Origin: a virus
Taxonomy: Duplodnaviria > Heunggongvirae > Uroviricota > Caudoviricetes
Strand: one strand, 5' to 3'
Virus record (IMG/VR): IMGVR_UViG_2645727901_000008
Length of the DNA: 64,000 nucleotides
Shown here: positions 1 to 64,000 of the stretch, piece after piece
Layout: each line of letters opens with the position of its first letter
How positions within the stretch are numbered: the first letter of the stretch is position 1
Notes under the pieces: generated by a model
What the model saw: the letters and a program-made list of their open reading frames with translations, nothing else
Told to the model about the DNA's origin: nothing
Database searches by the model: none
Position numbers and translations under genes: made by a program

Positions 1-555
1 CTCGATGACACCAGCAAAGTCACCTGATACAAAGGAAGTGTTTTTGAGTACGTCATCAGCCAAAAATGCCTTCATCTCTGCATGTGGGAAGTAGGGCGCT
101 TTGTATTTGCCATACCCCACGTTGAACTCGCCATTTTGGTTGTACCGCGTTACGCCATTAAAACAGTGACGATTAAGGTACAAAAATGCGGCAGCATGAT
201 GTAGTTGGTCATACTTTCCTCTGTTAAATGCCTCACGCACTTCGAGGTAAGCGTCAGCGTTGTTGTAATTTTTGAAAAAACTATATGACAGCGTGACGAG
301 CGAATGTCCTTCTCGCTGCAATGTCTGATAGAAGTTAATCAGGTCACCGTTAATATCATTAAGCAGGTTGTGGCGAAATCCTGCATTCGTAAATACGGAA
401 CCGCCACCAACGAATGGTTCTATTAACCGCTTACCGTGTGGTAGATGCTCAAGCACTGTAGGCAATTCTGAGAATTTACCACCTACCCATTTGAATATCG
501 GACGCTCATATTCATCCGGAGTCCGAATGGTGCGCATATAGCTAATTTCAGCCAT
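1..555 (-). CDS. Dam-type (D12 class) N6-adenine DNA methyltransferase, N-terminal part; 3' end runs off the window
   Basis: Own translation of the minus strand from ATG at 555: MAEISYMRT..FKWVGGKF..EPFVGGGSVF..NDINGDL..LNRHCFNGVTRYNQNGEFNVGYG. These match the Dam-family KWxGGK, FxGGG and RxNxxGxFNV motifs. Sits next to hrdC, as P1 dmt does. Confidence 0.8.
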   Translation of the reverse strand, partial: MAEISYMRTIRTPDEYERPIFKWVGGKFSELPTVLEHLPHGKRLIEPFVGGGSVFTNAGFRHNLLNDINGDLINFYQTLQREGHSLVTLSYSFFKNYNNADAYLEVREAFNRGKYDQLHHAAAFLYLNRHCFNGVTRYNQNGEFNVGYGKYKAPYFPHAEMKAFLADDVLKNTSFVSGDFAGVIE

Positions 556-592
556 CGTATCCTGTTTTTCTATGGCTATGCTTGCTATAGAT

Positions 593-1345
593 TTACTCAT
601 AGAGCACCCCCTTATTCGCTTCGAAAACTGCCTTTGCGAATCCATGTGGAGTAGCACTTCGAAAATTAGCCCTGTCAGGCCCTGGTGGCGCGGCATGGAT
701 TCTGTTATCTGGCTTGCCTAATGATTCGTCCATTAGGGCATCAGGCATGACAAAGCCCTGGCCGCTCCAGAGGCATGTTTTTTTTGTGTAGTTATCTTCC
801 TGACAATATGCAGTGAAGAAGTAAGGGTGAAAGATGTGATCTGGCTTACGCCAGAATGTCGATATTTTGCTGACCGGATTTTCAATCATGTACGGACAAC
901 CGATCATCTTTGCAATGTCATAACACTGCCAGACAACCTGCATTGCTTTGAACTGGAAAACCGGATCTTTATTAGCCTTGTCCGAAAACCAGCGCGCGCC
1001 GGAAACAGCCAGGTCAGTACACGGTGGGAACCCGGCCAGAAACACGATGCGCTGCAAATTCTTACGGAGAAAAGCGTATACTTCATCGCTATCGATGATC
1101 GCACTAATACGCGTCAGAACGGCACCTGATTGCATCCGCTCGTCACTGGTCGATAAGTGCTGTGGATCGACGATAGCGGCATCGACACCGTATTCCAGCC
1201 AGGGGGCAACCATTGCCCCCGTAAAATCACAAAGACTCACAACAAGCTGTCGGTTATTATCGTTCTGCTTCACCGCCAATGGCCTCCACCAGCGCGTTAA
1301 ACAGTGCAGATAATTCGCCCGTAAAGAGCACGAAATCAGCATCAA
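593..1345 (-). CDS. C5-cytosine-methyltransferase-like protein (second methylase module); real start probably GTG at 1273
   Basis: SLCDFTGAM (motif I-like), [12 protein letters not shown] (PC motif IV) and MIENPV (ENV motif VI). The first 24 codons of the track ORF overlap the hrdC 3' end. GTG at 1273 lies just before the hrdC stop. Confidence 0.6.
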
Positions 1346-2162
1346 ATCGTTGTGCTACATCCTCCCGGTCGATATCGTCGTTCTGGTCATAGAGATCATC
1401 ACAGAATGTCAGGGCTTTGATACTCATATCATCGTTGACTCTGAACGACGCACGGTCCATCCAGTTAATTGCAACGGTCGTAGCTACTTTCCCCGCCTCA
1501 ATGTGAGACATAATCTCGTCGGACTGTAGATCAACTTTGTTGCAGCGAACGGCACCACCATTATCGAGCAGACCCTTTAATGTGGCGTCTTCACCTGCTG
1601 TAAATCCGGCAGGGAAGCCGCTTTTAAACCACTCGGTCATTGTAATTTCCAGCGGTTCGCGTGGTGTGAATGGAATGACAGGCAGGCTGCCGAGCGACTT
1701 TCGCAATAAAGCCAGCTGGTCCTCTGCCTTTTTGGCGCTGCTTGCCTCAACGAATACCAGATGGTTGCTGCGGTCGATCAGGATTTTGGCGAGTGATTTT
1801 CTCGTGAACGCGCGAGGCAAAAGTGAATGCAGGACTTCATCTTTAAGACTGTCTCTTTCCGTTTTCTTCAGCTTGCGGGCTTGCTCTTCTTCGAGTTTCA
1901 GGACTTTTTTCTGCAACTCTTCCTTGAGCACCTGCGAGGGGAGAATTTTTTCTTCTCGCTTATGCTGTATTAGCAGAAAACCCTGGTATTCATGGGTGAG
2001 GTTGTCACCAAGAACAGGTGTCCAACCGACTTTAGCTGTGTCCTGAGAACCGCAAGGAGTAAACACGAATTTGCTAAGAGCATCGGATACTTCTGCGGCA
2101 CTCCAGTTAACTTCACGTGAAAGACGATAGATGAAGATGTTTTTGAAAGCGACTGATCTCAT
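1257..2162 (-). CDS. hrdC: RdgC-family recombination-associated protein (P1 HrdC equivalent)
   Basis: Colinear with E. coli RdgC as I recall it: FKNxxxYRLSRE, [15 protein letters not shown], [27 protein letters not shown], [13 protein letters not shown], [15 protein letters not shown], GGEAxR. Confidence 0.9.
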
Positions 2163-2169
2163 GTTTCAC

Positions 2170-2211
2170 CAATTGTGTTAGAAAATTCTATTCAATTATC
2201 TAACACAATTG
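2170..2211. promoter_or_regulatory. Bivalent copy of the dispersed 17-bp motif (candidate C1-type operator) just upstream of hrdC
   Basis: Perfect 13-bp inverted repeat CAATTGTGTTAGA (2170-2182) / TCTAACACAATTG (2199-2211) with a 16-bp spacer. On the hrdC strand the spacer contains TAGAAT, a -10-like hexamer. Confidence 0.5.
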
Positions 2212-2221
2212 GATGTGTTTT

Positions 2222-2875
2222 CTATCCCTTCTTGAAATCAAAGTTGCTTGCGATGGCCTGGAAGGTGCCTCCAGCCTTGAAATCAATATTTTCGTCGGCT
2301 GTCACAGTAATGTTTTTGCCATTAACGCTGATGTTATCGGCTGATTTGACGTTAACACTCCCTCCCGCATTCACTACTACATCAGCCGGACCAATGATGT
2401 ATATCTGCCCTGATTCATTCATTCCAATCCTTGAGCCTGCTGCCGTATTCGCTATTTCATATCCACCGCCAGCCGTTCGCACTTCGAGCACATTGTTGCG
2501 GTGAATCACGAAATCTTTTGTCGCCGAAAATTGCGGGCGGGGAGGCGCTCCGTCTACTTCTGGTGGCGTCCAGCCGCTACCATTGCCTGACGCCTCCGGC
2601 GCGACGTTTGGTACTCCTCCAGGCGCATCCTGAGCTGCGCCAACTATCATTGGGCGTCTGGTATCAATTCGACCATTAACATCCAGATAAGGAAACTCTA
2701 CCCATACCAGGTCGCCTTTTACTGTAGGTACAAACGCGTTACCTATGGGTAACAGGTATTCTGCCCAGGGTAGATCGTCATCAGGAACGCCATTCCAGTC
2801 TGGTAAAACACGGACCTGAGCACGCATAAGCCCTGCCGGGTGCACAGTTCCAACAATTTGCGCTCTACGCTTCAT
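2222..2875 (-). CDS. Baseplate central spike / gpV-like protein
   Basis: N-terminal OB-fold pattern typical of P2 gpV / Mu gp45 (GTV..AQVRV..LPWAEYL..VKGDLVWVEF), then a Gly/Val-rich repetitive C-terminus. Last gene of a 4-gene overlapping operon. Confidence 0.6.
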   Translation of the reverse strand: MKRRAQIVGTVHPAGLMRAQVRVLPDWNGVPDDDLPWAEYLLPIGNAFVPTVKGDLVWVEFPYLDVNGRIDTRRPMIVGAAQDAPGGVPNVAPEASGNGSGWTPPEVDGAPPRPQFSATKDFVIHRNNVLEVRTAGGGYEIANTAAGSRIGMNESGQIYIIGPADVVVNAGGSVNVKSADNISVNGKNITVTADENIDFKAGGTFQAIASNFDFKKG

Positions 2876-3852
2876 TTGTTCGGCACTCCTAATATCATTC
2901 GTGTTGTGTAGCCTACGCGGTCTTCAAAGTGCGCAACATTTTTTACTATCAGCTTGCGGGGCATTGATTCATCAATGCGGTTTTCCTGGTCATAGCGGTA
3001 TACGATAATCTCTATTACCATTCCCGGTTTTATATCCGGATTGCCTGCGACTTCTATATCCATTTTGGGGACGAGAGACAGCTGCATATTGCGAAGAGTT
3101 TCCATATCAGAATCGGATATATAACGCACTGGGAGTGAGCTATCGCCATATTCGACGTAGCCATCGGTCATGGAATACCCAACAAAACGATATTGATTCT
3201 TTGCTGTTGTCGCATGTTCCTGTTGGAGTAGGCGCATTTTGGACAAAGTGTATTCTGCTTTAGGGTTATTCCCCTCGTAGGTAAATGATGGCGTTTGCTT
3301 CATCAGATCAGCCAGGGTGTAAAAGTTAAATTCCCCACGGCATACCCAACATAATGCACCTTTGTCTCGCGCTATCTGCGAGAGCATTTTTGACGGTTTG
3401 TCACCGGCATTCAGATGATATGTAACTGCGCGTTTTAGCACGCTGCTGGTAATTTTAAGCTTGCCGGAATATGCCTTGAATATAGCGTCTGGTGTTTTGT
3501 TGGTATGTAAATTTGTGCGCGGGGAGGGGATCTTAAACCTGCGCACGTCTTCACTGACAGCAATAACGGTAACAACATCACCAGCCAGCATTGCAGACGT
3601 AACAAAGAAGTCTGTTTTAAAAGTGCCTGCATTACCGTTTGGATCGCCCATTTCAGCCACCAGCGATGCACCGTATTTGGCTTTCCAGTCATCAATTACG
3701 GTGCCGGTAGCGTCATGAATTTCCAGTTTTAGCAAAGGGGCTTTGAGGCTGGTTTTTTCTACATATACTGCGGTAAAAATCCAGTCTCGTGGCACTTTGT
3801 TATCGTTAATGAGCACTGACTGTAGAAAATATTGTTGTAACTCCTGGGCCAC
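2872..3852 (-). CDS. Baseplate hub-like protein (gpD / Mu gp44 position)
   Basis: 326 aa, start/stop overlap with the spike gene, and in the position immediately upstream of the spike. No motif I can name. Confidence 0.4.
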   Translation of the reverse strand: MAQELQQYFLQSVLINDNKVPRDWIFTAVYVEKTSLKAPLLKLEIHDATGTVIDDWKAKYGASLVAEMGDPNGNAGTFKTDFFVTSAMLAGDVVTVIAVSEDVRRFKIPSPRTNLHTNKTPDAIFKAYSGKLKITSSVLKRAVTYHLNAGDKPSKMLSQIARDKGALCWVCRGEFNFYTLADLMKQTPSFTYEGNNPKAEYTLSKMRLLQQEHATTAKNQYRFVGYSMTDGYVEYGDSSLPVRYISDSDMETLRNMQLSLVPKMDIEVAGNPDIKPGMVIEIIVYRYDQENRIDESMPRKLIVKNVAHFEDRVGYTTRMILGVPNK

Positions 3853-3855
3853 TTA

Positions 3856-4623
3856 TCACCCCATAGATATCGAGGTTTCGGTAATAATACGTTTTGCGTC
3901 CAACTCCCATGCTGTGATCACGTCTGCAATCACACTTATCGGCGCTTGTGTGGCATAAATACGCTCTTCTCCAATTGGTGCCGAAACATCCGTAAATCCG
4001 ACTTCTTTGGCATCCTGTATCGAGCAAATCAGCGGGACCGGGACACGAACAAGGTGAGTGGTTGCTTCAAATTGTGTACCTGTCATCAGGCGAAGCCGTG
4101 CGCCCAGCGAATTACACATCAGACTCATGGTCGCTTTATCAGTTGACATTAACGTAACGTCATACGTCAGAATGGCCTGGGTGTATTCCAGTTCTGCTAA
4201 AGGCATTCCGGTATCCGGTTCGCAAAAACTGGCTACTTTTTTGCGGTCAATCTGCTGATCATCGTTGATATAATTGATATCCATAGTGCGTGAGATATTG
4301 ACCAGGGGGAGAGCATCCCGGTTAATGTTCTGGTTTTCAGGTTTTCTCCCTTGCCCGGCATTTGCGCGACGAACTGCTTTAAGAAACTCGATCGCATTGT
4401 CGAAACGGGCCACATAGACACGCTCTGCTGGTGGACGATTCAGGAATGACGCAAAGCGTTTTTCTTCCGGCGCGGGGGCCACCAGTAAGATATCAGAAAA
4501 GATATTGCTGATTAGCGTAGCAAACGCGTTATCCACGTTTTCAAAGCCCGTGGTCTGGAATTTCCCTGTGCGTGAGGTTTGCCATTCACCTGTTCGCGCC
4601 AGGAGGGTTTTATTTGAAGTCAT
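3856..4623 (-). CDS. Tail/baseplate-associated hypothetical protein
   Basis: 255-aa ORF, translationally coupled within the baseplate operon (4620-4623 overlap). No recognisable motif. Confidence 0.35.
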   Translation of the reverse strand: MTSNKTLLARTGEWQTSRTGKFQTTGFENVDNAFATLISNIFSDILLVAPAPEEKRFASFLNRPPAERVYVARFDNAIEFLKAVRRANAGQGRKPENQNINRDALPLVNISRTMDINYINDDQQIDRKKVASFCEPDTGMPLAELEYTQAILTYDVTLMSTDKATMSLMCNSLGARLRLMTGTQFEATTHLVRVPVPLICSIQDAKEVGFTDVSAPIGEERIYATQAPISVIADVITAWELDAKRIITETSISMG

Positions 4624-5453
4624 TCGATCACTCCGTTTTGAGTCGTATCAAAATTCCTGGCAGGTATGCAGTAGTAAAGCGAACCAACATGCTGTGTGCC
4701 GTAGCTAAAAATACGGTGCACGTACCACCAGCGGCGGGCTACGCCGTTTACCATCTCTTCATTCCATTCAAGAATTGATCCGACGGGGACGTTATTTGCT
4801 GCAATACGCAGAATCAGAACATCATCGGTTAAGCCATCCTGCTCACCGTCTGCGTCAATCGCATGGAAAGAGTCACGCCCGTCCGGGTTATCCAGCACAT
4901 AAACGATTTCAGGTTCCTGGTAAGTCAGTTCGCGCTGGTTGTTATCCAGTTCAGTGAATGACTCTTCTCCTGTTTCGTCGCTGACTACCCCATATGTGCC
5001 AACATCTGGTCGATATAAGAGAGCCTGAAACGCGTCTGGGCTGGATTCAATAATCAGCATCCAGTCTGCGCGGATTTGGTCGTTAAAGGCTTTATGCCCG
5101 TTATAGCGTGCTTTTAGCTGTGGAGTTGGTTCTCTGCCAGCCAGGGAAGGTGGAAGTATGGCTATATCTGATTCGGCAGCATCCGGAGTAAGGCCAGCGT
5201 TGCTATCAGCAAAATTATCATGGCTATCAGCTTTGGCGGCGGGTTGCTCTTCCAGAATGCTGAATGAATCCGAACCGGTATTGCCATGTTCCGGCGCGCC
5301 TCCTGCATTCGCTTCAATCGGCGCTGGCGTTTCTCTCTGCGTGCTGTCATGTTCTGACTCATTACTTGCCAGGTTTGCATCGTCAGCAAACCATTCGTCA
5401 AAACGGCCCATAAGCATCCTCAAAGGTCGATTTATCAGGTATCGAGGGTGCAT
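4620..5453 (-). CDS. Hypothetical virion-operon protein with an acidic, low-complexity N-terminal half
   Basis: 277-aa ORF, first gene of the overlapping baseplate set. The N-terminal ~110 aa are rich in D/E/A/S/P. Confidence 0.35.
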   Translation of the reverse strand: MHPRYLINRPLRMLMGRFDEWFADDANLASNESEHDSTQRETPAPIEANAGGAPEHGNTGSDSFSILEEQPAAKADSHDNFADSNAGLTPDAAESDIAILPPSLAGREPTPQLKARYNGHKAFNDQIRADWMLIIESSPDAFQALLYRPDVGTYGVVSDETGEESFTELDNNQRELTYQEPEIVYVLDNPDGRDSFHAIDADGEQDGLTDDVLILRIAANNVPVGSILEWNEEMVNGVARRWWYVHRIFSYGTQHVGSLYYCIPARNFDTTQNGVIE

Positions 5454-5481
5454 TGTCTGGAGATTGTGATTTCAATTCATA

Positions 5482-5532
5482 TCCCAACATGGGACTAAAG
5501 TGCTTTACATTGTCCCATATTGGGACTACTAT
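5482..5532 (+). promoter_or_regulatory. higBA promoter with two TCCCA-N3-TGGGA operator palindromes
   Basis: TTTACA (5504-5509), 17 nt, TACTAT (5527-5532). Palindromes TCCCAACATGGGA (5482-5494) and GTCCCATATTGGGAC (5512-5526); the second fills the spacer. Confidence 0.55.
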
Positions 5533-5556
5533 ACTTTCAGAGAGAAGGAATCTGTG

Positions 5557-5859
5557 ATGAAAATAATTTCGGTAAAAACACTAAGGGATTTCTGGGCGAA
5601 GAATCCCGATGCAGAACAGCCATTAAAGGCATGGGTTGATGAAGCAACAAAGGCTGACTGGAAAAATCCGGCTGAGATCAAAGAACAGTACCGGACAGCC
5701 AGCATCCTTAAAAACAGGCGCGTGGTGTTCAATATTAAGGGAAATGATTACAGGTTAATTGTCGCAATTGCTTATCAGCGAGGATGGATGTTCGTTAAGT
5801 TTATTGGAACACATAAGGAATACGATGCCATTGAAGCGGATACAATAGAACTGGAGTAA
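5557..5859 (+). CDS. higB: HigB-family type II toxin (RelE-fold mRNA interferase)
   Basis: MKIISVKTLRDFW..VFNIKGNDYRLIVAIAY..VKFIGTHKEYD parallels E. coli HigB (FNVGGNELRVVAMV..THKEYD). AAGGA SD 8 nt before ATG 5557. The track's upstream M (5500) lies inside the promoter. Confidence 0.85.
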   Translation: MKIISVKTLRDFWAKNPDAEQPLKAWVDEATKADWKNPAEIKEQYRTASILKNRRVVFNIKGNDYRLIVAIAYQRGWMFVKFIGTHKEYDAIEADTIELE

Positions 5860-5862
5860 ATC

Positions 5863-6222
5863 ATGAACATTAAACCTATCCGTACAGAACAAGATTATGA
5901 GGCCGCACTGCGTGCGGTCGAACCGATGTTCGATAACGAACCGGAAATGAACACACCGGAAGGCGATTTCTTTGAAGTAATGTGCCTGCTCATTGAAGAG
6001 TACGAGAAAAAGCATTACCCAATTGAGCCACCATCACCTATTGAAGCCATTAAATTCCGTATGGAACAGCAAGGGCTGACCGTGAAGGATCTGGAACCGG
6101 CGATTGGTAAGTCAAATCGAGTTTACGAAGTGCTTAATGGGACACGAAATTTGACGTTACCTATGATTCGTCGTTTACATGCCCAGTTTGGTATTCCACT
6201 GGAAAGTCTGGTTGGTGTTTAA
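5863..6222 (+). CDS. higA: HigA-family antitoxin (XRE-type HTH)
   Basis: 119 aa, starts 3 nt after the higB stop. C-terminal HTH (LTVKDLEPAIGKSNRVYEVLNGTRNLTLPMIRRLHAQFGIP), the typical HigA layout. Confidence 0.85.
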   Translation: MNIKPIRTEQDYEAALRAVEPMFDNEPEMNTPEGDFFEVMCLLIEEYEKKHYPIEPPSPIEAIKFRMEQQGLTVKDLEPAIGKSNRVYEVLNGTRNLTLPMIRRLHAQFGIPLESLVGV

Positions 6223-6227
6223 GTTTG

Positions 6228-6249
6228 GCGGTCTGGAGGACCGCTTTTT
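6228..6249 (+). terminator. Intrinsic terminator after higA
   Basis: GCGGTC-TGGAG-GACCGC followed by TTTTT. Confidence 0.6.
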
Positions 6250-6272
6250 ATCTAAAATAAAAATTAGAAGGT

Positions 6273-7022
6273 TTGATAGCTTGTATGGGCAAAAATTCAT
6301 CAACAGAAAACACATCTACAATTGACTCAATCAAGGGCACAATGGATGAAGCCATAAAAGATAAATTATTTAATAAATTATTTGCATATGTGGTGGTTTC
6401 ATTTTTTGTCGTTAATTGGCAAGAAATACTAATTTTGTTTAAATCTAAATATGATATATACACAACACTGTCTATAGTATGGGTAGGGGATAAATATCAA
6501 ATCCCTTATTTTGGAACCTTCATTGTATCTCCGTTTTTAGCTCACTTTGTGATGCCGTTTATATATGGCACTATTGCGTCCATAGTGATGCCTTATATTA
6601 CTATGCGTATATCAAAACTCACTGGTAGAAATTATGCGCAAATAAGATACATTGACCATGAATTTGACTCAGAAGAGAAAGCAAGAGTAAAGGCGTTGCT
6701 GAGAAACCTAAAGAAAAAAGAGGAAGAGCTTTTAAAATTAGAGGAACAAATAGAAGGTCAACAAAAAATACTGAATACAATCGAAGAAAAGAAGAGAGAG
6801 ATTGAGAGTGCCAGAGTGGCTCTGTATCACGGTATAAAAGTAATTGTTGATATATATAAAGCAAAAGATAAAAGGATTTCCACCAAAGAAGATTTTGCCG
6901 ATTTATTAAAAGCAATTGAAGAAAGTGATTTTTATAAAGACACTGGGTTGTGGGGTATTAATAAATTAATAGATGACGTGGAGACAATATATGAGTCTCA
7001 ATCGACATCAAAGGACAAGTAA
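6273..7022 (+). CDS. Membrane protein with a C-terminal coiled coil (accessory gene; possible Abi/exclusion factor)
   Basis: AT-rich ORF with hydrophobic segments (LFAYVVVSFFVVNWQEILILF; FGTFIVSPFLAHFVMPFIYGTIASIVMPYITM), then a K/E-rich heptad-like region. Starts at TTG 6273 (GAAGG SD) or ATG 6285. Confidence 0.45.
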   Translation: MIACMGKNSSTENTSTIDSIKGTMDEAIKDKLFNKLFAYVVVSFFVVNWQEILILFKSKYDIYTTLSIVWVGDKYQIPYFGTFIVSPFLAHFVMPFIYGTIASIVMPYITMRISKLTGRNYAQIRYIDHEFDSEEKARVKALLRNLKKKEEELLKLEEQIEGQQKILNTIEEKKREIESARVALYHGIKVIVDIYKAKDKRISTKEDFADLLKAIEESDFYKDTGLWGINKLIDDVETIYESQSTSKDK

Positions 7023-7025
7023 TAT

Positions 7026-7047
7026 AAAAGGCGGGATAACCGCCTTT
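7026..7047. terminator. Bidirectional hairpin terminator
   Basis: AAAA-GGCGG-GATAA-CCGCC-TTT between convergent genes. Confidence 0.5.
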
Positions 7048-7055
7048 GTTGTAAA

Positions 7056-8252
7056 TTAAGAACCTTTCTTCACATACTCCATGAACATTTTTTCAGCTTG
7101 TGCAGGTGGTGTTCCTGCCATGACCAGCGCATCAATGAACGCCTGCTTCTTCAGTGCGAACTGATCGGCCAGGCGTTGCTGAAGCTCCTTGTTTTTCTGT
7201 TTCTCACGTTGCAACGCCGCTTCTTTTGCTGCCGCCCGTTTTTTCTGTGCGTCTGACAACTTTCTGGCCTTGGTCAGTTGGTCACGTAGCTTGTCAATCT
7301 TGCCGTTGTCCTTTGCCAGTTTTGTGCTTAAAGCGGCCTGGCGCTTCTGATAGAGCCTCCATTCGCGCTTGGCAGCGTCAACGTTTGTTTTACTGTTGCG
7401 ATTGCGATTAAACTCCCTCTCGTCTTCTTTTGAGAAGTGTTTGGTTGTACGGCGGCGATCGTCACCAAATGCAATTTGCGTTGCGGCCTTTTGTAACGCA
7501 CGAGCAATACTCATTTGCCAACTAGCGGACTGTAACCGCGTCATTGAGTGGATCACGTGTTTACAGGCGACGCCTTGTAGCTTAGGGTTACGAACTTTTG
7601 GATAGGCGTATTCTTTTGGCGGGGCCAGGGCAAAGTTACCCGCAGTAGCGATGTAACGATACCAGTATTGATGACGACCACAGTCACAATCGAAAGACAC
7701 CCGCCCGGCGCACAGTGATTTAGTGATTTTCAGAGCTGATTTATCGTCTTCTGCGATGTCATCGACCATCTGATCCCATTCTTCAAAGCGTATCCGGACG
7801 ATATGGTGCTGGTGGACGGATATATCCGATGCTTCTACGCGGATATGAATCACGTTGTGGCGAAGAGATACGGGTGTAGCTCTTTTGATACCAGATCCGT
7901 CATCCACGGCGTTATTTGCACGCTTAATATCGATTGCCTGGCTGGATGCCACCAGCTGGGCGTATGTGATGCCAGCCGTCTTGCTGTCATATTTTTCGCG
8001 TGTTTTACTCCGTAGCTTTTCGAAACCTTTCAGGTCGTCTCGCGTGAAGAACGTGCCGCCTTTTTTCTTCCCTAACTTGAGAATATCTTCGGCGGATTTG
8101 TTCCTCAGTCTACCTGGCGTCAGCGTCCGGTGAGCTTGTCGGCGCTTACGGGTTTGTTCTTTCCTGATAAGGTCGAATAAACGCGTGAAGTCCTTAGAGG
8201 ACAGGCCGTCAGTGATATAGCGCCCGTCCTGGTTTTTCAGGAAATCAGGCAT
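7056..8252 (-). CDS. SWIM zinc-finger protein with a basic coiled-coil C-terminus
   Basis: CxC..CxH pattern: FDCDCGRHQYWYRY..GVACKHVIHS. The C-terminal ~100 aa are K/R/A/Q-rich. Confidence 0.5.
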   Translation of the reverse strand: MPDFLKNQDGRYITDGLSSKDFTRLFDLIRKEQTRKRRQAHRTLTPGRLRNKSAEDILKLGKKKGGTFFTRDDLKGFEKLRSKTREKYDSKTAGITYAQLVASSQAIDIKRANNAVDDGSGIKRATPVSLRHNVIHIRVEASDISVHQHHIVRIRFEEWDQMVDDIAEDDKSALKITKSLCAGRVSFDCDCGRHQYWYRYIATAGNFALAPPKEYAYPKVRNPKLQGVACKHVIHSMTRLQSASWQMSIARALQKAATQIAFGDDRRRTTKHFSKEDEREFNRNRNSKTNVDAAKREWRLYQKRQAALSTKLAKDNGKIDKLRDQLTKARKLSDAQKKRAAAKEAALQREKQKNKELQQRLADQFALKKQAFIDALVMAGTPPAQAEKMFMEYVKKGS

Positions 8253-8574
8253 TTTCTATCTCCGGTTCCGCGCTCGCGTAATCACGGATCTTGTTCCTCA
8301 GCCATGCCACATCAGGAAGAGTTAACGTGGTCCCGGCGGGCATTTCTTCCATTTCTGACTCATGGCCCACCAGCACCCGGAATACCCAGCGCAAATCTGC
8401 ATTGCCATACGCCCTGTAGGCTGCAAGGTCTGAACGATATACTTCATCAATCTTTATCGTGTACTGGAAATTATCAGAGTGATACTCCGATACCCGCTTA
8501 ATCATTTCCTGGTGAAACAGCGCACGAAAAATATCGTCTTCAATGTACCTATCGTCGAGTCTGCTATAGCCCAT
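8245..8574 (-). CDS. Hypothetical protein
   Basis: 109-aa ORF overlapping the start of the SWIM gene by 8 nt (operon). Confidence 0.35.
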   Translation of the reverse strand: MGYSRLDDRYIEDDIFRALFHQEMIKRVSEYHSDNFQYTIKIDEVYRSDLAAYRAYGNADLRWVFRVLVGHESEMEEMPAGTTLTLPDVAWLRNKIRDYASAEPEIENA

Positions 8575-8767
8575 AACAAAGCCTCTCAGTCATAACATGG
8601 GGGAAACTGTATGCAGGGTGTGAAATGCGAGAAACAGACAGGCCACCAGTTCAGGGGGATGTGGTTCATAAATCCCCTCACTGGTGACAAGTGACTTTCA
8701 TTAATCTTTATGCGGGGGCCAGCTTCATTTGCTGGCATTAGATTAAAAATTAAACGGAGTGAATGAC

Positions 8768-8902
8768 ATGGATGTTATTCTAGAATTGTTAAAGCTTATT
8801 GATCTGTTTATGAACGCCTCATTGACCACTCAAATACTGGCGTCAATATTTTTGTTACTCTTCTACCTGGTATTGAGGGAGTTAACAAAGCTACTAATGT
8901 GA
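8768..8902 (+). CDS. Possible 44-aa hydrophobic peptide
   Basis: Own translation: MDVILELLKLIDLFMNASLTTQILASIFLLLFYLVLRELTKLLM. GGAG is 8 nt upstream. Below the ORF-track size cut-off. Confidence 0.2.
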   Translation: MDVILELLKLIDLFMNASLTTQILASIFLLLFYLVLRELTKLLM

Positions 8903-9556
8903 TCAAAGTATCACGGTATCTTCATCAACTTCTTTCCCAGCCAGTGACTTTGGCTGGGAGGTGCCTGCTTTAACTTTTTCATGCCCAATAATGGAAAGGA
9001 ACGAAGCGAGTATGCCTGTTTTTTGCTCTTTCTCGACTGTACCGGTCATCTGCTCTACATAATCTGCACTGGCAACGTTGTGGTATACGGTCGCGTAGCA
9101 ACACAGGATCATCAGAATATGCTCCGGCCTGATATCCTGCCAGTTCACCCTGTAGACTTCTTCTCCGTTACCGTTGTATTCGGTATCAACGATAGAGTCG
9201 GGGATTTCGAAAGCACCTTTGTTATTTTGCGGCAGGGATAATAGTTTCTGGAGTTTTAACTCTCTGTATCTTTCCATCCCGACGATGATTGCTGCTCTTC
9301 CATCGGCATGACGGGTCTTGAGAGTCACCTGACTTGCTCCGGTGCCAGCGGAGATCGTTGGCGTAATTTCGTCTACCAGTACCTTAAATTTGCTTTTCCG
9401 CAGGGCTGCTATAGCTGGAGGAATTTTTTGCTTTTGCTCCAATGCTGACGCGGGAAGGGGTTTTACTTCGTTAATAATGAGAGCACCGTCTTTCAGTATT
9501 GCAGTGAGCATTTGAGGCTTGCTGGTGGTCAGGCTGAATATTGCGATCTTTTCCAT
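8903..9556 (-). CDS. Hypothetical protein (start at MEKIAIF)
   Basis: GGAGGAAGG SD precedes ATG 9556. The longer track ORF (to 9598) would run through the upstream terminator hairpin. Confidence 0.4.
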   Translation of the reverse strand: MEKIAIFSLTTSKPQMLTAILKDGALIINEVKPLPASALEQKQKIPPAIAALRKSKFKVLVDEITPTISAGTGASQVTLKTRHADGRAAIIVGMERYRELKLQKLLSLPQNNKGAFEIPDSIVDTEYNGNGEEVYRVNWQDIRPEHILMILCCYATVYHNVASADYVEQMTGTVEKEQKTGILASFLSIIGHEKVKAGTSQPKSLAGKEVDEDTVIL

Positions 9557-9583
9557 TGTCCTTCCTCCACGGATGACGGATAC

Positions 9584-9608
9584 AAAAAAAGGCCGCACAT
9601 GGCGGCCT
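9584..9608 (-). terminator. Intrinsic terminator-like hairpin 28 nt upstream of a gene start (orphan terminator/attenuator)
   Basis: Minus strand: AGGCCGC-CATGT-GCGGCCT followed by TTTTTT. No minus-strand ORF lies upstream of it. Confidence 0.5.
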
Positions 9609-9824
9609 GCTTTGGCGTTATGACTCCCTACCGCGCTTCGGCTGAAAGTTAATCGTCAAAAGAACCTTCAACGGGAGCCGTTAGCGCGATGGATTATGTG
9701 CAGTTTGTGATTTCCAAAATAGTGTCAACCACTTTTTGTGGATTTTATTTTTTGACCGAAATTTGGCCTAAATCATGTTGATGTAGTTAATTGTTTTTAT
9801 AACATAAAACTTCATTTTGTTTAC

Positions 9825-10448
9825 ATGAAGGATGGTGTAGTGAAGTTAAGGGTTTTAGGGGCCGCGCTCGCGGCTATGTTGGGATGCGTATCTGCTAATA
9901 CTGCCAATGCAACTGCGTTACCTGCACAATTCAGGGCAGGGCAGCAGGTTATGAATAATGCTGGTGGGGATCATTCACAAGCGGCCATTATGGACTTTTG
10001 CAAGAGGGAGGGCATTCCATTACGGCCTGTTGGAACTCAGTTTATTGGTAAAACTGACTTTTGCGTTTTTGCATATACAGCATATCTGACGGACAAAGCT
10101 ATAACAAAAACAGGTTATTCAACCAAAGATACTCTTTCCAGATTAAGTCAGGGATGGCAGCAATTCGAAGTGTATCGCCAGCAAGGATTAGGTGAGTTAT
10201 TGCAACCACTTTTTATGCTTGCGTTGGTGCCCGAGGGGCAGCAATTTTTGGTTAAAAAGGGAATGCTTCGCCAAAGTGATATTGCCGGGTTCGATAGCAT
10301 GATGGCTTATGAGCGCAAACTAACCGAGCAGCGAAATAAAAAACCATCTGCTTCATGTGTGCAAAGTAAAACAGCAGAATACAGTGCAGTAGCCGGGCCT
10401 TTAGCCAAACAAATGGCAGAGCAATGGTGTAAAAAATACGGGCAATAA
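9825..10448 (+). CDS. Secreted/periplasmic hypothetical protein (moron)
   Basis: N-terminal signal peptide (LRVLGAALAAMLGCVSANTANA). AT-rich upstream region. Its own transcription unit with the next gene. Confidence 0.45.
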   Translation: MKDGVVKLRVLGAALAAMLGCVSANTANATALPAQFRAGQQVMNNAGGDHSQAAIMDFCKREGIPLRPVGTQFIGKTDFCVFAYTAYLTDKAITKTGYSTKDTLSRLSQGWQQFEVYRQQGLGELLQPLFMLALVPEGQQFLVKKGMLRQSDIAGFDSMMAYERKLTEQRNKKPSASCVQSKTAEYSAVAGPLAKQMAEQWCKKYGQ

Positions 10449-10468
10449 GTTACGCAGCGGAGGCAGAA

Positions 10469-10861
10469 TTGAAAAGATTGACTATTGCTTTACTGGCGTC
10501 TTTCCCTTTGATCGCGAGCGCCGGAAATTTACAAGTTAAGTGCGGTCGGTTTGATATAAAAATCTATCCAGATGCCATATTTCTGAATGGGAATAAGGTT
10601 GATAACGTACACCGAAAAACTAAATCTGACGTAATGAGCTATGTGTTCCAGGAGTATGCGGAGATGGGGGGAACTTACACGCTGTACTCGCTGGATGTTC
10701 CTTCTCGCGGTGATATGACATTATCCCATCAATGGCAGAACGCCGATGGCGAAGCTCTGCGCGAAGTTAAAACAGAAAAATGCGGCACTTTCCATTCTTT
10801 TAAAGGGAAAGTGCCAAATGTTAAATCTGTGCTTGAAAAACAGCGCGCAGGTGATTTTTAA
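10469..10861 (+). CDS. Secreted hypothetical protein (moron)
   Basis: Signal peptide MKRLTIALLASFPLIASA. GGAGG SD upstream. Confidence 0.45.
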   Translation: MKRLTIALLASFPLIASAGNLQVKCGRFDIKIYPDAIFLNGNKVDNVHRKTKSDVMSYVFQEYAEMGGTYTLYSLDVPSRGDMTLSHQWQNADGEALREVKTEKCGTFHSFKGKVPNVKSVLEKQRAGDF

Positions 10862-10884
10862 ACTGCGTTAGCACTTTGAACATG

Positions 10885-10916
10885 GCGACAACACATCTTG
10901 GTGGCTGCGTTGTCGC
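10885..10916 (+). terminator. Hairpin terminator after the secreted-protein pair
   Basis: GCGACAAC (10885-10892) pairs with GTTGTCGC (10909-10916), followed by a T-rich run. Confidence 0.45.
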
Positions 10917-10949
10917 TGTATGTTTTTATAATATAAAGCATTAAAGTTT

Positions 10950-11567
10950 TCATTTTTGTCGGATCTTTTCCAGCATATTTAATTCATTATCACTTTCTGC
11001 TGCTGAGACGGTTGGCCTCACATTTCCGAAATATTTCCTGTGAGACTCATGACTTATGTATTCACCGACAGTTTCATTCTTGAATATACGAATTTGACAT
11101 ATGCGAGATCCAACAATAAGTTCTACAGGGCTATTCCCATGATTAAATAACTCTAAAGATATACAGCCTCTGTACCCTGGTTGTATCATGGTATTTAATG
11201 AAAGACCAAGCCTTGTATAGCTGCTTCTGGACAATACATCAGCGTAGCAATCTGGTGGCAAACAAACATATTCTAATGTTGTTGCCAGTACCACTTGATT
11301 CGGGTAAACAATGAATCTATCCCCAAGATCTCTCCTTGTTTCCTGGAAAAATGTTCTGATTGGTTGATGAGTATCATTGTTTTTTGATGGAATTAACTCT
11401 ATTGACGGCTTCCTTGTCATAATAGACACTAAAAAATCGTAACCAAGTCTAAGGTCTATGGTGAAGTTCCCAATTTGGTTTTTATTTAGAAGAGGTTCAA
11501 TGAACAACGACTCAGGTTCTTCTGATTCATAATATTGCAGCAATTCAGCTTTGCTTAGGAGATTCAT
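10950..11567 (-). CDS. Minimal dCTP deaminase / dUTPase-fold enzyme (Dcd-like), third gene of the cassette
   Basis: SRSSYTRLGL versus E. coli Dcd GRSSLARLGL. IQPGYRGCISLELFN versus IDPGWSGCIVLEFYN, including the catalytic Glu. TIDLRLG versus TVDVRLG. ATG 11567 overlaps the upstream stop (ATGA) and has a GGAG SD. Confidence 0.7.
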   Translation of the reverse strand: MNLLSKAELLQYYESEEPESLFIEPLLNKNQIGNFTIDLRLGYDFLVSIMTRKPSIELIPSKNNDTHQPIRTFFQETRRDLGDRFIVYPNQVVLATTLEYVCLPPDCYADVLSRSSYTRLGLSLNTMIQPGYRGCISLELFNHGNSPVELIVGSRICQIRIFKNETVGEYISHESHRKYFGNVRPTVSAAESDNELNMLEKIRQK

Positions 11568-12637
11568 TGTGCACTCCATTTTTCAAGAATCATTACGTTT
11601 CGAATCGATTTTTCAACCAAATCATTTATAGTTTTTTCTATGGCTTCTTGTGACAACCCAGACCATATACCCGTAGGTTTTTCCCATTCAGAGCATAAGT
11701 ACTGCCAGCTGCTGTTAATAAAAGCATGCATTTCATTGTGGTCGCGAATAACAAAAGGACGCACATTATCAAAAGCTGATTTCACATCAAGCAAAGGTGT
11801 CGGCAATGTCAAACAAGGAGAAATAATCTGCCCACCATTATGTAAGGCTGATATCACAGCATTGAACATGCCAACAACTGGATTTTCCACTTTGTTCAAA
11901 AAGTCGCTTACAATTTTAACTCTATCTTCTGTGGATGGGTGAGTATAGCTTGCAGGATGAGAGCCAGCTAATTTGTATAAGAAATCTACCCCACTTTTTC
12001 CAATAAATTGGGCACTAAATAGATCTGCAAAATATTCTCTGCAATGATTTATCCAAATAACATCAGGTAGATTACTCCATTCTGGTCCAGGAAGTGTGCC
12101 TTTGTCCTTGGAACGATAGTTAAGACAGGCAAGCTCAGAAATACCTTTGCTAATATCAACGAAATGTCCCAATTCGTGATATAAAGGTATAGAGCATAAT
12201 GGTCGTCTTCTGTACATTTCAGGTAATGAAATCTGAATTAATTCGACATCGAATTTGACATTTAAAACTTCGTCAAATAAAGAATACAAATTCTTGTTTA
12301 CAGACTTAAAATAAAACCCATGCATATCTGGAGATAGGGCTGTGGTTATAAGTGTTTTTTCACTTATCCATTTTTTACAGGCATCATTTAAGCAATAGAC
12401 AATCTCGTAGGGAATTTTCTTTGTAGTACTGCCAGTGAAAAAATTAACTGCATCGGTGATAAAAAAAGTACAATCCGCAATTATTTTATCAGCAACATTC
12501 ACATGGTTTTCATAGAGCTTATCCACCGCTTCTTGTAGAACAGCAAGATATTCATGCATGTCTTTAGAAAAATAGGGAGATTCTGATATCTCCCTTAGCT
12601 TATTTCGAACTAATGTAAGTTGTGTAAATGCAAGCAT
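11564..12637 (-). CDS. Soluble M48-like zinc metallopeptidase-motif protein (HExxH...ExxAD...HPxxxxR)
   Basis: YHELGHFVD, then REYFADLFSA, then SYTHPSTEDRV, in the order I recall for HtpX/Ste24-type peptidases. No obvious TM segment. AT-rich. Confidence 0.5.
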   Translation of the reverse strand: MLAFTQLTLVRNKLREISESPYFSKDMHEYLAVLQEAVDKLYENHVNVADKIIADCTFFITDAVNFFTGSTTKKIPYEIVYCLNDACKKWISEKTLITTALSPDMHGFYFKSVNKNLYSLFDEVLNVKFDVELIQISLPEMYRRRPLCSIPLYHELGHFVDISKGISELACLNYRSKDKGTLPGPEWSNLPDVIWINHCREYFADLFSAQFIGKSGVDFLYKLAGSHPASYTHPSTEDRVKIVSDFLNKVENPVVGMFNAVISALHNGGQIISPCLTLPTPLLDVKSAFDNVRPFVIRDHNEMHAFINSSWQYLCSEWEKPTGIWSGLSQEAIEKTINDLVEKSIRNVMILEKWSAQ

Positions 12638-12942
12638 TAAATGTACTCTAATACATTCCGGGCCATTACGGGTTCTAACATATCTTCGCTAGTTACTTTG
12701 GTTAGCACCTGGGCGAGCGCCTTAGTGTGGCGTATCTCTACCGCGAGCGAGATGGACTCTCTGTGAGAAGGAATCTGTAATTGATCACCTTTATCTACAC
12801 TTAAGTTTGAGGCTTCTCTGATCACCTCATAAACCCGTAACTTTAACTGCTGTGACACTTCTTGTTGAGATGCTATAAGCTGAAGTACAGTCTTGATCAA
12901 CTTCAAAGAATCAGAAGCTTGCTGAGGAACCGCATAGAGCAT
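12637..12942 (-). CDS. Small helical protein, first gene of the cassette
   Basis: 101 aa with an AAAGGAGGGG SD. Its stop overlaps the next start (TAATG). Confidence 0.4.
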   Translation of the reverse strand: MLYAVPQQASDSLKLIKTVLQLIASQQEVSQQLKLRVYEVIREASNLSVDKGDQLQIPSHRESISLAVEIRHTKALAQVLTKVTSEDMLEPVMARNVLEYI

Positions 12943-13077
12943 AACCCCTCCTTTCCCTTATCTATAACCGCTTTCTTTTTTCTGTGTATGTTAAAAGTAG
13001 AAGCGGTTTTTACCTTTTGTAATATATATAGTGTCTAAAACTAACTTTGGCACTATATATGGCATGATATCTATGTT

Positions 13078-13123
13078 TTAAAGACACAAAAGCTCTGTTA
13101 AAACAGAGCTTTTGTGTCTTTAA
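13078..13123. repeat. Perfect 22-bp inverted repeat (2-nt spacer) upstream of the cassette
   Basis: TTAAAGACACAAAAGCTCTGTT (13078-13099), aa, AACAGAGCTTTTGTGTCTTTAA (13102-13123). Confidence 0.8.
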
Positions 13124-13267
13124 CTTGATCATTTTCTCGCTGAAGTGTATGTCAGGCTTAGCTCATAATCAAGTTGCTTCCAAGCTAAAAATGAGCTAGC
13201 TCCCTGAAACACTAAGAGCGGGGTGTTTCATTTATTAGCGTTGGGCCTGACGGTGTGTAGGTGAATT

Positions 13268-13555
13268 TTAGCTCATTACTCGATAACGACGGGGAATGGA
13301 ATTCTCCATCAGGCCACGAATTACTCCCGCCTCACGTAGTTCCTCTGTCTCCCAGTATCTGTTTGTCACCAGATCGAGGCTGGCTATGACCTTGTGCCGG
13401 TCATTCGGCATAGCTAATTTTTCTGCTATAACCATCAGTGAAAACTCTTCATCCAGTAGAATTTGATAGCAGTTTTTTGATAGTTCCACTTCCCTTATGA
13501 GACTGAAACGTCGCTGGATTGTGGCAGTAGAGTAAGTGAAATCTATTTTCTTCAT
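13268..13555 (-). CDS. Hypothetical protein, distal gene of immI-like module 1
   Basis: 95-aa ORF downstream of the antirepressor gene, after an intercistronic hairpin. Confidence 0.35.
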   Translation of the reverse strand: MKKIDFTYSTATIQRRFSLIREVELSKNCYQILLDEEFSLMVIAEKLAMPNDRHKVIASLDLVTNRYWETEELREAGVIRGLMENSIPRRYRVMS

Positions 13556-13587
13556 CGTGCGGAGAATCCGATTATTTAGCAGTTAAA

Positions 13588-13606
13588 GCCCCGGACAGGC
13601 CGGGGC
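13588..13606 (-). terminator. GC hairpin, homologous to the module-2 terminator but with a weak U-run
   Basis: GCCCCGG-N5-CCGGGGC. Same stem as 51537-51555. Confidence 0.35.
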
Positions 13607-13614
13607 AACAGTAA

Positions 13615-14541
13615 TTAACTAACAATCCAGTCCATAGCAACCATATCCTCTGGCGCTAAATCAATAGCATGGATTTTCCCATCCCGGATAGTGCGCCAGT
13701 GCTTCCTTGATCCGCCTTCGGGCCATACCCATACACCTTCAGACCATGAGGCGCGACGGCATACCGTTGCATATCCACTTCTGATCTTCTCTCTGGCGGT
13801 ATGCAGTGACAGATTATCTTTTGGGATTTCCGGTAAAGGATGATGGATTGCCTGAAACAGCCCCATCTTGGGATGATACCAGCGTTTGTTGCGTGGTTCT
13901 GCCTCCGACATAACCTGCTTGAAGGCTTTCTGGAAGGGGGCCAGGGCCACAATGGAGCGTCGCGCAAGCAAACCATCTGGAGTTAAAAACTCATGCGTAT
14001 CGGTGGGAATCCGGAAAGCGTTAACCAGGTTGCGACATTTGGCTTCGGTCAGGCCACATTTCGCCGCCAGCTGGCGGTAGCCAATGTAGCCTTCCGGAAT
14101 ATTGCCTTTCTTTATTTGCTCGAGTGTTTCAGCGACCATCGATACTTGTGCTGATACCTCGGCTACCTGGGCATTTACGGCGTTGATCCGGCGTTCATGC
14201 TCAAGATGCATTTGCGCCATTTCAGCCAGGATTTCGGCTTTTGATTTTAACTGTACCCGGGCATTCTCCAGTTCGCGCCAGCGGTCCACCAGCCGGGCGG
14301 TGAATTCGGGAGAGAGCTGCGCGACGACGACAATACTATCGCGCTTGCCTTGCTCGCCTTCGAAGACGTAATAGCTCGCCGGGCGGCCTGCGGTGGGCTT
14401 TTCCTCAATTTGAGGAAAAGATATTACGCCCCGTTCCGCCAGGTGTTCAATGGTGCGTTTAACGTTATCAGGGCGCTTACCTACCAGTTCCGCGATCTCA
14501 ATGCTGGTCATTGTCGCTTTTTGAGAGATGGACAGATTCAT
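13615..14541 (-). CDS. ant: Antirepressor-type protein (Rha/Ant N-terminal domain) fused to a C-terminal DUF2829-like domain
   Basis: MTSIEIAELVGKRPDNVKRTIEHL..GRPASYYVFEGEQGKRDSIVVVAQLSPEFTARLVDRWRELE (Rha-like). The C-terminus RRASWSEGVWVWP..DMVAMDWIVS parallels the separate 66-aa ORF at 51564. Occupies the P1 ant position after icd. Confidence 0.65.
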   Translation of the reverse strand: MNLSISQKATMTSIEIAELVGKRPDNVKRTIEHLAERGVISFPQIEEKPTAGRPASYYVFEGEQGKRDSIVVVAQLSPEFTARLVDRWRELENARVQLKSKAEILAEMAQMHLEHERRINAVNAQVAEVSAQVSMVAETLEQIKKGNIPEGYIGYRQLAAKCGLTEAKCRNLVNAFRIPTDTHEFLTPDGLLARRSIVALAPFQKAFKQVMSEAEPRNKRWYHPKMGLFQAIHHPLPEIPKDNLSLHTAREKIRSGYATVCRRASWSEGVWVWPEGGSRKHWRTIRDGKIHAIDLAPEDMVAMDWIVS

Positions 14542-14756
14542 CAGTGCGCCTCCACGCAGTTCATCGGCAGATTCCAGTAATTGAGGATCTCCATCGCATC
14601 AAGAGTGAAGCGAGCAGCAAAAATGCAGGGTTCTTCGGGAAGGTATGAGCGCGCCTCTGCTTCGGTAGCAGCCATGACGCAGATATACAGGTGTTTTTGG
14701 CAGGAATAGAAACGCCAGATAAATTCAGAATGAGTTGGGGTAGGGATAGTAGCCAT
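14541..14756 (-). CDS. icd: Icd-like small protein (cell-division-inhibitor family), module 1
   Basis: 71 aa, EFIWRF motif, paralogue of 52468-52692. TGATG coupling to ant. Its SD is covered by the b2 target of the c4-like RNA. Confidence 0.55.
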   Translation of the reverse strand: MATIPTPTHSEFIWRFYSCQKHLYICVMAATEAEARSYLPEEPCIFAARFTLDAMEILNYWNLPMNCVEAH

Positions 14757-14812
14757 ATTGGCAGCCTCCTTTGACTAAGTTAAGGAGCTACCGCGTGAGG
14801 TTCCAATCTCAA

Positions 14813-14892
14813 TGGCGGTAGCACTGACTGGGTTGGAACTACCGGCGTCAAAGGGAACCGGCCTGCCTTTCGGCAGCCCAGCCAGCACTACC
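14813..14892 (-). ncRNA. c4: c4-like antisense immunity RNA, module 1 (~77-80 nt)
   Basis: - 16-bp terminal helix GGUAGUGCUGGCUGGG / CCCAGUCAGUGCUACC, then GCCA.
- Internal CUGCC-GAAA-GGCAG hairpin.
- Loop CCUUUGAC and single-stranded GUUCCAA each have complements both upstream and downstream; the downstream copy overlaps the icd SD.
- Length fits the 77-nt P1 c4. Confidence 0.7.
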
Positions 14893-14941
14893 ATTGATCT
14901 CTGAGCTAAACGCTACGTATGGCTGTGCGATGGCATGACAC

Positions 14942-14963
14942 AAAAAAAGACGCTTTCGGCGTC
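14942..14963 (-). terminator. Hairpin plus U7 between the a1/b1 boxes and c4 (module 1)
   Basis: Minus strand: GACGC-CGAAA-GCGTC followed by TTTTTTT. Confidence 0.55.
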
Positions 14964-15068
14964 TGTGTCGCCTTTGACATTATCCGGGGTTCCAATCCCG
15001 GCACCCGTTTTTCTAAGGTGCCGTAGAAATATACCCCACGATAATGCCAGGGCGCAACAGTCAGTATT

Positions 15069-15236
15069 TTATGCTTTGGCGGATTTCTTCCGGGCTTGCT
15101 TGCAGGCGTAGGCCATTGCTTTAGCTTTCACTTCATCCAGCTTCCCGGTGATCGCTTCTTTTCCGAGAGTGACAAACCAGTCATAGCAACCGCCAGTGAT
15201 GTTCTGGATTTGAAAGTTGAGGTAGCGAACGGTCAT
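15069..15236 (-). CDS. Possible 55-aa ORF, coupled to a 29-aa ORF (15233-15322)
   Basis: Own translation: MTVRYLNFQIQNITGGCYDWFVTLGKEAITGKLDEVKAKAMAYACKQARKKSAKA. ATGA overlap with the upstream mini-ORF MNSYCLFPSLVVRHSRDNLHSLLALGVSK, which has an AAGGAG SD. Confidence 0.3.
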   Translation of the reverse strand: MTVRYLNFQIQNITGGCYDWFVTLGKEAITGKLDEVKAKAMAYACKQARKKSAKA

Positions 15237-15557
15237 TTTGACACCCCCAGCGCGAGTAAAGAATGCAGATTATCGCGTGAGTGGCGGACAACGAGTGATG
15301 GGAAAAGACAGTAGCTGTTCATAGTGTAGTGACTCCTTGCTTTCGGAGCCGCCATCGACTGTTCCACGGTCTGGTGGCGGCGCAATAAAGGCTGGAACAC
15401 CGTGAGTCAACGGGGGCTTTTCAGCCACCTATATTGCACCGCCATAGGTATAGCGGCGGCAATAATACGAAAAACTAAACAGTTTGTCTCAAAAAGTTGA
15501 CCGGTGTGCCAATCGGTAGTGAATGTACATCGGAGAAATTTACAATTCAACTTAAAA

Positions 15558-15574
15558 TGTTAGAAAACTAATTT
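15558..15574 (+). promoter_or_regulatory. 17-bp motif copy (candidate C1-type operator)
   Basis: TGTTAGAAAACTAATTT at the ref 3' end, upstream (on the minus strand) of the immI-1 leader. Minus-strand TTGAAT-17-TACATT lies just downstream. Confidence 0.45.
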
Positions 15575-16146
15575 ATCAATTCAATCGCCATCTGATACAA
15601 CGTCATTTCATCGGCATTGTGCCGCATGAAATCTGCTTTTCCGCCTATTTTTCCGTCAGCATGAACAGGGACCAGCCAGGGATATTGTTCTCGGACCTCG
15701 GCTGGCGCTGCGTACTGGTGGTGCCATTTACACAAAGGGAGGACATATTTATGCGCGTTCTCTGCCGTTCTCCCGAAGATATGGTGCAGGGATACTACTG
15801 GGCTATGTTGTCCGTGAATATGGCAGGCAATGCAGGGGAGAGTACCGATAGCGGTCTGTATCCGGCGTTCATCAGCTGTGAGTGATCTGCCCTTCAGGCC
15901 GCGTGACGTGCGTGTTTTTTTGGGCGGAGCGGATACAGCTTTATCTTTTCTCCGCTGTTCATATTGCTTTGCTTTTTCAATTTTCTTTTGCCGATATTCA
16001 GGCGATGCGGCTTTTTCTCTCGCTCGCTGCTGCTGGCGTTGAGCTTGTTGAAGGCGCTTTGCCCTTTGTTCCTCTCGCCAGGCCGGGTCAGCCAATTTTT
16101 GCATGGCTTTTTGTCTCTGTTTCTCCCAATAGCTCTGTTTCTGCAT
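15568..16146 (-). CDS. ref: Ref recombination-enhancement nuclease (HNH-type, RecA-dependent in P1)
   Basis: Basic N-terminus plus RGLKGR..ADERRI..LPCIACHIHG..SLHHI.GRT..LPLCKWHHQYAAPAEVREQYPWLVPVHADG, which closely matches P1 Ref as I recall it. Confidence 0.85.
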   Translation of the reverse strand: MQKQSYWEKQRQKAMQKLADPAWREEQRAKRLQQAQRQQQRAREKAASPEYRQKKIEKAKQYEQRRKDKAVSAPPKKTRTSRGLKGRSLTADERRIQTAIGTLPCIACHIHGQHSPVVSLHHIFGRTAENAHKYVLPLCKWHHQYAAPAEVREQYPWLVPVHADGKIGGKADFMRHNADEMTLYQMAIELIN

Positions 16147-16194
16147 GATGGCAGTCTCTTACTTTTCAATGATTTTTCTATGATTGATCAAAAC

Positions 16195-16224
16195 TGTTAG
16201 ATATTCAAAATTGATTTTCTAACA
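16195..16224. promoter_or_regulatory. Bivalent motif (candidate operator) overlapping a plus-strand sigma70-like promoter, between ref and the early operon
   Basis: TGTTAGA-N16-TCTAACA. TTGATT (16211-16216), 16 nt, TAATAT (16233-16238). Confidence 0.55.
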
Positions 16225-16263
16225 CAAAACATTAATATCATTCCTGATAACTGTTTGGAGGAC

Positions 16264-16419
16264 ATGATGCTTATAGCTTTAAGTGCGATCCACCAGCCAT
16301 CTGTGAATGAAATTGGCCTGTTCTATGTGTTGTTTTTCGGGGCGTTGGCGCTACTTGAGCTTGGTATTGAGCTTTTCGCAGTGCTTATGTTTTGCGTCAC
16401 GATTTTGGGGAAATTTTGA
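16264..16419 (+). CDS. 51-aa hydrophobic peptide, first gene of the early operon
   Basis: Own translation: MMLIALSAIHQPSVNEIGLFYVLFFGALALLELGIELFAVLMFCVTILGKF. GGAGG SD. TGATG coupling to the next gene. Confidence 0.4.
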   Translation: MMLIALSAIHQPSVNEIGLFYVLFFGALALLELGIELFAVLMFCVTILGKF

Positions 16420-17042
16420 TGGTGAAACGAGTTTTGAAAATTTACATCGCGGGGCCGATGACTGGTTATCCAGATTACAACCGTGCTGCGTTTAATGCGA
16501 AAGCGAGCGAGCTGATGGCTGAAGGGCATATCGTTCTGAATCCAGCTGTGTTACCTGGTGGCCTTTGTCAGAGTGAATACATGGATATTTGCCTGGCAAT
16601 GGTGCGTTCTGCTGATGCGATCTACTTGCTCAATCGATGGGAGGAATCGATTGGTGCTCGTGCAGAGCACGCGCTGGCTGAAAAGCTGGGGCTGACTGTA
16701 ATTTATGAATCACCAACCAACATTGAATGCCAGGTTGCTCCGCATATTTACCGGGAACTGGTCAATGCGTTACGTGATGTTGCTATTGAATGTCACGGCA
16801 CGGATCAGCTTCGCGCTCGCTTAAGCCAAACCCTTTCCAGTTACCTGTCTTTGGCTGAAGGATACAACCTCCGACAGCGAAGAATGGTCAAATTAATCAC
16901 TCTTTTATCGCAATCCCTTGCAAATGCTGAACCAACCAATCCGCTACCTGGTGACGCAATGAATTATCTGAAGTCATGCGGTGTTGTTTCTGAAGATGCA
17001 GTTCGTTTTGTGGAGTTTATGTCTCGGAGGATGTCGGCGTGA
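16419..17042 (+). CDS. DUF4406 / nucleoside 2-deoxyribosyltransferase-like protein with a C-terminal extension
   Basis: KIYIAGPMTGYPDYNRAAFNAKA..GHIVLNPA..DAIYLLNRWEESIGARAEHALAEKLG. Start taken at the ATG coupled to the upstream peptide (the track start 16392 is upstream of it). Confidence 0.6.
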   Translation: MVKRVLKIYIAGPMTGYPDYNRAAFNAKASELMAEGHIVLNPAVLPGGLCQSEYMDICLAMVRSADAIYLLNRWEESIGARAEHALAEKLGLTVIYESPTNIECQVAPHIYRELVNALRDVAIECHGTDQLRARLSQTLSSYLSLAEGYNLRQRRMVKLITLLSQSLANAEPTNPLPGDAMNYLKSCGVVSEDAVRFVEFMSRRMSA

Positions 17043-17356
17043 GCTGGCGGGGATGGGGAAGGGCAGAAATCATGATACTCCGCCAGTGCGCCGGAACTAT
17101 GACGGTAGAGAGTATTGGGAAGCTGATCGGTCGTACCGGTGATGCCGTCAGGACTAAAGCGCGGGAGCTGGGGATCAGCATGATTCTGAAAGGAGACTTT
17201 CATCCGTCAGCCAAATACCGGCAGAGCGATATAGAACTGGCACGGCAGCTTCATCAGTGTGGTGTTCCCCGCCGTGAGATCGCGGAAAAACTCGAAATGC
17301 CCCTGGGCATGATTAATCAGTACGTTTATTTCGAAAGGAGAGTACATGAAGTCTGA
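17039..17356 (+). CDS. Small putative DNA-binding (HTH) protein
   Basis: 105 aa with a GTGA-coupled start and two HTH-like stretches (IGKLIGRTGDAVRTKAREL; GVPRREIAEKLEM). Confidence 0.35.
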   Translation: MSWRGWGRAEIMILRQCAGTMTVESIGKLIGRTGDAVRTKARELGISMILKGDFHPSAKYRQSDIELARQLHQCGVPRREIAEKLEMPLGMINQYVYFERRVHEV

Positions 17357-17771
17357 AGGTTTAACGCCAGAGCAACTGGCGGAGCGTAACGCTCAGTATG
17401 TGACGGAAATTTCCCGTCTTGAGAAAGAGCGCGCGGCGCTGGCGGCGGAGAATGCAGGGCTAAAGGCGATATGTGATGACTGTCGCAGGTTCATCATGAA
17501 TGGTGTGCAGATGGGTTATATCAAGGTGCCAACAGCGGAAACAGATCCAGACCTTGAGACAATACGTATTGCTATATCACCACAAAAGCCCATTCCAGCC
17601 ACCGATGCTTTTCTGGCTGAAGTCCGGGCACAGGGATTGGAGATGTTTGCTCAGAAATGTAACTCAAAATCAGAACAGTCGATTGCATCTGATATACGCG
17701 ATAACTGGAAACTACTCGGTGAACATGCCACTGACTTTGCCGCAGAGCTTCGCAAGGGAGGGAAACAGTGA
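17346..17771 (+). CDS. Hypothetical early protein
   Basis: 141-aa ORF in a tightly coupled plus-strand operon. Confidence 0.35.
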   Translation: MKSEGLTPEQLAERNAQYVTEISRLEKERAALAAENAGLKAICDDCRRFIMNGVQMGYIKVPTAETDPDLETIRIAISPQKPIPATDAFLAEVRAQGLEMFAQKCNSKSEQSIASDIRDNWKLLGEHATDFAAELRKGGKQ

Positions 17772-18016
17772 GTAATTCAGCACGACTACAGCTTGGTTTT
17801 TCACCGCTATCAAAAACCATCGTGTTGGCAAAAATGCGTGACTTAGGGGATGGAACAAAACGTCGTGTTGGCAATGATCGCGGTCGTGATGTAACCAACG
17901 AGGCCGCTCAACTCGTCTGGCATCTGGTCATGGCAGAAGGCGGTGAAATTAATTGGGAGCTGGATGATGGTTCGCGCATGGTATTGAAGGCAGAAAAGCA
18001 GGAGCCACCACAGTGA
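17768..18016 (+). CDS. Hypothetical early protein
   Basis: 82 aa, GTGA-coupled. Confidence 0.3.
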   Translation: MSNSARLQLGFSPLSKTIVLAKMRDLGDGTKRRVGNDRGRDVTNEAAQLVWHLVMAEGGEINWELDDGSRMVLKAEKQEPPQ

Positions 18017-18306
18017 ATATCGACACCACGATAACGATCGATACGGCCCTCAACACAGGTTTGGCCCTGCTCGGTTGGTTTTACATCATGTTCAGTGCGG
18101 GGAAGTGGGCGGCCTCTGTTTTTCTAAAGCAGTGGGGAAAGCGCCGCAAACAGGAGATACGCCAGAAAGCGTTAGAGGCGTTCTATGACGCCTTTGAACT
18201 TAGCCGCATTGAGCCTGGCACAACAGCCAGGGTAGCAACAAAAGATGACCTGATGATCGTGATGTTCCGACAGGAGAAAGCAAATGGCAGCAAAGCGAAT
18301 GACTAA
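18013..18306 (+). CDS. Hypothetical membrane-anchored protein
   Basis: 97 aa, N-terminal hydrophobic helix (LNTGLALLGWFYIMFSAG). Confidence 0.3.
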   Translation: MNIDTTITIDTALNTGLALLGWFYIMFSAGKWAASVFLKQWGKRRKQEIRQKALEAFYDAFELSRIEPGTTARVATKDDLMIVMFRQEKANGSKAND

Positions 18307-18508
18307 TCGCGAACTTGTTGATGCCGCGATTGAACTTGCTGGCGATTTTTATTCCATGATGGGGTACACGCATCGCCCAGGCTTCAAATATTGGGAGTCT
18401 CCGCACCCGCAAGAGCAACGGGTATTTCAAATGGCCTGTCGCGCTTTTGAAGTTATTCGCGGTTCTGATGTGATGGACGCGATTGCTGATTTGGAGGATG
18501 AAGAGTGA
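18284..18508 (+). CDS. Hypothetical protein
   Basis: 74-aa ORF in the operon. Confidence 0.3.
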   Translation: MAAKRMTNRELVDAAIELAGDFYSMMGYTHRPGFKYWESPHPQEQRVFQMACRAFEVIRGSDVMDAIADLEDEE

Positions 18509-18816
18509 ACACAATTAAAGAAATGCCGGTAGAACGTGATGAATATGGCTGCTGGACACATCCGGAGTATGAGAAGTTTTGCGCAGGTCGTGAATATATT
18601 TCCACTGAGGAATTTGACGCCTGGATGAAGGAAAATAATCTTCAGTGGACTATTCGCAGTATGGATGAAGATGATTTTGATCTGGACGCAGCTGGTCCCG
18701 ATATTGCCGCCTGGGAACCGGAGCGACCAGAAGGTGAAGGCTGGTTTGTTGGCTCTATTCATGACACTGAAGATGGTCCAGTTTGTATCTGGCTGCGGGA
18801 GAAGGTTGCCGCATGA
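18505..18816 (+). CDS. Hypothetical acidic protein
   Basis: 103 aa, GTGA-coupled. Confidence 0.3.
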
Positions 18817-19505
18817 TCCAAGCTATGCATGAAGTGAATTTATATAGCCGTATTGATGGTTCTGGCTACAGAAACATATGGGTAGTTGGTGATCTGCATG
18901 GTTGCTACACCAGACTGATGTCCGAACTCCATCGTGTGGATTTTGACCCGGCGCAGGATTTACTGATATCGGTTGGCGACCTTATCGATCGCGGTACTGA
19001 AAATGTCGAATGTCTGGAACTATTACAGATGCCCTGGTTCAGGGCAGTAATGGGGAACCATGAGCGGTTGATGCTTGATGCGTTAAGTCCTGATGGCAAC
19101 GTGAATAACTGGCTAATGAATGGCGGACAATGGTTCTTCATGCTGGACACTGATCAGGAAATATTAGCCAAGGCGCTGGTGGAGCTGGTAAAGCGTCTGC
19201 CATATATCATTGAGTTGAACACCGGACATGAAACTATCGTTATAGCCCATGCCGACTATCCAGGTGGAGAGTACCAGTTCGGTAAGGATGTATCGCTTTT
19301 TGATGTTGTCTGGTCGCGCAGTCGCGTCGGTGATTCGATAGATGGCATTGGTGGAGAAATCACAGGCGCAGATCGCTTTATCTTTGGGCACACACCGGTA
19401 CGAAGACCAAAAGCATACTGGAATCAGCACTACATAGACACGGGCGCGGTTTTTTGTGGAAATCTGACGCTAATGCAGGTGAAGGGAGGGCAGCTTAAAG
19501 TCTGA
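18813..19505 (+). CDS. Ser/Thr protein phosphatase (lambda PPase / PrpA-like metallophosphatase)
   Basis: [15 protein letters not shown] and GNHE motifs. ATGA coupling at 18813. Confidence 0.8.
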
Positions 19506-19530
19506 TCAAATCATTTACGCACTCAAAATG

Positions 19531-19560
19531 CGTTAGAACATTGATTTTAGTTTTCTAACA
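19531..19560. promoter_or_regulatory. Bivalent motif (candidate operator) upstream of the DUF968 gene
   Basis: CGTTAGA-N16-TCTAACA. TTGATT is embedded in the spacer, as at 16195. Confidence 0.5.
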
Positions 19561-19602
19561 TATTATTTTACCACTCGGAACAAAACAGAGTCGGTATGCA
19601 TT

Positions 19603-20598
19603 ATGAGTGCAATAATCACCCCATATGTCGTAAATGAAACTGGTGTGGCTGTCTTTCCGGTAGACAAGCCCACCAGCAACTACATCGGCGCAGGTCGCCG
19701 TTTCATTATCTCACCACTTCCGCGAGAACAGGCTGAAAACACTCCAGATGGCGTAGTGGATCTGAATTATTCGCTGGTTGCCAACCAGTCGCTGAAACCA
19801 TTTTTTCAAAGCGAGCGCGTATTTAACGCGTTAGGCGGTGAAGATTCGCTTGTTCATTGGGTAAGTTCCAATATCCACGATTGCCAGGCGCACGATAAGC
19901 GCGATTGCAGCCACCAGCTAACCACTCATTTCTATAACGGCTCTGCCGTTCGCCTGTGCTGGAAGCATGATGCGGAATACATGATGAAGGGGTACAGCAA
20001 GCTGGACGACCAGTTATCCCTGAATCGCGCCAACTGGGTTATGAACTGGGCTGCGAGCGAGTTAAAACTACCGCCAGAACGCGATCTGAGCATGGTTGAA
20101 CTCACTTTTTGGGCCATTCGCCGGAATCTGAAAGATGAGCTGCCAGATGAAGCCGGGCGCATTGCATTTTGTCAGCCAAAAACTGAAATCCCTACCGGTA
20201 CGCTGAAAGAATCAGATATCACCTGGGAGCACAGTACCCGCGAGCTGGTGGACATAACCGCAGAGCAGATCGTCAACCTGTCTGTAGATGAGGATTCCGG
20301 CCTGCTTTATATGCGCCGACCAAAAGCGGTCCTCGGTAAAAGCCCAGCTTATCTCCGGTTTGTGGTTTCTCGTCCGTGCATCGGATGCGGTGGCAAAGTT
20401 AACCACCCGTTCATGTACCGCGCCCGCTCGTTAAACGAACACGACCGCTGGGCTGTTCCTCTTTGTGATGACTGCGCCAGAAGCGCAGAACACGATGTCC
20501 GGGCATGGGAAAAAGCACATGGCATACGCCTTTATGTAGCCGCTAACCAGCTTTTCGACTTCGCCATCGAGCGCGGAGTGATCACGTTCAATAACTGA
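19603..20598 (+). CDS. DUF968-type protein (Cys-rich C-terminus)
   Basis: C-terminal RPCIGCGG..HDRWAVPLCDDCARSAEHD pattern, which I associate with DUF968 prophage proteins. Confidence 0.45.
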   Translation: MSAIITPYVVNETGVAVFPVDKPTSNYIGAGRRFIISPLPREQAENTPDGVVDLNYSLVANQSLKPFFQSERVFNALGGEDSLVHWVSSNIHDCQAHDKRDCSHQLTTHFYNGSAVRLCWKHDAEYMMKGYSKLDDQLSLNRANWVMNWAASELKLPPERDLSMVELTFWAIRRNLKDELPDEAGRIAFCQPKTEIPTGTLKESDITWEHSTRELVDITAEQIVNLSVDEDSGLLYMRRPKAVLGKSPAYLRFVVSRPCIGCGGKVNHPFMYRARSLNEHDRWAVPLCDDCARSAEHDVRAWEKAHGIRLYVAANQLFDFAIERGVITFNN

Positions 20599-20611
20599 TG
20601 GGAACAACGCA

Positions 20612-20911
20612 ATGAGTCAAGGTAACGGTGGTGGAGCTGCAAAGTGCAGAATCTCCACTTGTTTGATTAATGGCAGAAAAATAGAACCGTGCGCGGCGCT
20701 GGCACAATCTCTGGAGCAGGATGCTGAATACACGACGCGAAAAGGCCTGCTGAAATACAAAGTCTATAACCATGAATTAATTCATTCACAGGACCTGATC
20801 ATGCTGCGGTCTGGTGAATTTTCTAAATCGCCTATTCGAGTTTCATTTTGCCCATTCTGTGGTGAAAGTCTGAAAACGTGGGAAGCGGAGGCAACCAGTG
20901 AGCAAAATTAA
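20612..20911 (+). CDS. Small zinc-ribbon protein (paralogue of 22404-22667)
   Basis: Both copies share KCRI..G..IEPCA.LA..LE and the C-terminal FCPFCGESLKTW..EATSE. Confidence 0.4.
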   Translation: MSQGNGGGAAKCRISTCLINGRKIEPCAALAQSLEQDAEYTTRKGLLKYKVYNHELIHSQDLIMLRSGEFSKSPIRVSFCPFCGESLKTWEAEATSEQN

Positions 20912-21356
20912 CTATCAAGAACTGCGCGAGGCGGCGGAACAGGCAACGCAAGATGAATGGGTAGCATATATTTTGCCGGGTCATAACGGCATTTATCCTG
21001 CGCGCACGTCTGAAGGTAGGCATTGCGGATACTTTATTGACTGGCCTGGCATTGATGGACAAAGGAATGCTGGTGCTAATGCCCGTTATATCGCGGCTAT
21101 CCCACCAAAAGTTGCACTGTCACTCCTAGGCGAAATTAAGCGCCTGGAGGACAAAAATATTGATGCCATGTGCCAAATTGCAGAGCTGGAGAGCAATCGC
21201 GCGGCGCTGGCGGCGGAGCATGGTATTCAGATTGCAATAAATGAACTGCTTGCTCTGGCCCCGCGTCTGGATAAACGAGCGATGGATGCACTCTCTGTGG
21301 CTGTGGAGCACCTGTGTAAACTGATTAAGAAGGAGGCAGTCAGTGAGCAAAATTAA
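20898..21356 (+). CDS. Ead/Ea22-like protein (copy 1)
   Basis: GTG start. MSKINYQELREAAEQAT..W is the characteristic Ea22-like N-terminus. Coiled-coil centre. Confidence 0.55.
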   Translation: MSKINYQELREAAEQATQDEWVAYILPGHNGIYPARTSEGRHCGYFIDWPGIDGQRNAGANARYIAAIPPKVALSLLGEIKRLEDKNIDAMCQIAELESNRAALAAEHGIQIAINELLALAPRLDKRAMDALSVAVEHLCKLIKKEAVSEQN

Positions 21357-22023
21357 TTACCAGGCACTGCGTGAGGCGGCAGAAAAAGCACTACATGGTG
21401 AATGGGGTTACGAGGCAGGGGCAATCTGGAATACCTGTGATAGCGGCTATGTTCAGCACATGGCAGCGGTCGAGACTGGCGATGATGTTAGCGATGAAGA
21501 GCATATGAGCAATATGCGTTTTATCACGCTCGCCACGCCAACTGTTGTTCTTGGATTGCTTGATGAGCTTTCTGAAGCTAAAGCTGCCGAAGAGAATGAG
21601 TCCAGTTGTGCTAACAGCGTTATCGACATCGCTATCAACTGGCAGATGCGAGCCAAAGATGCAGAAGCCAAGCTGGAAGCCGCAGAGAAGCGCATTGCGG
21701 AACTGGAAACAAAAGCGAACCAGCAAACCAGAATAAGCGATAAGAATCTGACCAGGCTGATTGCCGATGCTGACAAAATGCTGGGTATGCGTTCGCCGGT
21801 TATAGACAGCGAGTGGTGGACGCTTTTACGGCAGTTCCTGATTGAACTTCAGGATCGCCGCAGAAACAGCATTTCTGAATCTGGAATCCGTGCTGAAACC
21901 CTGAATGATTTAATCCGACATATTGACAGAAACCTGGATATTGACGCGATGAAATCGCCGTTTGAACTGTCATCTGAAATTGTGGATTACGTTAATAGGC
22001 AACTGCACAAGGAGAATTCGTAA
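21343..22023 (+). CDS. Ead/Ea22-like protein (copy 2)
   Basis: MSKINYQALREAAEKALHGEW. Shares the NQQTRISDKNLTRLIADADK segment with the fragment at 22243. Confidence 0.55.
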   Translation: MSKINYQALREAAEKALHGEWGYEAGAIWNTCDSGYVQHMAAVETGDDVSDEEHMSNMRFITLATPTVVLGLLDELSEAKAAEENESSCANSVIDIAINWQMRAKDAEAKLEAAEKRIAELETKANQQTRISDKNLTRLIADADKMLGMRSPVIDSEWWTLLRQFLIELQDRRRNSISESGIRAETLNDLIRHIDRNLDIDAMKSPFELSSEIVDYVNRQLHKENS

Positions 22024-22242
22024 TGCAGGTGGCATTTGTTGGCCTGTTACCGCATCCGATCCGCCTTTGGGCGGATATGTCACTCATAAAAACGCATTTT
22101 TTTACTACTGATGGCGGCATTCCGGCACCAAAGCGCCGTCATACCGGTATTGCAGCGGCACGACGAGCAGCAAAGAGACGCAGGAGAGCAAAGCGATGAA
22201 AAACCGTAAAGCAAATAAAGTGGCAAAACAGGAGGCGGCGCA

Positions 22243-22407
22243 GTGAACCAGCAAACCAGAATAAGCGATAAGAGCCTGACCAGACTGATTGCCGATGCGG
22301 ACAAGGTGCTGGAGCGGAACACACCCGTTGCCGATGAGGAATGGTGGCAGGATTTCCGGGCTGCAATGCTGGAACTTCAGGAACGTCGTCGGGAGGAGTT
22401 GAAGTGA
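22243..22407 (+). pseudogene. Truncated Ea22-like C-terminal fragment (54 codons)
   Basis: Own translation: VNQQTRISDKSLTRLIADADKVLERNTPVADEEWWQDFRAAMLELQERRREELK, near-identical at DNA level to 21718-21860. AGGAGG precedes the GTG, so it may still be expressed. Confidence 0.5.
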
Positions 22408-22667
22408 GTGAATTAAAGTGTCGAATTAATGGCAATCAGATAGAACCGTGTGCGGTACTGGCAAAAGCACTCGAATATGGAAATCCAGCCTTTAAGAGTA
22501 AAGGCATATTTATCCCGGAACGCGTGAATATAAATACCGGCGAGCCAGGCTTAGACATTGCTCAAATTCACTCCGGCCAATATGTCGGTCGTGGTGTTGC
22601 CATGTGTTTTTGCCCGTTCTGTGGTGAAAGTCTGAAAACATGGAAAAAGGAGGCAACCAGTGAGTGA
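22404..22667 (+). CDS. Small zinc-ribbon protein (paralogue of 20612-20911)
   Basis: GTG at 22404 overlaps the fragment's stop. VSELKCRINGNQIEPCAVLAKALE..FCPFCGESLKTWKKEATSE. Confidence 0.4.
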   Translation: MSELKCRINGNQIEPCAVLAKALEYGNPAFKSKGIFIPERVNINTGEPGLDIAQIHSGQYVGRGVAMCFCPFCGESLKTWKKEATSE

Positions 22668-23214
22668 AGTTAACTATCAGGCACTGCGTGAGGTGGCAGA
22701 GGCCGCGAAGGGGGATACGACGTGGCAGAACCTACAGGCTTTTCATGCTGCGGCAACGCTGGAGGTTGTGCAGGCGTTGCTGGATGAAAACGAAAGACTG
22801 TGTCGCGATCTGATAGCTCGTAATGGTGAGATTGAAGGGCTTCGGGAGTGGGCAGAAGAACTGGAGGCACGGGAAGTGGCTTTGCCAGTAGCGTCATGCA
22901 TTGTTGAAGATGGATGCATGTGTGTTGATGGGTTCAGTGAGTATGTAGGTCACTCGCTACCTGATGGAATGCATGAGCTTTATGCTGCCCCACCAGCGTC
23001 GGTAGTGCCGGAAGGACTAGTTAAAGCAGTGCGTTTCTATGAACAGGTAAAGTGTGAGAATCCGCCAGTCGAAACCGGAGCATGGAAAGACGCTATTGAC
23101 TGGGTGCTCAAAGAGGCTTGCCAGGCTGTAAACATTGGCATCAAAGGAGAGAGATATGGCAACTTTAACAAAAAAAGAACAAGCATGGTTGAACGAATTA
23201 CAGGACGTTCTTGA
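22660..23214 (+). CDS. Ead/Ea22-like protein (copy 3)
   Basis: MSEVNYQALREVAEAAKGD. Same junction with the preceding zinc-ribbon gene as copy 1. Confidence 0.5.
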   Translation: MSEVNYQALREVAEAAKGDTTWQNLQAFHAAATLEVVQALLDENERLCRDLIARNGEIEGLREWAEELEAREVALPVASCIVEDGCMCVDGFSEYVGHSLPDGMHELYAAPPASVVPEGLVKAVRFYEQVKCENPPVETGAWKDAIDWVLKEACQAVNIGIKGERYGNFNKKRTSMVERITGRS

Positions 23215-23419
23215 TCGCTGTCCGTCACCGAAAAAAATAGGCTTTTACACCATTGGCGATAAAAACATTTACCTGTATGACCTACGCCGCATGGATGTAA
23301 TCATGGAGGCTCTTGATAATCGTTCGTCGATGGATTGGTGTGCTGCTGTCCATGATATGAATGCCGGATTTGATGAAACGATTTTGTTCCCCTCATCAGT
23401 TGAAAGCACTGCGGGTTAA
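23156..23419 (+). CDS. Hypothetical protein
   Basis: MATLTKKEQAWLNEL.. with a GGAGAGAG SD. Overlaps the 3' end of the previous ORF by 59 nt. Confidence 0.35.
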   Translation: MATLTKKEQAWLNELQDVLDRCPSPKKIGFYTIGDKNIYLYDLRRMDVIMEALDNRSSMDWCAAVHDMNAGFDETILFPSSVESTAG

Positions 23420-23429
23420 GGAGTAACAC

Positions 23430-23813
23430 ATGACCACTATTACCAAAGAACGTATTGAATTGTTCATTAAAAATCCGCTTGAAAACGGACTTACCCGTGG
23501 CGAACAAATGGAACTGGCACGAATTGCACTGGCCTCGCTTGAGGCAGAGCCAGTTGGTGCATTCCACATTGCTGAACAGCAAGTTGACGGCACAAGTGAC
23601 TACATCAAGGATGGGGAGTGGCCTATTGATAATGGGACAATTGAAGTCTACGCCGCCCCGCCAGTACCGGTAGTACCTGCTGCATTACCTGAGAACGACG
23701 ATGAGGACGGGCAGGACATTGATTATCTTGAGCCATCTGAAGTTTACGCGCTTGGGCGAACAGCTGGCTGGAACGCCTGCCGTGCTGCCATGCTTAAGGG
23801 AGATAAATCATGA
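23430..23813 (+). CDS. Hypothetical protein
   Basis: 127-aa ORF, AAGGAG SD. Confidence 0.35.
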   Translation: MTTITKERIELFIKNPLENGLTRGEQMELARIALASLEAEPVGAFHIAEQQVDGTSDYIKDGEWPIDNGTIEVYAAPPVPVVPAALPENDDEDGQDIDYLEPSEVYALGRTAGWNACRAAMLKGDKS

Positions 23814-24181
23814 TTAATCGTACCAAGCTGGAGCACATCCTCGAATATGCCAGACAGCAGAAGCGCTTTGGTCAGCATTGCAAAATTCCGCCAGGAGATA
23901 TGGTTGAAATCGTGGAGATTGCCATGCGTAAGGCTGGCAACTATCCGGTAACTCCGGATAGTTGGATAAGCTGTAGTGATCGAATGCCTGAAAAGGGCCA
24001 GAACGTGCTTATTTCGGTGAATTTCGATAGCTCTCTGGTTGAACCGCTAATATGCTCCGCACGCTATACCGGAAGCACCTTTCGGCGCGGAGATGCAACG
24101 ATTAAGCCGGGTAATGGTATTGAGCAAGCAACTCACTGGATTCCGCTACCGGAACCGCCGCAGGAGGTTAACCGTGGCTAA
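23810..24181 (+). CDS. DUF551-like protein
   Basis: WISCSDRMPEKGQNVLIS..THWIPLPEPP, the pattern I associate with DUF551. Confidence 0.5.
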   Translation: MINRTKLEHILEYARQQKRFGQHCKIPPGDMVEIVEIAMRKAGNYPVTPDSWISCSDRMPEKGQNVLISVNFDSSLVEPLICSARYTGSTFRRGDATIKPGNGIEQATHWIPLPEPPQEVNRG

Positions 24182-24455
24182 CCTGCAACTTGCCGTCAAA
24201 GGTGAATACTTCGATGCCATGATTCGCGGGGAGAAAACAGAAGAATATCGCCTGTGTAATGACTACTGGAATAAGCGAATTATGTTCCGGGAATATGACC
24301 GCCTGATTATCACAAAGGGATATCCGAAGCGCGACGATTCCAGTCGCAGAATAGACGTCCCGTATAACGGATATGAAATCAAGACAATCACACATCCGCA
24401 CTTCGGTGATAAACCGGTAAAGGTGTTCGCGATAAAAGTGAAGATTAATAGCTAA
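24174..24455 (+). CDS. ASCH-domain-like protein
   Basis: GTG 24174 with a GGAGG SD. LAVKGEYFDAMIRGEKTEEYR..ITKGYP. Confidence 0.4.
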   Translation: MANLQLAVKGEYFDAMIRGEKTEEYRLCNDYWNKRIMFREYDRLIITKGYPKRDDSSRRIDVPYNGYEIKTITHPHFGDKPVKVFAIKVKINS

Positions 24456-24478
24456 ATTTCAATTAACACGGAGTAATT

Positions 24479-24772
24479 ATGTGGCGCGGTAATAATCATG
24501 GCGGAAGCCAGATGATACTTACCGAATATACGTTCGACCCCAAAACCTATAAATCACGTTCAGTATATTTGCTTCGGCACAATAGCCGCGTAAGGAATAC
24601 CGTGCTGGAGCAAAATCTGACCGTTGAAATGGATAATTTTGGGAACTTCAAGCCAACAATTGCGCTTGATGATTTTCCGCGTGGTTTAAGCGAAAGAGAA
24701 GCAATGCTGAAATTAGCAGAATGGCTACAAAGATTAAGCATTGCTATTGAAGATAACTGGTCTGAACCTTAA
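24479..24772 (+). CDS. Hypothetical protein
   Basis: 97-aa ORF. Confidence 0.3.
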   Translation: MWRGNNHGGSQMILTEYTFDPKTYKSRSVYLLRHNSRVRNTVLEQNLTVEMDNFGNFKPTIALDDFPRGLSEREAMLKLAEWLQRLSIAIEDNWSEP

Positions 24773-24778
24773 ATTTAT

Positions 24779-25153
24779 ATGATGACACTAAAACATTTTC
24801 TTGACCGCCCATTATGGGCGGCAGCCGCAGGCTATGATTTTAATTATATGGATTGCATGTCTTATACTGCCAATGCATACGACCATTCGTTCAGCCTGCT
24901 GTTTAATTCTTTAAGAATATTGCCGGAAACAGAAGTTGGAGAGCTTCATTTATGGCTATTGGGTTTTATCGCGGCTGTCGTTGGTATTGCTGTATGGCCT
25001 TTTATTTTCTGGCTGGTGGCTGTTGTAGTGTGGTTTAAGTGCAAGACATACCGGAAAAAGTATTTCTTAGGTGATGGAATGACTGATATTGCCAAAATGA
25101 ACATTGAAAAATGGACTAAGGAATGTGAAAAGAAATGGCGCAAAAAGAAATGA
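24779..25153 (+). CDS. Hypothetical membrane protein
   Basis: Hydrophobic stretch LWLLGFIAAVVGIAVWPFIFWLVAVVVWF. Confidence 0.35.
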   Translation: MMTLKHFLDRPLWAAAAGYDFNYMDCMSYTANAYDHSFSLLFNSLRILPETEVGELHLWLLGFIAAVVGIAVWPFIFWLVAVVVWFKCKTYRKKYFLGDGMTDIAKMNIEKWTKECEKKWRKKK

Positions 25154-25758
25154 CCAGAATCACTGAAGAGCGTATATCAGAGATTATTTCCCGTATCGAA
25201 ATGTATGGTCACGGAGCTGGATATACGGCAGATGAAGTATTGGAAATAGCCCAGCAGATGCTGGCCTTGAGACAAAAAGAGCAACATGAAAGTAATACGT
25301 GTAGATTGAATTTTGAGCAGTGGCTGGAACAGCAACGCGGGAAAATCGATGTGGACTGTGGTTGTGTGTCCACTGAAACATTCATGCACTGGCTGCGGGT
25401 AGCTTACGAGGCTGGCAACTATCCGGATATTCCGGATAGTTCGGCGCAAGCACCAGGGAAGGGGGGGTTCCCCGGAGAGCGGATCCGAATTAAGCCGCAT
25501 GTTTACCGTGAACTGGTTAACCGCCTCCACGATACAGCGATCAAGTGTGCTGGCACCCAGCAATTACGGGAAAGAATTAGCCGCGTTTTGGGCGAAGTTA
25601 TTACACCAGATCGTCATAAACAAGCCGAGAAAAGCGGCCTGGAAAGGAGTCATCTTGAGGCGGCATTAAACATTAAACCGGGGCATACGCTAGGTGTCAT
25701 TGATGCCATGTTGGTTCATGAAATGGCTAAGGCGTTATTGCCACTGGAGGCTGATTAA
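25135..25758 (+). CDS. Hypothetical protein sharing a ~35-aa module with 16419-17042
   Basis: KPHVYRELVNRLHDTAIKCAGTQQLRERISRVLGEVI versus APHIYRELVNALRDVAIECHGTDQLRARLSQTLSSYL. Confidence 0.35.
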   Translation: MAQKEMTRITEERISEIISRIEMYGHGAGYTADEVLEIAQQMLALRQKEQHESNTCRLNFEQWLEQQRGKIDVDCGCVSTETFMHWLRVAYEAGNYPDIPDSSAQAPGKGGFPGERIRIKPHVYRELVNRLHDTAIKCAGTQQLRERISRVLGEVITPDRHKQAEKSGLERSHLEAALNIKPGHTLGVIDAMLVHEMAKALLPLEAD

Positions 25759-25827
25759 ATTCCGGATAAAGCTGATATCTGATCACCATGCTAAAATCCC
25801 CTCAATTCACAGAGGGGATTTTTGTAT

Positions 25828-26094
25828 ATGTTGCGTAGATTTTTAGGTAAAAGCGTTATTGTCGGTGCGATGTTGGCTATGTCTGGGTGTGCTATGGTGC
25901 AATACAATGACGGAGAAAAGGTTAGCATCCAGTCAGATGGTTGGTATGGCCTGGATAGCCTGCAAAAAACAGCGGATAAAGCCTGCCAGCAATACGGAAA
26001 GTCTAAAGCCGTATATCAGCATAGCGCGAACGCTAACCCTCATCTTGCGCCCGGTTCGGGTGTTCAGAATACCATCTGGAAATGTGAGCCTTAA
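25828..26094 (+). CDS. Probable lipoprotein/secreted small protein
   Basis: [21 protein letters not shown].. (signal peptide with a lipobox-like SGC). GAGGGGA SD. Confidence 0.45.
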
Positions 26095-26096
26095 AC

Positions 26097-26345
26097 ATGA
26101 GCGACTGGAATATTGCAGCCAAAAGTCAGGAAGAACGGGATAAGGTTAACGTAGATCTGGCTGCCAGCGGTGTGGCGTACAAAGAGCGATTGAACATACC
26201 AGTCATAGCGGAACAGGTGGCCAGGGAACAACCTGAGCACTTGCGTGCATATTTCATGGAAAGACTACGTTATTACCGCGAGCAGAGCGTGAAACTACCA
26301 AAAGGAAGTGATCCGGTATATCAAAAGGCAGATCCACAAAAATAA
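26097..26345 (+). CDS. Hypothetical protein
   Basis: 82-aa ORF directly after the lipoprotein gene. Confidence 0.3.
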
Positions 26346-26420
26346 GCCTTTTCAATAAGCTATATCACCACCAGCTAAAAAATACATTCTGACTTGCATG
26401 AAATGCGCCCTTTAGCGATA

Positions 26421-26440
26421 TACTGTATATAAACACAGTA
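26421..26440 (+). promoter_or_regulatory. LexA (SOS) box upstream of humD
   Basis: TACTGTATATAAACACAGTA fits CTG-N10-CAG and the E. coli consensus TACTGTATATATATACAGTA. Confidence 0.8.
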
Positions 26441-26456
26441 TTTAGGAGGGCGTATA

Positions 26457-26849
26457 ATGGGATTCCCATCACCAGCAGCCGATTTTGCTGAAAGCAGAAT
26501 TTCGCTTGACGCACAATTCATCAAACGACCAACCGCAACATATTTCATGCGGGCCGCCTGCTCACATCTCCGTGAGGGGATTTTGCAAGGTGCAATGCTG
26601 GTGGTTGATTCATCTCTTCCACCACTGGATGGTTCTCTACTCATATGTGCCGTAGAGGGAGAATTTCGCGTAAAGCGATACCGCAAGCATCCTCGCCCAC
26701 ACCTTGAGGATCTGGAAAGCGGAAGACGTGAGTCACTGCCAGATGATGATGACAGCAGCTATTCCGGGAGTCAGGCCATATTCGGGGTAATCACATACAT
26801 CATTAACGATGCCAGGAGTGGGGAATTTGATGATTGCCCGGTGATTTAA
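26457..26849 (+). CDS. humD: HumD (UmuD'-like SOS mutagenesis protein homologue)
   Basis: 130 aa with a UmuD'-like core (ATYFMRA..GAMLVVDSS..DGSLLICAVEGEFRVKRY). LexA box upstream. Precedes phd-doc, as in P1. Confidence 0.8.
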   Translation: MGFPSPAADFAESRISLDAQFIKRPTATYFMRAACSHLREGILQGAMLVVDSSLPPLDGSLLICAVEGEFRVKRYRKHPRPHLEDLESGRRESLPDDDDSSYSGSQAIFGVITYIINDARSGEFDDCPVI

Positions 26850-26891
26850 GCTGCAAAGAGCTGGTGCTTTATGCTTGTGAAGTTTATACTT

Positions 26892-26912
26892 GTGTACACA
26901 TAACGAGTACAC
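26892..26912 (+). promoter_or_regulatory. phd-doc operator region (GTGTACAC / GAGTACAC sites)
   Basis: GTGTACAC palindrome (26892-26899) and GAGTACAC (26905-26912) directly upstream of the phd SD. Confidence 0.5.
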
Positions 26913-26921
26913 GAGGTGTTT

Positions 26922-27143
26922 ATGCAATCCATTAACTTCCGTACCGCGCGTGGCAACCTTTCTGAAGTGCTCAACAATGTTGAAGCCGGGGAAGAGGTTG
27001 AAATCACCCGCAGAGGCCGTGAGCCAGCAGTAATTGTCAGCAAGGCTACTTTCGAAGCCTACAAAAAAGCGGCGCTGGATGCTGAATTTGCATCCCTGTT
27101 TGACACCCTGGACTCCACCAACAAGGAACTGGTTAACCGATAA
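26922..27143 (+). CDS. phd: Phd antitoxin
   Basis: [73 protein letters not shown] matches P1 Phd as I recall it. Confidence 0.9.
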
Positions 27144-27523
27144 TGAGGCATATATCACCGGAAGAACTTATTGCGCTTCATGATGCGAATATAAGCCGCT
27201 ACGGCGGCCTGCCGGGAATGTCAGATCCGGGTAGGGCAGAGGCCATTATCGGGAGAGTTCAGGCCAGAGTTGCCTACGACGAGATCACCGACCTTTTCGA
27301 AGTCTCCGCCACCTACCTGGTGGCTACGGCGAGAGGGCATATATTCAATGATGCCAATAAGCGTACCGCGCTAAACAGTGCGCTGCTATTTCTACGCCGT
27401 AACGGTATACAGGTATATGATTCTCCCGTGCTGGTGGAACTTGCGGTGGGGGCCGCAACTGGTGAAATCCCCGTATCTTCAGTAGCGGAAAAACTACGTG
27501 AATTATTTGGTTCCAATATTTGA
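27143..27523 (+). CDS. doc: Doc toxin (Fic-fold kinase)
   Basis: [11 protein letters not shown] Fic-type motif, 126 aa, TAATG-coupled to phd. Confidence 0.9.
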
Positions 27524-27606
27524 AAAGAAGCCCGCTCAACCAGGCGGGCTTCCTACTATCACTCAATGATTTTTTCTGCTGTCAGCCAGCTAATTCGGTG
27601 ATGTTT

Positions 27607-28413
27607 TTAGGCGTCAGCATCAGCATCCTCCGCTACCTCTGCTTCCACATCAGCCACGGCTTCATCGGACGGTTCTTCTTTGGCCTGATCTGCAATCGCC
27701 GCACGGCATTTCGCCCTGGCTGTAGCGATTGCTTCAGCTCGCACATCATCAGGAATCGTTGACGTGATATACATATCCACTTCTTCGGCGCGGAACACTG
27801 TTTGGTCCAGATATTCGCGTAGCATCCAGGTAAATTCGAAATCACACGCGATAATCTCTGCGCTACCTTCTGCACCATTTGAGAAATGAATAAATGCCTG
27901 TTTAGCCAAACCGATAACACGACATGCGGTTGCCAAAACAGCGACAACTAGGTTTACATTTTCACACGCTACGGGCTGATTAACGCCGGAGATTACTCCA
28001 TTTAACTGTCGGTTATATGGAAGGTAGTTTGAGATGCGTTCTACGCGCCATGTGCCAGTCAGGCTGCCATTTTTAAATATAATTGGTGTAACGGATAGCC
28101 CAAGCTCGCGTATAAGTCGTTGCGCTATAGCAGGATCATTAAACAGGTCTAATGCTATACATTCGAAAGACTGCGCAAGGGCAAACAGTTCTTCCAGAGA
28201 GTAGTCTTTGCCCCTGGCGGTGATGTAACGACGAACGCCGCTGTCTGCATCACTCCATATAGCTACGCCATGCTCTTCATTCAGCACTTCATTAAAGCCG
28301 AGATACGTCATGATAGTGCGTTCAATCGTGTCAAACGGCAGTGACATGTCGGCGTTAACAGCCACCAGCAGGCCATTACGCAAGCGGTATTGAATTGTTT
28401 TGGTGCTTTCCAT
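27607..28413 (-). CDS. Hypothetical protein with a strongly acidic C-terminal tail (P1 pdcA position)
   Basis: 268 aa ending EEPSDEAVADVEAEVAEDADADA. Convergent with doc. Confidence 0.35.
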   Translation of the reverse strand: MESTKTIQYRLRNGLLVAVNADMSLPFDTIERTIMTYLGFNEVLNEEHGVAIWSDADSGVRRYITARGKDYSLEELFALAQSFECIALDLFNDPAIAQRLIRELGLSVTPIIFKNGSLTGTWRVERISNYLPYNRQLNGVISGVNQPVACENVNLVVAVLATACRVIGLAKQAFIHFSNGAEGSAEIIACDFEFTWMLREYLDQTVFRAEEVDMYITSTIPDDVRAEAIATARAKCRAAIADQAKEEPSDEAVADVEAEVAEDADADA

Positions 28414-28419
28414 GTCAAA

Positions 28420-29097
28420 TCACTCCACTACAAACCAGTCACATGCCAGTAAGTCGCCTACAGAAGGAACCCACGGAACAACTACACCTTGTGCATTTTT
28501 TAAGGCGAAATAAGCACCATACGGAACGAGGTCGCCGGGGAAATATCCCTTAATGGGTTCCATTCGTGCCGGGTACTGTCCTTCAGGAACCAGCCAGCAG
28601 AATTGGTTTTCGCCGTTCCACCCGCGTCGAGCAACTTTCTTGCCATCCTTCAGCCACATCAGCGCGTCAGAAAAGTCGGCTGCTTCAAGGTCGATTTCTT
28701 CTTGCTGGGTGGTGATGCCACCAGCAGAAATAGTTACGCTCCCGGTAAGATTAATCATCACGCCGTTGTCATCCGTAATGATGACCGTGGTTCCATTTTT
28801 GGCGGCGTCGTTAACCAGGCCATAGCGTTCCTCAAATGGTTTCTCCGGGGCATAGAACAAATAACCGTTTTCATAAACGATCAGATACCCGCCAGTTTTT
28901 GGTCGGTGTTTTTGTAAAAACATTGCGTCAACACAAACTGTTGCCCCTTTTGGCTCAACGAGTTCGATGCAGCCCCAAAGTGGGGCATCAGTTACTCCGA
29001 AAATAACAACATTTTTGATTTTCGATGCACTAACGTTTTTGTGAGCTTTGTATTTGGGAAGGAACTTAAAAAGCTCTTTCGTTGCCATGTTATTCAT
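28420..29097 (-). CDS. Protein with a C-terminal DUF2829 (Tad2-like) domain
   Basis: DFSDALMWLKDGKKVARRGWNGENQF..VVPWVPSVGDLLACDWFVVE fits the DUF2829 pattern as I recall it (AL..GkkvrR.gW....W.Ps..DllAeDW). Confidence 0.55.
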   Translation of the reverse strand: MNNMATKELFKFLPKYKAHKNVSASKIKNVVIFGVTDAPLWGCIELVEPKGATVCVDAMFLQKHRPKTGGYLIVYENGYLFYAPEKPFEERYGLVNDAAKNGTTVIITDDNGVMINLTGSVTISAGGITTQQEEIDLEAADFSDALMWLKDGKKVARRGWNGENQFCWLVPEGQYPARMEPIKGYFPGDLVPYGAYFALKNAQGVVVPWVPSVGDLLACDWFVVE

Positions 29098-29111
29098 AGT
29101 CTTTTCTCTGC

Positions 29112-29606
29112 TTATAACTTTTCGTACTGAAGCGGTGAACGCTTAATTTCAAAGTGGCCTTCCGATGTGCTACCAAAGCCACCAGCACCACGTTCCGTTT
29201 CGTTGAGTTCCTCAACCTCGACTAGTGAGACTTGTTCAACACGCTCAAAAATGCCTTGCATGACAGCCATTCCTGGCTTGAGACAAACGCCTTCCCCGCC
29301 GGGATCAGTAATCAGTTTTGCCATGATTTCACCGCGATAATCGGAGTCGATAATTCCTACGCAGTTAGCCAGGCGAGTATGTTTTTTGCAGCCCAATCCG
29401 GATCGCGGATAGAGTTTCAGACACCAGCCGGGCGGGATCTCCATAGCCAGTCCGGTATACACCCACCAGCTTGAGGAAATTGCACCATTGCTATCGACGC
29501 ATGTTTTTATTTCAACAGCCTCAAAATCCATCGCCGCCGATCCGGAGGTGGCATAAGCTGGAAGTTTTGCTGCCGGATGTAGGCGTTTCACTTTTACGTA
29601 AATCAT
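29112..29606 (-). CDS. dut: dUTPase
   Basis: AMDFEAVE, PRSGLG, GIIDSDYRGEI and RGAGGFGSTS motifs. Confidence 0.85.
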   Translation of the reverse strand: MIYVKVKRLHPAAKLPAYATSGSAAMDFEAVEIKTCVDSNGAISSSWWVYTGLAMEIPPGWCLKLYPRSGLGCKKHTRLANCVGIIDSDYRGEIMAKLITDPGGEGVCLKPGMAVMQGIFERVEQVSLVEVEELNETERGAGGFGSTSEGHFEIKRSPLQYEKL

Positions 29607-30079
29607 TGTTTTTTAGCTCTCTGCGTGAAGGTGTAAACCCGACGTTTGATATGTGGAACGGTAGGAACAGGAAGACAGGAACTTTCAATAACCCCTTGCT
29701 CCTCCAGCGATCGCACCGCCCGCAAGAACTGCGACGTGTCGCCGCCAAACTGGCGGGCATAGGTGCTGCCGTTAAGAAGTATTTGAGCTATTACCCGAGC
29801 TTTTGTCTGGCTGTCACGATATGCGAATAGCCGCACGGCCTCTTCTGGCGCAATCGCTAACTGATAGCCTTTACCGGCACGGTGTCGAATGAATCCATGC
29901 GCCAGTAGGTTTTTGAGTTCGTTACGAGTGCGAACAGATCCGTAATCCAGGAAGTGCGGATTAATAACGACTGGCTTAAACCATTCCGTAGGTGCTTTAG
30001 CTAATAGAGCTAACAGCTTTCCGGACAATTCTGGATAGGAAGACGGGTAACAATTCAGAGATGGGTAATAAGTTTTCAC
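29603..30079 (-). CDS. Hypothetical protein (possible winged-helix)
   Basis: 158-aa ORF, ATGA-coupled to dut. Confidence 0.3.
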   Translation of the reverse strand: MKTYYPSLNCYPSSYPELSGKLLALLAKAPTEWFKPVVINPHFLDYGSVRTRNELKNLLAHGFIRHRAGKGYQLAIAPEEAVRLFAYRDSQTKARVIAQILLNGSTYARQFGGDTSQFLRAVRSLEEQGVIESSCLPVPTVPHIKRRVYTFTQRAKKQ

Positions 30080-30420
30080 CGACGCCCCCTTGCAGGATAT
30101 CGACCTGCATCAGTATCCGGTGCGATAAAGCCGGTAGTGGGGCGAGTGAAAGCGAGATTAATCTTCTCGACCATAGTGCGATAATTTTCCTGATAGTGGG
30201 CCAGGAGTTTTTCGGCGGCAATGATGGTTACTTTCCGGACGTAGCTTTCTGCTTCCTCCAGATTTCGCCAGTTTTTTTCGAGGGTAAACACAGGGACGGC
30301 CTCAAGCCCGGTCATGATGCCGAATACAACGACAGCATGACTGTTCTTAACACCAGCAGCGAAGGTTACGGTGTAACCATCCACCTTAAAGCGTCTTGAT
30401 TCCGTGATTTGACTCTGCAA
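30076..30420 (-). CDS. Hypothetical protein downstream of the recombinase gene
   Basis: 114 aa, TTG start with a GGAGGG SD. Confidence 0.35.
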   Translation of the reverse strand: MQSQITESRRFKVDGYTVTFAAGVKNSHAVVVFGIMTGLEAVPVFTLEKNWRNLEEAESYVRKVTIIAAEKLLAHYQENYRTMVEKINLAFTRPTTGFIAPDTDAGRYPARGRR

Positions 30421-30478
30421 AGCACCCTCCGAAATAGGCGAGGGTACTTTACAGCAAAGATAACAATCTAAAAAGATG

Positions 30479-30495
30479 TGTTAGAAATTTAATTT
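30479..30495 (+). promoter_or_regulatory. 17-bp motif copy (candidate operator)
   Basis: TGTTAGAAATTTAATTT overlapping the recombinase stop, about 60 nt upstream of the 30420 start. Confidence 0.45.
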
Positions 30496-31522
30496 ATGAA
30501 TCCATCAGGCGGCTATTAGCCCCCACAGACACGCCGCCACGGCGCAGATACCGCATAAGTGTTTCCGGTTTCTTCCAGGTTCCTTCCTGCATGATCTCCA
30601 CCATAGACACCTGCTTTTCAGCCATATCGATAGCGGCCCCGACACGAGCACTATGCCCGGTCCACGTCCGGTATCTCCCTTTGTTTGGCGTGGCATCTCT
30701 TTTATTCAGCAACACCCAGGCGTCGCTGAATATTTTCTCCATTGCAGGTGCAGTAAGGGGAGTTGTCGTAATCCTGGCCTTATTGCTACGGTGTATCGGC
30801 GGGAACAGCACCGCGTCAGGATGTTCACGAAGCCCGGAAACATCCAGCCAGTCATTCAGCACTGCGGTAGTGCGACGGGAAAGCACCTTATCAAGCCCGG
30901 CGGCGGTCGTTATTGTCTTCGTGTGTGAAATATGTAGCGTGACAGTGTCACCTGTTTGGTCCAGATCTCCTACACGAATACGCGAGATTTCAGACATTCG
31001 CATCAGCGTATTGTATGCAACGAAGAGGAAAGCCCGGTTACGCAGGTCCACCAGCCGTTCTGACCTGGACAACAGGACGTCGAGCAGTTTCAGATCGTCC
31101 CACCGCAGCGGTATAGCCTGGCCTGTTCGTTCGCCTTTTTCCGTTGCCGCTTCGCGCCGGATGCGCCGCATAGCCAGAGAAACACTTTTATCATCCGAAA
31201 GTGGCGGAAGGCCACAATGCGAAAGCAGCATGTTAAGCATGGCGTAGTGCTTATCAATGGTGGTCGAAGCCAGATCAGCATCATGCAGCTGAAGAAAATA
31301 CTCGCGGGCCATCTCTGGTGAGATCGGGAACCAAGCGAGCTGGCGAGCGTGGCACCATCGCGCCCAGGAGTGAAACACTAACCGGAGATCGCGCAAAGTA
31401 TTCGGCGCGTAAGCCCCCTGGTCATTCATGAACCGCATAAAGTTTTCTGCGGCCTCCTGGTACTCTTTGCCAATGTTGCGCAGAAAACCACCGGAGCTGC
31501 CAGAGATAATTAATTCACTCAT
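30494..31522 (-). CDS. dre: Cre-family tyrosine recombinase; sequence recognised as Dre (phage D6)
   Basis: MSELIISGSSGGFLRNIGKEYQEAAENFMRF.. matches Dre as I remember it. Colinear with P1 Cre (SLAMRRIRRE, AYNTLMRMSEISRIRVGD, GHSARVGAAIDMA, catalytic Tyr in LMRYL). Confidence 0.85.
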   Translation of the reverse strand: MSELIISGSSGGFLRNIGKEYQEAAENFMRFMNDQGAYAPNTLRDLRLVFHSWARWCHARQLAWFPISPEMAREYFLQLHDADLASTTIDKHYAMLNMLLSHCGLPPLSDDKSVSLAMRRIRREAATEKGERTGQAIPLRWDDLKLLDVLLSRSERLVDLRNRAFLFVAYNTLMRMSEISRIRVGDLDQTGDTVTLHISHTKTITTAAGLDKVLSRRTTAVLNDWLDVSGLREHPDAVLFPPIHRSNKARITTTPLTAPAMEKIFSDAWVLLNKRDATPNKGRYRTWTGHSARVGAAIDMAEKQVSMVEIMQEGTWKKPETLMRYLRRGGVSVGANSRLMDS

Positions 31523-31673
31523 GAAACTATTTAACCTCTATATACAGATGACGCTACGCAAAAATATAAAAATGACAGGGTAGCTATAAGTTAATTTTCA
31601 AAATTCAAGCCTTTGATTCGAGGCACGTATTTTTAGTGATGTCAACACTGATCATCTACCCATGATTATAGTC

Positions 31674-31705
31674 TAACTTTAAATAATGCCAATTATCTAA
31701 AGTTA
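31674..31705. other. rox-like recombination target (14-bp arms, 4-bp spacer), one arm mismatch
   Basis: TAACTTTAAATAAT-GCCA-ATTATCTAAAGTTA, 152 bp upstream of dre. The rox I recall is TAACTTTAAATAATGCCAATTATTTAAAGTTA. Confidence 0.8.
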
Positions 31706-31878
31706 GAAACTTAGGAATTTTTTTCCTTTCCCCGTAGATGGGCAATGCATTGCTGGCGTGGGCTTTAAGTTATGCCTGGCAGTTTTTAAGCAGAATTTTC
31801 TAAATTGGATGACAAAAAAATGCATCTTGATCCTTTACTCACCCTGTTATTCGGCATAGATTTGTCATAGTAATTTTA

Positions 31879-31895
31879 TGTTAGAAAACTAAATC
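31879..31895 (+). promoter_or_regulatory. 17-bp motif copy 12 nt upstream of the 345-aa gene; a degenerate copy lies at 31789-31805
   Basis: TGTTAGAAAACTAAATC. Upstream, on the minus strand, ATTTAGAAAATTCTGCT. Confidence 0.45.
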
Positions 31896-31906
31896 GAGTA
31901 GGAATA

Positions 31907-32944
31907 ATGAGTAAGAAGTCGATCGAGAAAGAGTACAAACGGTTCCTGCAAACCGCTGAACGGTGGAAAGAGCTGGTGGTCGCAAACTCTGTTTTCCATG
32001 ATACCAGTTATGCCGGCGAGGAATTCCGCCACGTTGCACTAACACATGATCAGAATGTACTAGAAGAAGCTGAAAAGTGCCTCACAGAATGGAAAGCCTT
32101 TGTTGACTTGTGCCGTAACGCTGACGGCAAAGCGTCCAACATTGTTGAGTCTGTATATTCTCCGATCCCATTCATTATTGAGGACACAAATCAAAGCACG
32201 CATATTGTTGTGCAAAGCGCGACCACCACCCGCTCATTTACGCGCGAAAATCTGCTCAAAAAATATGATGCAATTATAAAGAAAAGCCTGAAAAACAAGA
32301 TATTTTCGCAGATTGTTGGTGCACTTGAAGAAGAGCGCCGTTTTTTCGCATCAGAACCTGAAGGGGAAGTTTACCGGGCGCGCAAAGATGGATACACAGA
32401 TGTAGTGCTTACAACAAACATTGAAGGCAGCAATGCTCTGTCACGATTCAGGGTAGGCGCACACGGAGCCTTAGTGTTCGCAAAACTTCCGAACACCACA
32501 GTGCCCGTTGTTAATAATGTCGGCGAACGTCGCAGCATTACTATTTATTCTGGGGTTGAGTCGATACCTTGCGGCCTGCTTGGTGACTTTAGCCTCTATC
32601 GCGTTCGCGATCTGGAGAAACACCAACCAAGCTATGTTGCGAAGTCATATATCTTGCGAAACATCGACATCCGCAATGAGAGCTTAAAGAACAAATCAGC
32701 CAAAATGCTTGAGGAAGCCGATCCGGCTATTCGCCATATCATTGAGCGTAAAATACAGACAGCACGCGAAGCGATGGCGAGACTGAATAAAATGGATCTG
32801 GAGTTGTTAGACGTAATGATGACATCCGGAGATGACCTGACAGGCATAAAACTGACAGACGCGCGGAAAAGATACGGTAAAACCATAGAAGAACGTTACG
32901 GGTTCACTTTCTCCCAAACACAGCACGCCGCTAAACTCTGGTAA
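31907..32944 (+). CDS. Hypothetical 345-aa protein at the P1 c1 position (candidate immunity repressor by synteny only)
   Basis: Transcribed from the rox side towards pacB and convergent with it, as c1 is in P1. Motif copies lie upstream. I could not see similarity to P1 C1. Confidence 0.3.
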   Translation: MSKKSIEKEYKRFLQTAERWKELVVANSVFHDTSYAGEEFRHVALTHDQNVLEEAEKCLTEWKAFVDLCRNADGKASNIVESVYSPIPFIIEDTNQSTHIVVQSATTTRSFTRENLLKKYDAIIKKSLKNKIFSQIVGALEEERRFFASEPEGEVYRARKDGYTDVVLTTNIEGSNALSRFRVGAHGALVFAKLPNTTVPVVNNVGERRSITIYSGVESIPCGLLGDFSLYRVRDLEKHQPSYVAKSYILRNIDIRNESLKNKSAKMLEEADPAIRHIIERKIQTAREAMARLNKMDLELLDVMMTSGDDLTGIKLTDARKRYGKTIEERYGFTFSQTQHAAKLW

Positions 32945-32969
32945 TCACAAGCCCCGCATTGCCGGGGCT

Positions 32970-34478
32970 TTATATATCCAGATCTGGCATTTCCACATCT
33001 GCAAGAACCTGATCGCGGAAGGTAGCCATTTCAGCGCCGATATCTTCATTAGCAGGAACATAGTCCACCAGCATTGTAAAGCAGTAGGTATCCCATCGGT
33101 CAGGTGATTTGATGTTCAGCTTTTGCCGCATGTGCTCCTTGCGCATCATCGCCATCTTCCCTTCTTCATTAAGTAAAAAGGGGATTTTTGACGCTTGCTC
33201 TGCCGTTTTAGGGTCACTGTCTATTCGCATACGACCTGACTTTATGGCATCACGAGCCATAATATTTGCGTAGGCACGTTGGTTAACAAAACGCTCCTTG
33301 TCTTTGTTCGAAAACATGGGTTTCCCCCACCGAATACGTACCGGATTAGCCCCACGGCGCACCAGCTGCGCACAGGTATCTGAACCAAAACCGTCTGCGT
33401 CAACCGCGATTGTAATATTCGGGTATTTATCCGGCGTGCATTCGTTGTATATAAAGTCAGCAAAAGCCAGCGGGTCCATAGTCCCTGGCATTTCCATTAT
33501 CTTAAAGTTAACAACGCGCCGCTTATTCCTGTGACCTGACACCTTGCAGATGTTAAGGACCGACTTGTCTCGCCCGTTCCCAACGTCAGCTGTCGCTACC
33601 CACCCCCAATTTTTCTCCAACAACACCTTGCGCCGCGCAGCGCGATCGCATTCATCACGACCAAGCAAATAGCCGTTAATCTCCCGAGGGAACTGACCAA
33701 GCACCTTAACCATATACTCAATAGAATCGCGCCCGCCATATTCCAGGAGTTTCTGCCTGATGAATTGTGGTGTGACGAACGGTGATTCTTCTGAGTTAAG
33801 AACAATTGCTGTCCAGATCCCTTTCGGGTTGTCTGGGGTTTTAGCTTGAGAATGGTGCGAATCGTAGAAATAACCACTTGGCCTTGTTGGCTGGGATAGC
33901 ATCAACATTCGGTTATCTTCTTCAGTAAGAGCACCGGTCATTACGCCGATCGCCTTATCAGATATACCAGATGCTTCATCCAGAATTAGAAGCAAATGTG
34001 CCGCGTGTTCCCCCGCCAGCGCTTCTTCGTTGCCGAGTCGATAACCTTTGCAGAGAACTTCCCAAATCCCCTTACGGGAGCGCTCATAAAACATGGTGTC
34101 AGAGAGGACAAAATAGGTCTGCAACCACCCATGACGCTTAACTGCATTCGCCCAATACTGTTTAACGTATTTGAATACGCCTGTTTTTACCTGGCCTATC
34201 TTGTTAGCAACAATGATGACACGGGCATCGGGGAACAGGATCATAAAAATCAACAGCAACATCGCGGTAAGGGACGACTTCCCCGTTCCGTGTCCGGACG
34301 TGACGGTAGTCCTACTCCCCGTTTCCTGCACTGACTGAATGATCTGCTGCTGCTGGTGGGAGGGGAACATCCCAAAAATATCGACAACAGCCTGGGTAAA
34401 GTTGTAGCGGTATTTGATTACCATATCGCGCCAGCGTGGATCGCTGGTGACGCATTTAATCTTGCGCCCGCCAGCCAT
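32970..34478 (-). CDS. pacB: Terminase large subunit PacB
   Basis: Walker A TSGHGTGKSS, Walker B LLLILDEASG, 502 aa, ATGA-coupled to pacA. Confidence 0.85.
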   Translation of the reverse strand: MAGGRKIKCVTSDPRWRDMVIKYRYNFTQAVVDIFGMFPSHQQQQIIQSVQETGSRTTVTSGHGTGKSSLTAMLLLIFMILFPDARVIIVANKIGQVKTGVFKYVKQYWANAVKRHGWLQTYFVLSDTMFYERSRKGIWEVLCKGYRLGNEEALAGEHAAHLLLILDEASGISDKAIGVMTGALTEEDNRMLMLSQPTRPSGYFYDSHHSQAKTPDNPKGIWTAIVLNSEESPFVTPQFIRQKLLEYGGRDSIEYMVKVLGQFPREINGYLLGRDECDRAARRKVLLEKNWGWVATADVGNGRDKSVLNICKVSGHRNKRRVVNFKIMEMPGTMDPLAFADFIYNECTPDKYPNITIAVDADGFGSDTCAQLVRRGANPVRIRWGKPMFSNKDKERFVNQRAYANIMARDAIKSGRMRIDSDPKTAEQASKIPFLLNEEGKMAMMRKEHMRQKLNIKSPDRWDTYCFTMLVDYVPANEDIGAEMATFRDQVLADVEMPDLDI

Positions 34479-40853: not shown

Positions 40854-42074
40854 TTATTTCCCATAAAGATCTTCTACGCCCCCATTCTTCTTGTCCCATT
40901 CGTTAGCCCACACCCGGCAGGCATCAATAATTTCTTGACGACGGTCGCCCTGCATAAAGGGGATGCTTTCATGAAAACTACTTGGGATACAGGCCACGCT
41001 GAATACGGTATCAAACGCAGTCTGTTTGATAGCTTCCAACGTCTCTGGGCGCATTTTCAATTCATCGATCGGCGCATCCTTAGAGTCCATAATCCGGCGA
41101 TGCAGGCGCGGGAAATCAGTCTCCAGGTACGCCATAATTTTATCTGCCAGGCATTCGTCTATATCGGTATTCCAGTCCGTTTCGAAGCCGGGCAGGCGAT
41201 AGTAAAGCGGCGTTCCCCATACTGATGGGATCACATCCATCGTCAGCAGGCGGTTGGTTCTAATTTGTTGATGGTAATTAGCCGTCAACAGAGCTTCACC
41301 ACGCTGACCAGTCTCCGCAACCAGACCATGCGGGTACTCATGGATATAGGCAATAGCATCCACCCCGTCATACATGAGCGGGAATGTCTCTGGCCTTTGT
41401 CCCATACCACAAGCGCGGTTCAGATCATGACCAAGCTGTGAGCACTCTCGTTTCAGCGTTTCAATAATGTTCTGCGCTGTTGCTAACTTTTTACGCAGTG
41501 TGACGCCTTCGCCTTGATACTTAATGCATTGCTGATTCAGCTCTGTTAAACGCTCTTTTAGTTCCCGACGCTCTCTTTTCAGCGCACGGTTATCCTTCTC
41601 CGCAACATCCAGTCGTTTTGACAGACTGGCTGGATAGTCTTTTTTGTAACGACTCAAATCGGCTTCTGCGGATTTGCGCAGTGTGTTTGCCTGTTCAAGA
41701 CGCGCTTCCAGATTACCGATCTCACTACGCATATTCGCGGCAAATTGATTAACAGCATTGCCAAGACTTTCAACTGTCGCTGATACGCCTGTGACTTGTG
41801 AAAAACGGATCAAGCCATCATTAACGGCTTGTTGATATCCCTCAAACTGATCCACCAGCTTGTTGTAATCAACCGTCCCTTCCTCAAGTAGCTGGTTGAT
41901 CTCCGCGACCAGGTTATCAGTAGTGGCAATGACGCTCTCATGTAACCGTCTGGACAGGTCATCCCCCGGATTCCGCTTTTGAATAAGGGCGATCTGTGTC
42001 CGCAGCGTTTCAATCGCGGCTGAGATGATTTCCAGATTAGAAGTATCAGTTTGTTGACTCATTGCAGTTCCCAT
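40854..42074 (-). CDS. Hypothetical protein, N-terminal coiled coil plus a C-terminal globular domain
   Basis: Start taken at MGTAMSQQ (42074) or MSQQ (42062), because the longer track ORF runs through a 17-bp motif copy at 42086-42102. Confidence 0.4.
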   Translation of the reverse strand: MGTAMSQQTDTSNLEIISAAIETLRTQIALIQKRNPGDDLSRRLHESVIATTDNLVAEINQLLEEGTVDYNKLVDQFEGYQQAVNDGLIRFSQVTGVSATVESLGNAVNQFAANMRSEIGNLEARLEQANTLRKSAEADLSRYKKDYPASLSKRLDVAEKDNRALKRERRELKERLTELNQQCIKYQGEGVTLRKKLATAQNIIETLKRECSQLGHDLNRACGMGQRPETFPLMYDGVDAIAYIHEYPHGLVAETGQRGEALLTANYHQQIRTNRLLTMDVIPSVWGTPLYYRLPGFETDWNTDIDECLADKIMAYLETDFPRLHRRIMDSKDAPIDELKMRPETLEAIKQTAFDTVFSVACIPSSFHESIPFMQGDRRQEIIDACRVWANEWDKKNGGVEDLYGK

Positions 42075-42085
42075 TGTTTTTTGCA

Positions 42086-42102
42086 AGATTAGTTTTCTAA
42101 CA
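42086..42102 (-). promoter_or_regulatory. 17-bp motif copy upstream of the coiled-coil gene
   Basis: Minus strand TGTTAGAAAACTAATCT. Confidence 0.45.
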
Positions 42103-42177
42103 TATTTTATTAGTATGAGAACAAGAGCGAAAGATGTGATAAACAAAAAACCCGCTAATCGGCGGGTTTTTGAGCGG

Positions 42178-42492
42178 TTATTGTGTCATTGCCTGGTAGA
42201 TAAAATACACGATGCATACCGGTACGATAGCCCATTGCAGCAATGAAAGCAGCCTCATGGCTGTCATGGGAGTAACTCCATCTACGTATTCCTTCTCTGA
42301 CATTTTCCCTAACCAACTAACCGACAAAAGGGTCGAGTTCTCCCCCATTTCCAGCTCCCTGAGGGCTTCCCGGATTAAAGGCGCTGTTACCACCTTGCGG
42401 GCAGTGTTGAGCGTAATGCTCCGCGTCCTCCCGGCGTCATCGGCAAACGCCAGGTTCACATGATATTTTTTGCTCAATGTACAAACTCCCAA
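42178..42492 (-). CDS. Hypothetical protein with a C-terminal TM helix
   Basis: 104 aa ending LLQWAIVPVCIVYFIYQAMTQ. Start uncertain (TTG at 42492 or an internal GTG). Confidence 0.3.
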   Translation of the reverse strand: MGVCTLSKKYHVNLAFADDAGRTRSITLNTARKVVTAPLIREALRELEMGENSTLLSVSWLGKMSEKEYVDGVTPMTAMRLLSLLQWAIVPVCIVYFIYQAMTQ

Positions 42493-42674
42493 TCATTGGC
42501 TTTCGCGCTTTCCGGGGTAATGCATACCTTGTCGCCGGTAACTATGTTTCGGGCTTCTAATGCCCCATCATCCATCTTTTTAAGCTCTATACAGAAAGAA
42601 TGAGGCCATGAGCAGCGACGAGCAACAACGTTAGCACCAGCAGGGATAAGTTCAGCCACGTTAAGTAAACGCAA
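42474..42674 (-). CDS. Short DUF2829-like protein
   Basis: 66 aa: ..ANVVARRCSWPHSFCIEL..PESAKANDWEFVH. Same R(R)xxW...DW-x-V pattern as the other copies, but the weakest of the five. Confidence 0.35.
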   Translation of the reverse strand: MRLLNVAELIPAGANVVARRCSWPHSFCIELKKMDDGALEARNIVTGDKVCITPESAKANDWEFVH

Positions 42675-42688
42675 AACGATTTCTCCGT

Positions 42689-43135
42689 TTAATCAAGACA
42701 AACATATTCCGTGATAGCTTTTATGGCTTCATCGGCACTGCGCGCCTCAAAGCAGTAATAGCCTGCTTCCGTGAGGCGAGTCATCCAGACGAGCTGTTCG
42801 GGAGTCAGACGGTTTCTCCCGTGCTTCATCTCAATGCGCATTCCGTGATACCCACCACGAGCAAGGTCAATAGAAAGGTCCGGATAGCCCTTCTTCTGAC
42901 CTTCTGCCACCATCTTAATGGCTGTCCTTTTGCCTCTCAGGCCGCCGTTCGGTGTTGAGTGTGTGTGCTCATACACGTATCGCATGTTGCGATACAGCCA
43001 ATCCAGAACGCGAACCTGTTCGTAATGTTCGTAATTCCGTTTTAATAAGTCAGGATTTCTTTCTAACTCTCTCAGTGCAGCAGCGTGCGGGGATATTTCA
43101 GAATACGCACTATGATGCCTGCGTCTTCGCATCAA
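42689..43135 (-). CDS. VRR-NUC domain nuclease
   Basis: EQVRVLDWL..GYPDLSIDLARGGYHGMRIEMKHG (PD-(D/E)xK, VRR-NUC layout). Confidence 0.6.
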   Translation of the reverse strand: MMRRRRHHSAYSEISPHAAALRELERNPDLLKRNYEHYEQVRVLDWLYRNMRYVYEHTHSTPNGGLRGKRTAIKMVAEGQKKGYPDLSIDLARGGYHGMRIEMKHGRNRLTPEQLVWMTRLTEAGYYCFEARSADEAIKAITEYVCLD

Positions 43136-43145
43136 ATTTCTAACA
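43129..43145 (-). promoter_or_regulatory. 17-bp motif copy overlapping the VRR-NUC start codon
   Basis: Minus strand TGTTAGAAATTTGATGC. Minus-strand TTGATA-16-TATTAT promoter about 40 nt upstream. Confidence 0.45.
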
Positions 43146-43320
43146 CAAACTTACTGAATTCATGAACACGATAATAACAAGAGCGTTAGTTTTATCAAAC
43201 CGAGGGGAATACTACTGAAGAGATAGGCGGATGCAACAGGTCGGACTTGTTTTTAGAGTAAATGGTGATGCGGGTCAACAAGCCGGGTAAATTGTATGTC
43301 ATTTACCCAACTTGTTATTT

Positions 43321-43581
43321 TTAATGGTTTATTTTATCAGGTTCGTTAATTTCCGTAACCGCCTTGTCGATAGCAATCATCCATCCTTCATAGGATAAAT
43401 CATCAACAAGTCCCACCAGCTTATCGTCAGTGTGCGGAAAATAAATCCATCCCCATTTCGAAGGGTTTCCTATATGCCGCAGGGTAAATACCCGCTTATA
43501 ACGGTGGTATTCAAGGGCGTATCCCTTCCCTTGTGAGTACGCTTTTAAGTCGTCGATCGTAAACCTACGATTCTTCCGCAT
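43321..43581 (-). CDS. Hypothetical protein
   Basis: 86-aa ORF, 2 nt after the upstream stop. Confidence 0.3.
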   Translation of the reverse strand: MRKNRRFTIDDLKAYSQGKGYALEYHRYKRVFTLRHIGNPSKWGWIYFPHTDDKLVGLVDDLSYEGWMIAIDKAVTEINEPDKINH

Positions 43582-43583
43582 GG

Positions 43584-44018
43584 CTACCCCACGATTCGAT
43601 ATTTCTCTATAGACTCGTCGTAACTTGTGTATACGTATGGCTCTGTATCATCAGCATAAGGCGCGACTTCCAGAGCATGAACGGGATTGTATACCGCGTC
43701 ATTTTCCAGGCGATCGCTCGAATACAGATGCCCGGCTAAAACCGTAAGCGCCGGGCGACTCATTTTGTAGATTTCTGCCACATCACTATCTACAACTTGT
43801 CCAAATGATATGTCGCCACGCTCCAGCAATAACGTTTTAAGCGCAGGCCACCACGGCCCATAAAGATGATAAAGCTGTGGATCTCTTTTCAGCCTTTCCG
43901 CCATGCCATCCAGATATGCATCCAGAAACGCCTCTTCACTCCTGCCATTGAGCGCCTGCGGCAAAATGTCCTCAAGGTAGGATTCCGTCGGTTTTACAGT
44001 GTCAATTAATGTCGTCAT
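43584..44018 (-). CDS. Hypothetical protein downstream of darB
   Basis: 144-aa ORF after the intercistronic hairpin CGGCCCC-AACC-GGGGCCG. Confidence 0.3.
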   Translation of the reverse strand: MTTLIDTVKPTESYLEDILPQALNGRSEEAFLDAYLDGMAERLKRDPQLYHLYGPWWPALKTLLLERGDISFGQVVDSDVAEIYKMSRPALTVLAGHLYSSDRLENDAVYNPVHALEVAPYADDTEPYVYTSYDESIEKYRIVG

Positions 44019-44054
44019 TCAAATTCGGCCCCGGTTGGGGCCGCTCCTTATCTG

Positions 44055-47000
44055 TTAGGCCGCATCGGCGATTATTTTACGCAATTCATCTACCGAGTAA
44101 CGCGTAGATACCATCCATGCAGGACGGTCAAAGTTCACATCAGCAACCGGGTTTGCTTCAAAATTCCAGAAACGCCCGCCAATCTTCTTAATCGCGTCTT
44201 TGGCGTTCCGTATTGTCGAGGAACCAGGTTGGTCGGCAATGAGATAAACCGCACCGACGTCCTCGCTGACACTCCACCAGCGCCCGCGAACACGCGCCTT
44301 AGCGCGAATCGGCTTATCATTAACCACAATGATATAGTCATCATTCGCCGCTTCATCAGCTCTGGCTTCAGCCACTGCCGCCTGCTCTTCTCTTTTGCTT
44401 TCAGCCTGTTCAAGCCTTTCCGCGATCTCTGATTCGGTGGCCCCGCCGTTTTTCAGCGATACATAGTCTTGCCACGTTGCTGATTTGAGCGCATCCGGCA
44501 ACTCATTCACATAGTCACCGTCTTTCAACTCACGGGCGCGGCGGGTAGCCATTTCTACCAGGCGATTAACAGAAACAGCATCAGCAAAATCGTCCTTACT
44601 AATGTGTTTTTCATCAAATGCATTGATGACAGCCCCCACCTTAATCCACTGCGCTGCTGGCGAATCCAGAGGATTATCGGCCTGAACAATGGCTAATTTC
44701 GCTCCATCGACACCATTATTAGCCAGCTGCTCCAATGCCGACCAGCCATCGGCATCGCTGAGTGATTTATATTGCTCAAACAATGCATCGCGCCAGGCCA
44801 CCAGCGCAGCTCGTGTTTTCTCAATTTTCGCCGTAATTTTCGCGGCCTTCACCTGATTAAACATCCGTTCAATGTCATCAGTGTTGCTAAAGGCTTTCAT
44901 CCTGCCCTGGAATAAACGGTATGCCACCACGGTCTTCCAGAAAGATTCCAGCCCTTCTCCGGACGGTTTACGGAACAGGCTAAGAATATCTTCAGAAGTA
45001 ACTTTATTAAGTGAGCGACCGGACAAACCACGCCCTGCCATCCAGTTTTCAAACTCCTGGGAAACATCATCCATCGTGGCCTGTGACCCCCATGCCTGCA
45101 TTCCCTGGATGTAATCATATCCATACAATGCCTGGAGGAATCCCTCGCCGTCCACGACATTCAGCGGGTTATCACTGGCTTGTATTTTTGCCACTTCACG
45201 CTTCAGCGCCTCATCGTTGCCATCAGGGTAAATCCACCGCTCAGGCGCTATATCCGATGCTCGCCCGATTTTTTGACCTATTACGCCATCATAAGCCGAT
45301 GACAGTGCAATCTGACCATCATCGGTGCGATAAGCCCAGTATTTAATAGCTGAACCACCGCCCCATACTCTACTAGGCTTCCCGGCAGTGACATTCATTA
45401 CCCCATTGCGAATAGCATCATAGAACTGATCGCGCGTAAGTGTTGTTGATAGCTGGTGGCATTGAACACCACGTGCAGCTGTTTCACGCGATTCTGCAAC
45501 TCCCTCTTCAAAGGTTACCGATTCAATTATCAGGTTAAAGGGCAAAAATAATGCCGTCCCCGGAGAACGAGAGTAACGACTAGCCACATCCAGCCAGGAT
45601 ATGCGGCACGTACACCCGCCCCTTTCCGCATCAATGGCGGTAACACGAACAATTGCTGTCGTATTGTGATTCTCATCGATGATCGCGCGATAATGGCTGC
45701 CCTTGTGCAACAAGATATTTTTCTCAGTGCGTACATACTCCTGTGGGTTCTGCAATACATCGGCATCAAGCTCCAGAACCCCGGCTTTAATCGCACGTTC
45801 CAGATCACCACGAGAACGTTTCATAACGGTGTCAGCGTCTTTAGCTCTGGTGATCGCAAAGCGTAGCTCCCGCACACGTTTTCTGTAGTCTCGCAACTGT
45901 TCCAGAACATATTTCTGCCCGTTCCTGTTCGTCCCCGCTTTAATCAGGTCGTCAAGATTGCGCTGGTAATGCTCTACCTGCTCCATCGCGCTTTTCAGTT
46001 CTGTCTCCATCATGCCGATATCTTTCCCGGCAGCATTCGCCGCTTTCAGGTAGTTATCGAGAGCATTATTGGCTTCGCGTAGGGCTTTCAGTTTCAGACG
46101 TTCTTCACGCTCTTGCGCCTGACGACTCATGATTGCACGGCGTTCTTCCGGATTTGCCGCCAGCATAATGGCGCGTTCATCTGCGTCATCCGCATCACCA
46201 TTGGCGATCTCTGACATGTCGGAGGTCATCACCATATTGATCCAGTCCTTCTTACGTTTCAGCGTATCCAGACGGAAGTCATCAAATGTGCCTTTGCCAC
46301 AATAGTAGTGAACATTGACCTTTTCTTGTGGTGAGCCTACCCGAGCGCCGCGCCCATTACGTTGGTCGATACTGGCAGGAGTCCAGGGTAGTGTCAGATG
46401 GTGGATATCGGTTGTCCCGATGTGCAAGTTAATACCTACTTCAGCCTTCTTGTTACAGATTATGATGCGCGTGCGACCTTCGTTATAGTCGGCGGCAATA
46501 CCTTCCATGCCCTCAAGGCCAGCATCATTTTTAGCTGAGAGATAATCCTCATATTGGGCAAGTTTGCTGTAGTAGGTTTCCCATGCACCTTCTTTGTATT
46601 CACCGTTTTTATTTGGCGTAGGTTCAGTCGGCTTATTCACCTTCTTCAGCTTGACGCCGCCAGCCTGGCTAACTGTCGTCGCATTGATAATGCCTATCTC
46701 CTGCTCCGGCATTTGCAGTGCACTGGCAATAATACGGCGCAGCTTCTGGTGCTGGGCTTTTTCATCAATGAAGACGATTTGTTTACCGTTCTTCAGACCT
46801 TCACGAAGGTTTTCGATCAGCGCGGCATACTTCGGCGGGATGGGGTGTGATACCTGCTGCATATCAATACCGGCAGCCGCAATGGCCTTCAGTATTTCAG
46901 CTTCCAGTTCAATGCCAGCACGTATTTCAACATGCGACGGATGTTCGCTAAAGGTGGTCTTCACTACCTTGCTGGCACGCGTACTGACCAGCCCACCAGC

Positions 47001-50000
47001 GCCATCTTCTTCGGCCTCGTCTACATCATCTGCCACTTTACCGCCAGCTACTTTTGGCAGGGCATCAGCAATAGCTTTTACCTTGTCTGCAAGCTCAACG
47101 GGGAACTGGAATGTAATCGCACTGGCATACAGATCAGGATCTATAGCAACCTTATCCATGTCGCGGATGATGGAGAAGATGAAATCATCCGGTTTTTCGT
47201 TTGTGATATGCCCGTTTTCATCGACCGTCAGCGCATCTTTACTACTTAACTCCTGTGCACGCTTACGAAGTTCTTCGTAAATGGCCTCTTGCTCTCCTGT
47301 CATCGGGATCTGCAAGGTATTCTCGACAATATCAGGGATTTTTACCGTCGCCCCGACGTCCGCAGCAGTCTTCAGAGTAGTCCAGCGATGGAAAATACCA
47401 CGCAGACCATCCAGGTTCTGGAAGCCCACCAGTCCCTGCTTCTCTTCCACCTCACCGGAAATTTTCTGAACCTGAACTGTGGCTGTTTTACCGAACACGC
47501 GAACGAAATCATCCGGCGTAACAATACCCATGCGCATCCACTCTTCCTGCGGAATGACAGTAGACAGCATGTTGAAAGCATCAATCGGGCTGTTCACCAG
47601 CGGTGTTGCCGTCAGCATAACCACACCACGCCCGTTGTTGCGTTTCATCATGTACGCAGCTTTTACAGCCATGTCGCGGGCCATTTTGGATACTGCCGGG
47701 TTAGGCAAATATGCCAGTTGCCCCGCTTCGCGCCCGGCGCTAAAGGAGTTGCGGTAGTTATGCCCTTCGTCGGCAATTACGCTATCGAAGTTCATATCCT
47801 CAAAGTACGGGATATTCTGCTTCTTCGTTGTACCGGTATTTGCGGCCTGGTCCTTAATCTTGTTCTTCTTCTGCGCGTCACGGTGTTTGCCAGATGCCAG
47901 GTCAAGACGCCCCATTTCCACAGCATTAAAGACCGCTTGCTGTGAGTTTTCCTCAATGGTTTCTTCTCGTAGCGGGATAGACGCGAATTGCTCTTTTGTC
48001 ATGATGACCGTTCGCCAATTTGACGACGGGATCATGTTCATGCGCTGAACGATAACGGCGCTGGCGGACTCTTTCACAACATTTCTGGTAAGAGCCTGCC
48101 CGTTACTGTCGAGGCGTGGTTCGCCATTTTCATCAAGCACCGGCGCGGTCAGAATATTTCCGCTGTCATCACGAACTTCATCCAAACCGATAAACATCAT
48201 ATTGGCGAAGGCATCAGAACTGTAGAAACTCTGTGCCTCGTGATACCAGTTCTGATAAACCGCCTTCGGAACAACAATACACGTGCGTTTAGTGCGACCT
48301 GTTTCGAAGTTATACGCCTCAAGCGCAAGCGCGGTCGTGGTTTTACCCAGCCCGGTGCCAAATCCCATGATGCCGCGCCCATCTTCTGATAAGCGACGAA
48401 CTTCTTCATTCTGATAAGTCAGAGGAATGCGCTTCCCACTAATCCCCTCCAGGCCAAGCGGTGCGTCAGAATGCGTAAACGGGATGAAGCCATTAAATGC
48501 GTCGTTATAGTCGCGGGCTATCTGATCAGCCTGCGGGTGAGTGCGTAACCAGTCGTTGAAGCTAATTTCCAGTTGAGCAATCTTATCCAGGTACTCGTTA
48601 GCGTTCTGCCCACGCGGTTTAATGCCGTTCAGGTAGTTTTCTAACTGGTTCAGGAAGCCGTCTTTATTGTTGGCCTTCTTGAACTCATTCCCGTTTTTGC
48701 CGTTTACGGTTCGTAGTTGATAGCCAGTAAATACCCCGTCCTTACCTTCGTAATCGTCCGGAGATACCAGAATGCCGTCCTCAACCTTAAGGTCGGGTTC
48801 TGTATACTTAAACTCGTCATAGCCCTGCTCTGCCAGGAACTCTTTTATCAAGCGGCGATCCAGCCAGCGGGCGTTCAGATTAACGGTGACTTTATTTAGT
48901 GGCGTGAAAATGCGTTTCTCTTCGATTTTCGCCAACTGACGCTCAAAGTTCGCTTTCTGCTCACCTGTTGACGCATCACGCCAGCCCACCAGCAATGCTG
49001 TTTTGGTTGCAATATCGCCGCTGGTGGCGCGGTCCATCGGCAGCAGGCAGCCATACCCATCAATAGCGATATCATCAAATTTCGCCAGGTATTCCAGAGC
49101 AGCATCGTCGTCTCCTGGCAGTTCGCCAGCAAACGCCTCACGAAAATCGTCCAGTGTGATTGGATTAAGTGCCACGTCACTGAAAAGGTGGGTTACAACT
49201 TGTTCCGGGCGTGTAAAGTCAATACCGGCAGCACCATCCGTTACATCAAGTCGTCCAGCAAGGAGGTCAGAAGCAGAGCCGTCCTGTTTCACGTTGCCAG
49301 TGAAAGTCATCCAGTTTTTAGCGCCAGCTTCAGCAATCCCATTCAGCTTAATCGCGTGCGGCGGACCATACTTCGCAATTTCGGCTTCCGCCAGGCGCGC
49401 GGCATCAGCAAGTACATCATCAACATTTTCCCCCAGATTACGCTTATCAAGCGCCTTGTTGATCAACTGCCCTATCAGTGCGCCGCGCATAACGCGTTCT
49501 CTGTCTTTTTCTCTCTGCTTGCCAGCAAAGCGAATCATTGCCGCTACTTCATCACTGATAACCGATGGATAGTCGGACGCGATCGCCGATATCTGGTCCC
49601 ATGACAACGCCAGAATGCCATTTGTTGACTGAAACGCGATCTGCAGATCACCAAACGTCGTAACACCATATCGATTTACATCAAGCGCGGAGGATTTGGT
49701 TGTCGCGTCCTTGACCCATTTCAGACCATCAAACTCATGCCAGATGCCGCCTACAAGGCGTTTATCGCCCACTTTCGCGCCCTGCCATGCCTGAGTAGTT
49801 ACGCCAAGCAAATCCCAATTAATGCGGCTTTCAAAGCGGCGCGATAGAGCGGTTTTCATCGACTCATTGGATACACGACCGTCCTTTTTCACCACCAGGG
49901 TATTGCGGAAGCTGGTACGCTCCATATCGCCGTAAACAAATCGCTTCCCTTCGGTTGTAAACCATTTTCCTTTGAGGAAGGTATCCCAAAGGACGTTTGC

Positions 50001-50894
50001 CGATTTGAGCGTTGCATCATCCGTGTCGGGGATCATCTCCAGGAAGGTTTCCGGGTGTTTACGCAATACCCATACGTCCACCACGGTATCTGTACCGGAT
50101 TCGCTGAACGTACCAGAAGGCATACGATGTGCGCCCAAAAATTCCGCTTTACGGCTGACTTTATCGCGCAATTTTTTGTATTTCGTACCATCGGTCATGC
50201 CATTCGGCACCACCAATACAATTAGTCCACCAGGTTTAACCTTGTCGATCGTGCGCAACACAAAGTAATTGCCAACGTTCTTCTCGTTTGCATATGCCGG
50301 ATCAAGCCCGGCAACGCCGGAACGCCCTTCACCAAACGGTACGTTACCAACAGCGTGGTCATACATTGCGTCTTTCGCCGCCAGCGCCTCAAACGCCCCG
50401 ATATTCACATCGTCTTCCGGGTGCAAAAGCTGGTTTATTCGACCGGAAATCGGAGACAGTTCGGCGCTGGTCATTATCATGCCCTGCCGTTTTGTCTCCT
50501 GGAAAATACCTGTGCCCGCTGATGGTTCCAGTACGTGCCCACCATCAATACCGTAGTCAGCAAACAGATCCCATATACCTTCAGCCATAAACTGTGGCGT
50601 GTAGTATTCGTATTGGCTGCCCTCACCATCTGTCAGGCCGCCTTCACCGGTATACCCGGCAAGAATCTGACGTTGTTCGTCAGTTAATTTCGCCCCATCG
50701 AAGCCGGGCGGAAGGGAATTAAGAAGATTTACTGCGGCATTGTTTGCTGCCCGGCGTGTTTTCTGAATACTGACGCCATCGGCTTTCCTGACGCCAAAGG
50801 TCGCAACAGCACGTAATTTATGCAACCGACTAACAATTTCAATCAGTTCGCCTAAGCTGGAGGCTTCACTGATTGAATGAAGTAGTTTGTCCAA
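44055..50894 (-). CDS. darB: DarB-like antirestriction protein (N6-methyltransferase plus helicase fusion)
   Basis: 2279 aa (I recall P1 DarB as ~2255 aa). GNVPFG methylase motif IV. Helicase motif I GFGTGLGKTTTALAL and motif II VIADEGHNYRN. Confidence 0.8.
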   Translation of the reverse strand: MDKLLHSISEASSLGELIEIVSRLHKLRAVATFGVRKADGVSIQKTRRAANNAAVNLLNSLPPGFDGAKLTDEQRQILAGYTGEGGLTDGEGSQYEYYTPQFMAEGIWDLFADYGIDGGHVLEPSAGTGIFQETKRQGMIMTSAELSPISGRINQLLHPEDDVNIGAFEALAAKDAMYDHAVGNVPFGEGRSGVAGLDPAYANEKNVGNYFVLRTIDKVKPGGLIVLVVPNGMTDGTKYKKLRDKVSRKAEFLGAHRMPSGTFSESGTDTVVDVWVLRKHPETFLEMIPDTDDATLKSANVLWDTFLKGKWFTTEGKRFVYGDMERTSFRNTLVVKKDGRVSNESMKTALSRRFESRINWDLLGVTTQAWQGAKVGDKRLVGGIWHEFDGLKWVKDATTKSSALDVNRYGVTTFGDLQIAFQSTNGILALSWDQISAIASDYPSVISDEVAAMIRFAGKQREKDRERVMRGALIGQLINKALDKRNLGENVDDVLADAARLAEAEIAKYGPPHAIKLNGIAEAGAKNWMTFTGNVKQDGSASDLLAGRLDVTDGAAGIDFTRPEQVVTHLFSDVALNPITLDDFREAFAGELPGDDDAALEYLAKFDDIAIDGYGCLLPMDRATSGDIATKTALLVGWRDASTGEQKANFERQLAKIEEKRIFTPLNKVTVNLNARWLDRRLIKEFLAEQGYDEFKYTEPDLKVEDGILVSPDDYEGKDGVFTGYQLRTVNGKNGNEFKKANNKDGFLNQLENYLNGIKPRGQNANEYLDKIAQLEISFNDWLRTHPQADQIARDYNDAFNGFIPFTHSDAPLGLEGISGKRIPLTYQNEEVRRLSEDGRGIMGFGTGLGKTTTALALEAYNFETGRTKRTCIVVPKAVYQNWYHEAQSFYSSDAFANMMFIGLDEVRDDSGNILTAPVLDENGEPRLDSNGQALTRNVVKESASAVIVQRMNMIPSSNWRTVIMTKEQFASIPLREETIEENSQQAVFNAVEMGRLDLASGKHRDAQKKNKIKDQAANTGTTKKQNIPYFEDMNFDSVIADEGHNYRNSFSAGREAGQLAYLPNPAVSKMARDMAVKAAYMMKRNNGRGVVMLTATPLVNSPIDAFNMLSTVIPQEEWMRMGIVTPDDFVRVFGKTATVQVQKISGEVEEKQGLVGFQNLDGLRGIFHRWTTLKTAADVGATVKIPDIVENTLQIPMTGEQEAIYEELRKRAQELSSKDALTVDENGHITNEKPDDFIFSIIRDMDKVAIDPDLYASAITFQFPVELADKVKAIADALPKVAGGKVADDVDEAEEDGAGGLVSTRASKVVKTTFSEHPSHVEIRAGIELEAEILKAIAAAGIDMQQVSHPIPPKYAALIENLREGLKNGKQIVFIDEKAQHQKLRRIIASALQMPEQEIGIINATTVSQAGGVKLKKVNKPTEPTPNKNGEYKEGAWETYYSKLAQYEDYLSAKNDAGLEGMEGIAADYNEGRTRIIICNKKAEVGINLHIGTTDIHHLTLPWTPASIDQRNGRGARVGSPQEKVNVHYYCGKGTFDDFRLDTLKRKKDWINMVMTSDMSEIANGDADDADERAIMLAANPEERRAIMSRQAQEREERLKLKALREANNALDNYLKAANAAGKDIGMMETELKSAMEQVEHYQRNLDDLIKAGTNRNGQKYVLEQLRDYRKRVRELRFAITRAKDADTVMKRSRGDLERAIKAGVLELDADVLQNPQEYVRTEKNILLHKGSHYRAIIDENHNTTAIVRVTAIDAERGGCTCRISWLDVASRYSRSPGTALFLPFNLIIESVTFEEGVAESRETAARGVQCHQLSTTLTRDQFYDAIRNGVMNVTAGKPSRVWGGGSAIKYWAYRTDDGQIALSSAYDGVIGQKIGRASDIAPERWIYPDGNDEALKREVAKIQASDNPLNVVDGEGFLQALYGYDYIQGMQAWGSQATMDDVSQEFENWMAGRGLSGRSLNKVTSEDILSLFRKPSGEGLESFWKTVVAYRLFQGRMKAFSNTDDIERMFNQVKAAKITAKIEKTRAALVAWRDALFEQYKSLSDADGWSALEQLANNGVDGAKLAIVQADNPLDSPAAQWIKVGAVINAFDEKHISKDDFADAVSVNRLVEMATRRARELKDGDYVNELPDALKSATWQDYVSLKNGGATESEIAERLEQAESKREEQAAVAEARADEAANDDYIIVVNDKPIRAKARVRGRWWSVSEDVGAVYLIADQPGSSTIRNAKDAIKKIGGRFWNFEANPVADVNFDRPAWMVSTRYSVDELRKIIADAA

Positions 50895-51045
50895 AGGATT
50901 TCCCCCTCTAAACCGTAAAAAATTCCGCTATGCGGTACGGTTGAGAGGGTATGGAGAATGTTATTTTCAGGGGGACGATACTACCGTCAAAATCACATAC
51001 TCCCCATAGTTTGCCTACTTATTAACCCATGACCGGGAGAAAAAT

Positions 51046-51531
51046 ATGGCAAACATTGAACCTCGCTGGCTAATTGAAGCCCGTAAGCACATTGGCCTGA
51101 CTGAAATAAAAGGCGCTAAACACAACCCTGAAATCGTTCAGTTCTGGCGCGACATCAAGCGCGGCGGAATTAAAGACGATGAAACGCCGTGGTGCGCAGC
51201 ATTTGTCGGTGCAATGCTGGAACGTGTAGGCATCCGCTCAACAAGATTTGAGTCGGCAAAATCCTATCTGGATTGGGGCGAGAAATTAGATACACCGGCA
51301 TACGGATGTATCGTTGTATTTACCCGCGTAGGCGGTGGGCACGTAGGCTTCGTTGTCGGACGCCGTGCCAATGGCGATCTGCTTGTCCTGGGTGGGAACC
51401 AGGGGGATGCTGTTAATATTCGCGCATTCCCAACATCAAGAGTGTCTGGCTATCGCTGGCCTGCTGGCGAACCACGCAATACCGCTCTGTTACCAGTCGG
51501 AGACGCAGCAACCTCAACTAATGAGGCATGA
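51046..51531 (+). CDS. Putative cell-wall hydrolase (TIGR02594 / CHAP-NlpC-like)
   Basis: GAKHNPEIVQFW..DDETPWCAAFVGAML..GGHVGFVVG, the catalytic Cys/His layout I associate with TIGR02594. Confidence 0.5.
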   Translation: MANIEPRWLIEARKHIGLTEIKGAKHNPEIVQFWRDIKRGGIKDDETPWCAAFVGAMLERVGIRSTRFESAKSYLDWGEKLDTPAYGCIVVFTRVGGGHVGFVVGRRANGDLLVLGGNQGDAVNIRAFPTSRVSGYRWPAGEPRNTALLPVGDAATSTNEA

Positions 51532-51555
51532 AAAAAGCCCCGGCCAGGCCGGGGC
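51532..51555 (-). terminator. Intrinsic terminator of immI-like module 2
   Basis: Minus strand: GCCCCGG-CCTGG-CCGGGGC followed by TTTTT. Confidence 0.6.
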
Positions 51556-51563
51556 ATCACGCT

Positions 51564-51764
51564 TCAATTCACGATCCAATCATTACCGACTATATCAGCC
51601 GTCGATAAATCAACTTCCCGGATCTGGAGTCCATTAATACAAAACCATCCGGTAGTAGAGTAATTATCAGGCCAGGCCCATACACCAACACTCCATGCTT
51701 TACGGCGGCACACTTCAGCCTGTCCTTCCCTGATTTTTTTTACCGCCTGCATGATGTCCATCAC
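51564..51764 (-). CDS. Stand-alone DUF2829-like protein
   Basis: 66 aa: EVCRRKAWSVGVWAWP..STADIVGNDWIVN. Equivalent to the C-terminal domain fused to the module-1 antirepressor. Confidence 0.45.
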   Translation of the reverse strand: MMDIMQAVKKIREGQAEVCRRKAWSVGVWAWPDNYSTTGWFCINGLQIREVDLSTADIVGNDWIVN

Positions 51765-52468
51765 TCACCTCCCCAACCGATCACCTGGAATTGCCCCATT
51801 TTGGGGTGATACCAGCGTTTTCCTCGGTGTTCAGCCTCCGACATCATCCGGTTAAAAGCATTCATGAAGGGAGATAAGGCCACGATGGAACGACGCGACA
51901 ATACCCCCTCTGGAGTTAAAAACTCATGTGTATCGGTGGGGATCCGGTAAGCGTTAACCAGGTTGCGACATTTGGCTTCGGTCAGGCCGCATTTTGCCGC
52001 CAGCTGGCGGTAGCCAATGTAACCTTCCGGCATGTTGCCCTTCTTGATTTGCTCGACGGTTTCTACCACCTGGCTAACCTTTGACTCAACAACATGAAGC
52101 CGCTTTTGCTGCTGAACTGCATTTGCAGCCATTGCGGCGATCATCTCTATTTCGGTCAACGGCTGGCGTGCTTGTTCTTCCAGTTCGCGCCAGCGGTCCA
52201 CCAGCCGGGCGGTGAATTCGGGAGAGAGCTGCGCGACGACGATAATGCTATCGCGCTTGCCTTGCTCGCCTTCGAAGACGTAAGCCTCAACACTACGTCG
52301 TAGTCCTAAGTTATTGATTTTTTCGAAAACCTCAATTTGAGGACGAACAATAACGCCACCTTTGTCTAATGTCTCAATAGTGCGTTTCACATTGTCATGA
52401 CGTTTTCCCACCAGCTCCGCGATCTCAATGCTGGTCATTGATGGCTTTTCGAGAATGCAGATATCCAT
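51761..52468 (-). CDS. ant: Antirepressor-type protein (Rha/Ant family), module 2
   Basis: MTSIEIAELVGKRHDNVKRTIETL..YVFEGEQGKRDSIIVVAQLSPEFTARLVDRWRELE. The central and C-terminal parts are near-identical to 13615-14541. Confidence 0.65.
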   Translation of the reverse strand: MDICILEKPSMTSIEIAELVGKRHDNVKRTIETLDKGGVIVRPQIEVFEKINNLGLRRSVEAYVFEGEQGKRDSIIVVAQLSPEFTARLVDRWRELEEQARQPLTEIEMIAAMAANAVQQQKRLHVVESKVSQVVETVEQIKKGNMPEGYIGYRQLAAKCGLTEAKCRNLVNAYRIPTDTHEFLTPEGVLSRRSIVALSPFMNAFNRMMSEAEHRGKRWYHPKMGQFQVIGWGGE

Positions 52469-52692
52469 CAGTGAGCCTCCGCAATGCCGGGATTGGTAAT
52501 ATTGCGATACCAGGGATTGGTGTTTGGTTGTGGGGAAGTGGAGAAACGACCAGTGAGAACGCCATACTGATCAGGGATCAGAGAACGGGCTTCTTTTTCA
52601 GTTGCGGCAATTGCGAAGTGATCGCAGTGTTTTTGCAGGGAGTGAAAACGCCAGATGAATTCTGGACGTGAGCAAGGATTGGCATTAACCAT
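52468..52692 (-). CDS. icd: Icd-like small protein, module 2
   Basis: 74 aa, EFIWRF motif, ends AEAH like its paralogue (VEAH). TGATG coupling to ant. Confidence 0.55.
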   Translation of the reverse strand: MVNANPCSRPEFIWRFHSLQKHCDHFAIAATEKEARSLIPDQYGVLTGRFSTSPQPNTNPWYRNITNPGIAEAH

Positions 52693-52740
52693 AGTTACGG
52701 CCTCACTAACAGGTTTAACAACCTGCTACCCGCTGCTAAA

Positions 52741-52819
52741 CAGGTGGCAGGACGTGACGGGGTTAGCAGACTGGCGTTAGTGAAACCAGCAGGCCGAAGC
52801 CTCCCCATCACGCCCCACC
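52741..52819 (-). ncRNA. c4: c4-like antisense immunity RNA, module 2 (~77 nt)
   Basis: Same architecture as module 1: terminal helix GGUGG..GCGUGAUGGGG / CCCCGUCACGU..CCACC, a GGC-UUCG-GCC hairpin, loop CACUAAC and single-stranded CUGCUAA. Each has complements upstream (52888, 52902) and downstream (52704 over the SD, 52733). Confidence 0.65.
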
Positions 52820-52851
52820 ATAATTTGGGCGTAACGCGGTTTTACGGACAC

Positions 52852-52880
52852 AAAAATACCGCAATATCGGATATCTGCGG
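52852..52880 (-). terminator. Hairpin plus U-run between the a1/b1 boxes and c4 (module 2)
   Basis: Minus strand: CCGCA..TGCGG followed by TATTTTTG. Positional equivalent of 14942-14963. Confidence 0.4.
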
Positions 52881-53022
52881 TTGTCCGCACTAACATTCAG
52901 GCTGCTAAACCCGGTCGCAGAATTTGCTACGACGACATGAATATAAGCCTGAAAACATGGAAGATCAACTAAAAATTTCAGCAATAGATGACTTCAGTCG
53001 ATGATGCAGATCATACATTCCG

Positions 53023-53052
53023 ATTTAGAAACGGCAAATTAATTTTCTAACA
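53023..53052. promoter_or_regulatory. Bivalent motif (candidate operator) upstream of immI-like module 2
   Basis: ATTTAGA-N16-TCTAACA. The minus-strand half is the exact consensus TGTTAGAAAATTAATTT. This is the position of P1 Op51. Confidence 0.5.
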
Positions 53053-53106
53053 CAAAATGTCGAGCGAGCATTTTCCGATCATTGGGATGTTTTGTAGACG
53101 CACAGG

Positions 53107-54069
53107 TCACCCCCTAAAGCCAGCCGGGATTGACCAATCCTCACGGTCAAATTCAGACCGATAGCCACGCTGTTTCATCAGGTCAAAGGCTTCACCAATG
53201 GTTGCACACCCCTGGGAGCCAGAATAATCCATTGAGAAATCCAGGGCACTGGATTGTTTAGGCTTATTCACTGCGGTAGCGGCACTACGTATCCATGCAA
53301 ATTTTTTTGCCAGCTTTTCAGCGGTACGATACAGAGCCTGCCGTTTTGTGTGCCCCTCGTCTGAACGACGCTTTGCAGCTCTCGCTTTTGCCGCCGCCAG
53401 GCAGTGGTTGGTCTGTTCTTCCCTGATTACTGTTTTTTTATCCAGCACCCCGTTATCCGTTTGAGAACTATCTGCTGGTGAAGCCTTTGGCTGAACCGCG
53501 CATGATCTTTCTCTTCTTTTGGCTATAGAGTGACTCTTATTTTCTATTGGCTGTTCATTTTGAACATGGGGGGACTTGTTCAATTTGAACAGGGGGTTCC
53601 CAGTTTCAAAAAAATAACGAACCTTTGAAATCAACTGCTTAACCAGTTTTGTGGCGTTGGCAAATTTGATGCCCTGCTTACCCCCTATCTCCATTGCTAC
53701 ATGAATGAAGTGGAGAAATTGTGTCGTAAACCGATATACGTTACACACCTGGGCATTGTTATTCGCTACCTGATGTTGCTTAACAAGCATTCCGCACTTC
53801 GTCGCTTCAGCAAATGCCCGGCGTACAGTAGAAATACTGCGTCCTGTAATCTCGGACATATCAGCATATGAGCGACGGATCATGTATTCATCGGTAGACC
53901 CTGCCAGGTTGGCGAACTCGGCAATAATGGCGCTATGTGAAGGGGAAAGAAGACCGCTATGACGAGCAAAAAAACTCAACTGATGACCTTTGATTTTTTT
54001 GTGGTATTCAGTGTTGTTTTTATACTCAGAAGTGTTGAAAGTTACTGAAACTGAATTTAAAATATTCAT
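53107..54069 (-). CDS. Putative winged-helix DNA-binding protein (possibly RepL-like replication/regulatory protein)
   Basis: wHTH-like segment MIRRSYADMSEITGRSISTVRRAFAEATKCGMLV, then a basic low-complexity centre. Confidence 0.3.
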   Translation of the reverse strand: MNILNSVSVTFNTSEYKNNTEYHKKIKGHQLSFFARHSGLLSPSHSAIIAEFANLAGSTDEYMIRRSYADMSEITGRSISTVRRAFAEATKCGMLVKQHQVANNNAQVCNVYRFTTQFLHFIHVAMEIGGKQGIKFANATKLVKQLISKVRYFFETGNPLFKLNKSPHVQNEQPIENKSHSIAKRRERSCAVQPKASPADSSQTDNGVLDKKTVIREEQTNHCLAAAKARAAKRRSDEGHTKRQALYRTAEKLAKKFAWIRSAATAVNKPKQSSALDFSMDYSGSQGCATIGEAFDLMKQRGYRSEFDREDWSIPAGFRG

Positions 54070-54133
54070 CAGATAGTTCCGTGCAAAAATCTATCTACCG
54101 TATAAATCTATGCCAGTGGATTTATACACCAAA

Positions 54134-54153
54134 AAGCCGCTTCTCAGCGGCTT
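54134..54153. terminator. Bidirectional terminator after the protease-candidate gene
   Basis: AAGCCGC-TTCTCA-GCGGCTT flanked by an A-run and T-runs. Confidence 0.55.
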
Positions 54154-54242
54154 TTGCTTTTTTTGGCAGTCGCTACCGGAGCAGTGACCGCGATCCTACT
54201 CAATCACATCGGACAGGATCAACAGTGTATATAAATACACTA

Positions 54243-54259
54243 TGTTAGAAATTTAATTT
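54243..54259 (+). promoter_or_regulatory. 17-bp motif copy
   Basis: TGTTAGAAATTTAATTT, preceded by the palindrome AGTGTATATAAATACACT. Confidence 0.45.
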
Positions 54260-54269
54260 CATGCAGCGG

Positions 54270-55268
54270 TTATCCCCGTCGCGAAACGAAGAGTAATGGG
54301 GTAGTATTTTTGCTCTCCTTCGGCGATAACTCCGGCTCTTTCTTGCCTGATATCGGCAAGCCATAAGTCGCATTTGCCCCCAGAGATTCAAGCATCGCAG
54401 CCACTATGCGAGCATCATCTTCAGACTGCATACGGCAGAGCGCCCGACGCTGTTCTGCGCTGATAAAAACAGGCAGCTCCTGGATAGCATCACGCAAAAT
54501 CCTACGGCATTTCTTCGCATCTTCGCCCTGGCTTTCCATCATTGCGGCCTGGTTGCGTAATTCGTCGCGAAGTTGCATATTTTCCACTTCAAGGAGCATC
54601 AATTCTGACTCAAGGGCTTCACGCTGTGCTGACTCGAAAATAGCCTGCTGATTCTTCATTGCTGAAAAGTGGTGAACAAGATCCGTAGCCGCGTTATCGG
54701 TAAAACCTTGTTCGATAAGTGCCGCATGAATAGCCGCGTCGCGCTCTTCTGCTGATTCCAGCATCAGACTTTTCTTGTCGAGGCTGATATAGTTAGGCAC
54801 AGTTACGTAATCAAAGCCGTGGAAAGACTTTACCAGGGATACCGATGAATCTGGACCAGATGTAGCCCACGACCAACCACCAGCACCAGAGTTAATCATG
54901 CCCTGAACAATACGCCCGGTGTCTGTATCCAGTATTTCCTGCGTATGAGTAACAATGCCGTTGTCGTCAATCGAAATGTCGATAGTCCTGTTTGACGGCA
55001 CGTTCTCCAATACAACAGGCTTCCCATCTACCATCACAACAGAGACTTCCGGCAAGTTCAGGCTTTTCGTTTTGTTATAGTGCATCGCCCGGCGACCATG
55101 ACCGTAATAACCATACATCTCACCCAGCGCGATACGCTCTTTTGTTTCTGGCGAGTTGAATGTGTCTCGTACCGACTGAATGACGTAATTTCGGTTGTTC
55201 TGCGGTGTGTGTTTGCGGATTTTCTCTACCAGGGAGAAGCGATCCGTAACAGTATTCAGTGATTGCAT
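54270..55268 (-). CDS. pro: Head protease/scaffold candidate (P1 Pro position)
   Basis: 332 aa immediately after the portal candidate, with a C-terminal coiled-coil region (ELMLLEVENMQLRDELRNQ). Assigned by synteny and size only. Confidence 0.45.
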   Translation of the reverse strand: MQSLNTVTDRFSLVEKIRKHTPQNNRNYVIQSVRDTFNSPETKERIALGEMYGYYGHGRRAMHYNKTKSLNLPEVSVVMVDGKPVVLENVPSNRTIDISIDDNGIVTHTQEILDTDTGRIVQGMINSGAGGWSWATSGPDSSVSLVKSFHGFDYVTVPNYISLDKKSLMLESAEERDAAIHAALIEQGFTDNAATDLVHHFSAMKNQQAIFESAQREALESELMLLEVENMQLRDELRNQAAMMESQGEDAKKCRRILRDAIQELPVFISAEQRRALCRMQSEDDARIVAAMLESLGANATYGLPISGKKEPELSPKESKNTTPLLFVSRRG

Positions 55269-55281
55269 TATTTCCCTCCGG

Positions 55282-56964
55282 TTAATTGCTCATCACAAAT
55301 TTTGCAAAGTTTATTAACTGTTCTGGCGTCCAGTTTTCCGGATCGTCACCGGACGACAACGGCGCGGATTCGTACATACCATGCTCGTTGTTTTGCTCTG
55401 ATTCATTCGCCTTAAACTCTTTGATCATGGTGTTGAGAGTGTCATCGTCGATGTGCAACTGCTCAGTGAACAGATAACGCATAAACGCGTCGCTACCAGC
55501 CAGTTTCGGGTTGTTCTGGATCTGGTCCATAATTTGGGAGATGACAGCAACAAAGTTGGCGCGTGCATCCAGTTCTCGGTTTTCCTCTTCCTGGATAGCA
55601 GTGTTCATTGAGTTGAATTGCACGTCATAAGGGCGGTTTGTTTCGGTGTAAACCTTGCCGTATTTATAAGCGAGGTGAATGTCCAGAAGCCGATAAATAG
55701 TTCGCTGGGCGGCCTGTCTGATCCAGTTCGCACGCAATGCAGCCTGGATAGCAGTTTGCTGCCAGCCGCCTTCTCCAAGCCCTCCGCTCATCTGATCAGC
55801 CCAGCCAAGCATTGTTGCGTCAATGCCGAGGCTTGCAGCAAGCTGCCGGAGGTGAAACATAACGTCTTCGATACCACTGATATCTGCGGGTATGGATTGC
55901 GTATCAATGGTGATGCCGTTCTTCCCGTCTCCCATAACAGGTATCAGATGGTTAAGCACAGTCGGAATAGCGTTGGCATTAATCGACCTTTGCGCCACCA
56001 GGTCACTATGACGCTTCAATGCCTGGCTGACGCCACGCGTATAGTTCGCCGCATTAACCGGGTCCAGTGTGTTCGTCGTAAGAGCAATCAGGCGGTCAAT
56101 TTTGGCTGCATTATTTCGCGTTGATTTCAGCGCGGCGAGCGAAGCACATAAATTAAGGTAAGGTTCATAGCTGTATTCCAGGAATGAAGTTCCGTAATTC
56201 TGCGTCTCCATTAACGGCTTATCAGCCTGATCACTTAACAGTGAATACCCTTTTGTACCGTAGCTAACCGGAATAACCTTATGCTGCGGCGTCCAATACG
56301 GGTTTTTCATGGAAACAAGATTCCACGGTTCGGTTATTACCCTGCGCAAACTATGCGTATCCAGAATGTAATCACCACTAAAACCGACCAGCTGGCTACC
56401 GCGATAAAATTCCTGGACGAAGTGTGGAAGAGTGTAATAACTGGATTCAATGCCAGTTATCCCTCTGCCCTGTTCAGCATAAGGTCGGACATAAGACACC
56501 CCAAAGATCGCCATAATCATGGCCCATGAAGGAAGTCCGTCATTAATCATTGCCCCCAAATCAGCTGTTAACTCTTCACACCTACTTACCGCCTCGGCAT
56601 CGGAACCATCTTTTGGCGAAAGCATGAATGCCAGCCCGGTTTTCTTTGAAGGCGCAAGCGCATGTGCAATATGAATGTTTAAAGCCGTTGAGATAGTCGG
56701 GCTTTTAGCCATCGTTTCCAGGATGTTGTACTTTTGCAGGCGCTCGCCGGGCAGTTCAGCGGATAAAGAAATTGAATCTGCTGCACTCGTCATGCCATCG
56801 CTGTTGCTACCCAGGATGCCTGGACGTAAAGCGGACAGGCCGGAACGAGCAACGACACTATGCCCGCTCGTAAAAACGACCGGATCGGCGGGCGTAACAT
56901 CACCACCGTTGAAGGCTTTCTTCAATGCCGACAGAAAGCCTTTGTTTTTGTCTTTCGTTGCCAT
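55282..56964 (-). CDS. prt: Portal protein candidate (P1 Prt position)
   Basis: 560-aa ORF followed by the protease/scaffold-like gene. Assigned by synteny and size only. Confidence 0.5.
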   Translation of the reverse strand: MATKDKNKGFLSALKKAFNGGDVTPADPVVFTSGHSVVARSGLSALRPGILGSNSDGMTSAADSISLSAELPGERLQKYNILETMAKSPTISTALNIHIAHALAPSKKTGLAFMLSPKDGSDAEAVSRCEELTADLGAMINDGLPSWAMIMAIFGVSYVRPYAEQGRGITGIESSYYTLPHFVQEFYRGSQLVGFSGDYILDTHSLRRVITEPWNLVSMKNPYWTPQHKVIPVSYGTKGYSLLSDQADKPLMETQNYGTSFLEYSYEPYLNLCASLAALKSTRNNAAKIDRLIALTTNTLDPVNAANYTRGVSQALKRHSDLVAQRSINANAIPTVLNHLIPVMGDGKNGITIDTQSIPADISGIEDVMFHLRQLAASLGIDATMLGWADQMSGGLGEGGWQQTAIQAALRANWIRQAAQRTIYRLLDIHLAYKYGKVYTETNRPYDVQFNSMNTAIQEEENRELDARANFVAVISQIMDQIQNNPKLAGSDAFMRYLFTEQLHIDDDTLNTMIKEFKANESEQNNEHGMYESAPLSSGDDPENWTPEQLINFAKFVMSN

Positions 56965-57048
56965 GAATCACCGCGAATTGTTTCCAGTTTCGCGGCAGCA
57001 TAATCAGTATGTGATTTGATAGGAGAGTTTTATTGGTGCTGTTAATGA

Positions 57049-57381
57049 TTACTTACACGCTTCCCTGCCCACATAGTCAGCGATGGAACCACTTACAATC
57101 CCCCCCATTTTGGGATCAGGTTTTGAATTTTTCATCTGTTCAAGCGTCTCCCCAGAACCAAGATACTTCACTTCATTTGTCATGCAATTATATATTCTCT
57201 TCGAATATGCTGTCCCAGATGGGCCTTCCCTTTTTGTAATGATAGTTTTATATTCACCTTCACGACCAATATCCAGCACTGTATAAGTAGCTTTTGGATC
57301 AGAAGGGATTTTTATCTTATAGGGCGCAGCACAAACTGATGCAGAAGCTAATAAAGCACAAACCAGGATTATATTTCTCAT
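57049..57381 (-). CDS. Secreted small protein (moron)
   Basis: Signal peptide MRNIILVCALLASASVCA. AT-rich. Confidence 0.45.
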   Translation of the reverse strand: MRNIILVCALLASASVCAAPYKIKIPSDPKATYTVLDIGREGEYKTIITKREGPSGTAYSKRIYNCMTNEVKYLGSGETLEQMKNSKPDPKMGGIVSGSIADYVGREACK

Positions 57382-57425
57382 AACTATACTCCATGTTATA
57401 AATTATCAAAGCTAAGTAAGTAAAA

Positions 57426-57983
57426 CTAATCTGGATCAACAATAAGTTGTGAAACCTTCGCTGCAAGTCTTATATAGCGTTCAGCTTCATTTCTGGTGAT
57501 TTCAAAATCCAGAAAGTGCGCGGCTTCATTTCTTAGCGAGCGAAGCCGTTTTAACAGCAAAGCAGCGGAATCTTCAAGTTTTCCTTCTTGAATCAACCAG
57601 TCAATGAATAGTTCTGGATTCCGTTTCGGCTTTAACCCTCCCTGTATAAAACCAGAGCGCCCGGCAGCCTCCTCTACCATCAACCATGACTCCATAATAG
57701 CAGCTCTAGGTGAAAAATCAGCAATTCTCTCTAATTGTGCGATTTTATTTATATATTCAGAGTTATTATTACCATTGTTAATATTTTTATTCCCAACTGA
57801 TGCATCTGTTGCTAATACTTCTGCTGCGGTTAGTCCCGCATTAAACTCAGCTTCAGCTGCTCCAATCTTGAATCTACTCAGACGTACTATTAACTCCTTA
57901 ATATCAACCCCATACTTATTAACAAACCACACAAACACCAATGGCCATGCAAGAGCTGAAACCAAATCTGTAAATGATGACAT
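57426..57983 (-). CDS. N-terminally membrane-anchored protein with a DUF4145-like C-terminal domain
   Basis: LVSALAWPLVFVWFV (TM), an N-rich linker, then ..LLLKRLRSLRNEAAHFLDFEITRNEAERYI (the LRxxRNxAAH signature I associate with DUF4145). AT-rich. Confidence 0.4.
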   Translation of the reverse strand: MSSFTDLVSALAWPLVFVWFVNKYGVDIKELIVRLSRFKIGAAEAEFNAGLTAAEVLATDASVGNKNINNGNNNSEYINKIAQLERIADFSPRAAIMESWLMVEEAAGRSGFIQGGLKPKRNPELFIDWLIQEGKLEDSAALLLKRLRSLRNEAAHFLDFEITRNEAERYIRLAAKVSQLIVDPD

Positions 57984-58108
57984 CGGTTATCCTCATTCAT
58001 TATATTCTCAGCTAGTTTACATATTATTAAACAGGAACAAAAATGAATTATGCGCCCATCTTCAGATATGTTATGAACGCACAGAAAGAGCATTAAGTTA
58101 CATTGATG

Positions 58109-64000: not shown

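Follow-up and report, generated by a model that had tools for sequence, protein, structure and literature searches.

Does a prophage that carries two c4-type antisense RNA modules hold two independent switches, and how do these switches relate to the known immunity operon of P1 and P7? The question is raised by a 64,000-nucleotide stretch of viral DNA (IMG/VR record IMGVR_UViG_2645727901_000008; hereafter the window), in which the original prediction placed two c4/icd/ant modules in one prophage. Both were found intact end to end, the elements of module 2 lie on the minus strand at the predicted coordinates, and the Rfam C4 and leader families match in both modules (Table 1). The window, about 94–95% identical to Escherichia phage D6, belongs to the D6-like phage-plasmids of the P1 family; it carries two complete c4/icd/Rha-type modules whose recognition sites, according to the predicted duplexes, would not pair with each other. 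The explanation that we consider the best overall, and rather probable, is that module 2 is a P1/P7-type immI operon and that module 1 is a second, orthogonal C4 cassette.

Table 1 Features of the two modules and of the associated operator-like sites in the window.
Feature	Position	Strand	Evidence and remarks
Module 1 leader, isrK-type	14943–15021	−	Rfam isrK RF01394, 62.7 bits (cut-off 50)
Module 1 leader sites	a1 14989–14995; b1 14971–14978	−	a1 UUGGAAC; b1 GUCAAAGG
Module 1 leader intrinsic terminator	14948–14964	−	Terminator scan
Module 1 C4 RNA	14811–14898	−	Rfam C4, 77.1 bits; b′ CCUUUGAC in loop, a′ GUUCCAA single-stranded
Module 1 targets	14768–14806	−	a2 14800–14806; b2 14768–14775, over icd AAGGAGG Shine–Dalgarno
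Module 1 icd-like gene, 71 aa	14541–14756	−	NF033153, E = 3e-13; UGAUG overlap with ant
Module 1 Rha/Roi-type Ant, 308 aa	13615–14541	−	Phage_pRha; phrog_63, 2e-62; small domain fused at C-terminus
Module 2 operator-like 17-mer TGTTAGAAAATTAATTT	53036–53052	−	Putative D6-type C1 repressor site; overlaps upstream promoter −35
Module 2 weak inverted second half-site	53023–53039	+	9/15 core positions match
Other operator-like copies	54245; 16208		Upstream of repL; upstream of ref-like gene
Other operator-like copies	31588; 31881		Upstream of c1-like gene
Distant C1-type repressor gene	31907–32944	+	tblastn with RCS47 C1: 19.5% identity, 241 aa, E = 3e-6
Module 2 promoter-like site TTGCCG-16-TATGAT	53010–53037	−	Consensus scan; positional analogue of P1 P2c4 (P51a)
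Module 2 promoter TTGATC-17-TATATT	52940–52968	−	Consensus scan; orthologue of P1 P1c4 (P51b)
Module 2 leader	52887–52946	−	a1 UUAGCAG 52902–52908; b1 GUUAGUG[C] 52887–52894; mapped from P1 annotation
Module 2 leader hairpin and U-run	52852–52880	−	Putative attenuator/terminator of short leader RNA
Module 2 c4 antisense RNA, 77 nt	52743–52819	−	P1 GenBank features projected through alignment
Module 2 target region	52703–52739	−	a2 UUAGCAG 52733–52739; b2 52703–52710, with GUUAGUG at 52704–52710
Module 2 icd-like gene, 74 aa	52468–52692	−	NCBIfam NF033153 phage_ICD_like, E = 3e-10
Module 2 Rha/Roi-type "Ant" gene, 235 aa	51761–52468	−	Pfam Phage_pRha, E = 6e-9; phrog_63 "anti-repressor Ant", 5e-48
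Module 2 small ORF, 65 aa from ATG (66 aa from GTG at 51764)	51564–51761	−	phrog_7385, 7e-49
Intrinsic terminator ending the operon	51537–51555	−	8 G-C pairs, then TTTTTT

The P1/P7 immI operon and its c4 antisense RNA were reportedly described by Citron and Schuster in 1990. The operon comprises c4, icd, and ant1/2 (PMC8198154, PMC6906374), and it is about 91% identical to module 2 over a stretch that starts at the P51b-type promoter, takes in c4, and reaches ~110 nt into icd. Both operons have the order a1, b1, c4 (b′, a′), a2, b2; in both, b2 lies over the ribosome-binding site of icd and the icd stop codon overlaps the next start codon. The putative operator of module 2 overlaps the upstream promoter, like the operator of P1. 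Projection of the P1 features onto the window reproduced a1, b1, a2, and b2 exactly, and the downstream promoter aligned with the −35 and −10 annotated in P1. An RNA of ~77 nt had been predicted at 52741–52819; a 77-nt c4 is indeed present, but that span counts 79 nt and the P1 projection places c4 at 52743–52819. The module 2 c4 differs from that of P1 only at a′ and at one stem position, presents b′ (CACUAAC) in the loop of hairpin 2 and a′ (CUGCUAA) in a single-stranded joint, and matches Rfam C4 (RF01695) at 52740–52825(−) with 70.0 bits for a cut-off of 45. The leader matches Rfam c4-a1b1 (RF03163) at 52894–52946(−) with 51.5 bits (cut-off 46.7); its helix appears in the MFE fold, and the hairpin was not called by a strict terminator scan. 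Downstream of c4, b2 overlaps the GAGG Shine–Dalgarno of icd, with AGG directly after b2 and the icd ATG at 52692. The icd product is 61% identical to P1 Icd, the start of ant overlaps the icd stop (UGAUG), and the small ORF is joined to ant through another UGAUG overlap.

Module 2 had been called the "second" module. It is not a derived copy but orthologous to c4-icd of canonical P1/P7 immI, and the segment 51537–53052(−) would be the P1/P7-type immI operon of the window element. It differs from P1/P7 in its hybrid specificity, which combines a P7-type a (UUAGCAG) with a P1-type b (GUUAGUG), in the gene after icd (Rha/Roi-type instead of the KilAC-domain Ant1/2), in the position of repL (upstream of the operon in the window, downstream in P1/P7), and in its putative operator, which has a D6-type sequence where P1/P7 have ATTGCTCTAATAAATTT.

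The putative operator of module 2 was examined through its 15-mer core, which has 14 matches in the window at three mismatches or fewer for 3.6 expected, an enrichment of about fourfold; 0 of 100 shuffles reached 14. A perfect copy of the enriched 17-mer overlaps the −35 of the promoter-like site, Op51 being placed likewise in P1, and the operator-like sites have a common TG prefix. The motif at 53023–53052 had been described as bivalent; this stands for the perfect 17-mer at 53036–53052, but the second half is weak (9/15 matches), while the geometry of the pair (4-bp overlap) is that of a clear bivalent pair at 19531–19560. The P1 operator consensus, with 0 matches in the window at three mismatches or fewer, was rejected, the operator here being a different 17-mer. 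Operator-like sites lie just upstream of the C1-type gene. A C1-like protein may bind the 17-mer motif, and the product of this gene is the candidate binder.

Module 1 (13615–15021) is a complete cassette of a different C4 lineage. The claim that the two modules are identical in architecture holds insofar as both are of the c4/icd/Rha type with a common RNA fold, but they differ in leader, operator, and small domain: in module 1 the leader is of the isrK type, no operator motif adjoins, and the small domain is fused to Ant. No operator motif was found within about 500 bp of module 1, its promoter was not called by the promoter scan (a weak −35, TTGCGC, was seen by eye), and a search at 15380–15640 upstream for a C1-controlled promoter feeding the module gave nothing convincing. 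The Salmonella Gifsy-1 isrK-orf45-anrP locus (PMC4825925) resembles module 1 in its Rfam isrK leader, in its short terminated RNA and read-through mRNA, and in a small upstream ORF whose translation is coupled, through AUGA/UGAUG, to that of an antirepressor-like gene; in module 1, however, the stretch between leader and ant holds a full C4 RNA as well as an Icd-like ORF. In the Gifsy-1 study the short RNA activates, and repression by a c4-type RNA is not described there (PMC4825925), although the ~80-nt processed "orf45′" species may be the equivalent of C4. P4 CI and seqA are noted as relatives of C4 and isrK (PMC10111431).

In each module, a′ and b′ are exactly complementary to a2 and b2 over 7–8 nt, and both leaders contain a second target pair, a1/b1, upstream of c4. 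The MFE folds of the two c4 RNAs agree with the common fold plan proposed for them: each has a terminal helix and a tetraloop hairpin, b′ lies in the second loop, and a′ is unpaired; the Rfam structures place b′ and a′ in the same way. The recognition sequences, said to be entirely different between the modules, do not overlap. The cognate seed duplexes of both modules range from −8.5 to −12.7 kcal/mol (−8.5 for a and −10.1 for b in module 2), whereas the inter-module duplexes range from +0.2 to −2.9 kcal/mol, and the predicted discrimination is at least equal to that between the heteroimmune P1 and P7, whose reference duplexes range from −1.7 to −3.6 kcal/mol. As the recognition sequences are unrelated, the two RNAs should act independently. 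Full-length c4-target calculations with duplexfold (cognate −39, non-cognate −34) were uninformative because c4 gets unfolded in them, and seed-level duplexes were used instead.

P4 immunity (CI RNA/seqA-seqC) and N15 anti-immunity (CA RNA) rely on small processed RNAs that belong to the structural class of c4. By pairing with repeated short leader sites of their own operon, these RNAs turn off the anti-immunity or early genes downstream; the systems work mainly through transcription termination, and the genes downstream of them are different ones. In module 2, two promoters, the upstream one overlapped by the putative D6-type C1 operator, would give a single transcript running from a leader with the decoys a1/b1 and an attenuator hairpin through the 77-nt c4, a2/b2, icd, ant, and the 65-aa ORF to the terminator, with UGAUG overlaps joining the three genes. 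After processing, which by analogy with P1/P7 is probably due to RNase P, c4 would pair with b2 through the loop-borne b′ and with a2 through the single-stranded a′, and the ribosome-binding site of icd would be occluded. Because the genes are translationally coupled, a block at icd would silence the downstream genes too, so that c4 may act by translational repression with polarity. That the two modules form dual induction circuits, each triggerable independently of the other, is a speculative suggestion.

The alignment of the two modules gave a mosaic boundary, similarity being limited to ant and the 3′ end, and similarity to P1/P7 is limited to 52581–52953, which is 91% identical to immI. 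Capture by recombination with a relative, which the original prediction had offered as an alternative, fits both patterns. The two modules are not peculiar to this prophage, since D6, pYU39_89, PLSDB plasmids, and P1-like elements also carry several. Phage D6 (NC_050154) has the same two modules in corresponding places of its genome, with identities of 93.8% and 95.4%, but with other alleles, namely a UUGACAG and b ACUUACG in module 2 and a UUGAGAC and b GCAAAAGG in module 1. Its record annotates both pairs (orf18/19 and orf82/83) as Ant and Icd and leaves the c4 RNAs unannotated. A second c4/icd region was also noted in 2019 in the D6-like plasmid pYU39_89 (PMC6799933). Most of the about 115 D6-like records in PLSDB, with about 1.9 ant places each, appear to carry both modules, as do at least 13 of the 32 IMG/VR contigs that are 80 kb or longer. 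Two to four modules each were found in the P1-like RCS47 and JL22 and in many IMG/VR contigs. The two-module arrangement is the standard D6-like configuration, previously noted, and the known mechanism is unchanged. The annotation gained for the window consists of two unannotated c4 RNA genes with their leaders and targets and of the D6-type operator motif.

The recognition alleles were then compared among relatives. The first IMG/VR scan returned at least 120 loci, so that the frequencies are samples. Among the matches listed, a1/a′/a2 and b1/b′/b2 were perfectly complementary in 117 of the 118 complete P1-type modules, and at least two a alleles and at least six b alleles occurred in 11 of 12 combinations. 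The isrK-type modules were perfectly matched in 72 of 74 cases, with two a and two b alleles in all four combinations, and no a/b allele of one lineage coincided with one of the other in the survey. Recognition alleles thus appear to be shuffled among relatives and to assort combinatorially, with near-perfect three-site covariation. Since the three-site complementarity is kept across dozens of relatives despite allele turnover, selection on pairing is required. Our literature search on c4 allele diversity in phage-plasmids found nothing beyond PMC6799933 and PMC6906374.

The two Ant proteins, said to be largely identical, are only 67% identical over 237 aa. They contain Phage_pRha, whereas P1 Ant1 and KilA contain PF03374 (KilAC), and no similarity to P1 Ant1 or KilA was found by BLASTP (E of at least 0.3). 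Since neither protein is homologous to P1 Ant1/2, the switch may have another output than in P1. If the window proteins are antirepressors, as had been proposed for each module and as their profile matches suggest, the C1-type protein would presumably be their target. The small ORF, with 3 and 7 relatives in two large protein searches, has its homologue in the C-terminal domain of module 1 Ant (45% identical to its aa 244–308). It had been described as DUF2829-like, but its match to Pfam PF11195 (E = 0.04, 14.9 bits) is below the 25-bit cut-off. A weak Tad2-like signal was seen in four of six family members (best E = 6.2e-5). Foldseek gave no PDB match at E ≤ 0.001 for the AF2 model (pLDDT 66), a profile search against PDB sequences was empty, and with a sub-cut-off Pfam match and no fold support the Tad2/DUF2829 identity was not established.

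The output is where another explanation deserves the most weight. The modules could be c4-gated switches that act not on the resident C1 but on other phage genes, co-resident prophages, or host defence or takeover, and would therefore not be redundant "induction triggers". The window proteins are unrelated to the KilAC-domain Ant1 and KilA of P1; the module 1 leader belongs to the isrK family, and the Gifsy-1 isrK locus controls AnrP, which switches on antQ, and not a lysogeny repressor (PMC4825925); c4-icd cassettes of both lineages precede at least four different genes; and the Tad2-like signal points the same way. The best profile match of both proteins is nevertheless the anti-repressor Ant of phrog_63 (5e-48 and 2e-62), the position and control of P1 immI are mimicked exactly, and the Tad2 link neither reaches the Pfam cut-off nor is backed by a fold match, so that we regard this explanation as possible but somewhat unlikely.

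Less weight still falls on the idea that the modules cross-talk, for example with the leader RNAs as sponges for the c4 of the other module, or by partial pairing. In Gifsy-1 the long isoform of IsrK is a trans target of the short one (PMC4825925), and leader RNAs can therefore be diffusible regulators; the two Ant proteins, at 67% identity, could also have a common protein target that couples the outputs. Against a best inter-module seed duplex of only −2.9 kcal/mol and the lack of any coincidence between the alleles of the two lineages, we find cross-talk quite improbable. We would give slightly less credit to the view that a single module works in immunity, the other being a decaying or silent passenger from recombination. 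The mosaic structure, with only ant and the 3′ end in common, and the absence at module 1 of an adjoining operator motif and of a strong promoter call would suit such a passenger, but both modules are intact, the Rfam scores of the two C4 RNAs exceed the cut-off by far, the three-site complementarity is kept in both across dozens of relatives, and most D6-like plasmids keep both.

The survey suggests that the alleles provide at least 11 P1-type and 4 isrK-type specificities and that a genome can hold several orthogonal cassettes. The c4 alleles define mutual immunity among P1-family elements, and their repertoire bears on coexistence, exclusion, and induction among these widespread and often resistance-carrying phage-plasmids. 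We tentatively put forward, as a conjecture that is doubtful at present, that the a/b alleles of the P1/D6 family form a "two-key" RNA barcode, reshuffled under diversifying selection, with two to four orthogonal cassettes stacked and each gating a different Ant-like effector. If this were true, the c4 allele set of the resident would decide which incoming relatives have their anti-immunity genes silenced, and the result would be a multi-lock network of superimmunity and competition and not a single secondary immunity locus. Avoidance of identical alleles in co-resident modules was considered and rejected: alleles were distinct in 16 of 16 cases (six multi-module contigs), as they were in 12% of random draws, which is not significant. 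The c4 cassettes are also a ready natural set of orthogonal RNA repressors. Finally, given the site order a1-b1-b′-a′-a2-b2, no fewer than three crossovers are needed to make an a/b hybrid.

The region containing module 2 (51400-53200) aligned over its full length with Escherichia phage D6, which is a plasmid prophage related to P1, at 93.8% identity, and module 1 (13200-15300) matched a second D6 locus at 95.4% identity. At the place of module 2, the D6 record lists orf19, orf18 and orf17 (Icd-like, "anti-repressor Ant" and hypothetical) beside repL, and at the place of module 1 orf83 and orf82 (Icd-like and Ant) close to ref and a simB-like gene; no RNA gene is listed at either locus. When the whole window was scanned with Rfam at the gathering threshold (C4 cut-off of 45 bits), exactly two C4 antisense RNAs were found, each with its own leader, and the only further matches were four tRNAs, clustered at 37765-39613 on the minus strand (42-72 bits). 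All the elements named in the original prediction were recovered on the minus strand at their expected positions, and the fold plan it had proposed for both RNAs was seen in the MFE folds: a long terminal helix, then a tetraloop hairpin (UUCG or GAAA), with recognition box b′ exposed in the loop of the second hairpin and box a′ in a single-stranded joint. This agreement of elements, Rfam matches and folds is far beyond chance; both modules are members of a well-described system, and their elements are almost certainly functional. In PLSDB plasmids matching window 14750-15050 (e.g. NZ_AP018804.1 and NZ_CP104667.1), a PGAP "ash family protein" CDS spans the leader and c4 RNA of module 1 and is probably a protein call over an RNA gene.

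Table. RNA elements of the two modules and operator-like 17-mer sites in the window.
Feature	Position	Strand	Basis or remark
Module 2, C4 antisense RNA	52740-52825	-	Rfam, 70 bits
Module 2, c4	52743-52819	-	projected from P1
Module 2, c4-a1b1 leader	52894-52946	-	Rfam
Module 2, P51b-type promoter	52940-52968	-	projected from P1
Module 2, a1	52902-52908	-	projected from P1
Module 2, b1	52887-52894	-	projected from P1
Module 2, a2	52733-52739	-	projected from P1
Module 2, b2	52703-52710	-	projected from P1
Module 2, icd ATG	52690-52692	-	projected from P1
Module 2, strong terminator	51537-51555	-	after the small ORF
Module 1, C4 antisense RNA	14811-14898	-	Rfam, 77 bits
Module 1, isrK leader	14943-15021	-	Rfam
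Module 1, a1	14989-14995	-	UUGGAAC
Module 1, b1	14971-14978	-	GUCAAAGG
Module 1, intrinsic terminator	14948-14964	-	
Module 1, c4 boxes		-	b′ CCUUUGAC, a′ GUUCCAA
Module 1, a2	14800-14806	-	
Module 1, b2	14768-14775	-	over AAGGAGG
17-mer upstream of c4 (module 2)	53036-53052		perfect; overlaps -35 of promoter-like site
17-mer upstream of repL	54243-54259		
17-mer upstream of ref-like gene	16208-16224		
Further 17-mer sites	15558-15574, 30479-30495, 36310-36326		
Clear overlapping inverted 17-mer pair	19531-19560		

Module 2 had been presented as the second module, but it is the counterpart of the P1/P7 immI: positions 52581-52953 match the c4-icd region of P1 and P7, as well as that of numerous P1-like phages, at 88-92% identity, and the annotated features of P1 could be projected onto it through an alignment with P1, P7 and D6. 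Judged by sequence, it is the canonical immI rather than a derivative. The similarity to P1 stops upstream of ~52975 and downstream of ~52581. Its c4 differs from that of P1 only in a′ and at one compensating stem position, and differences among P1, P7, D6 and the window are almost confined to the recognition boxes, whose three copies (in the leader, in c4 and before icd) change jointly in each of the four. P1 has UUGACAG as a and GUUAGUG as b, P7 has UUAGCAG and GAUUGUG, and D6 has UUGACAG and ACUUACG; module 2 joins the P7-type a (UUAGCAG) to the P1-type b (GUUAGUG).

Aligning the modules with each other, as had been proposed, limited their similarity to ant (14553-13851 vs 52480-51784, 75% at the nucleotide level) and to the 3′ end including the terminator region (74%); no nucleotide alignment was obtained for the leader and c4. 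By this comparison, module 1 is of a different C4 lineage, the isrK type. Close copies are found in D6 and in the P1-like phages RCS47 and JL22, where they lie between pacB and c1, and the alleles of these copies differ and co-vary. P1-like plasmids with an additional ant inserted between pacB and c1 have been described (PMC6906374).

An exact-pattern scan of IMG/VR with the invariant P1-type c4 core returned at least 120 loci. Among the matches listed, 117 of the 118 modules with six readable boxes were perfectly self-complementary, and two a and six b alleles occurred in 11 of the 12 possible combinations, that of the window being present in at least 11 other contigs. The sole mismatched module of these 118, L045 (IMGVR_UViG_2565956613_000015, near position 119, minus strand), has GUUAGUG as b2 while its own b′/b1 are of the ACGAAUG type. 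A single crossover between a2 and b2 probably brought in this foreign b2, and the module is accordingly predicted to be no more than half-repressible. A scan with the isrK-type core gave 71 loci and 74 modules, 72 of them perfect, with two by two alleles in all four combinations; a foreign a1 was noted in two isrK-type modules. D6-like modules alone account for five module-2 and three module-1 allele combinations. Given the site order a1-b1-b′-a′-a2-b2, more than one crossover is needed to produce an a/b hybrid. We found no description of this combinatorial allele repertoire or of cassette stacking in the literature, and together they extend P1/P7 heteroimmunity modestly.

The survey of relatives suggested with the original prediction indicated that most D6-like plasmids in PLSDB apparently carry both modules. 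A module-2-like c4 region occurs in 575 PLSDB plasmids and a module-1-like region in 344, while the D6-specific ant2 and ant1 regions each hit ~115 records at ~1.9 places per record, the figure to be expected if both paralogues are present in most D6-like plasmids. The two-module layout is standard in D6-like phage-plasmids and had been noted before. Among the 32 IMG/VR contigs of at least 80 kb, both lineages are present in at least 13, and two to four P1-type modules in at least four. Co-resident P1-type modules always had distinct allele combinations, which is not significant (six contigs, P ~0.12). Single phage-plasmid contigs of ~97-103 kb can hold three or four P1-type c4 modules, each with a different a/b combination: IMGVR_UViG_2703718869_000013 (L019, L054, L102 and L123), 651053023_000001 (L016, L079 and L106) and 2713896909_000009 (L069, L095 and L124, plus one isrK-type module).

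The recognition sequences of the two modules differ, as originally noted. Computed seed duplexes were -8.5 to -12.7 kcal/mol for cognate pairs within a module, +0.2 to -2.9 kcal/mol between modules, and -1.7 to -3.6 kcal/mol for the non-cognate P1 vs P7 reference. P1/P7 heteroimmunity is reported to result from a few base differences (PMC6906374). Because the inter-module duplexes are weak and the reference pair is heteroimmune, the two c4 RNAs are predicted not to cross-react.

Taking the mechanism from orthology with P1/P7, c4 would be excised from the operon transcript and pair with a2/b2, blocking icd translation, and coupling and polarity would keep the downstream gene off. This mechanism was reportedly worked out by Citron and Schuster in 1990 and in later papers from the Schuster laboratory. 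A summary of the mechanism is given in PMC8198154. The role of a1/b1 is labelled "putative" in the P1 record. In Gifsy-1, the short terminated isrK leader RNA acts in trans to turn on translation of the read-through isoform, the locus not being presented as a c4 system (PMC4825925); the a1/b1 leader could, by analogy, serve as a c4 decoy. Downstream of IsrK, Gifsy-1 makes a stable processed orf45′ RNA of ~80 nt (STnc1160). Read alongside positions 14811-15021 of the window, this RNA may be the C4-type RNA of the isrK locus, in which case IsrK would serve a c4 system as its a1/b1 decoy.

The first ORF of each module is Icd-like (NF033153); the two share 45% identity, and the module-2 ORF has 61% identity to P1 Icd. 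The Ant proteins, previously called largely identical, share 67% identity over 237 aa and contain near-identical blocks. Each carries a Phage_pRha domain at its N-terminus and matches phrog_63 ("anti-repressor Ant"), and no similarity to P1 Ant1 or KilA (KilAC-domain) was found, so that their antirepressor label derives from family annotation only. This non-homology with P1 Ant weakens the proposed two antirepressor-based induction circuits, which were an extrapolation. In module 2, icd, ant and the small ORF (51564-51761, minus strand; 65 aa from its ATG) are joined through UGAUG stop/start overlaps. The small ORF has a homologue (45% identity) in the domain fused to the C-terminus of Ant1 (residues 244-308; 13615-13809), a Cys- and Trp-rich domain with an invariant C-R-R...W...G.W.P...D....DW pattern and only seven relatives among 1.84 billion representatives. 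The resemblance of the small ORF to DUF2829 fell under the cut-off (E=0.04) and lacked structural backing; four of six relatives match DUF2829 (best E=6.2e-5), and its predicted model (pLDDT 66) had no fold match in the PDB. With similarity sub-threshold and no fold match, its likeness to the Thoeris anti-defence protein Tad2 (DUF2829) is weak. Across both lineages, at least four different genes follow c4-icd: P1 Ant1, an RCS47-type 370-aa protein, and the Ant1 and Ant2 types.

Directly upstream of the module-2 c4, on the same strand, lies a repL-like lytic replication gene (53107-54069, minus strand) with its own operator-like site, the reverse of the P1 order (c4-icd-ant-kilA-repL). No terminator was called between this gene and c4, so derepressed repL transcription could enter the immI operon. 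The downstream flank of module 2 holds genes for a DarB-like helicase/methyltransferase (2279 aa; 44055-50894, minus strand) and a CHAP-domain peptidoglycan hydrolase (161 aa; 51046-51531, plus strand).

The P1 operator consensus is absent from the window. The 15-mer core of the 17-bp motif originally noted, TTAGAAAATTAATTT, occurs between 2178 and 54259 in 14 copies at three or fewer mismatches, against 3.6 expected, and is usually preceded by TG. The resulting asymmetric 17-mer, TGTTAGAAAAYTAATTT, is about four times commoner than expected and is found at promoter regions of repL, ref-like and c1-like genes and of c4; no copy lies within ~500 bp of module 1. Since the sites are distributed as in the P1 C1 regulon, the motif is probably a D6-type C1 operator. 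The "bivalent" motif claimed at c4 shares the geometry of the clear inverted pair elsewhere in the window, but its second half (53023-53039) matches at only 9 of 15 positions. A 345-aa ORF (31907-32944, plus strand), with operator-like sites directly upstream, is a distant homologue of the P1-family C1 repressor, sharing 19.5% identity over 241 aa (E=3e-6). This ORF is adjoined by a Cre-like tyrosine recombinase gene (30494-31522, minus strand).

Follow-up and report, generated by a model that had tools for sequence, protein, structure and literature searches.

The window, i.e. the whole stretch of 64,000 nucleotides that was analysed, is that of a D6-like phage-plasmid of the P1 family and shows 97% identity to phage D6. 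Two small genes, which encode proteins of 185 aa and 110 aa and correspond to orf24 and orf23 of D6, are located there, in the interval that separates the last gene of the dar late operon from the portal gene. The features of the locus are the following:

55282-56964, minus strand: portal gene prt, the downstream flank (phrog_1497, E=7.9e-229, and D6 annotation)
56971-56995, minus strand: hairpin CCGCGAA-N11-TTCGCGG just 5' of the prt start codon, in the flank and not in the insert
56999-57017, minus strand: conserved element AAATCACATACTGATTATG, directly adjoining the insertion point on its downstream side; prt-pro may have its late promoter here
57018-58127, no strand: AT-rich insertion of about 1.1 kb with approximate limits, from the alignment of the window and D6 to three empty-site plasmids
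57049-57381, minus strand: 110-aa gene (D6 orf23), predicted to encode a small secreted, periplasmic protein resembling Protein E
57426-57983, minus strand: 185-aa gene (D6 orf24), encoding a protein with a hydrophobic WP helix and a DUF4145/HEPN domain, predicted to be a membrane-tethered RNase
57999-58004, minus strand: TATAAT hexamer resembling a -10 box, 15 nt upstream of the start codon of the 185-aa gene and with no convincing -35 (read from the sequence)
58109-59485, minus strand: ddrB-like gene, the upstream flank, with which the dar late operon ends (Pfam ddrB-ParB, E=1.9e-42, and D6 annotation)

The lengths and coordinates of the two reading frames are exactly those originally claimed, and the proposal that they are flanked by a gene in ddrB position and a portal candidate is borne out by the ddrB-ParB and phrog_1497 matches. 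The genes are adjacent, have the same orientation and are separated by 44 bp. Both are preceded by a Shine-Dalgarno-like sequence (GAGGA at 57990-57994 for the 185-aa gene; GGAG upstream of 57381 for the 110-aa gene). As each of them belongs to a conserved family with invariant motifs (at 90% identity, 95 clusters for the 185-aa ORF and 108 for the 110-aa ORF), they can be considered as real genes.

The region that carries them is a true insertion. In the comparison with empty sites, homology is back on the prt side at AAATCACATACTG (57017) and is lost on the ddrB side past ATGTTTGA (58128); the insertion also substitutes the final ~10 codons of ddrB, whose altered 3' end is apparent when C-termini are compared. 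The GC content of the cassette (57018-58127) is 38.6%, versus 49.2% for ddrB, 49.1% for prt and 47.5% for the whole window, and the sliding GC is 0.36-0.42 over about 56950-58300 versus 0.47-0.53 on each side, in agreement with the lower GC first noticed. No convincing direct or inverted repeats, the mark of transposition or site-specific insertion, were found around the cassette, and an Rfam search of 56700-58400 retrieved no RNA family. The region combines two features of a moron in the sense of Juhala and Hendrix, extra DNA that is absent from relatives and a deviating GC content. It can be viewed as a real but fairly ordinary 'moron' cassette, for which a defence or exclusion role is plausible, if only by inference.

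Among 120 related plasmids, 16 carry the cassette, while ddrB abuts the portal gene with a 64-bp spacer in about 75% of them; about 85% of otherwise near-identical D6-like plasmids are devoid of the cassette genes. It was found in 9 of 5,426 complete E. coli genomes, always on plasmids of ~90 kb. The two genes are thus not a part of the virion operon conserved in all relatives, most of which have the 64-bp spacer instead. The suspected hotspot behaviour of the junction was recovered by comparing D6- and P1-like genomes, as several cargos occupy the same point. One of them is a HicA-family toxin gene accompanied by a 143-aa ORF, which may encode the HicA antitoxin; both are found exactly at the junction in NZ_CP104667.1 and NZ_LR890273.1. 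Another is an IS200/IS605 element (tnpA and TnpB), and a further arrangement is P1-like, with a long ddrB and with hxr-like and XRE genes. Concerning P1 itself, the statement that IS1 and accessory genes lie at the equivalent junction was right in part: isaB, IS1 and isaA do follow ddrB-hxr, which end the darA operon, but prt of P1 is not located there, as it adjoins darB. These data document a small cargo hotspot between ddrB and prt of P1/D6-type phage-plasmids, which swaps toxin-like, defence-like and IS cargo. It has a bearing on the way in which these plasmids, for which Salmonella and E. coli of food-animal or patient origin are common sources, compete with other mobile elements.

The cassette genes and the late operons dar and prt all point in one direction, and no terminator was found on either side of the cassette, towards ddrB or towards prt. 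The TATAAT hexamer is a possible candidate for an own promoter of the 185-aa gene; the promoter scan gave 5 matches versus 3.9 expected, which is not above chance, and no convincing sigma-70 promoter was found. Expression of the cassette genes may be confined to the late phase of lytic growth, which would fit a lysogen-protecting moron less well. The window contains no site matching the P1 C1 operator consensus and the cassette no convincing match to a P1-style late-promoter pattern. The AAATCACATACTGATTATG element is unique in the window, identical in filled and empty sites and kept beside the HicA cargo; it matches the -22 box of P1 LPpro at only 5 of 9 positions. The neighbouring hairpin (-16.4 kcal/mol, z=-2.0) shows a G-C to A-U change in its stem between the window and D6 or the empty-site plasmids.

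Orientation, the lack of terminators, the lack of a convincing promoter and the location of many 110-aa homologues inside tail operons would all suit a cassette providing lytic-cycle functions together with the dar and prt late operons, whether as an RNase that shuts off the host or excludes competitors, as an extra anti-restriction or virion component or as a periplasmic helper of lysis or release. This is unlikely, since the absence of the genes from most near-identical plasmids indicates that they are dispensable for virion production. Furthermore, homologues of the 185-aa protein are encoded in non-phage chromosomal contexts (for example between nrdG and arsP in Serratia), and the 110-aa family is also found directly after CI-like repressor genes, a position expressed in lysogeny.

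The 185-aa protein can be divided as follows:

57921-57974, minus strand: N-terminal hydrophobic helix (residues 4-21) with the invariant W13-P14, followed by a K/R-rich stretch; putative N-out/C-in membrane anchor
57765-57803, minus strand: variable Asn-rich linker (residues 61-73), predicted to be disordered (AF2 pLDDT <50 at residues 64-72)
57438-57764, minus strand: helical HEPN (DUF4145) domain (residues 74-182)
57516-57533, minus strand: Rx4H HEPN catalytic motif R151-N-E-A-A-H156 (read from the sequence)

The original prediction of an N-terminal transmembrane helix stands as far as a hydrophobic segment, LVSALAWPLVFVWFV, is present, but this segment is short (~15-18 residues) and its Kyte-Doolittle mean of 1.63 over 19 residues (family range 1.2-2.4) is borderline for a transmembrane helix. 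Membrane anchoring is therefore only plausible, on the strength of this borderline hydrophobicity and of the description of such proteins in the literature. W13-P14 is invariant in the family alignment, the HEPN domain is C-terminal to the single helix, and in almost every member the helix is followed by K or R, consistent with the positive-inside rule. The Asn-rich linker announced from the sequence coincides with a variable, gapped stretch of the alignment. The LRSLRNEAAH segment was likewise retrieved, within a domain that has the helical-bundle fold of HEPN proteins; among 51 homologues, R151 is invariant, and N152 and H156 are conserved in at least 90%.

The proposed relationship with DUF4145 (PF13643) holds for the family, as 42 of the 51 members match this domain at E<=0.01 (best 2.8e-8) and most 185-aa homologues carry a precomputed PF13643 match, but the D6-type sequence itself (20.0 bits, E=7e-4) remains below the gathering cut-off of 23.1. 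Other Pfam matches among the 51 members are HEPN_Swt1 (22) and RiboL-PSP-HEPN (9). The protein belongs to a large WP-helix-HEPN family and has an intact Rx4H motif; a search for the WP module returned 5,517 representative clusters, nearly all of ~185-200 aa, with HEPN matches in those sampled. PADLOC gave no match (E<=1) for the 185-aa or the 110-aa protein. The only NCBIfam match of the cassette proteins is a weak HsdR-like one (E=0.033), which fits the occurrence of DUF4145 in type I restriction enzymes, and PDB sequence searches with the family profiles yielded marginal matches only (HepS, E=0.18).

Anantharaman, Makarova, Burroughs, Koonin and Aravind described in 2013 a group of membrane-associated HEPN proteins of the DUF4145 type that start with a 'WP' transmembrane helix; the group was defined in silico only, with 'stimulus-dependent RNA degradation' as its proposed function (PMC3710099). 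The D6 protein has the same architecture (N-terminal helix, invariant Trp-Pro, DUF4145-type HEPN and Rx4H), without any structural difference, and is, judging from its sequence, a member of this group, encoded here by a phage-plasmid. Defence activity was shown for the DUF4145 HEPN proteins RAZR/PD-T7-4 (PMC13017515), BxaP (PMC10799925) and Ishtar1 (bioRxiv 10.64898/2026.07.06.735840). RAZR is an abortive infection RNase with a Cys4 zinc ribbon at its N-terminus, and it becomes active when it assembles around rings of the phage portal or of Gp77 (PMC13017515), whereas the D6 protein carries a hydrophobic WP helix in place of the ribbon; no Cys cluster, no match to a PADLOC model and no RAZR structure in the PDB sequence search were found for it. 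HepS from the Salmonella prophage Gifsy-1 is a single-HEPN Abi tRNase (PDB 9oij; PMC13043305). Both HepS and the D6 protein are prophage-encoded stand-alone HEPN proteins with a local similarity around R-N-x-x-A-H, but HepS is a soluble tetramer devoid of a membrane helix and triggered by a siphovirus tail-tip protein, and the two have no significant overall similarity. The prediction for the 185-aa protein is that it is an RNase similar in kind to those involved in abortive-infection defence.

Homologues of the 185-aa protein occupy accessory or defence-type slots. These slots are found between tail gene S and baseplate gene V of a P2-like prophage, beside an 8xMP membrane protein, next to an AbiTii protein and beside the integrase gene of a Salmonella island; satellite-like contigs provide a further slot, with a D5-like primase gene on one side and capsid genes on the other. 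Whatever the GC content of the flanks, that of the homologues is always ~37-42%. Fillol-Salom et al. reportedly described in 2022 a 'HEPN/TM' immune system of PICIs, named FS_HEPN_TM in DefenseFinder; the homologues in the primase-capsid slot of satellite-like contigs are a possible pointer to it. This PICI system is mentioned in a review (PMC12948488).

HEPN domains are also the toxins of HEPN-MNT toxin-antitoxin pairs (PMC3710099). By analogy with the HicA-type module that other D6-like plasmids carry at this point, the 185-aa protein might be a toxin ensuring the maintenance of the plasmid-prophage by post-segregational killing. However, neither an MNT gene nor any other antitoxin-like gene adjoins it, its neighbours being ddrB and the gene of the exported 110-aa protein, which cannot neutralise a cytoplasmic domain, and the family mostly consists of stand-alone genes; a maintenance function thus appears highly improbable.

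The 110-aa protein begins with a signal peptide:

57325-57381, minus strand: signal peptide of signal-peptidase-I type (residues 1-19), MRNIILVCALLASASVCA followed by A after the cleavage point (hydrophobicity scan)

The signal peptide and the two Cys residues attributed to this protein were both recovered, the former as an N-terminal signal-like segment and the latter as Cys66 and Cys109, both of which are present in all of 53 homologues. The protein has one more Cys, Cys17, which is part of the signal peptide and has a poor lipobox context (ASVC), and the D6 copy has no good lipobox; N-termini are variable in the family and a few homologues have SAC lipoboxes. The AF2 model (pLDDT 91.8) predicts a fold similar to that of Protein E, with a beta-sheet and a C-terminal helix. 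Protein E of Haemophilus influenzae (Pfam Adhesin_E; PDB 3zh5) possesses a sheet-to-helix disulphide (PMC7857515), and the predicted one of the 110-aa protein has the same position. Protein E has ~140 aa versus ~90 aa for the mature D6 protein, Adhesin_E (PF16747) does not match the latter and matches 1 of 53 relatives with E=0.085, and the PDB sequence search with the family did not retrieve Protein E. The likeness is therefore structural only. A flagellin-repeat match in the PDB was rejected as an artefact, as it sums four weak repeats, and a link to DUF2511/YebY, taken from the UniRef label of one relative, was dropped because Pfam gives none on the 53 members.

This fold, the lipobox of some homologues and the origin of cassette carriers, which include Salmonella and E. 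coli from blood, stool and livestock, would be compatible with a lysogenic-conversion factor acting for the host in adhesion or serum resistance, like Protein E or Bor of lambda, rather than against phages. Such a role is improbable, as the lack of a lipobox in the D6 copy makes surface display unlikely, the sequence similarity to Protein E is negligible and the family is common in prophages of environmental Pseudomonas and Xanthomonas.

The 110-aa gene is a common prophage moron. Its family has 120 matches in IMG/VR; in 41 of 76 viral loci the gene immediately precedes that of the tape measure, in 16 it follows a baseplate gene and in ~9 a CI-like repressor gene. The superinfection-exclusion moron gp15 of HK97 occupies the slot between chaperone and TMP genes (Cumby et al. 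2012; PMC3594210). It thus shares the site upstream of the tape-measure gene with these 41 loci, and both proteins are small envelope proteins encoded by genes of lower GC than the surrounding DNA; however, gp15 is an inner-membrane, YebO-like protein for which no relationship to the 110-aa family was found, nor was any expected, and the D6 gene does not lie in a tail operon.

The two genes are adjacent and co-oriented and were gained together in one low-GC block, and their products are predicted to be periplasmic and membrane-anchored, so that an envelope-to-cytoplasm relay is conceivable. They could accordingly form a single two-component defence or exclusion system, in which the 110-aa protein would be a periplasmic sensor that signals to or restrains the 185-aa HEPN effector. 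Yet the families co-occur only in D6-like elements: the partner is absent from 17 of 17 other DUF4145 loci and from 82 of 82 other 110-aa loci, i.e. it was found in none of the 99 non-D6 loci within about 5 kb, and the idea of a functional pair was not upheld. Moreover, the contexts that recur around one family are not those of the other, and one sub-clade of HEPN proteins is accompanied by another conserved gene, an ORF of 175 aa. As for the HEPN protein itself, no more than ~3-6 residues would protrude from its helix into the periplasm, which leaves little to contact. A two-component system is thus very unlikely.

The locus is probably, although by no means certainly, best explained as a horizontally acquired moron cassette made of two independently mobile genes at a variable junction of D6-type phage-plasmids. 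The cassette would have settled between ddrB, with which the dar late operon ends, and the conserved DNA that precedes the portal gene, and its two genes would be neighbours by history and not parts of a conserved system. Held in the inner membrane by its helix, the 185-aa protein would have its HEPN domain on the cytoplasmic side. It would remain inactive until triggered by an envelope or membrane perturbation or by a phage protein, possibly through HEPN dimerisation; it would then cleave RNA and arrest the cell, aborting the infection by a competing phage or plasmid. The 110-aa protein would be exported to the periplasm, where its two invariant cysteines would bridge the sheet to the C-terminal helix. 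Its action would be at the envelope, where superinfection exclusion or interference with a receptor or with entry would be the likeliest role and host interaction an alternative. An active HEPN toxin without any visible antitoxin or partner would need self-restraint, a point against this scenario.

A bolder and unlikely proposal is that the WP-helix-HEPN protein is an abortive-infection sensor of an as yet uncharacterised kind, which would monitor the state of the inner membrane, its Trp-Pro helix relaying to the cytoplasmic RNase perturbations such as those due to phage genome injection, to pinholin or holin activity or to a conjugative pore. Together with a Protein-E-like periplasmic entry blocker, the sensor would make the cassette a two-layer envelope defence island of the D6 phage-plasmid.

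If the moron reading is true, D6 and its natural empty-site relatives provide a ready isogenic system for the family of membrane-tethered HEPN proteins, large as it is and experimentally untouched, and likewise for a very common, unnamed family of prophage morons with a Protein-E-like fold. Divergent copies of the cassette (91-94% identity) are carried by the pSa1423 plasmids; their ORFs are fragmented and the records look error-rich, for which reason these copies were left out of dN/dS.

The segment 54000-61000 of the window is 97% identical over its full length to Escherichia phage D6, a plasmid prophage of the P1 family. The D6 annotation lists the minus-strand genes of this part in the order lydA-lydB-hdf-darA-ddrA-ddrB, orf24, orf23, prt-pro-repL, and DarA_N/DarA_C, DdrA-like, ddrB-ParB, portal and Pro are all confirmed in the window by Pfam and PHROGs. 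The GC content drops to 0.36–0.42 over about 56950-58300, and the two ORFs of the original prediction are present there at exactly the positions that it gave:

57426-57983, minus strand, ORF of 185 aa (D6 orf24), plausible ribosome-binding site
57049-57381, minus strand, ORF of 110 aa (D6 orf23), plausible ribosome-binding site

Both are real genes, with invariant motifs and about 100 homologous clusters apiece. Their composition is also as proposed, since the cassette that they form has a GC content of 38.6%, versus 49% in ddrB and prt.

Comparison of 120 D6-like plasmid records matching the region (plasmid collection) indicates that the cassette has been inserted, as predicted. Only 14 of them, plus two error-rich records, carry it whole at at least 99% identity, and most others have prt 64 bp after ddrB. 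Alignment of filled and empty sites (junctions with and without the cassette) places the limits of the insert at about 57018-58127 and shows that the final ~10 codons of ddrB have been replaced as well. At its C-terminus (58109-58150, minus strand), DdrB ends in ...GKGLIFSMFESTSVG at filled sites and in ...GKGLNFAMFENSTVLNNCSMEN at empty ones; the new tail was therefore brought or created by the insertion. On the prt side, homology restarts at AAATCACATACTGATTATG; this element is conserved, and after it come a hairpin and the prt start codon. No flanking repeats hinting at the insertion mechanism were found around the cassette. Among 5,426 complete genomes of E. coli, nine carry the cassette, each on a ~90-kb plasmid and none on the chromosome. 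In the Salmonella plasmids pSa1423-90k and pSa1423-160k (NZ_MK356557/8; loci L112 and L113), ORFs are fragmented across otherwise conserved genes, one fragment being labelled 'poly(3-hydroxybutyrate) depolymerase'; this probably reflects sequencing or assembly errors rather than divergence.

Other cargos, sought with an empty-site query, occupy the same point, so that the junction behaves as the hotspot that had been suspected (L-numbers are compared loci with their own coordinates). Two D6-like plasmids, NZ_CP104667.1 (L109 1899-2543) and NZ_LR890273.1, harbor in opposite orientation a gene encoding a HicA-family toxin and a 143-aa ORF, possibly its antitoxin; this cargo directly borders the same conserved prt-upstream element as the cassette. 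NZ_LT906557.1 (L110 8320-10009), in which no ddrB is annotated at the junction, carries an IS200/IS605 tnpA and a gene encoding the RNA-guided endonuclease TnpB, and pB2C_96 (L111) a P1-like long ddrB with hxr-like and XRE genes. In P1, the dar operon terminates with ddrB-hxr, followed by isaB/IS1/isaA, whereas prt is located elsewhere, next to darB; the original parallel with P1 is thus no more than approximate. The hairpin of the conserved prt-upstream region is as follows:

56971-56995, minus strand, hairpin CCGCGAA-N11-TTCGCGG, ending 6 nt 5' of the portal start codon

Its stem is CCGCAAA/TTTGCGG in D6 and in the empty-site plasmids, i.e., a compensatory G-C to A-U change. It folds at −16.4 kcal/mol (z = −2.0) and may regulate the translation or transcription of prt.

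A role as defence moron would require expression in lysogens, the other candidate being late read-through only. No terminator-like site was found from ddrB through the cassette to prt, and promoter-like matches are no commoner in the region than in shuffled sequence. A perfect TATAAT, devoid of −35 box, lies 15 nt 5' of the start codon of the 185-aa ORF. Neither a P1-type C1 operator in the window nor any Rfam family in the region was detected.

The resemblance of the 185-aa protein to DUF4145 is upheld. Its own score (E = 7e-4, 20.0 bits) is slightly below the Pfam cut-off of 23.1 bits, and it also matches HEPN_RiboL-PSP (E = 9e-3). DUF4145 is matched by 42 of 51 homologues (best 2.8e-8), HEPN_Swt1 by 22 and RiboL-PSP-HEPN by nine, so that the assignment is solid at the family level. 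S91-P-R-A-A, E98, W100, E104, R151, A154 and Y170 are invariant, and N152 and H156 nearly so, indicating an intact HEPN motif R-N-E-A-A-H (Rx4H). In the AlphaFold model (pLDDT 81.8), residues 2-60 form one long helix, the Asn-rich linker (61-73) is disordered and the C-terminal domain is helical. The hydrophobic segment (residues ~4-21), which includes the near-invariant W13-P14, is borderline (mean Kyte-Doolittle 1.63; 1.6–2.4 in most relatives) and is followed by K/R residues, consistent with an N-out/C-in membrane anchor. This is exactly the architecture described by Anantharaman et al. (2013), a DUF4145-type HEPN with a single N-terminal TM helix and a strictly conserved WP (PMC3710099 section 15), whose HEPN domains were predicted to be cytoplasmic, on inner-membrane proteins answering surface stimuli (PMC3710099). 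A profile of the 60 N-terminal residues retrieves 5,517 representative clusters, of which 731 at E ≤ 1e-10; almost all are 180–200 aa long, and those sampled match HEPN. There is therefore nothing unusual about the D6 protein, which belongs to a large family, hereafter WP-HEPN, known computationally and experimentally uncharacterised.

WP-HEPN genes stand alone, always with a GC content of ~37–42% in flanks of 42–59%. They are found beside an integrase gene in a Salmonella island adjoining gtrABC/P22-like genes; between nrdG and arsP in Serratia; between D5-like primase and capsid genes in satellite-like contigs; and next to an AbiTii gene. In a P2-like prophage (L028 1044-2319), the gene sits between S (tail) and V (baseplate), convergent with an adjoining 8xMP (octameric membrane protein) gene, and this region looks like a small defence hotspot. 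Such locations are typical accessory or defence slots. Defence activity has been shown for the DUF4145 HEPN proteins RAZR/PD-T7-4 (an Abi RNase), BxaP and Ishtar1 (against plasmids); HepS, encoded by a prophage, is an Abi tRNase with a single HEPN. Unlike the D6 protein, all lack the WP helix, and the 185-aa protein goes unrecognised by PADLOC; it would thus work like these systems rather than be a member of them.

The signal peptide and the two cysteines attributed to the 110-aa protein were both retrieved: the D6 copy has a predicted signal-peptidase-I type signal, and C66 and C109 are invariant in the highly conserved mature domain. Signal peptides vary within the family, a few members being lipoproteins with a SAC lipobox. 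No Pfam family was found for it; one relative reaches Adhesin_E, at E = 0.085. The confident model (pLDDT 91.8), an antiparallel sheet with a C-terminal helix, matches 'Surface-adhesin protein E' among viral models (Foldseek, probability 1.0). In Protein E, a conserved disulphide tethers a helix to a six-stranded sheet (PMC7857515), and its position agrees with that of the two invariant cysteines. The family is very common in viral contigs (120 matches in IMG/VR), and its GC content is lower than that of its surroundings at 51 of 78 loci and higher at none. Its positions recur: of 76 loci, 41 have the gene immediately 5' of the tape-measure gene, 16 have it behind a baseplate gene and about nine immediately behind a CI-like repressor gene. 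The first location is the slot of HK97 gene 15, the archetypal moron, encoding a superinfection-exclusion protein, between the tail chaperone and tape-measure genes (PMC3594210). These features support the 110-aa protein as a putative envelope-acting moron, whose candidate roles are exclusion or, as for Protein E or Bor, interaction with the host.

Taken as a whole, the observation behind the original prediction is confirmed and its interpretation partly supported. Most likely, the 185-aa protein would be a membrane-tethered HEPN RNase that serves as a toxin in abortive infection or in the exclusion of competitors, and the 110-aa one an unrelated periplasmic moron protein encoded beside it. 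Both belong to known kinds (RefSeq already lists the former as a DUF4145 protein), and the main value of the cassette is a tractable way into two large, experimentally uncharacterised families. The proposal that the two genes form a functional pair is not supported. When 108 fetched loci and the window are surveyed, members of both families sit side by side in D6-like elements only, namely the window, D6 and two contigs of IMG/VR at ≥99% identity; 17 loci carry the HEPN gene alone and 82 the 110-aa gene alone. A WP-HEPN sub-clade also has another conserved downstream neighbour, and the pairing is therefore lineage-specific. This neighbour, a 175-aa ORF that has no Pfam match and is absent from D6, lies 3' of the WP-HEPN gene on chromosomes of Serratia and in two viral contigs:

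L009-L012, 6704-7231, conserved 175-aa ORF
L020, 5699-6226, conserved 175-aa ORF
L021, 5702-6226, conserved 175-aa ORF

It shares 66–71% identity between contexts and may be the partner of WP-HEPN in that sub-clade.
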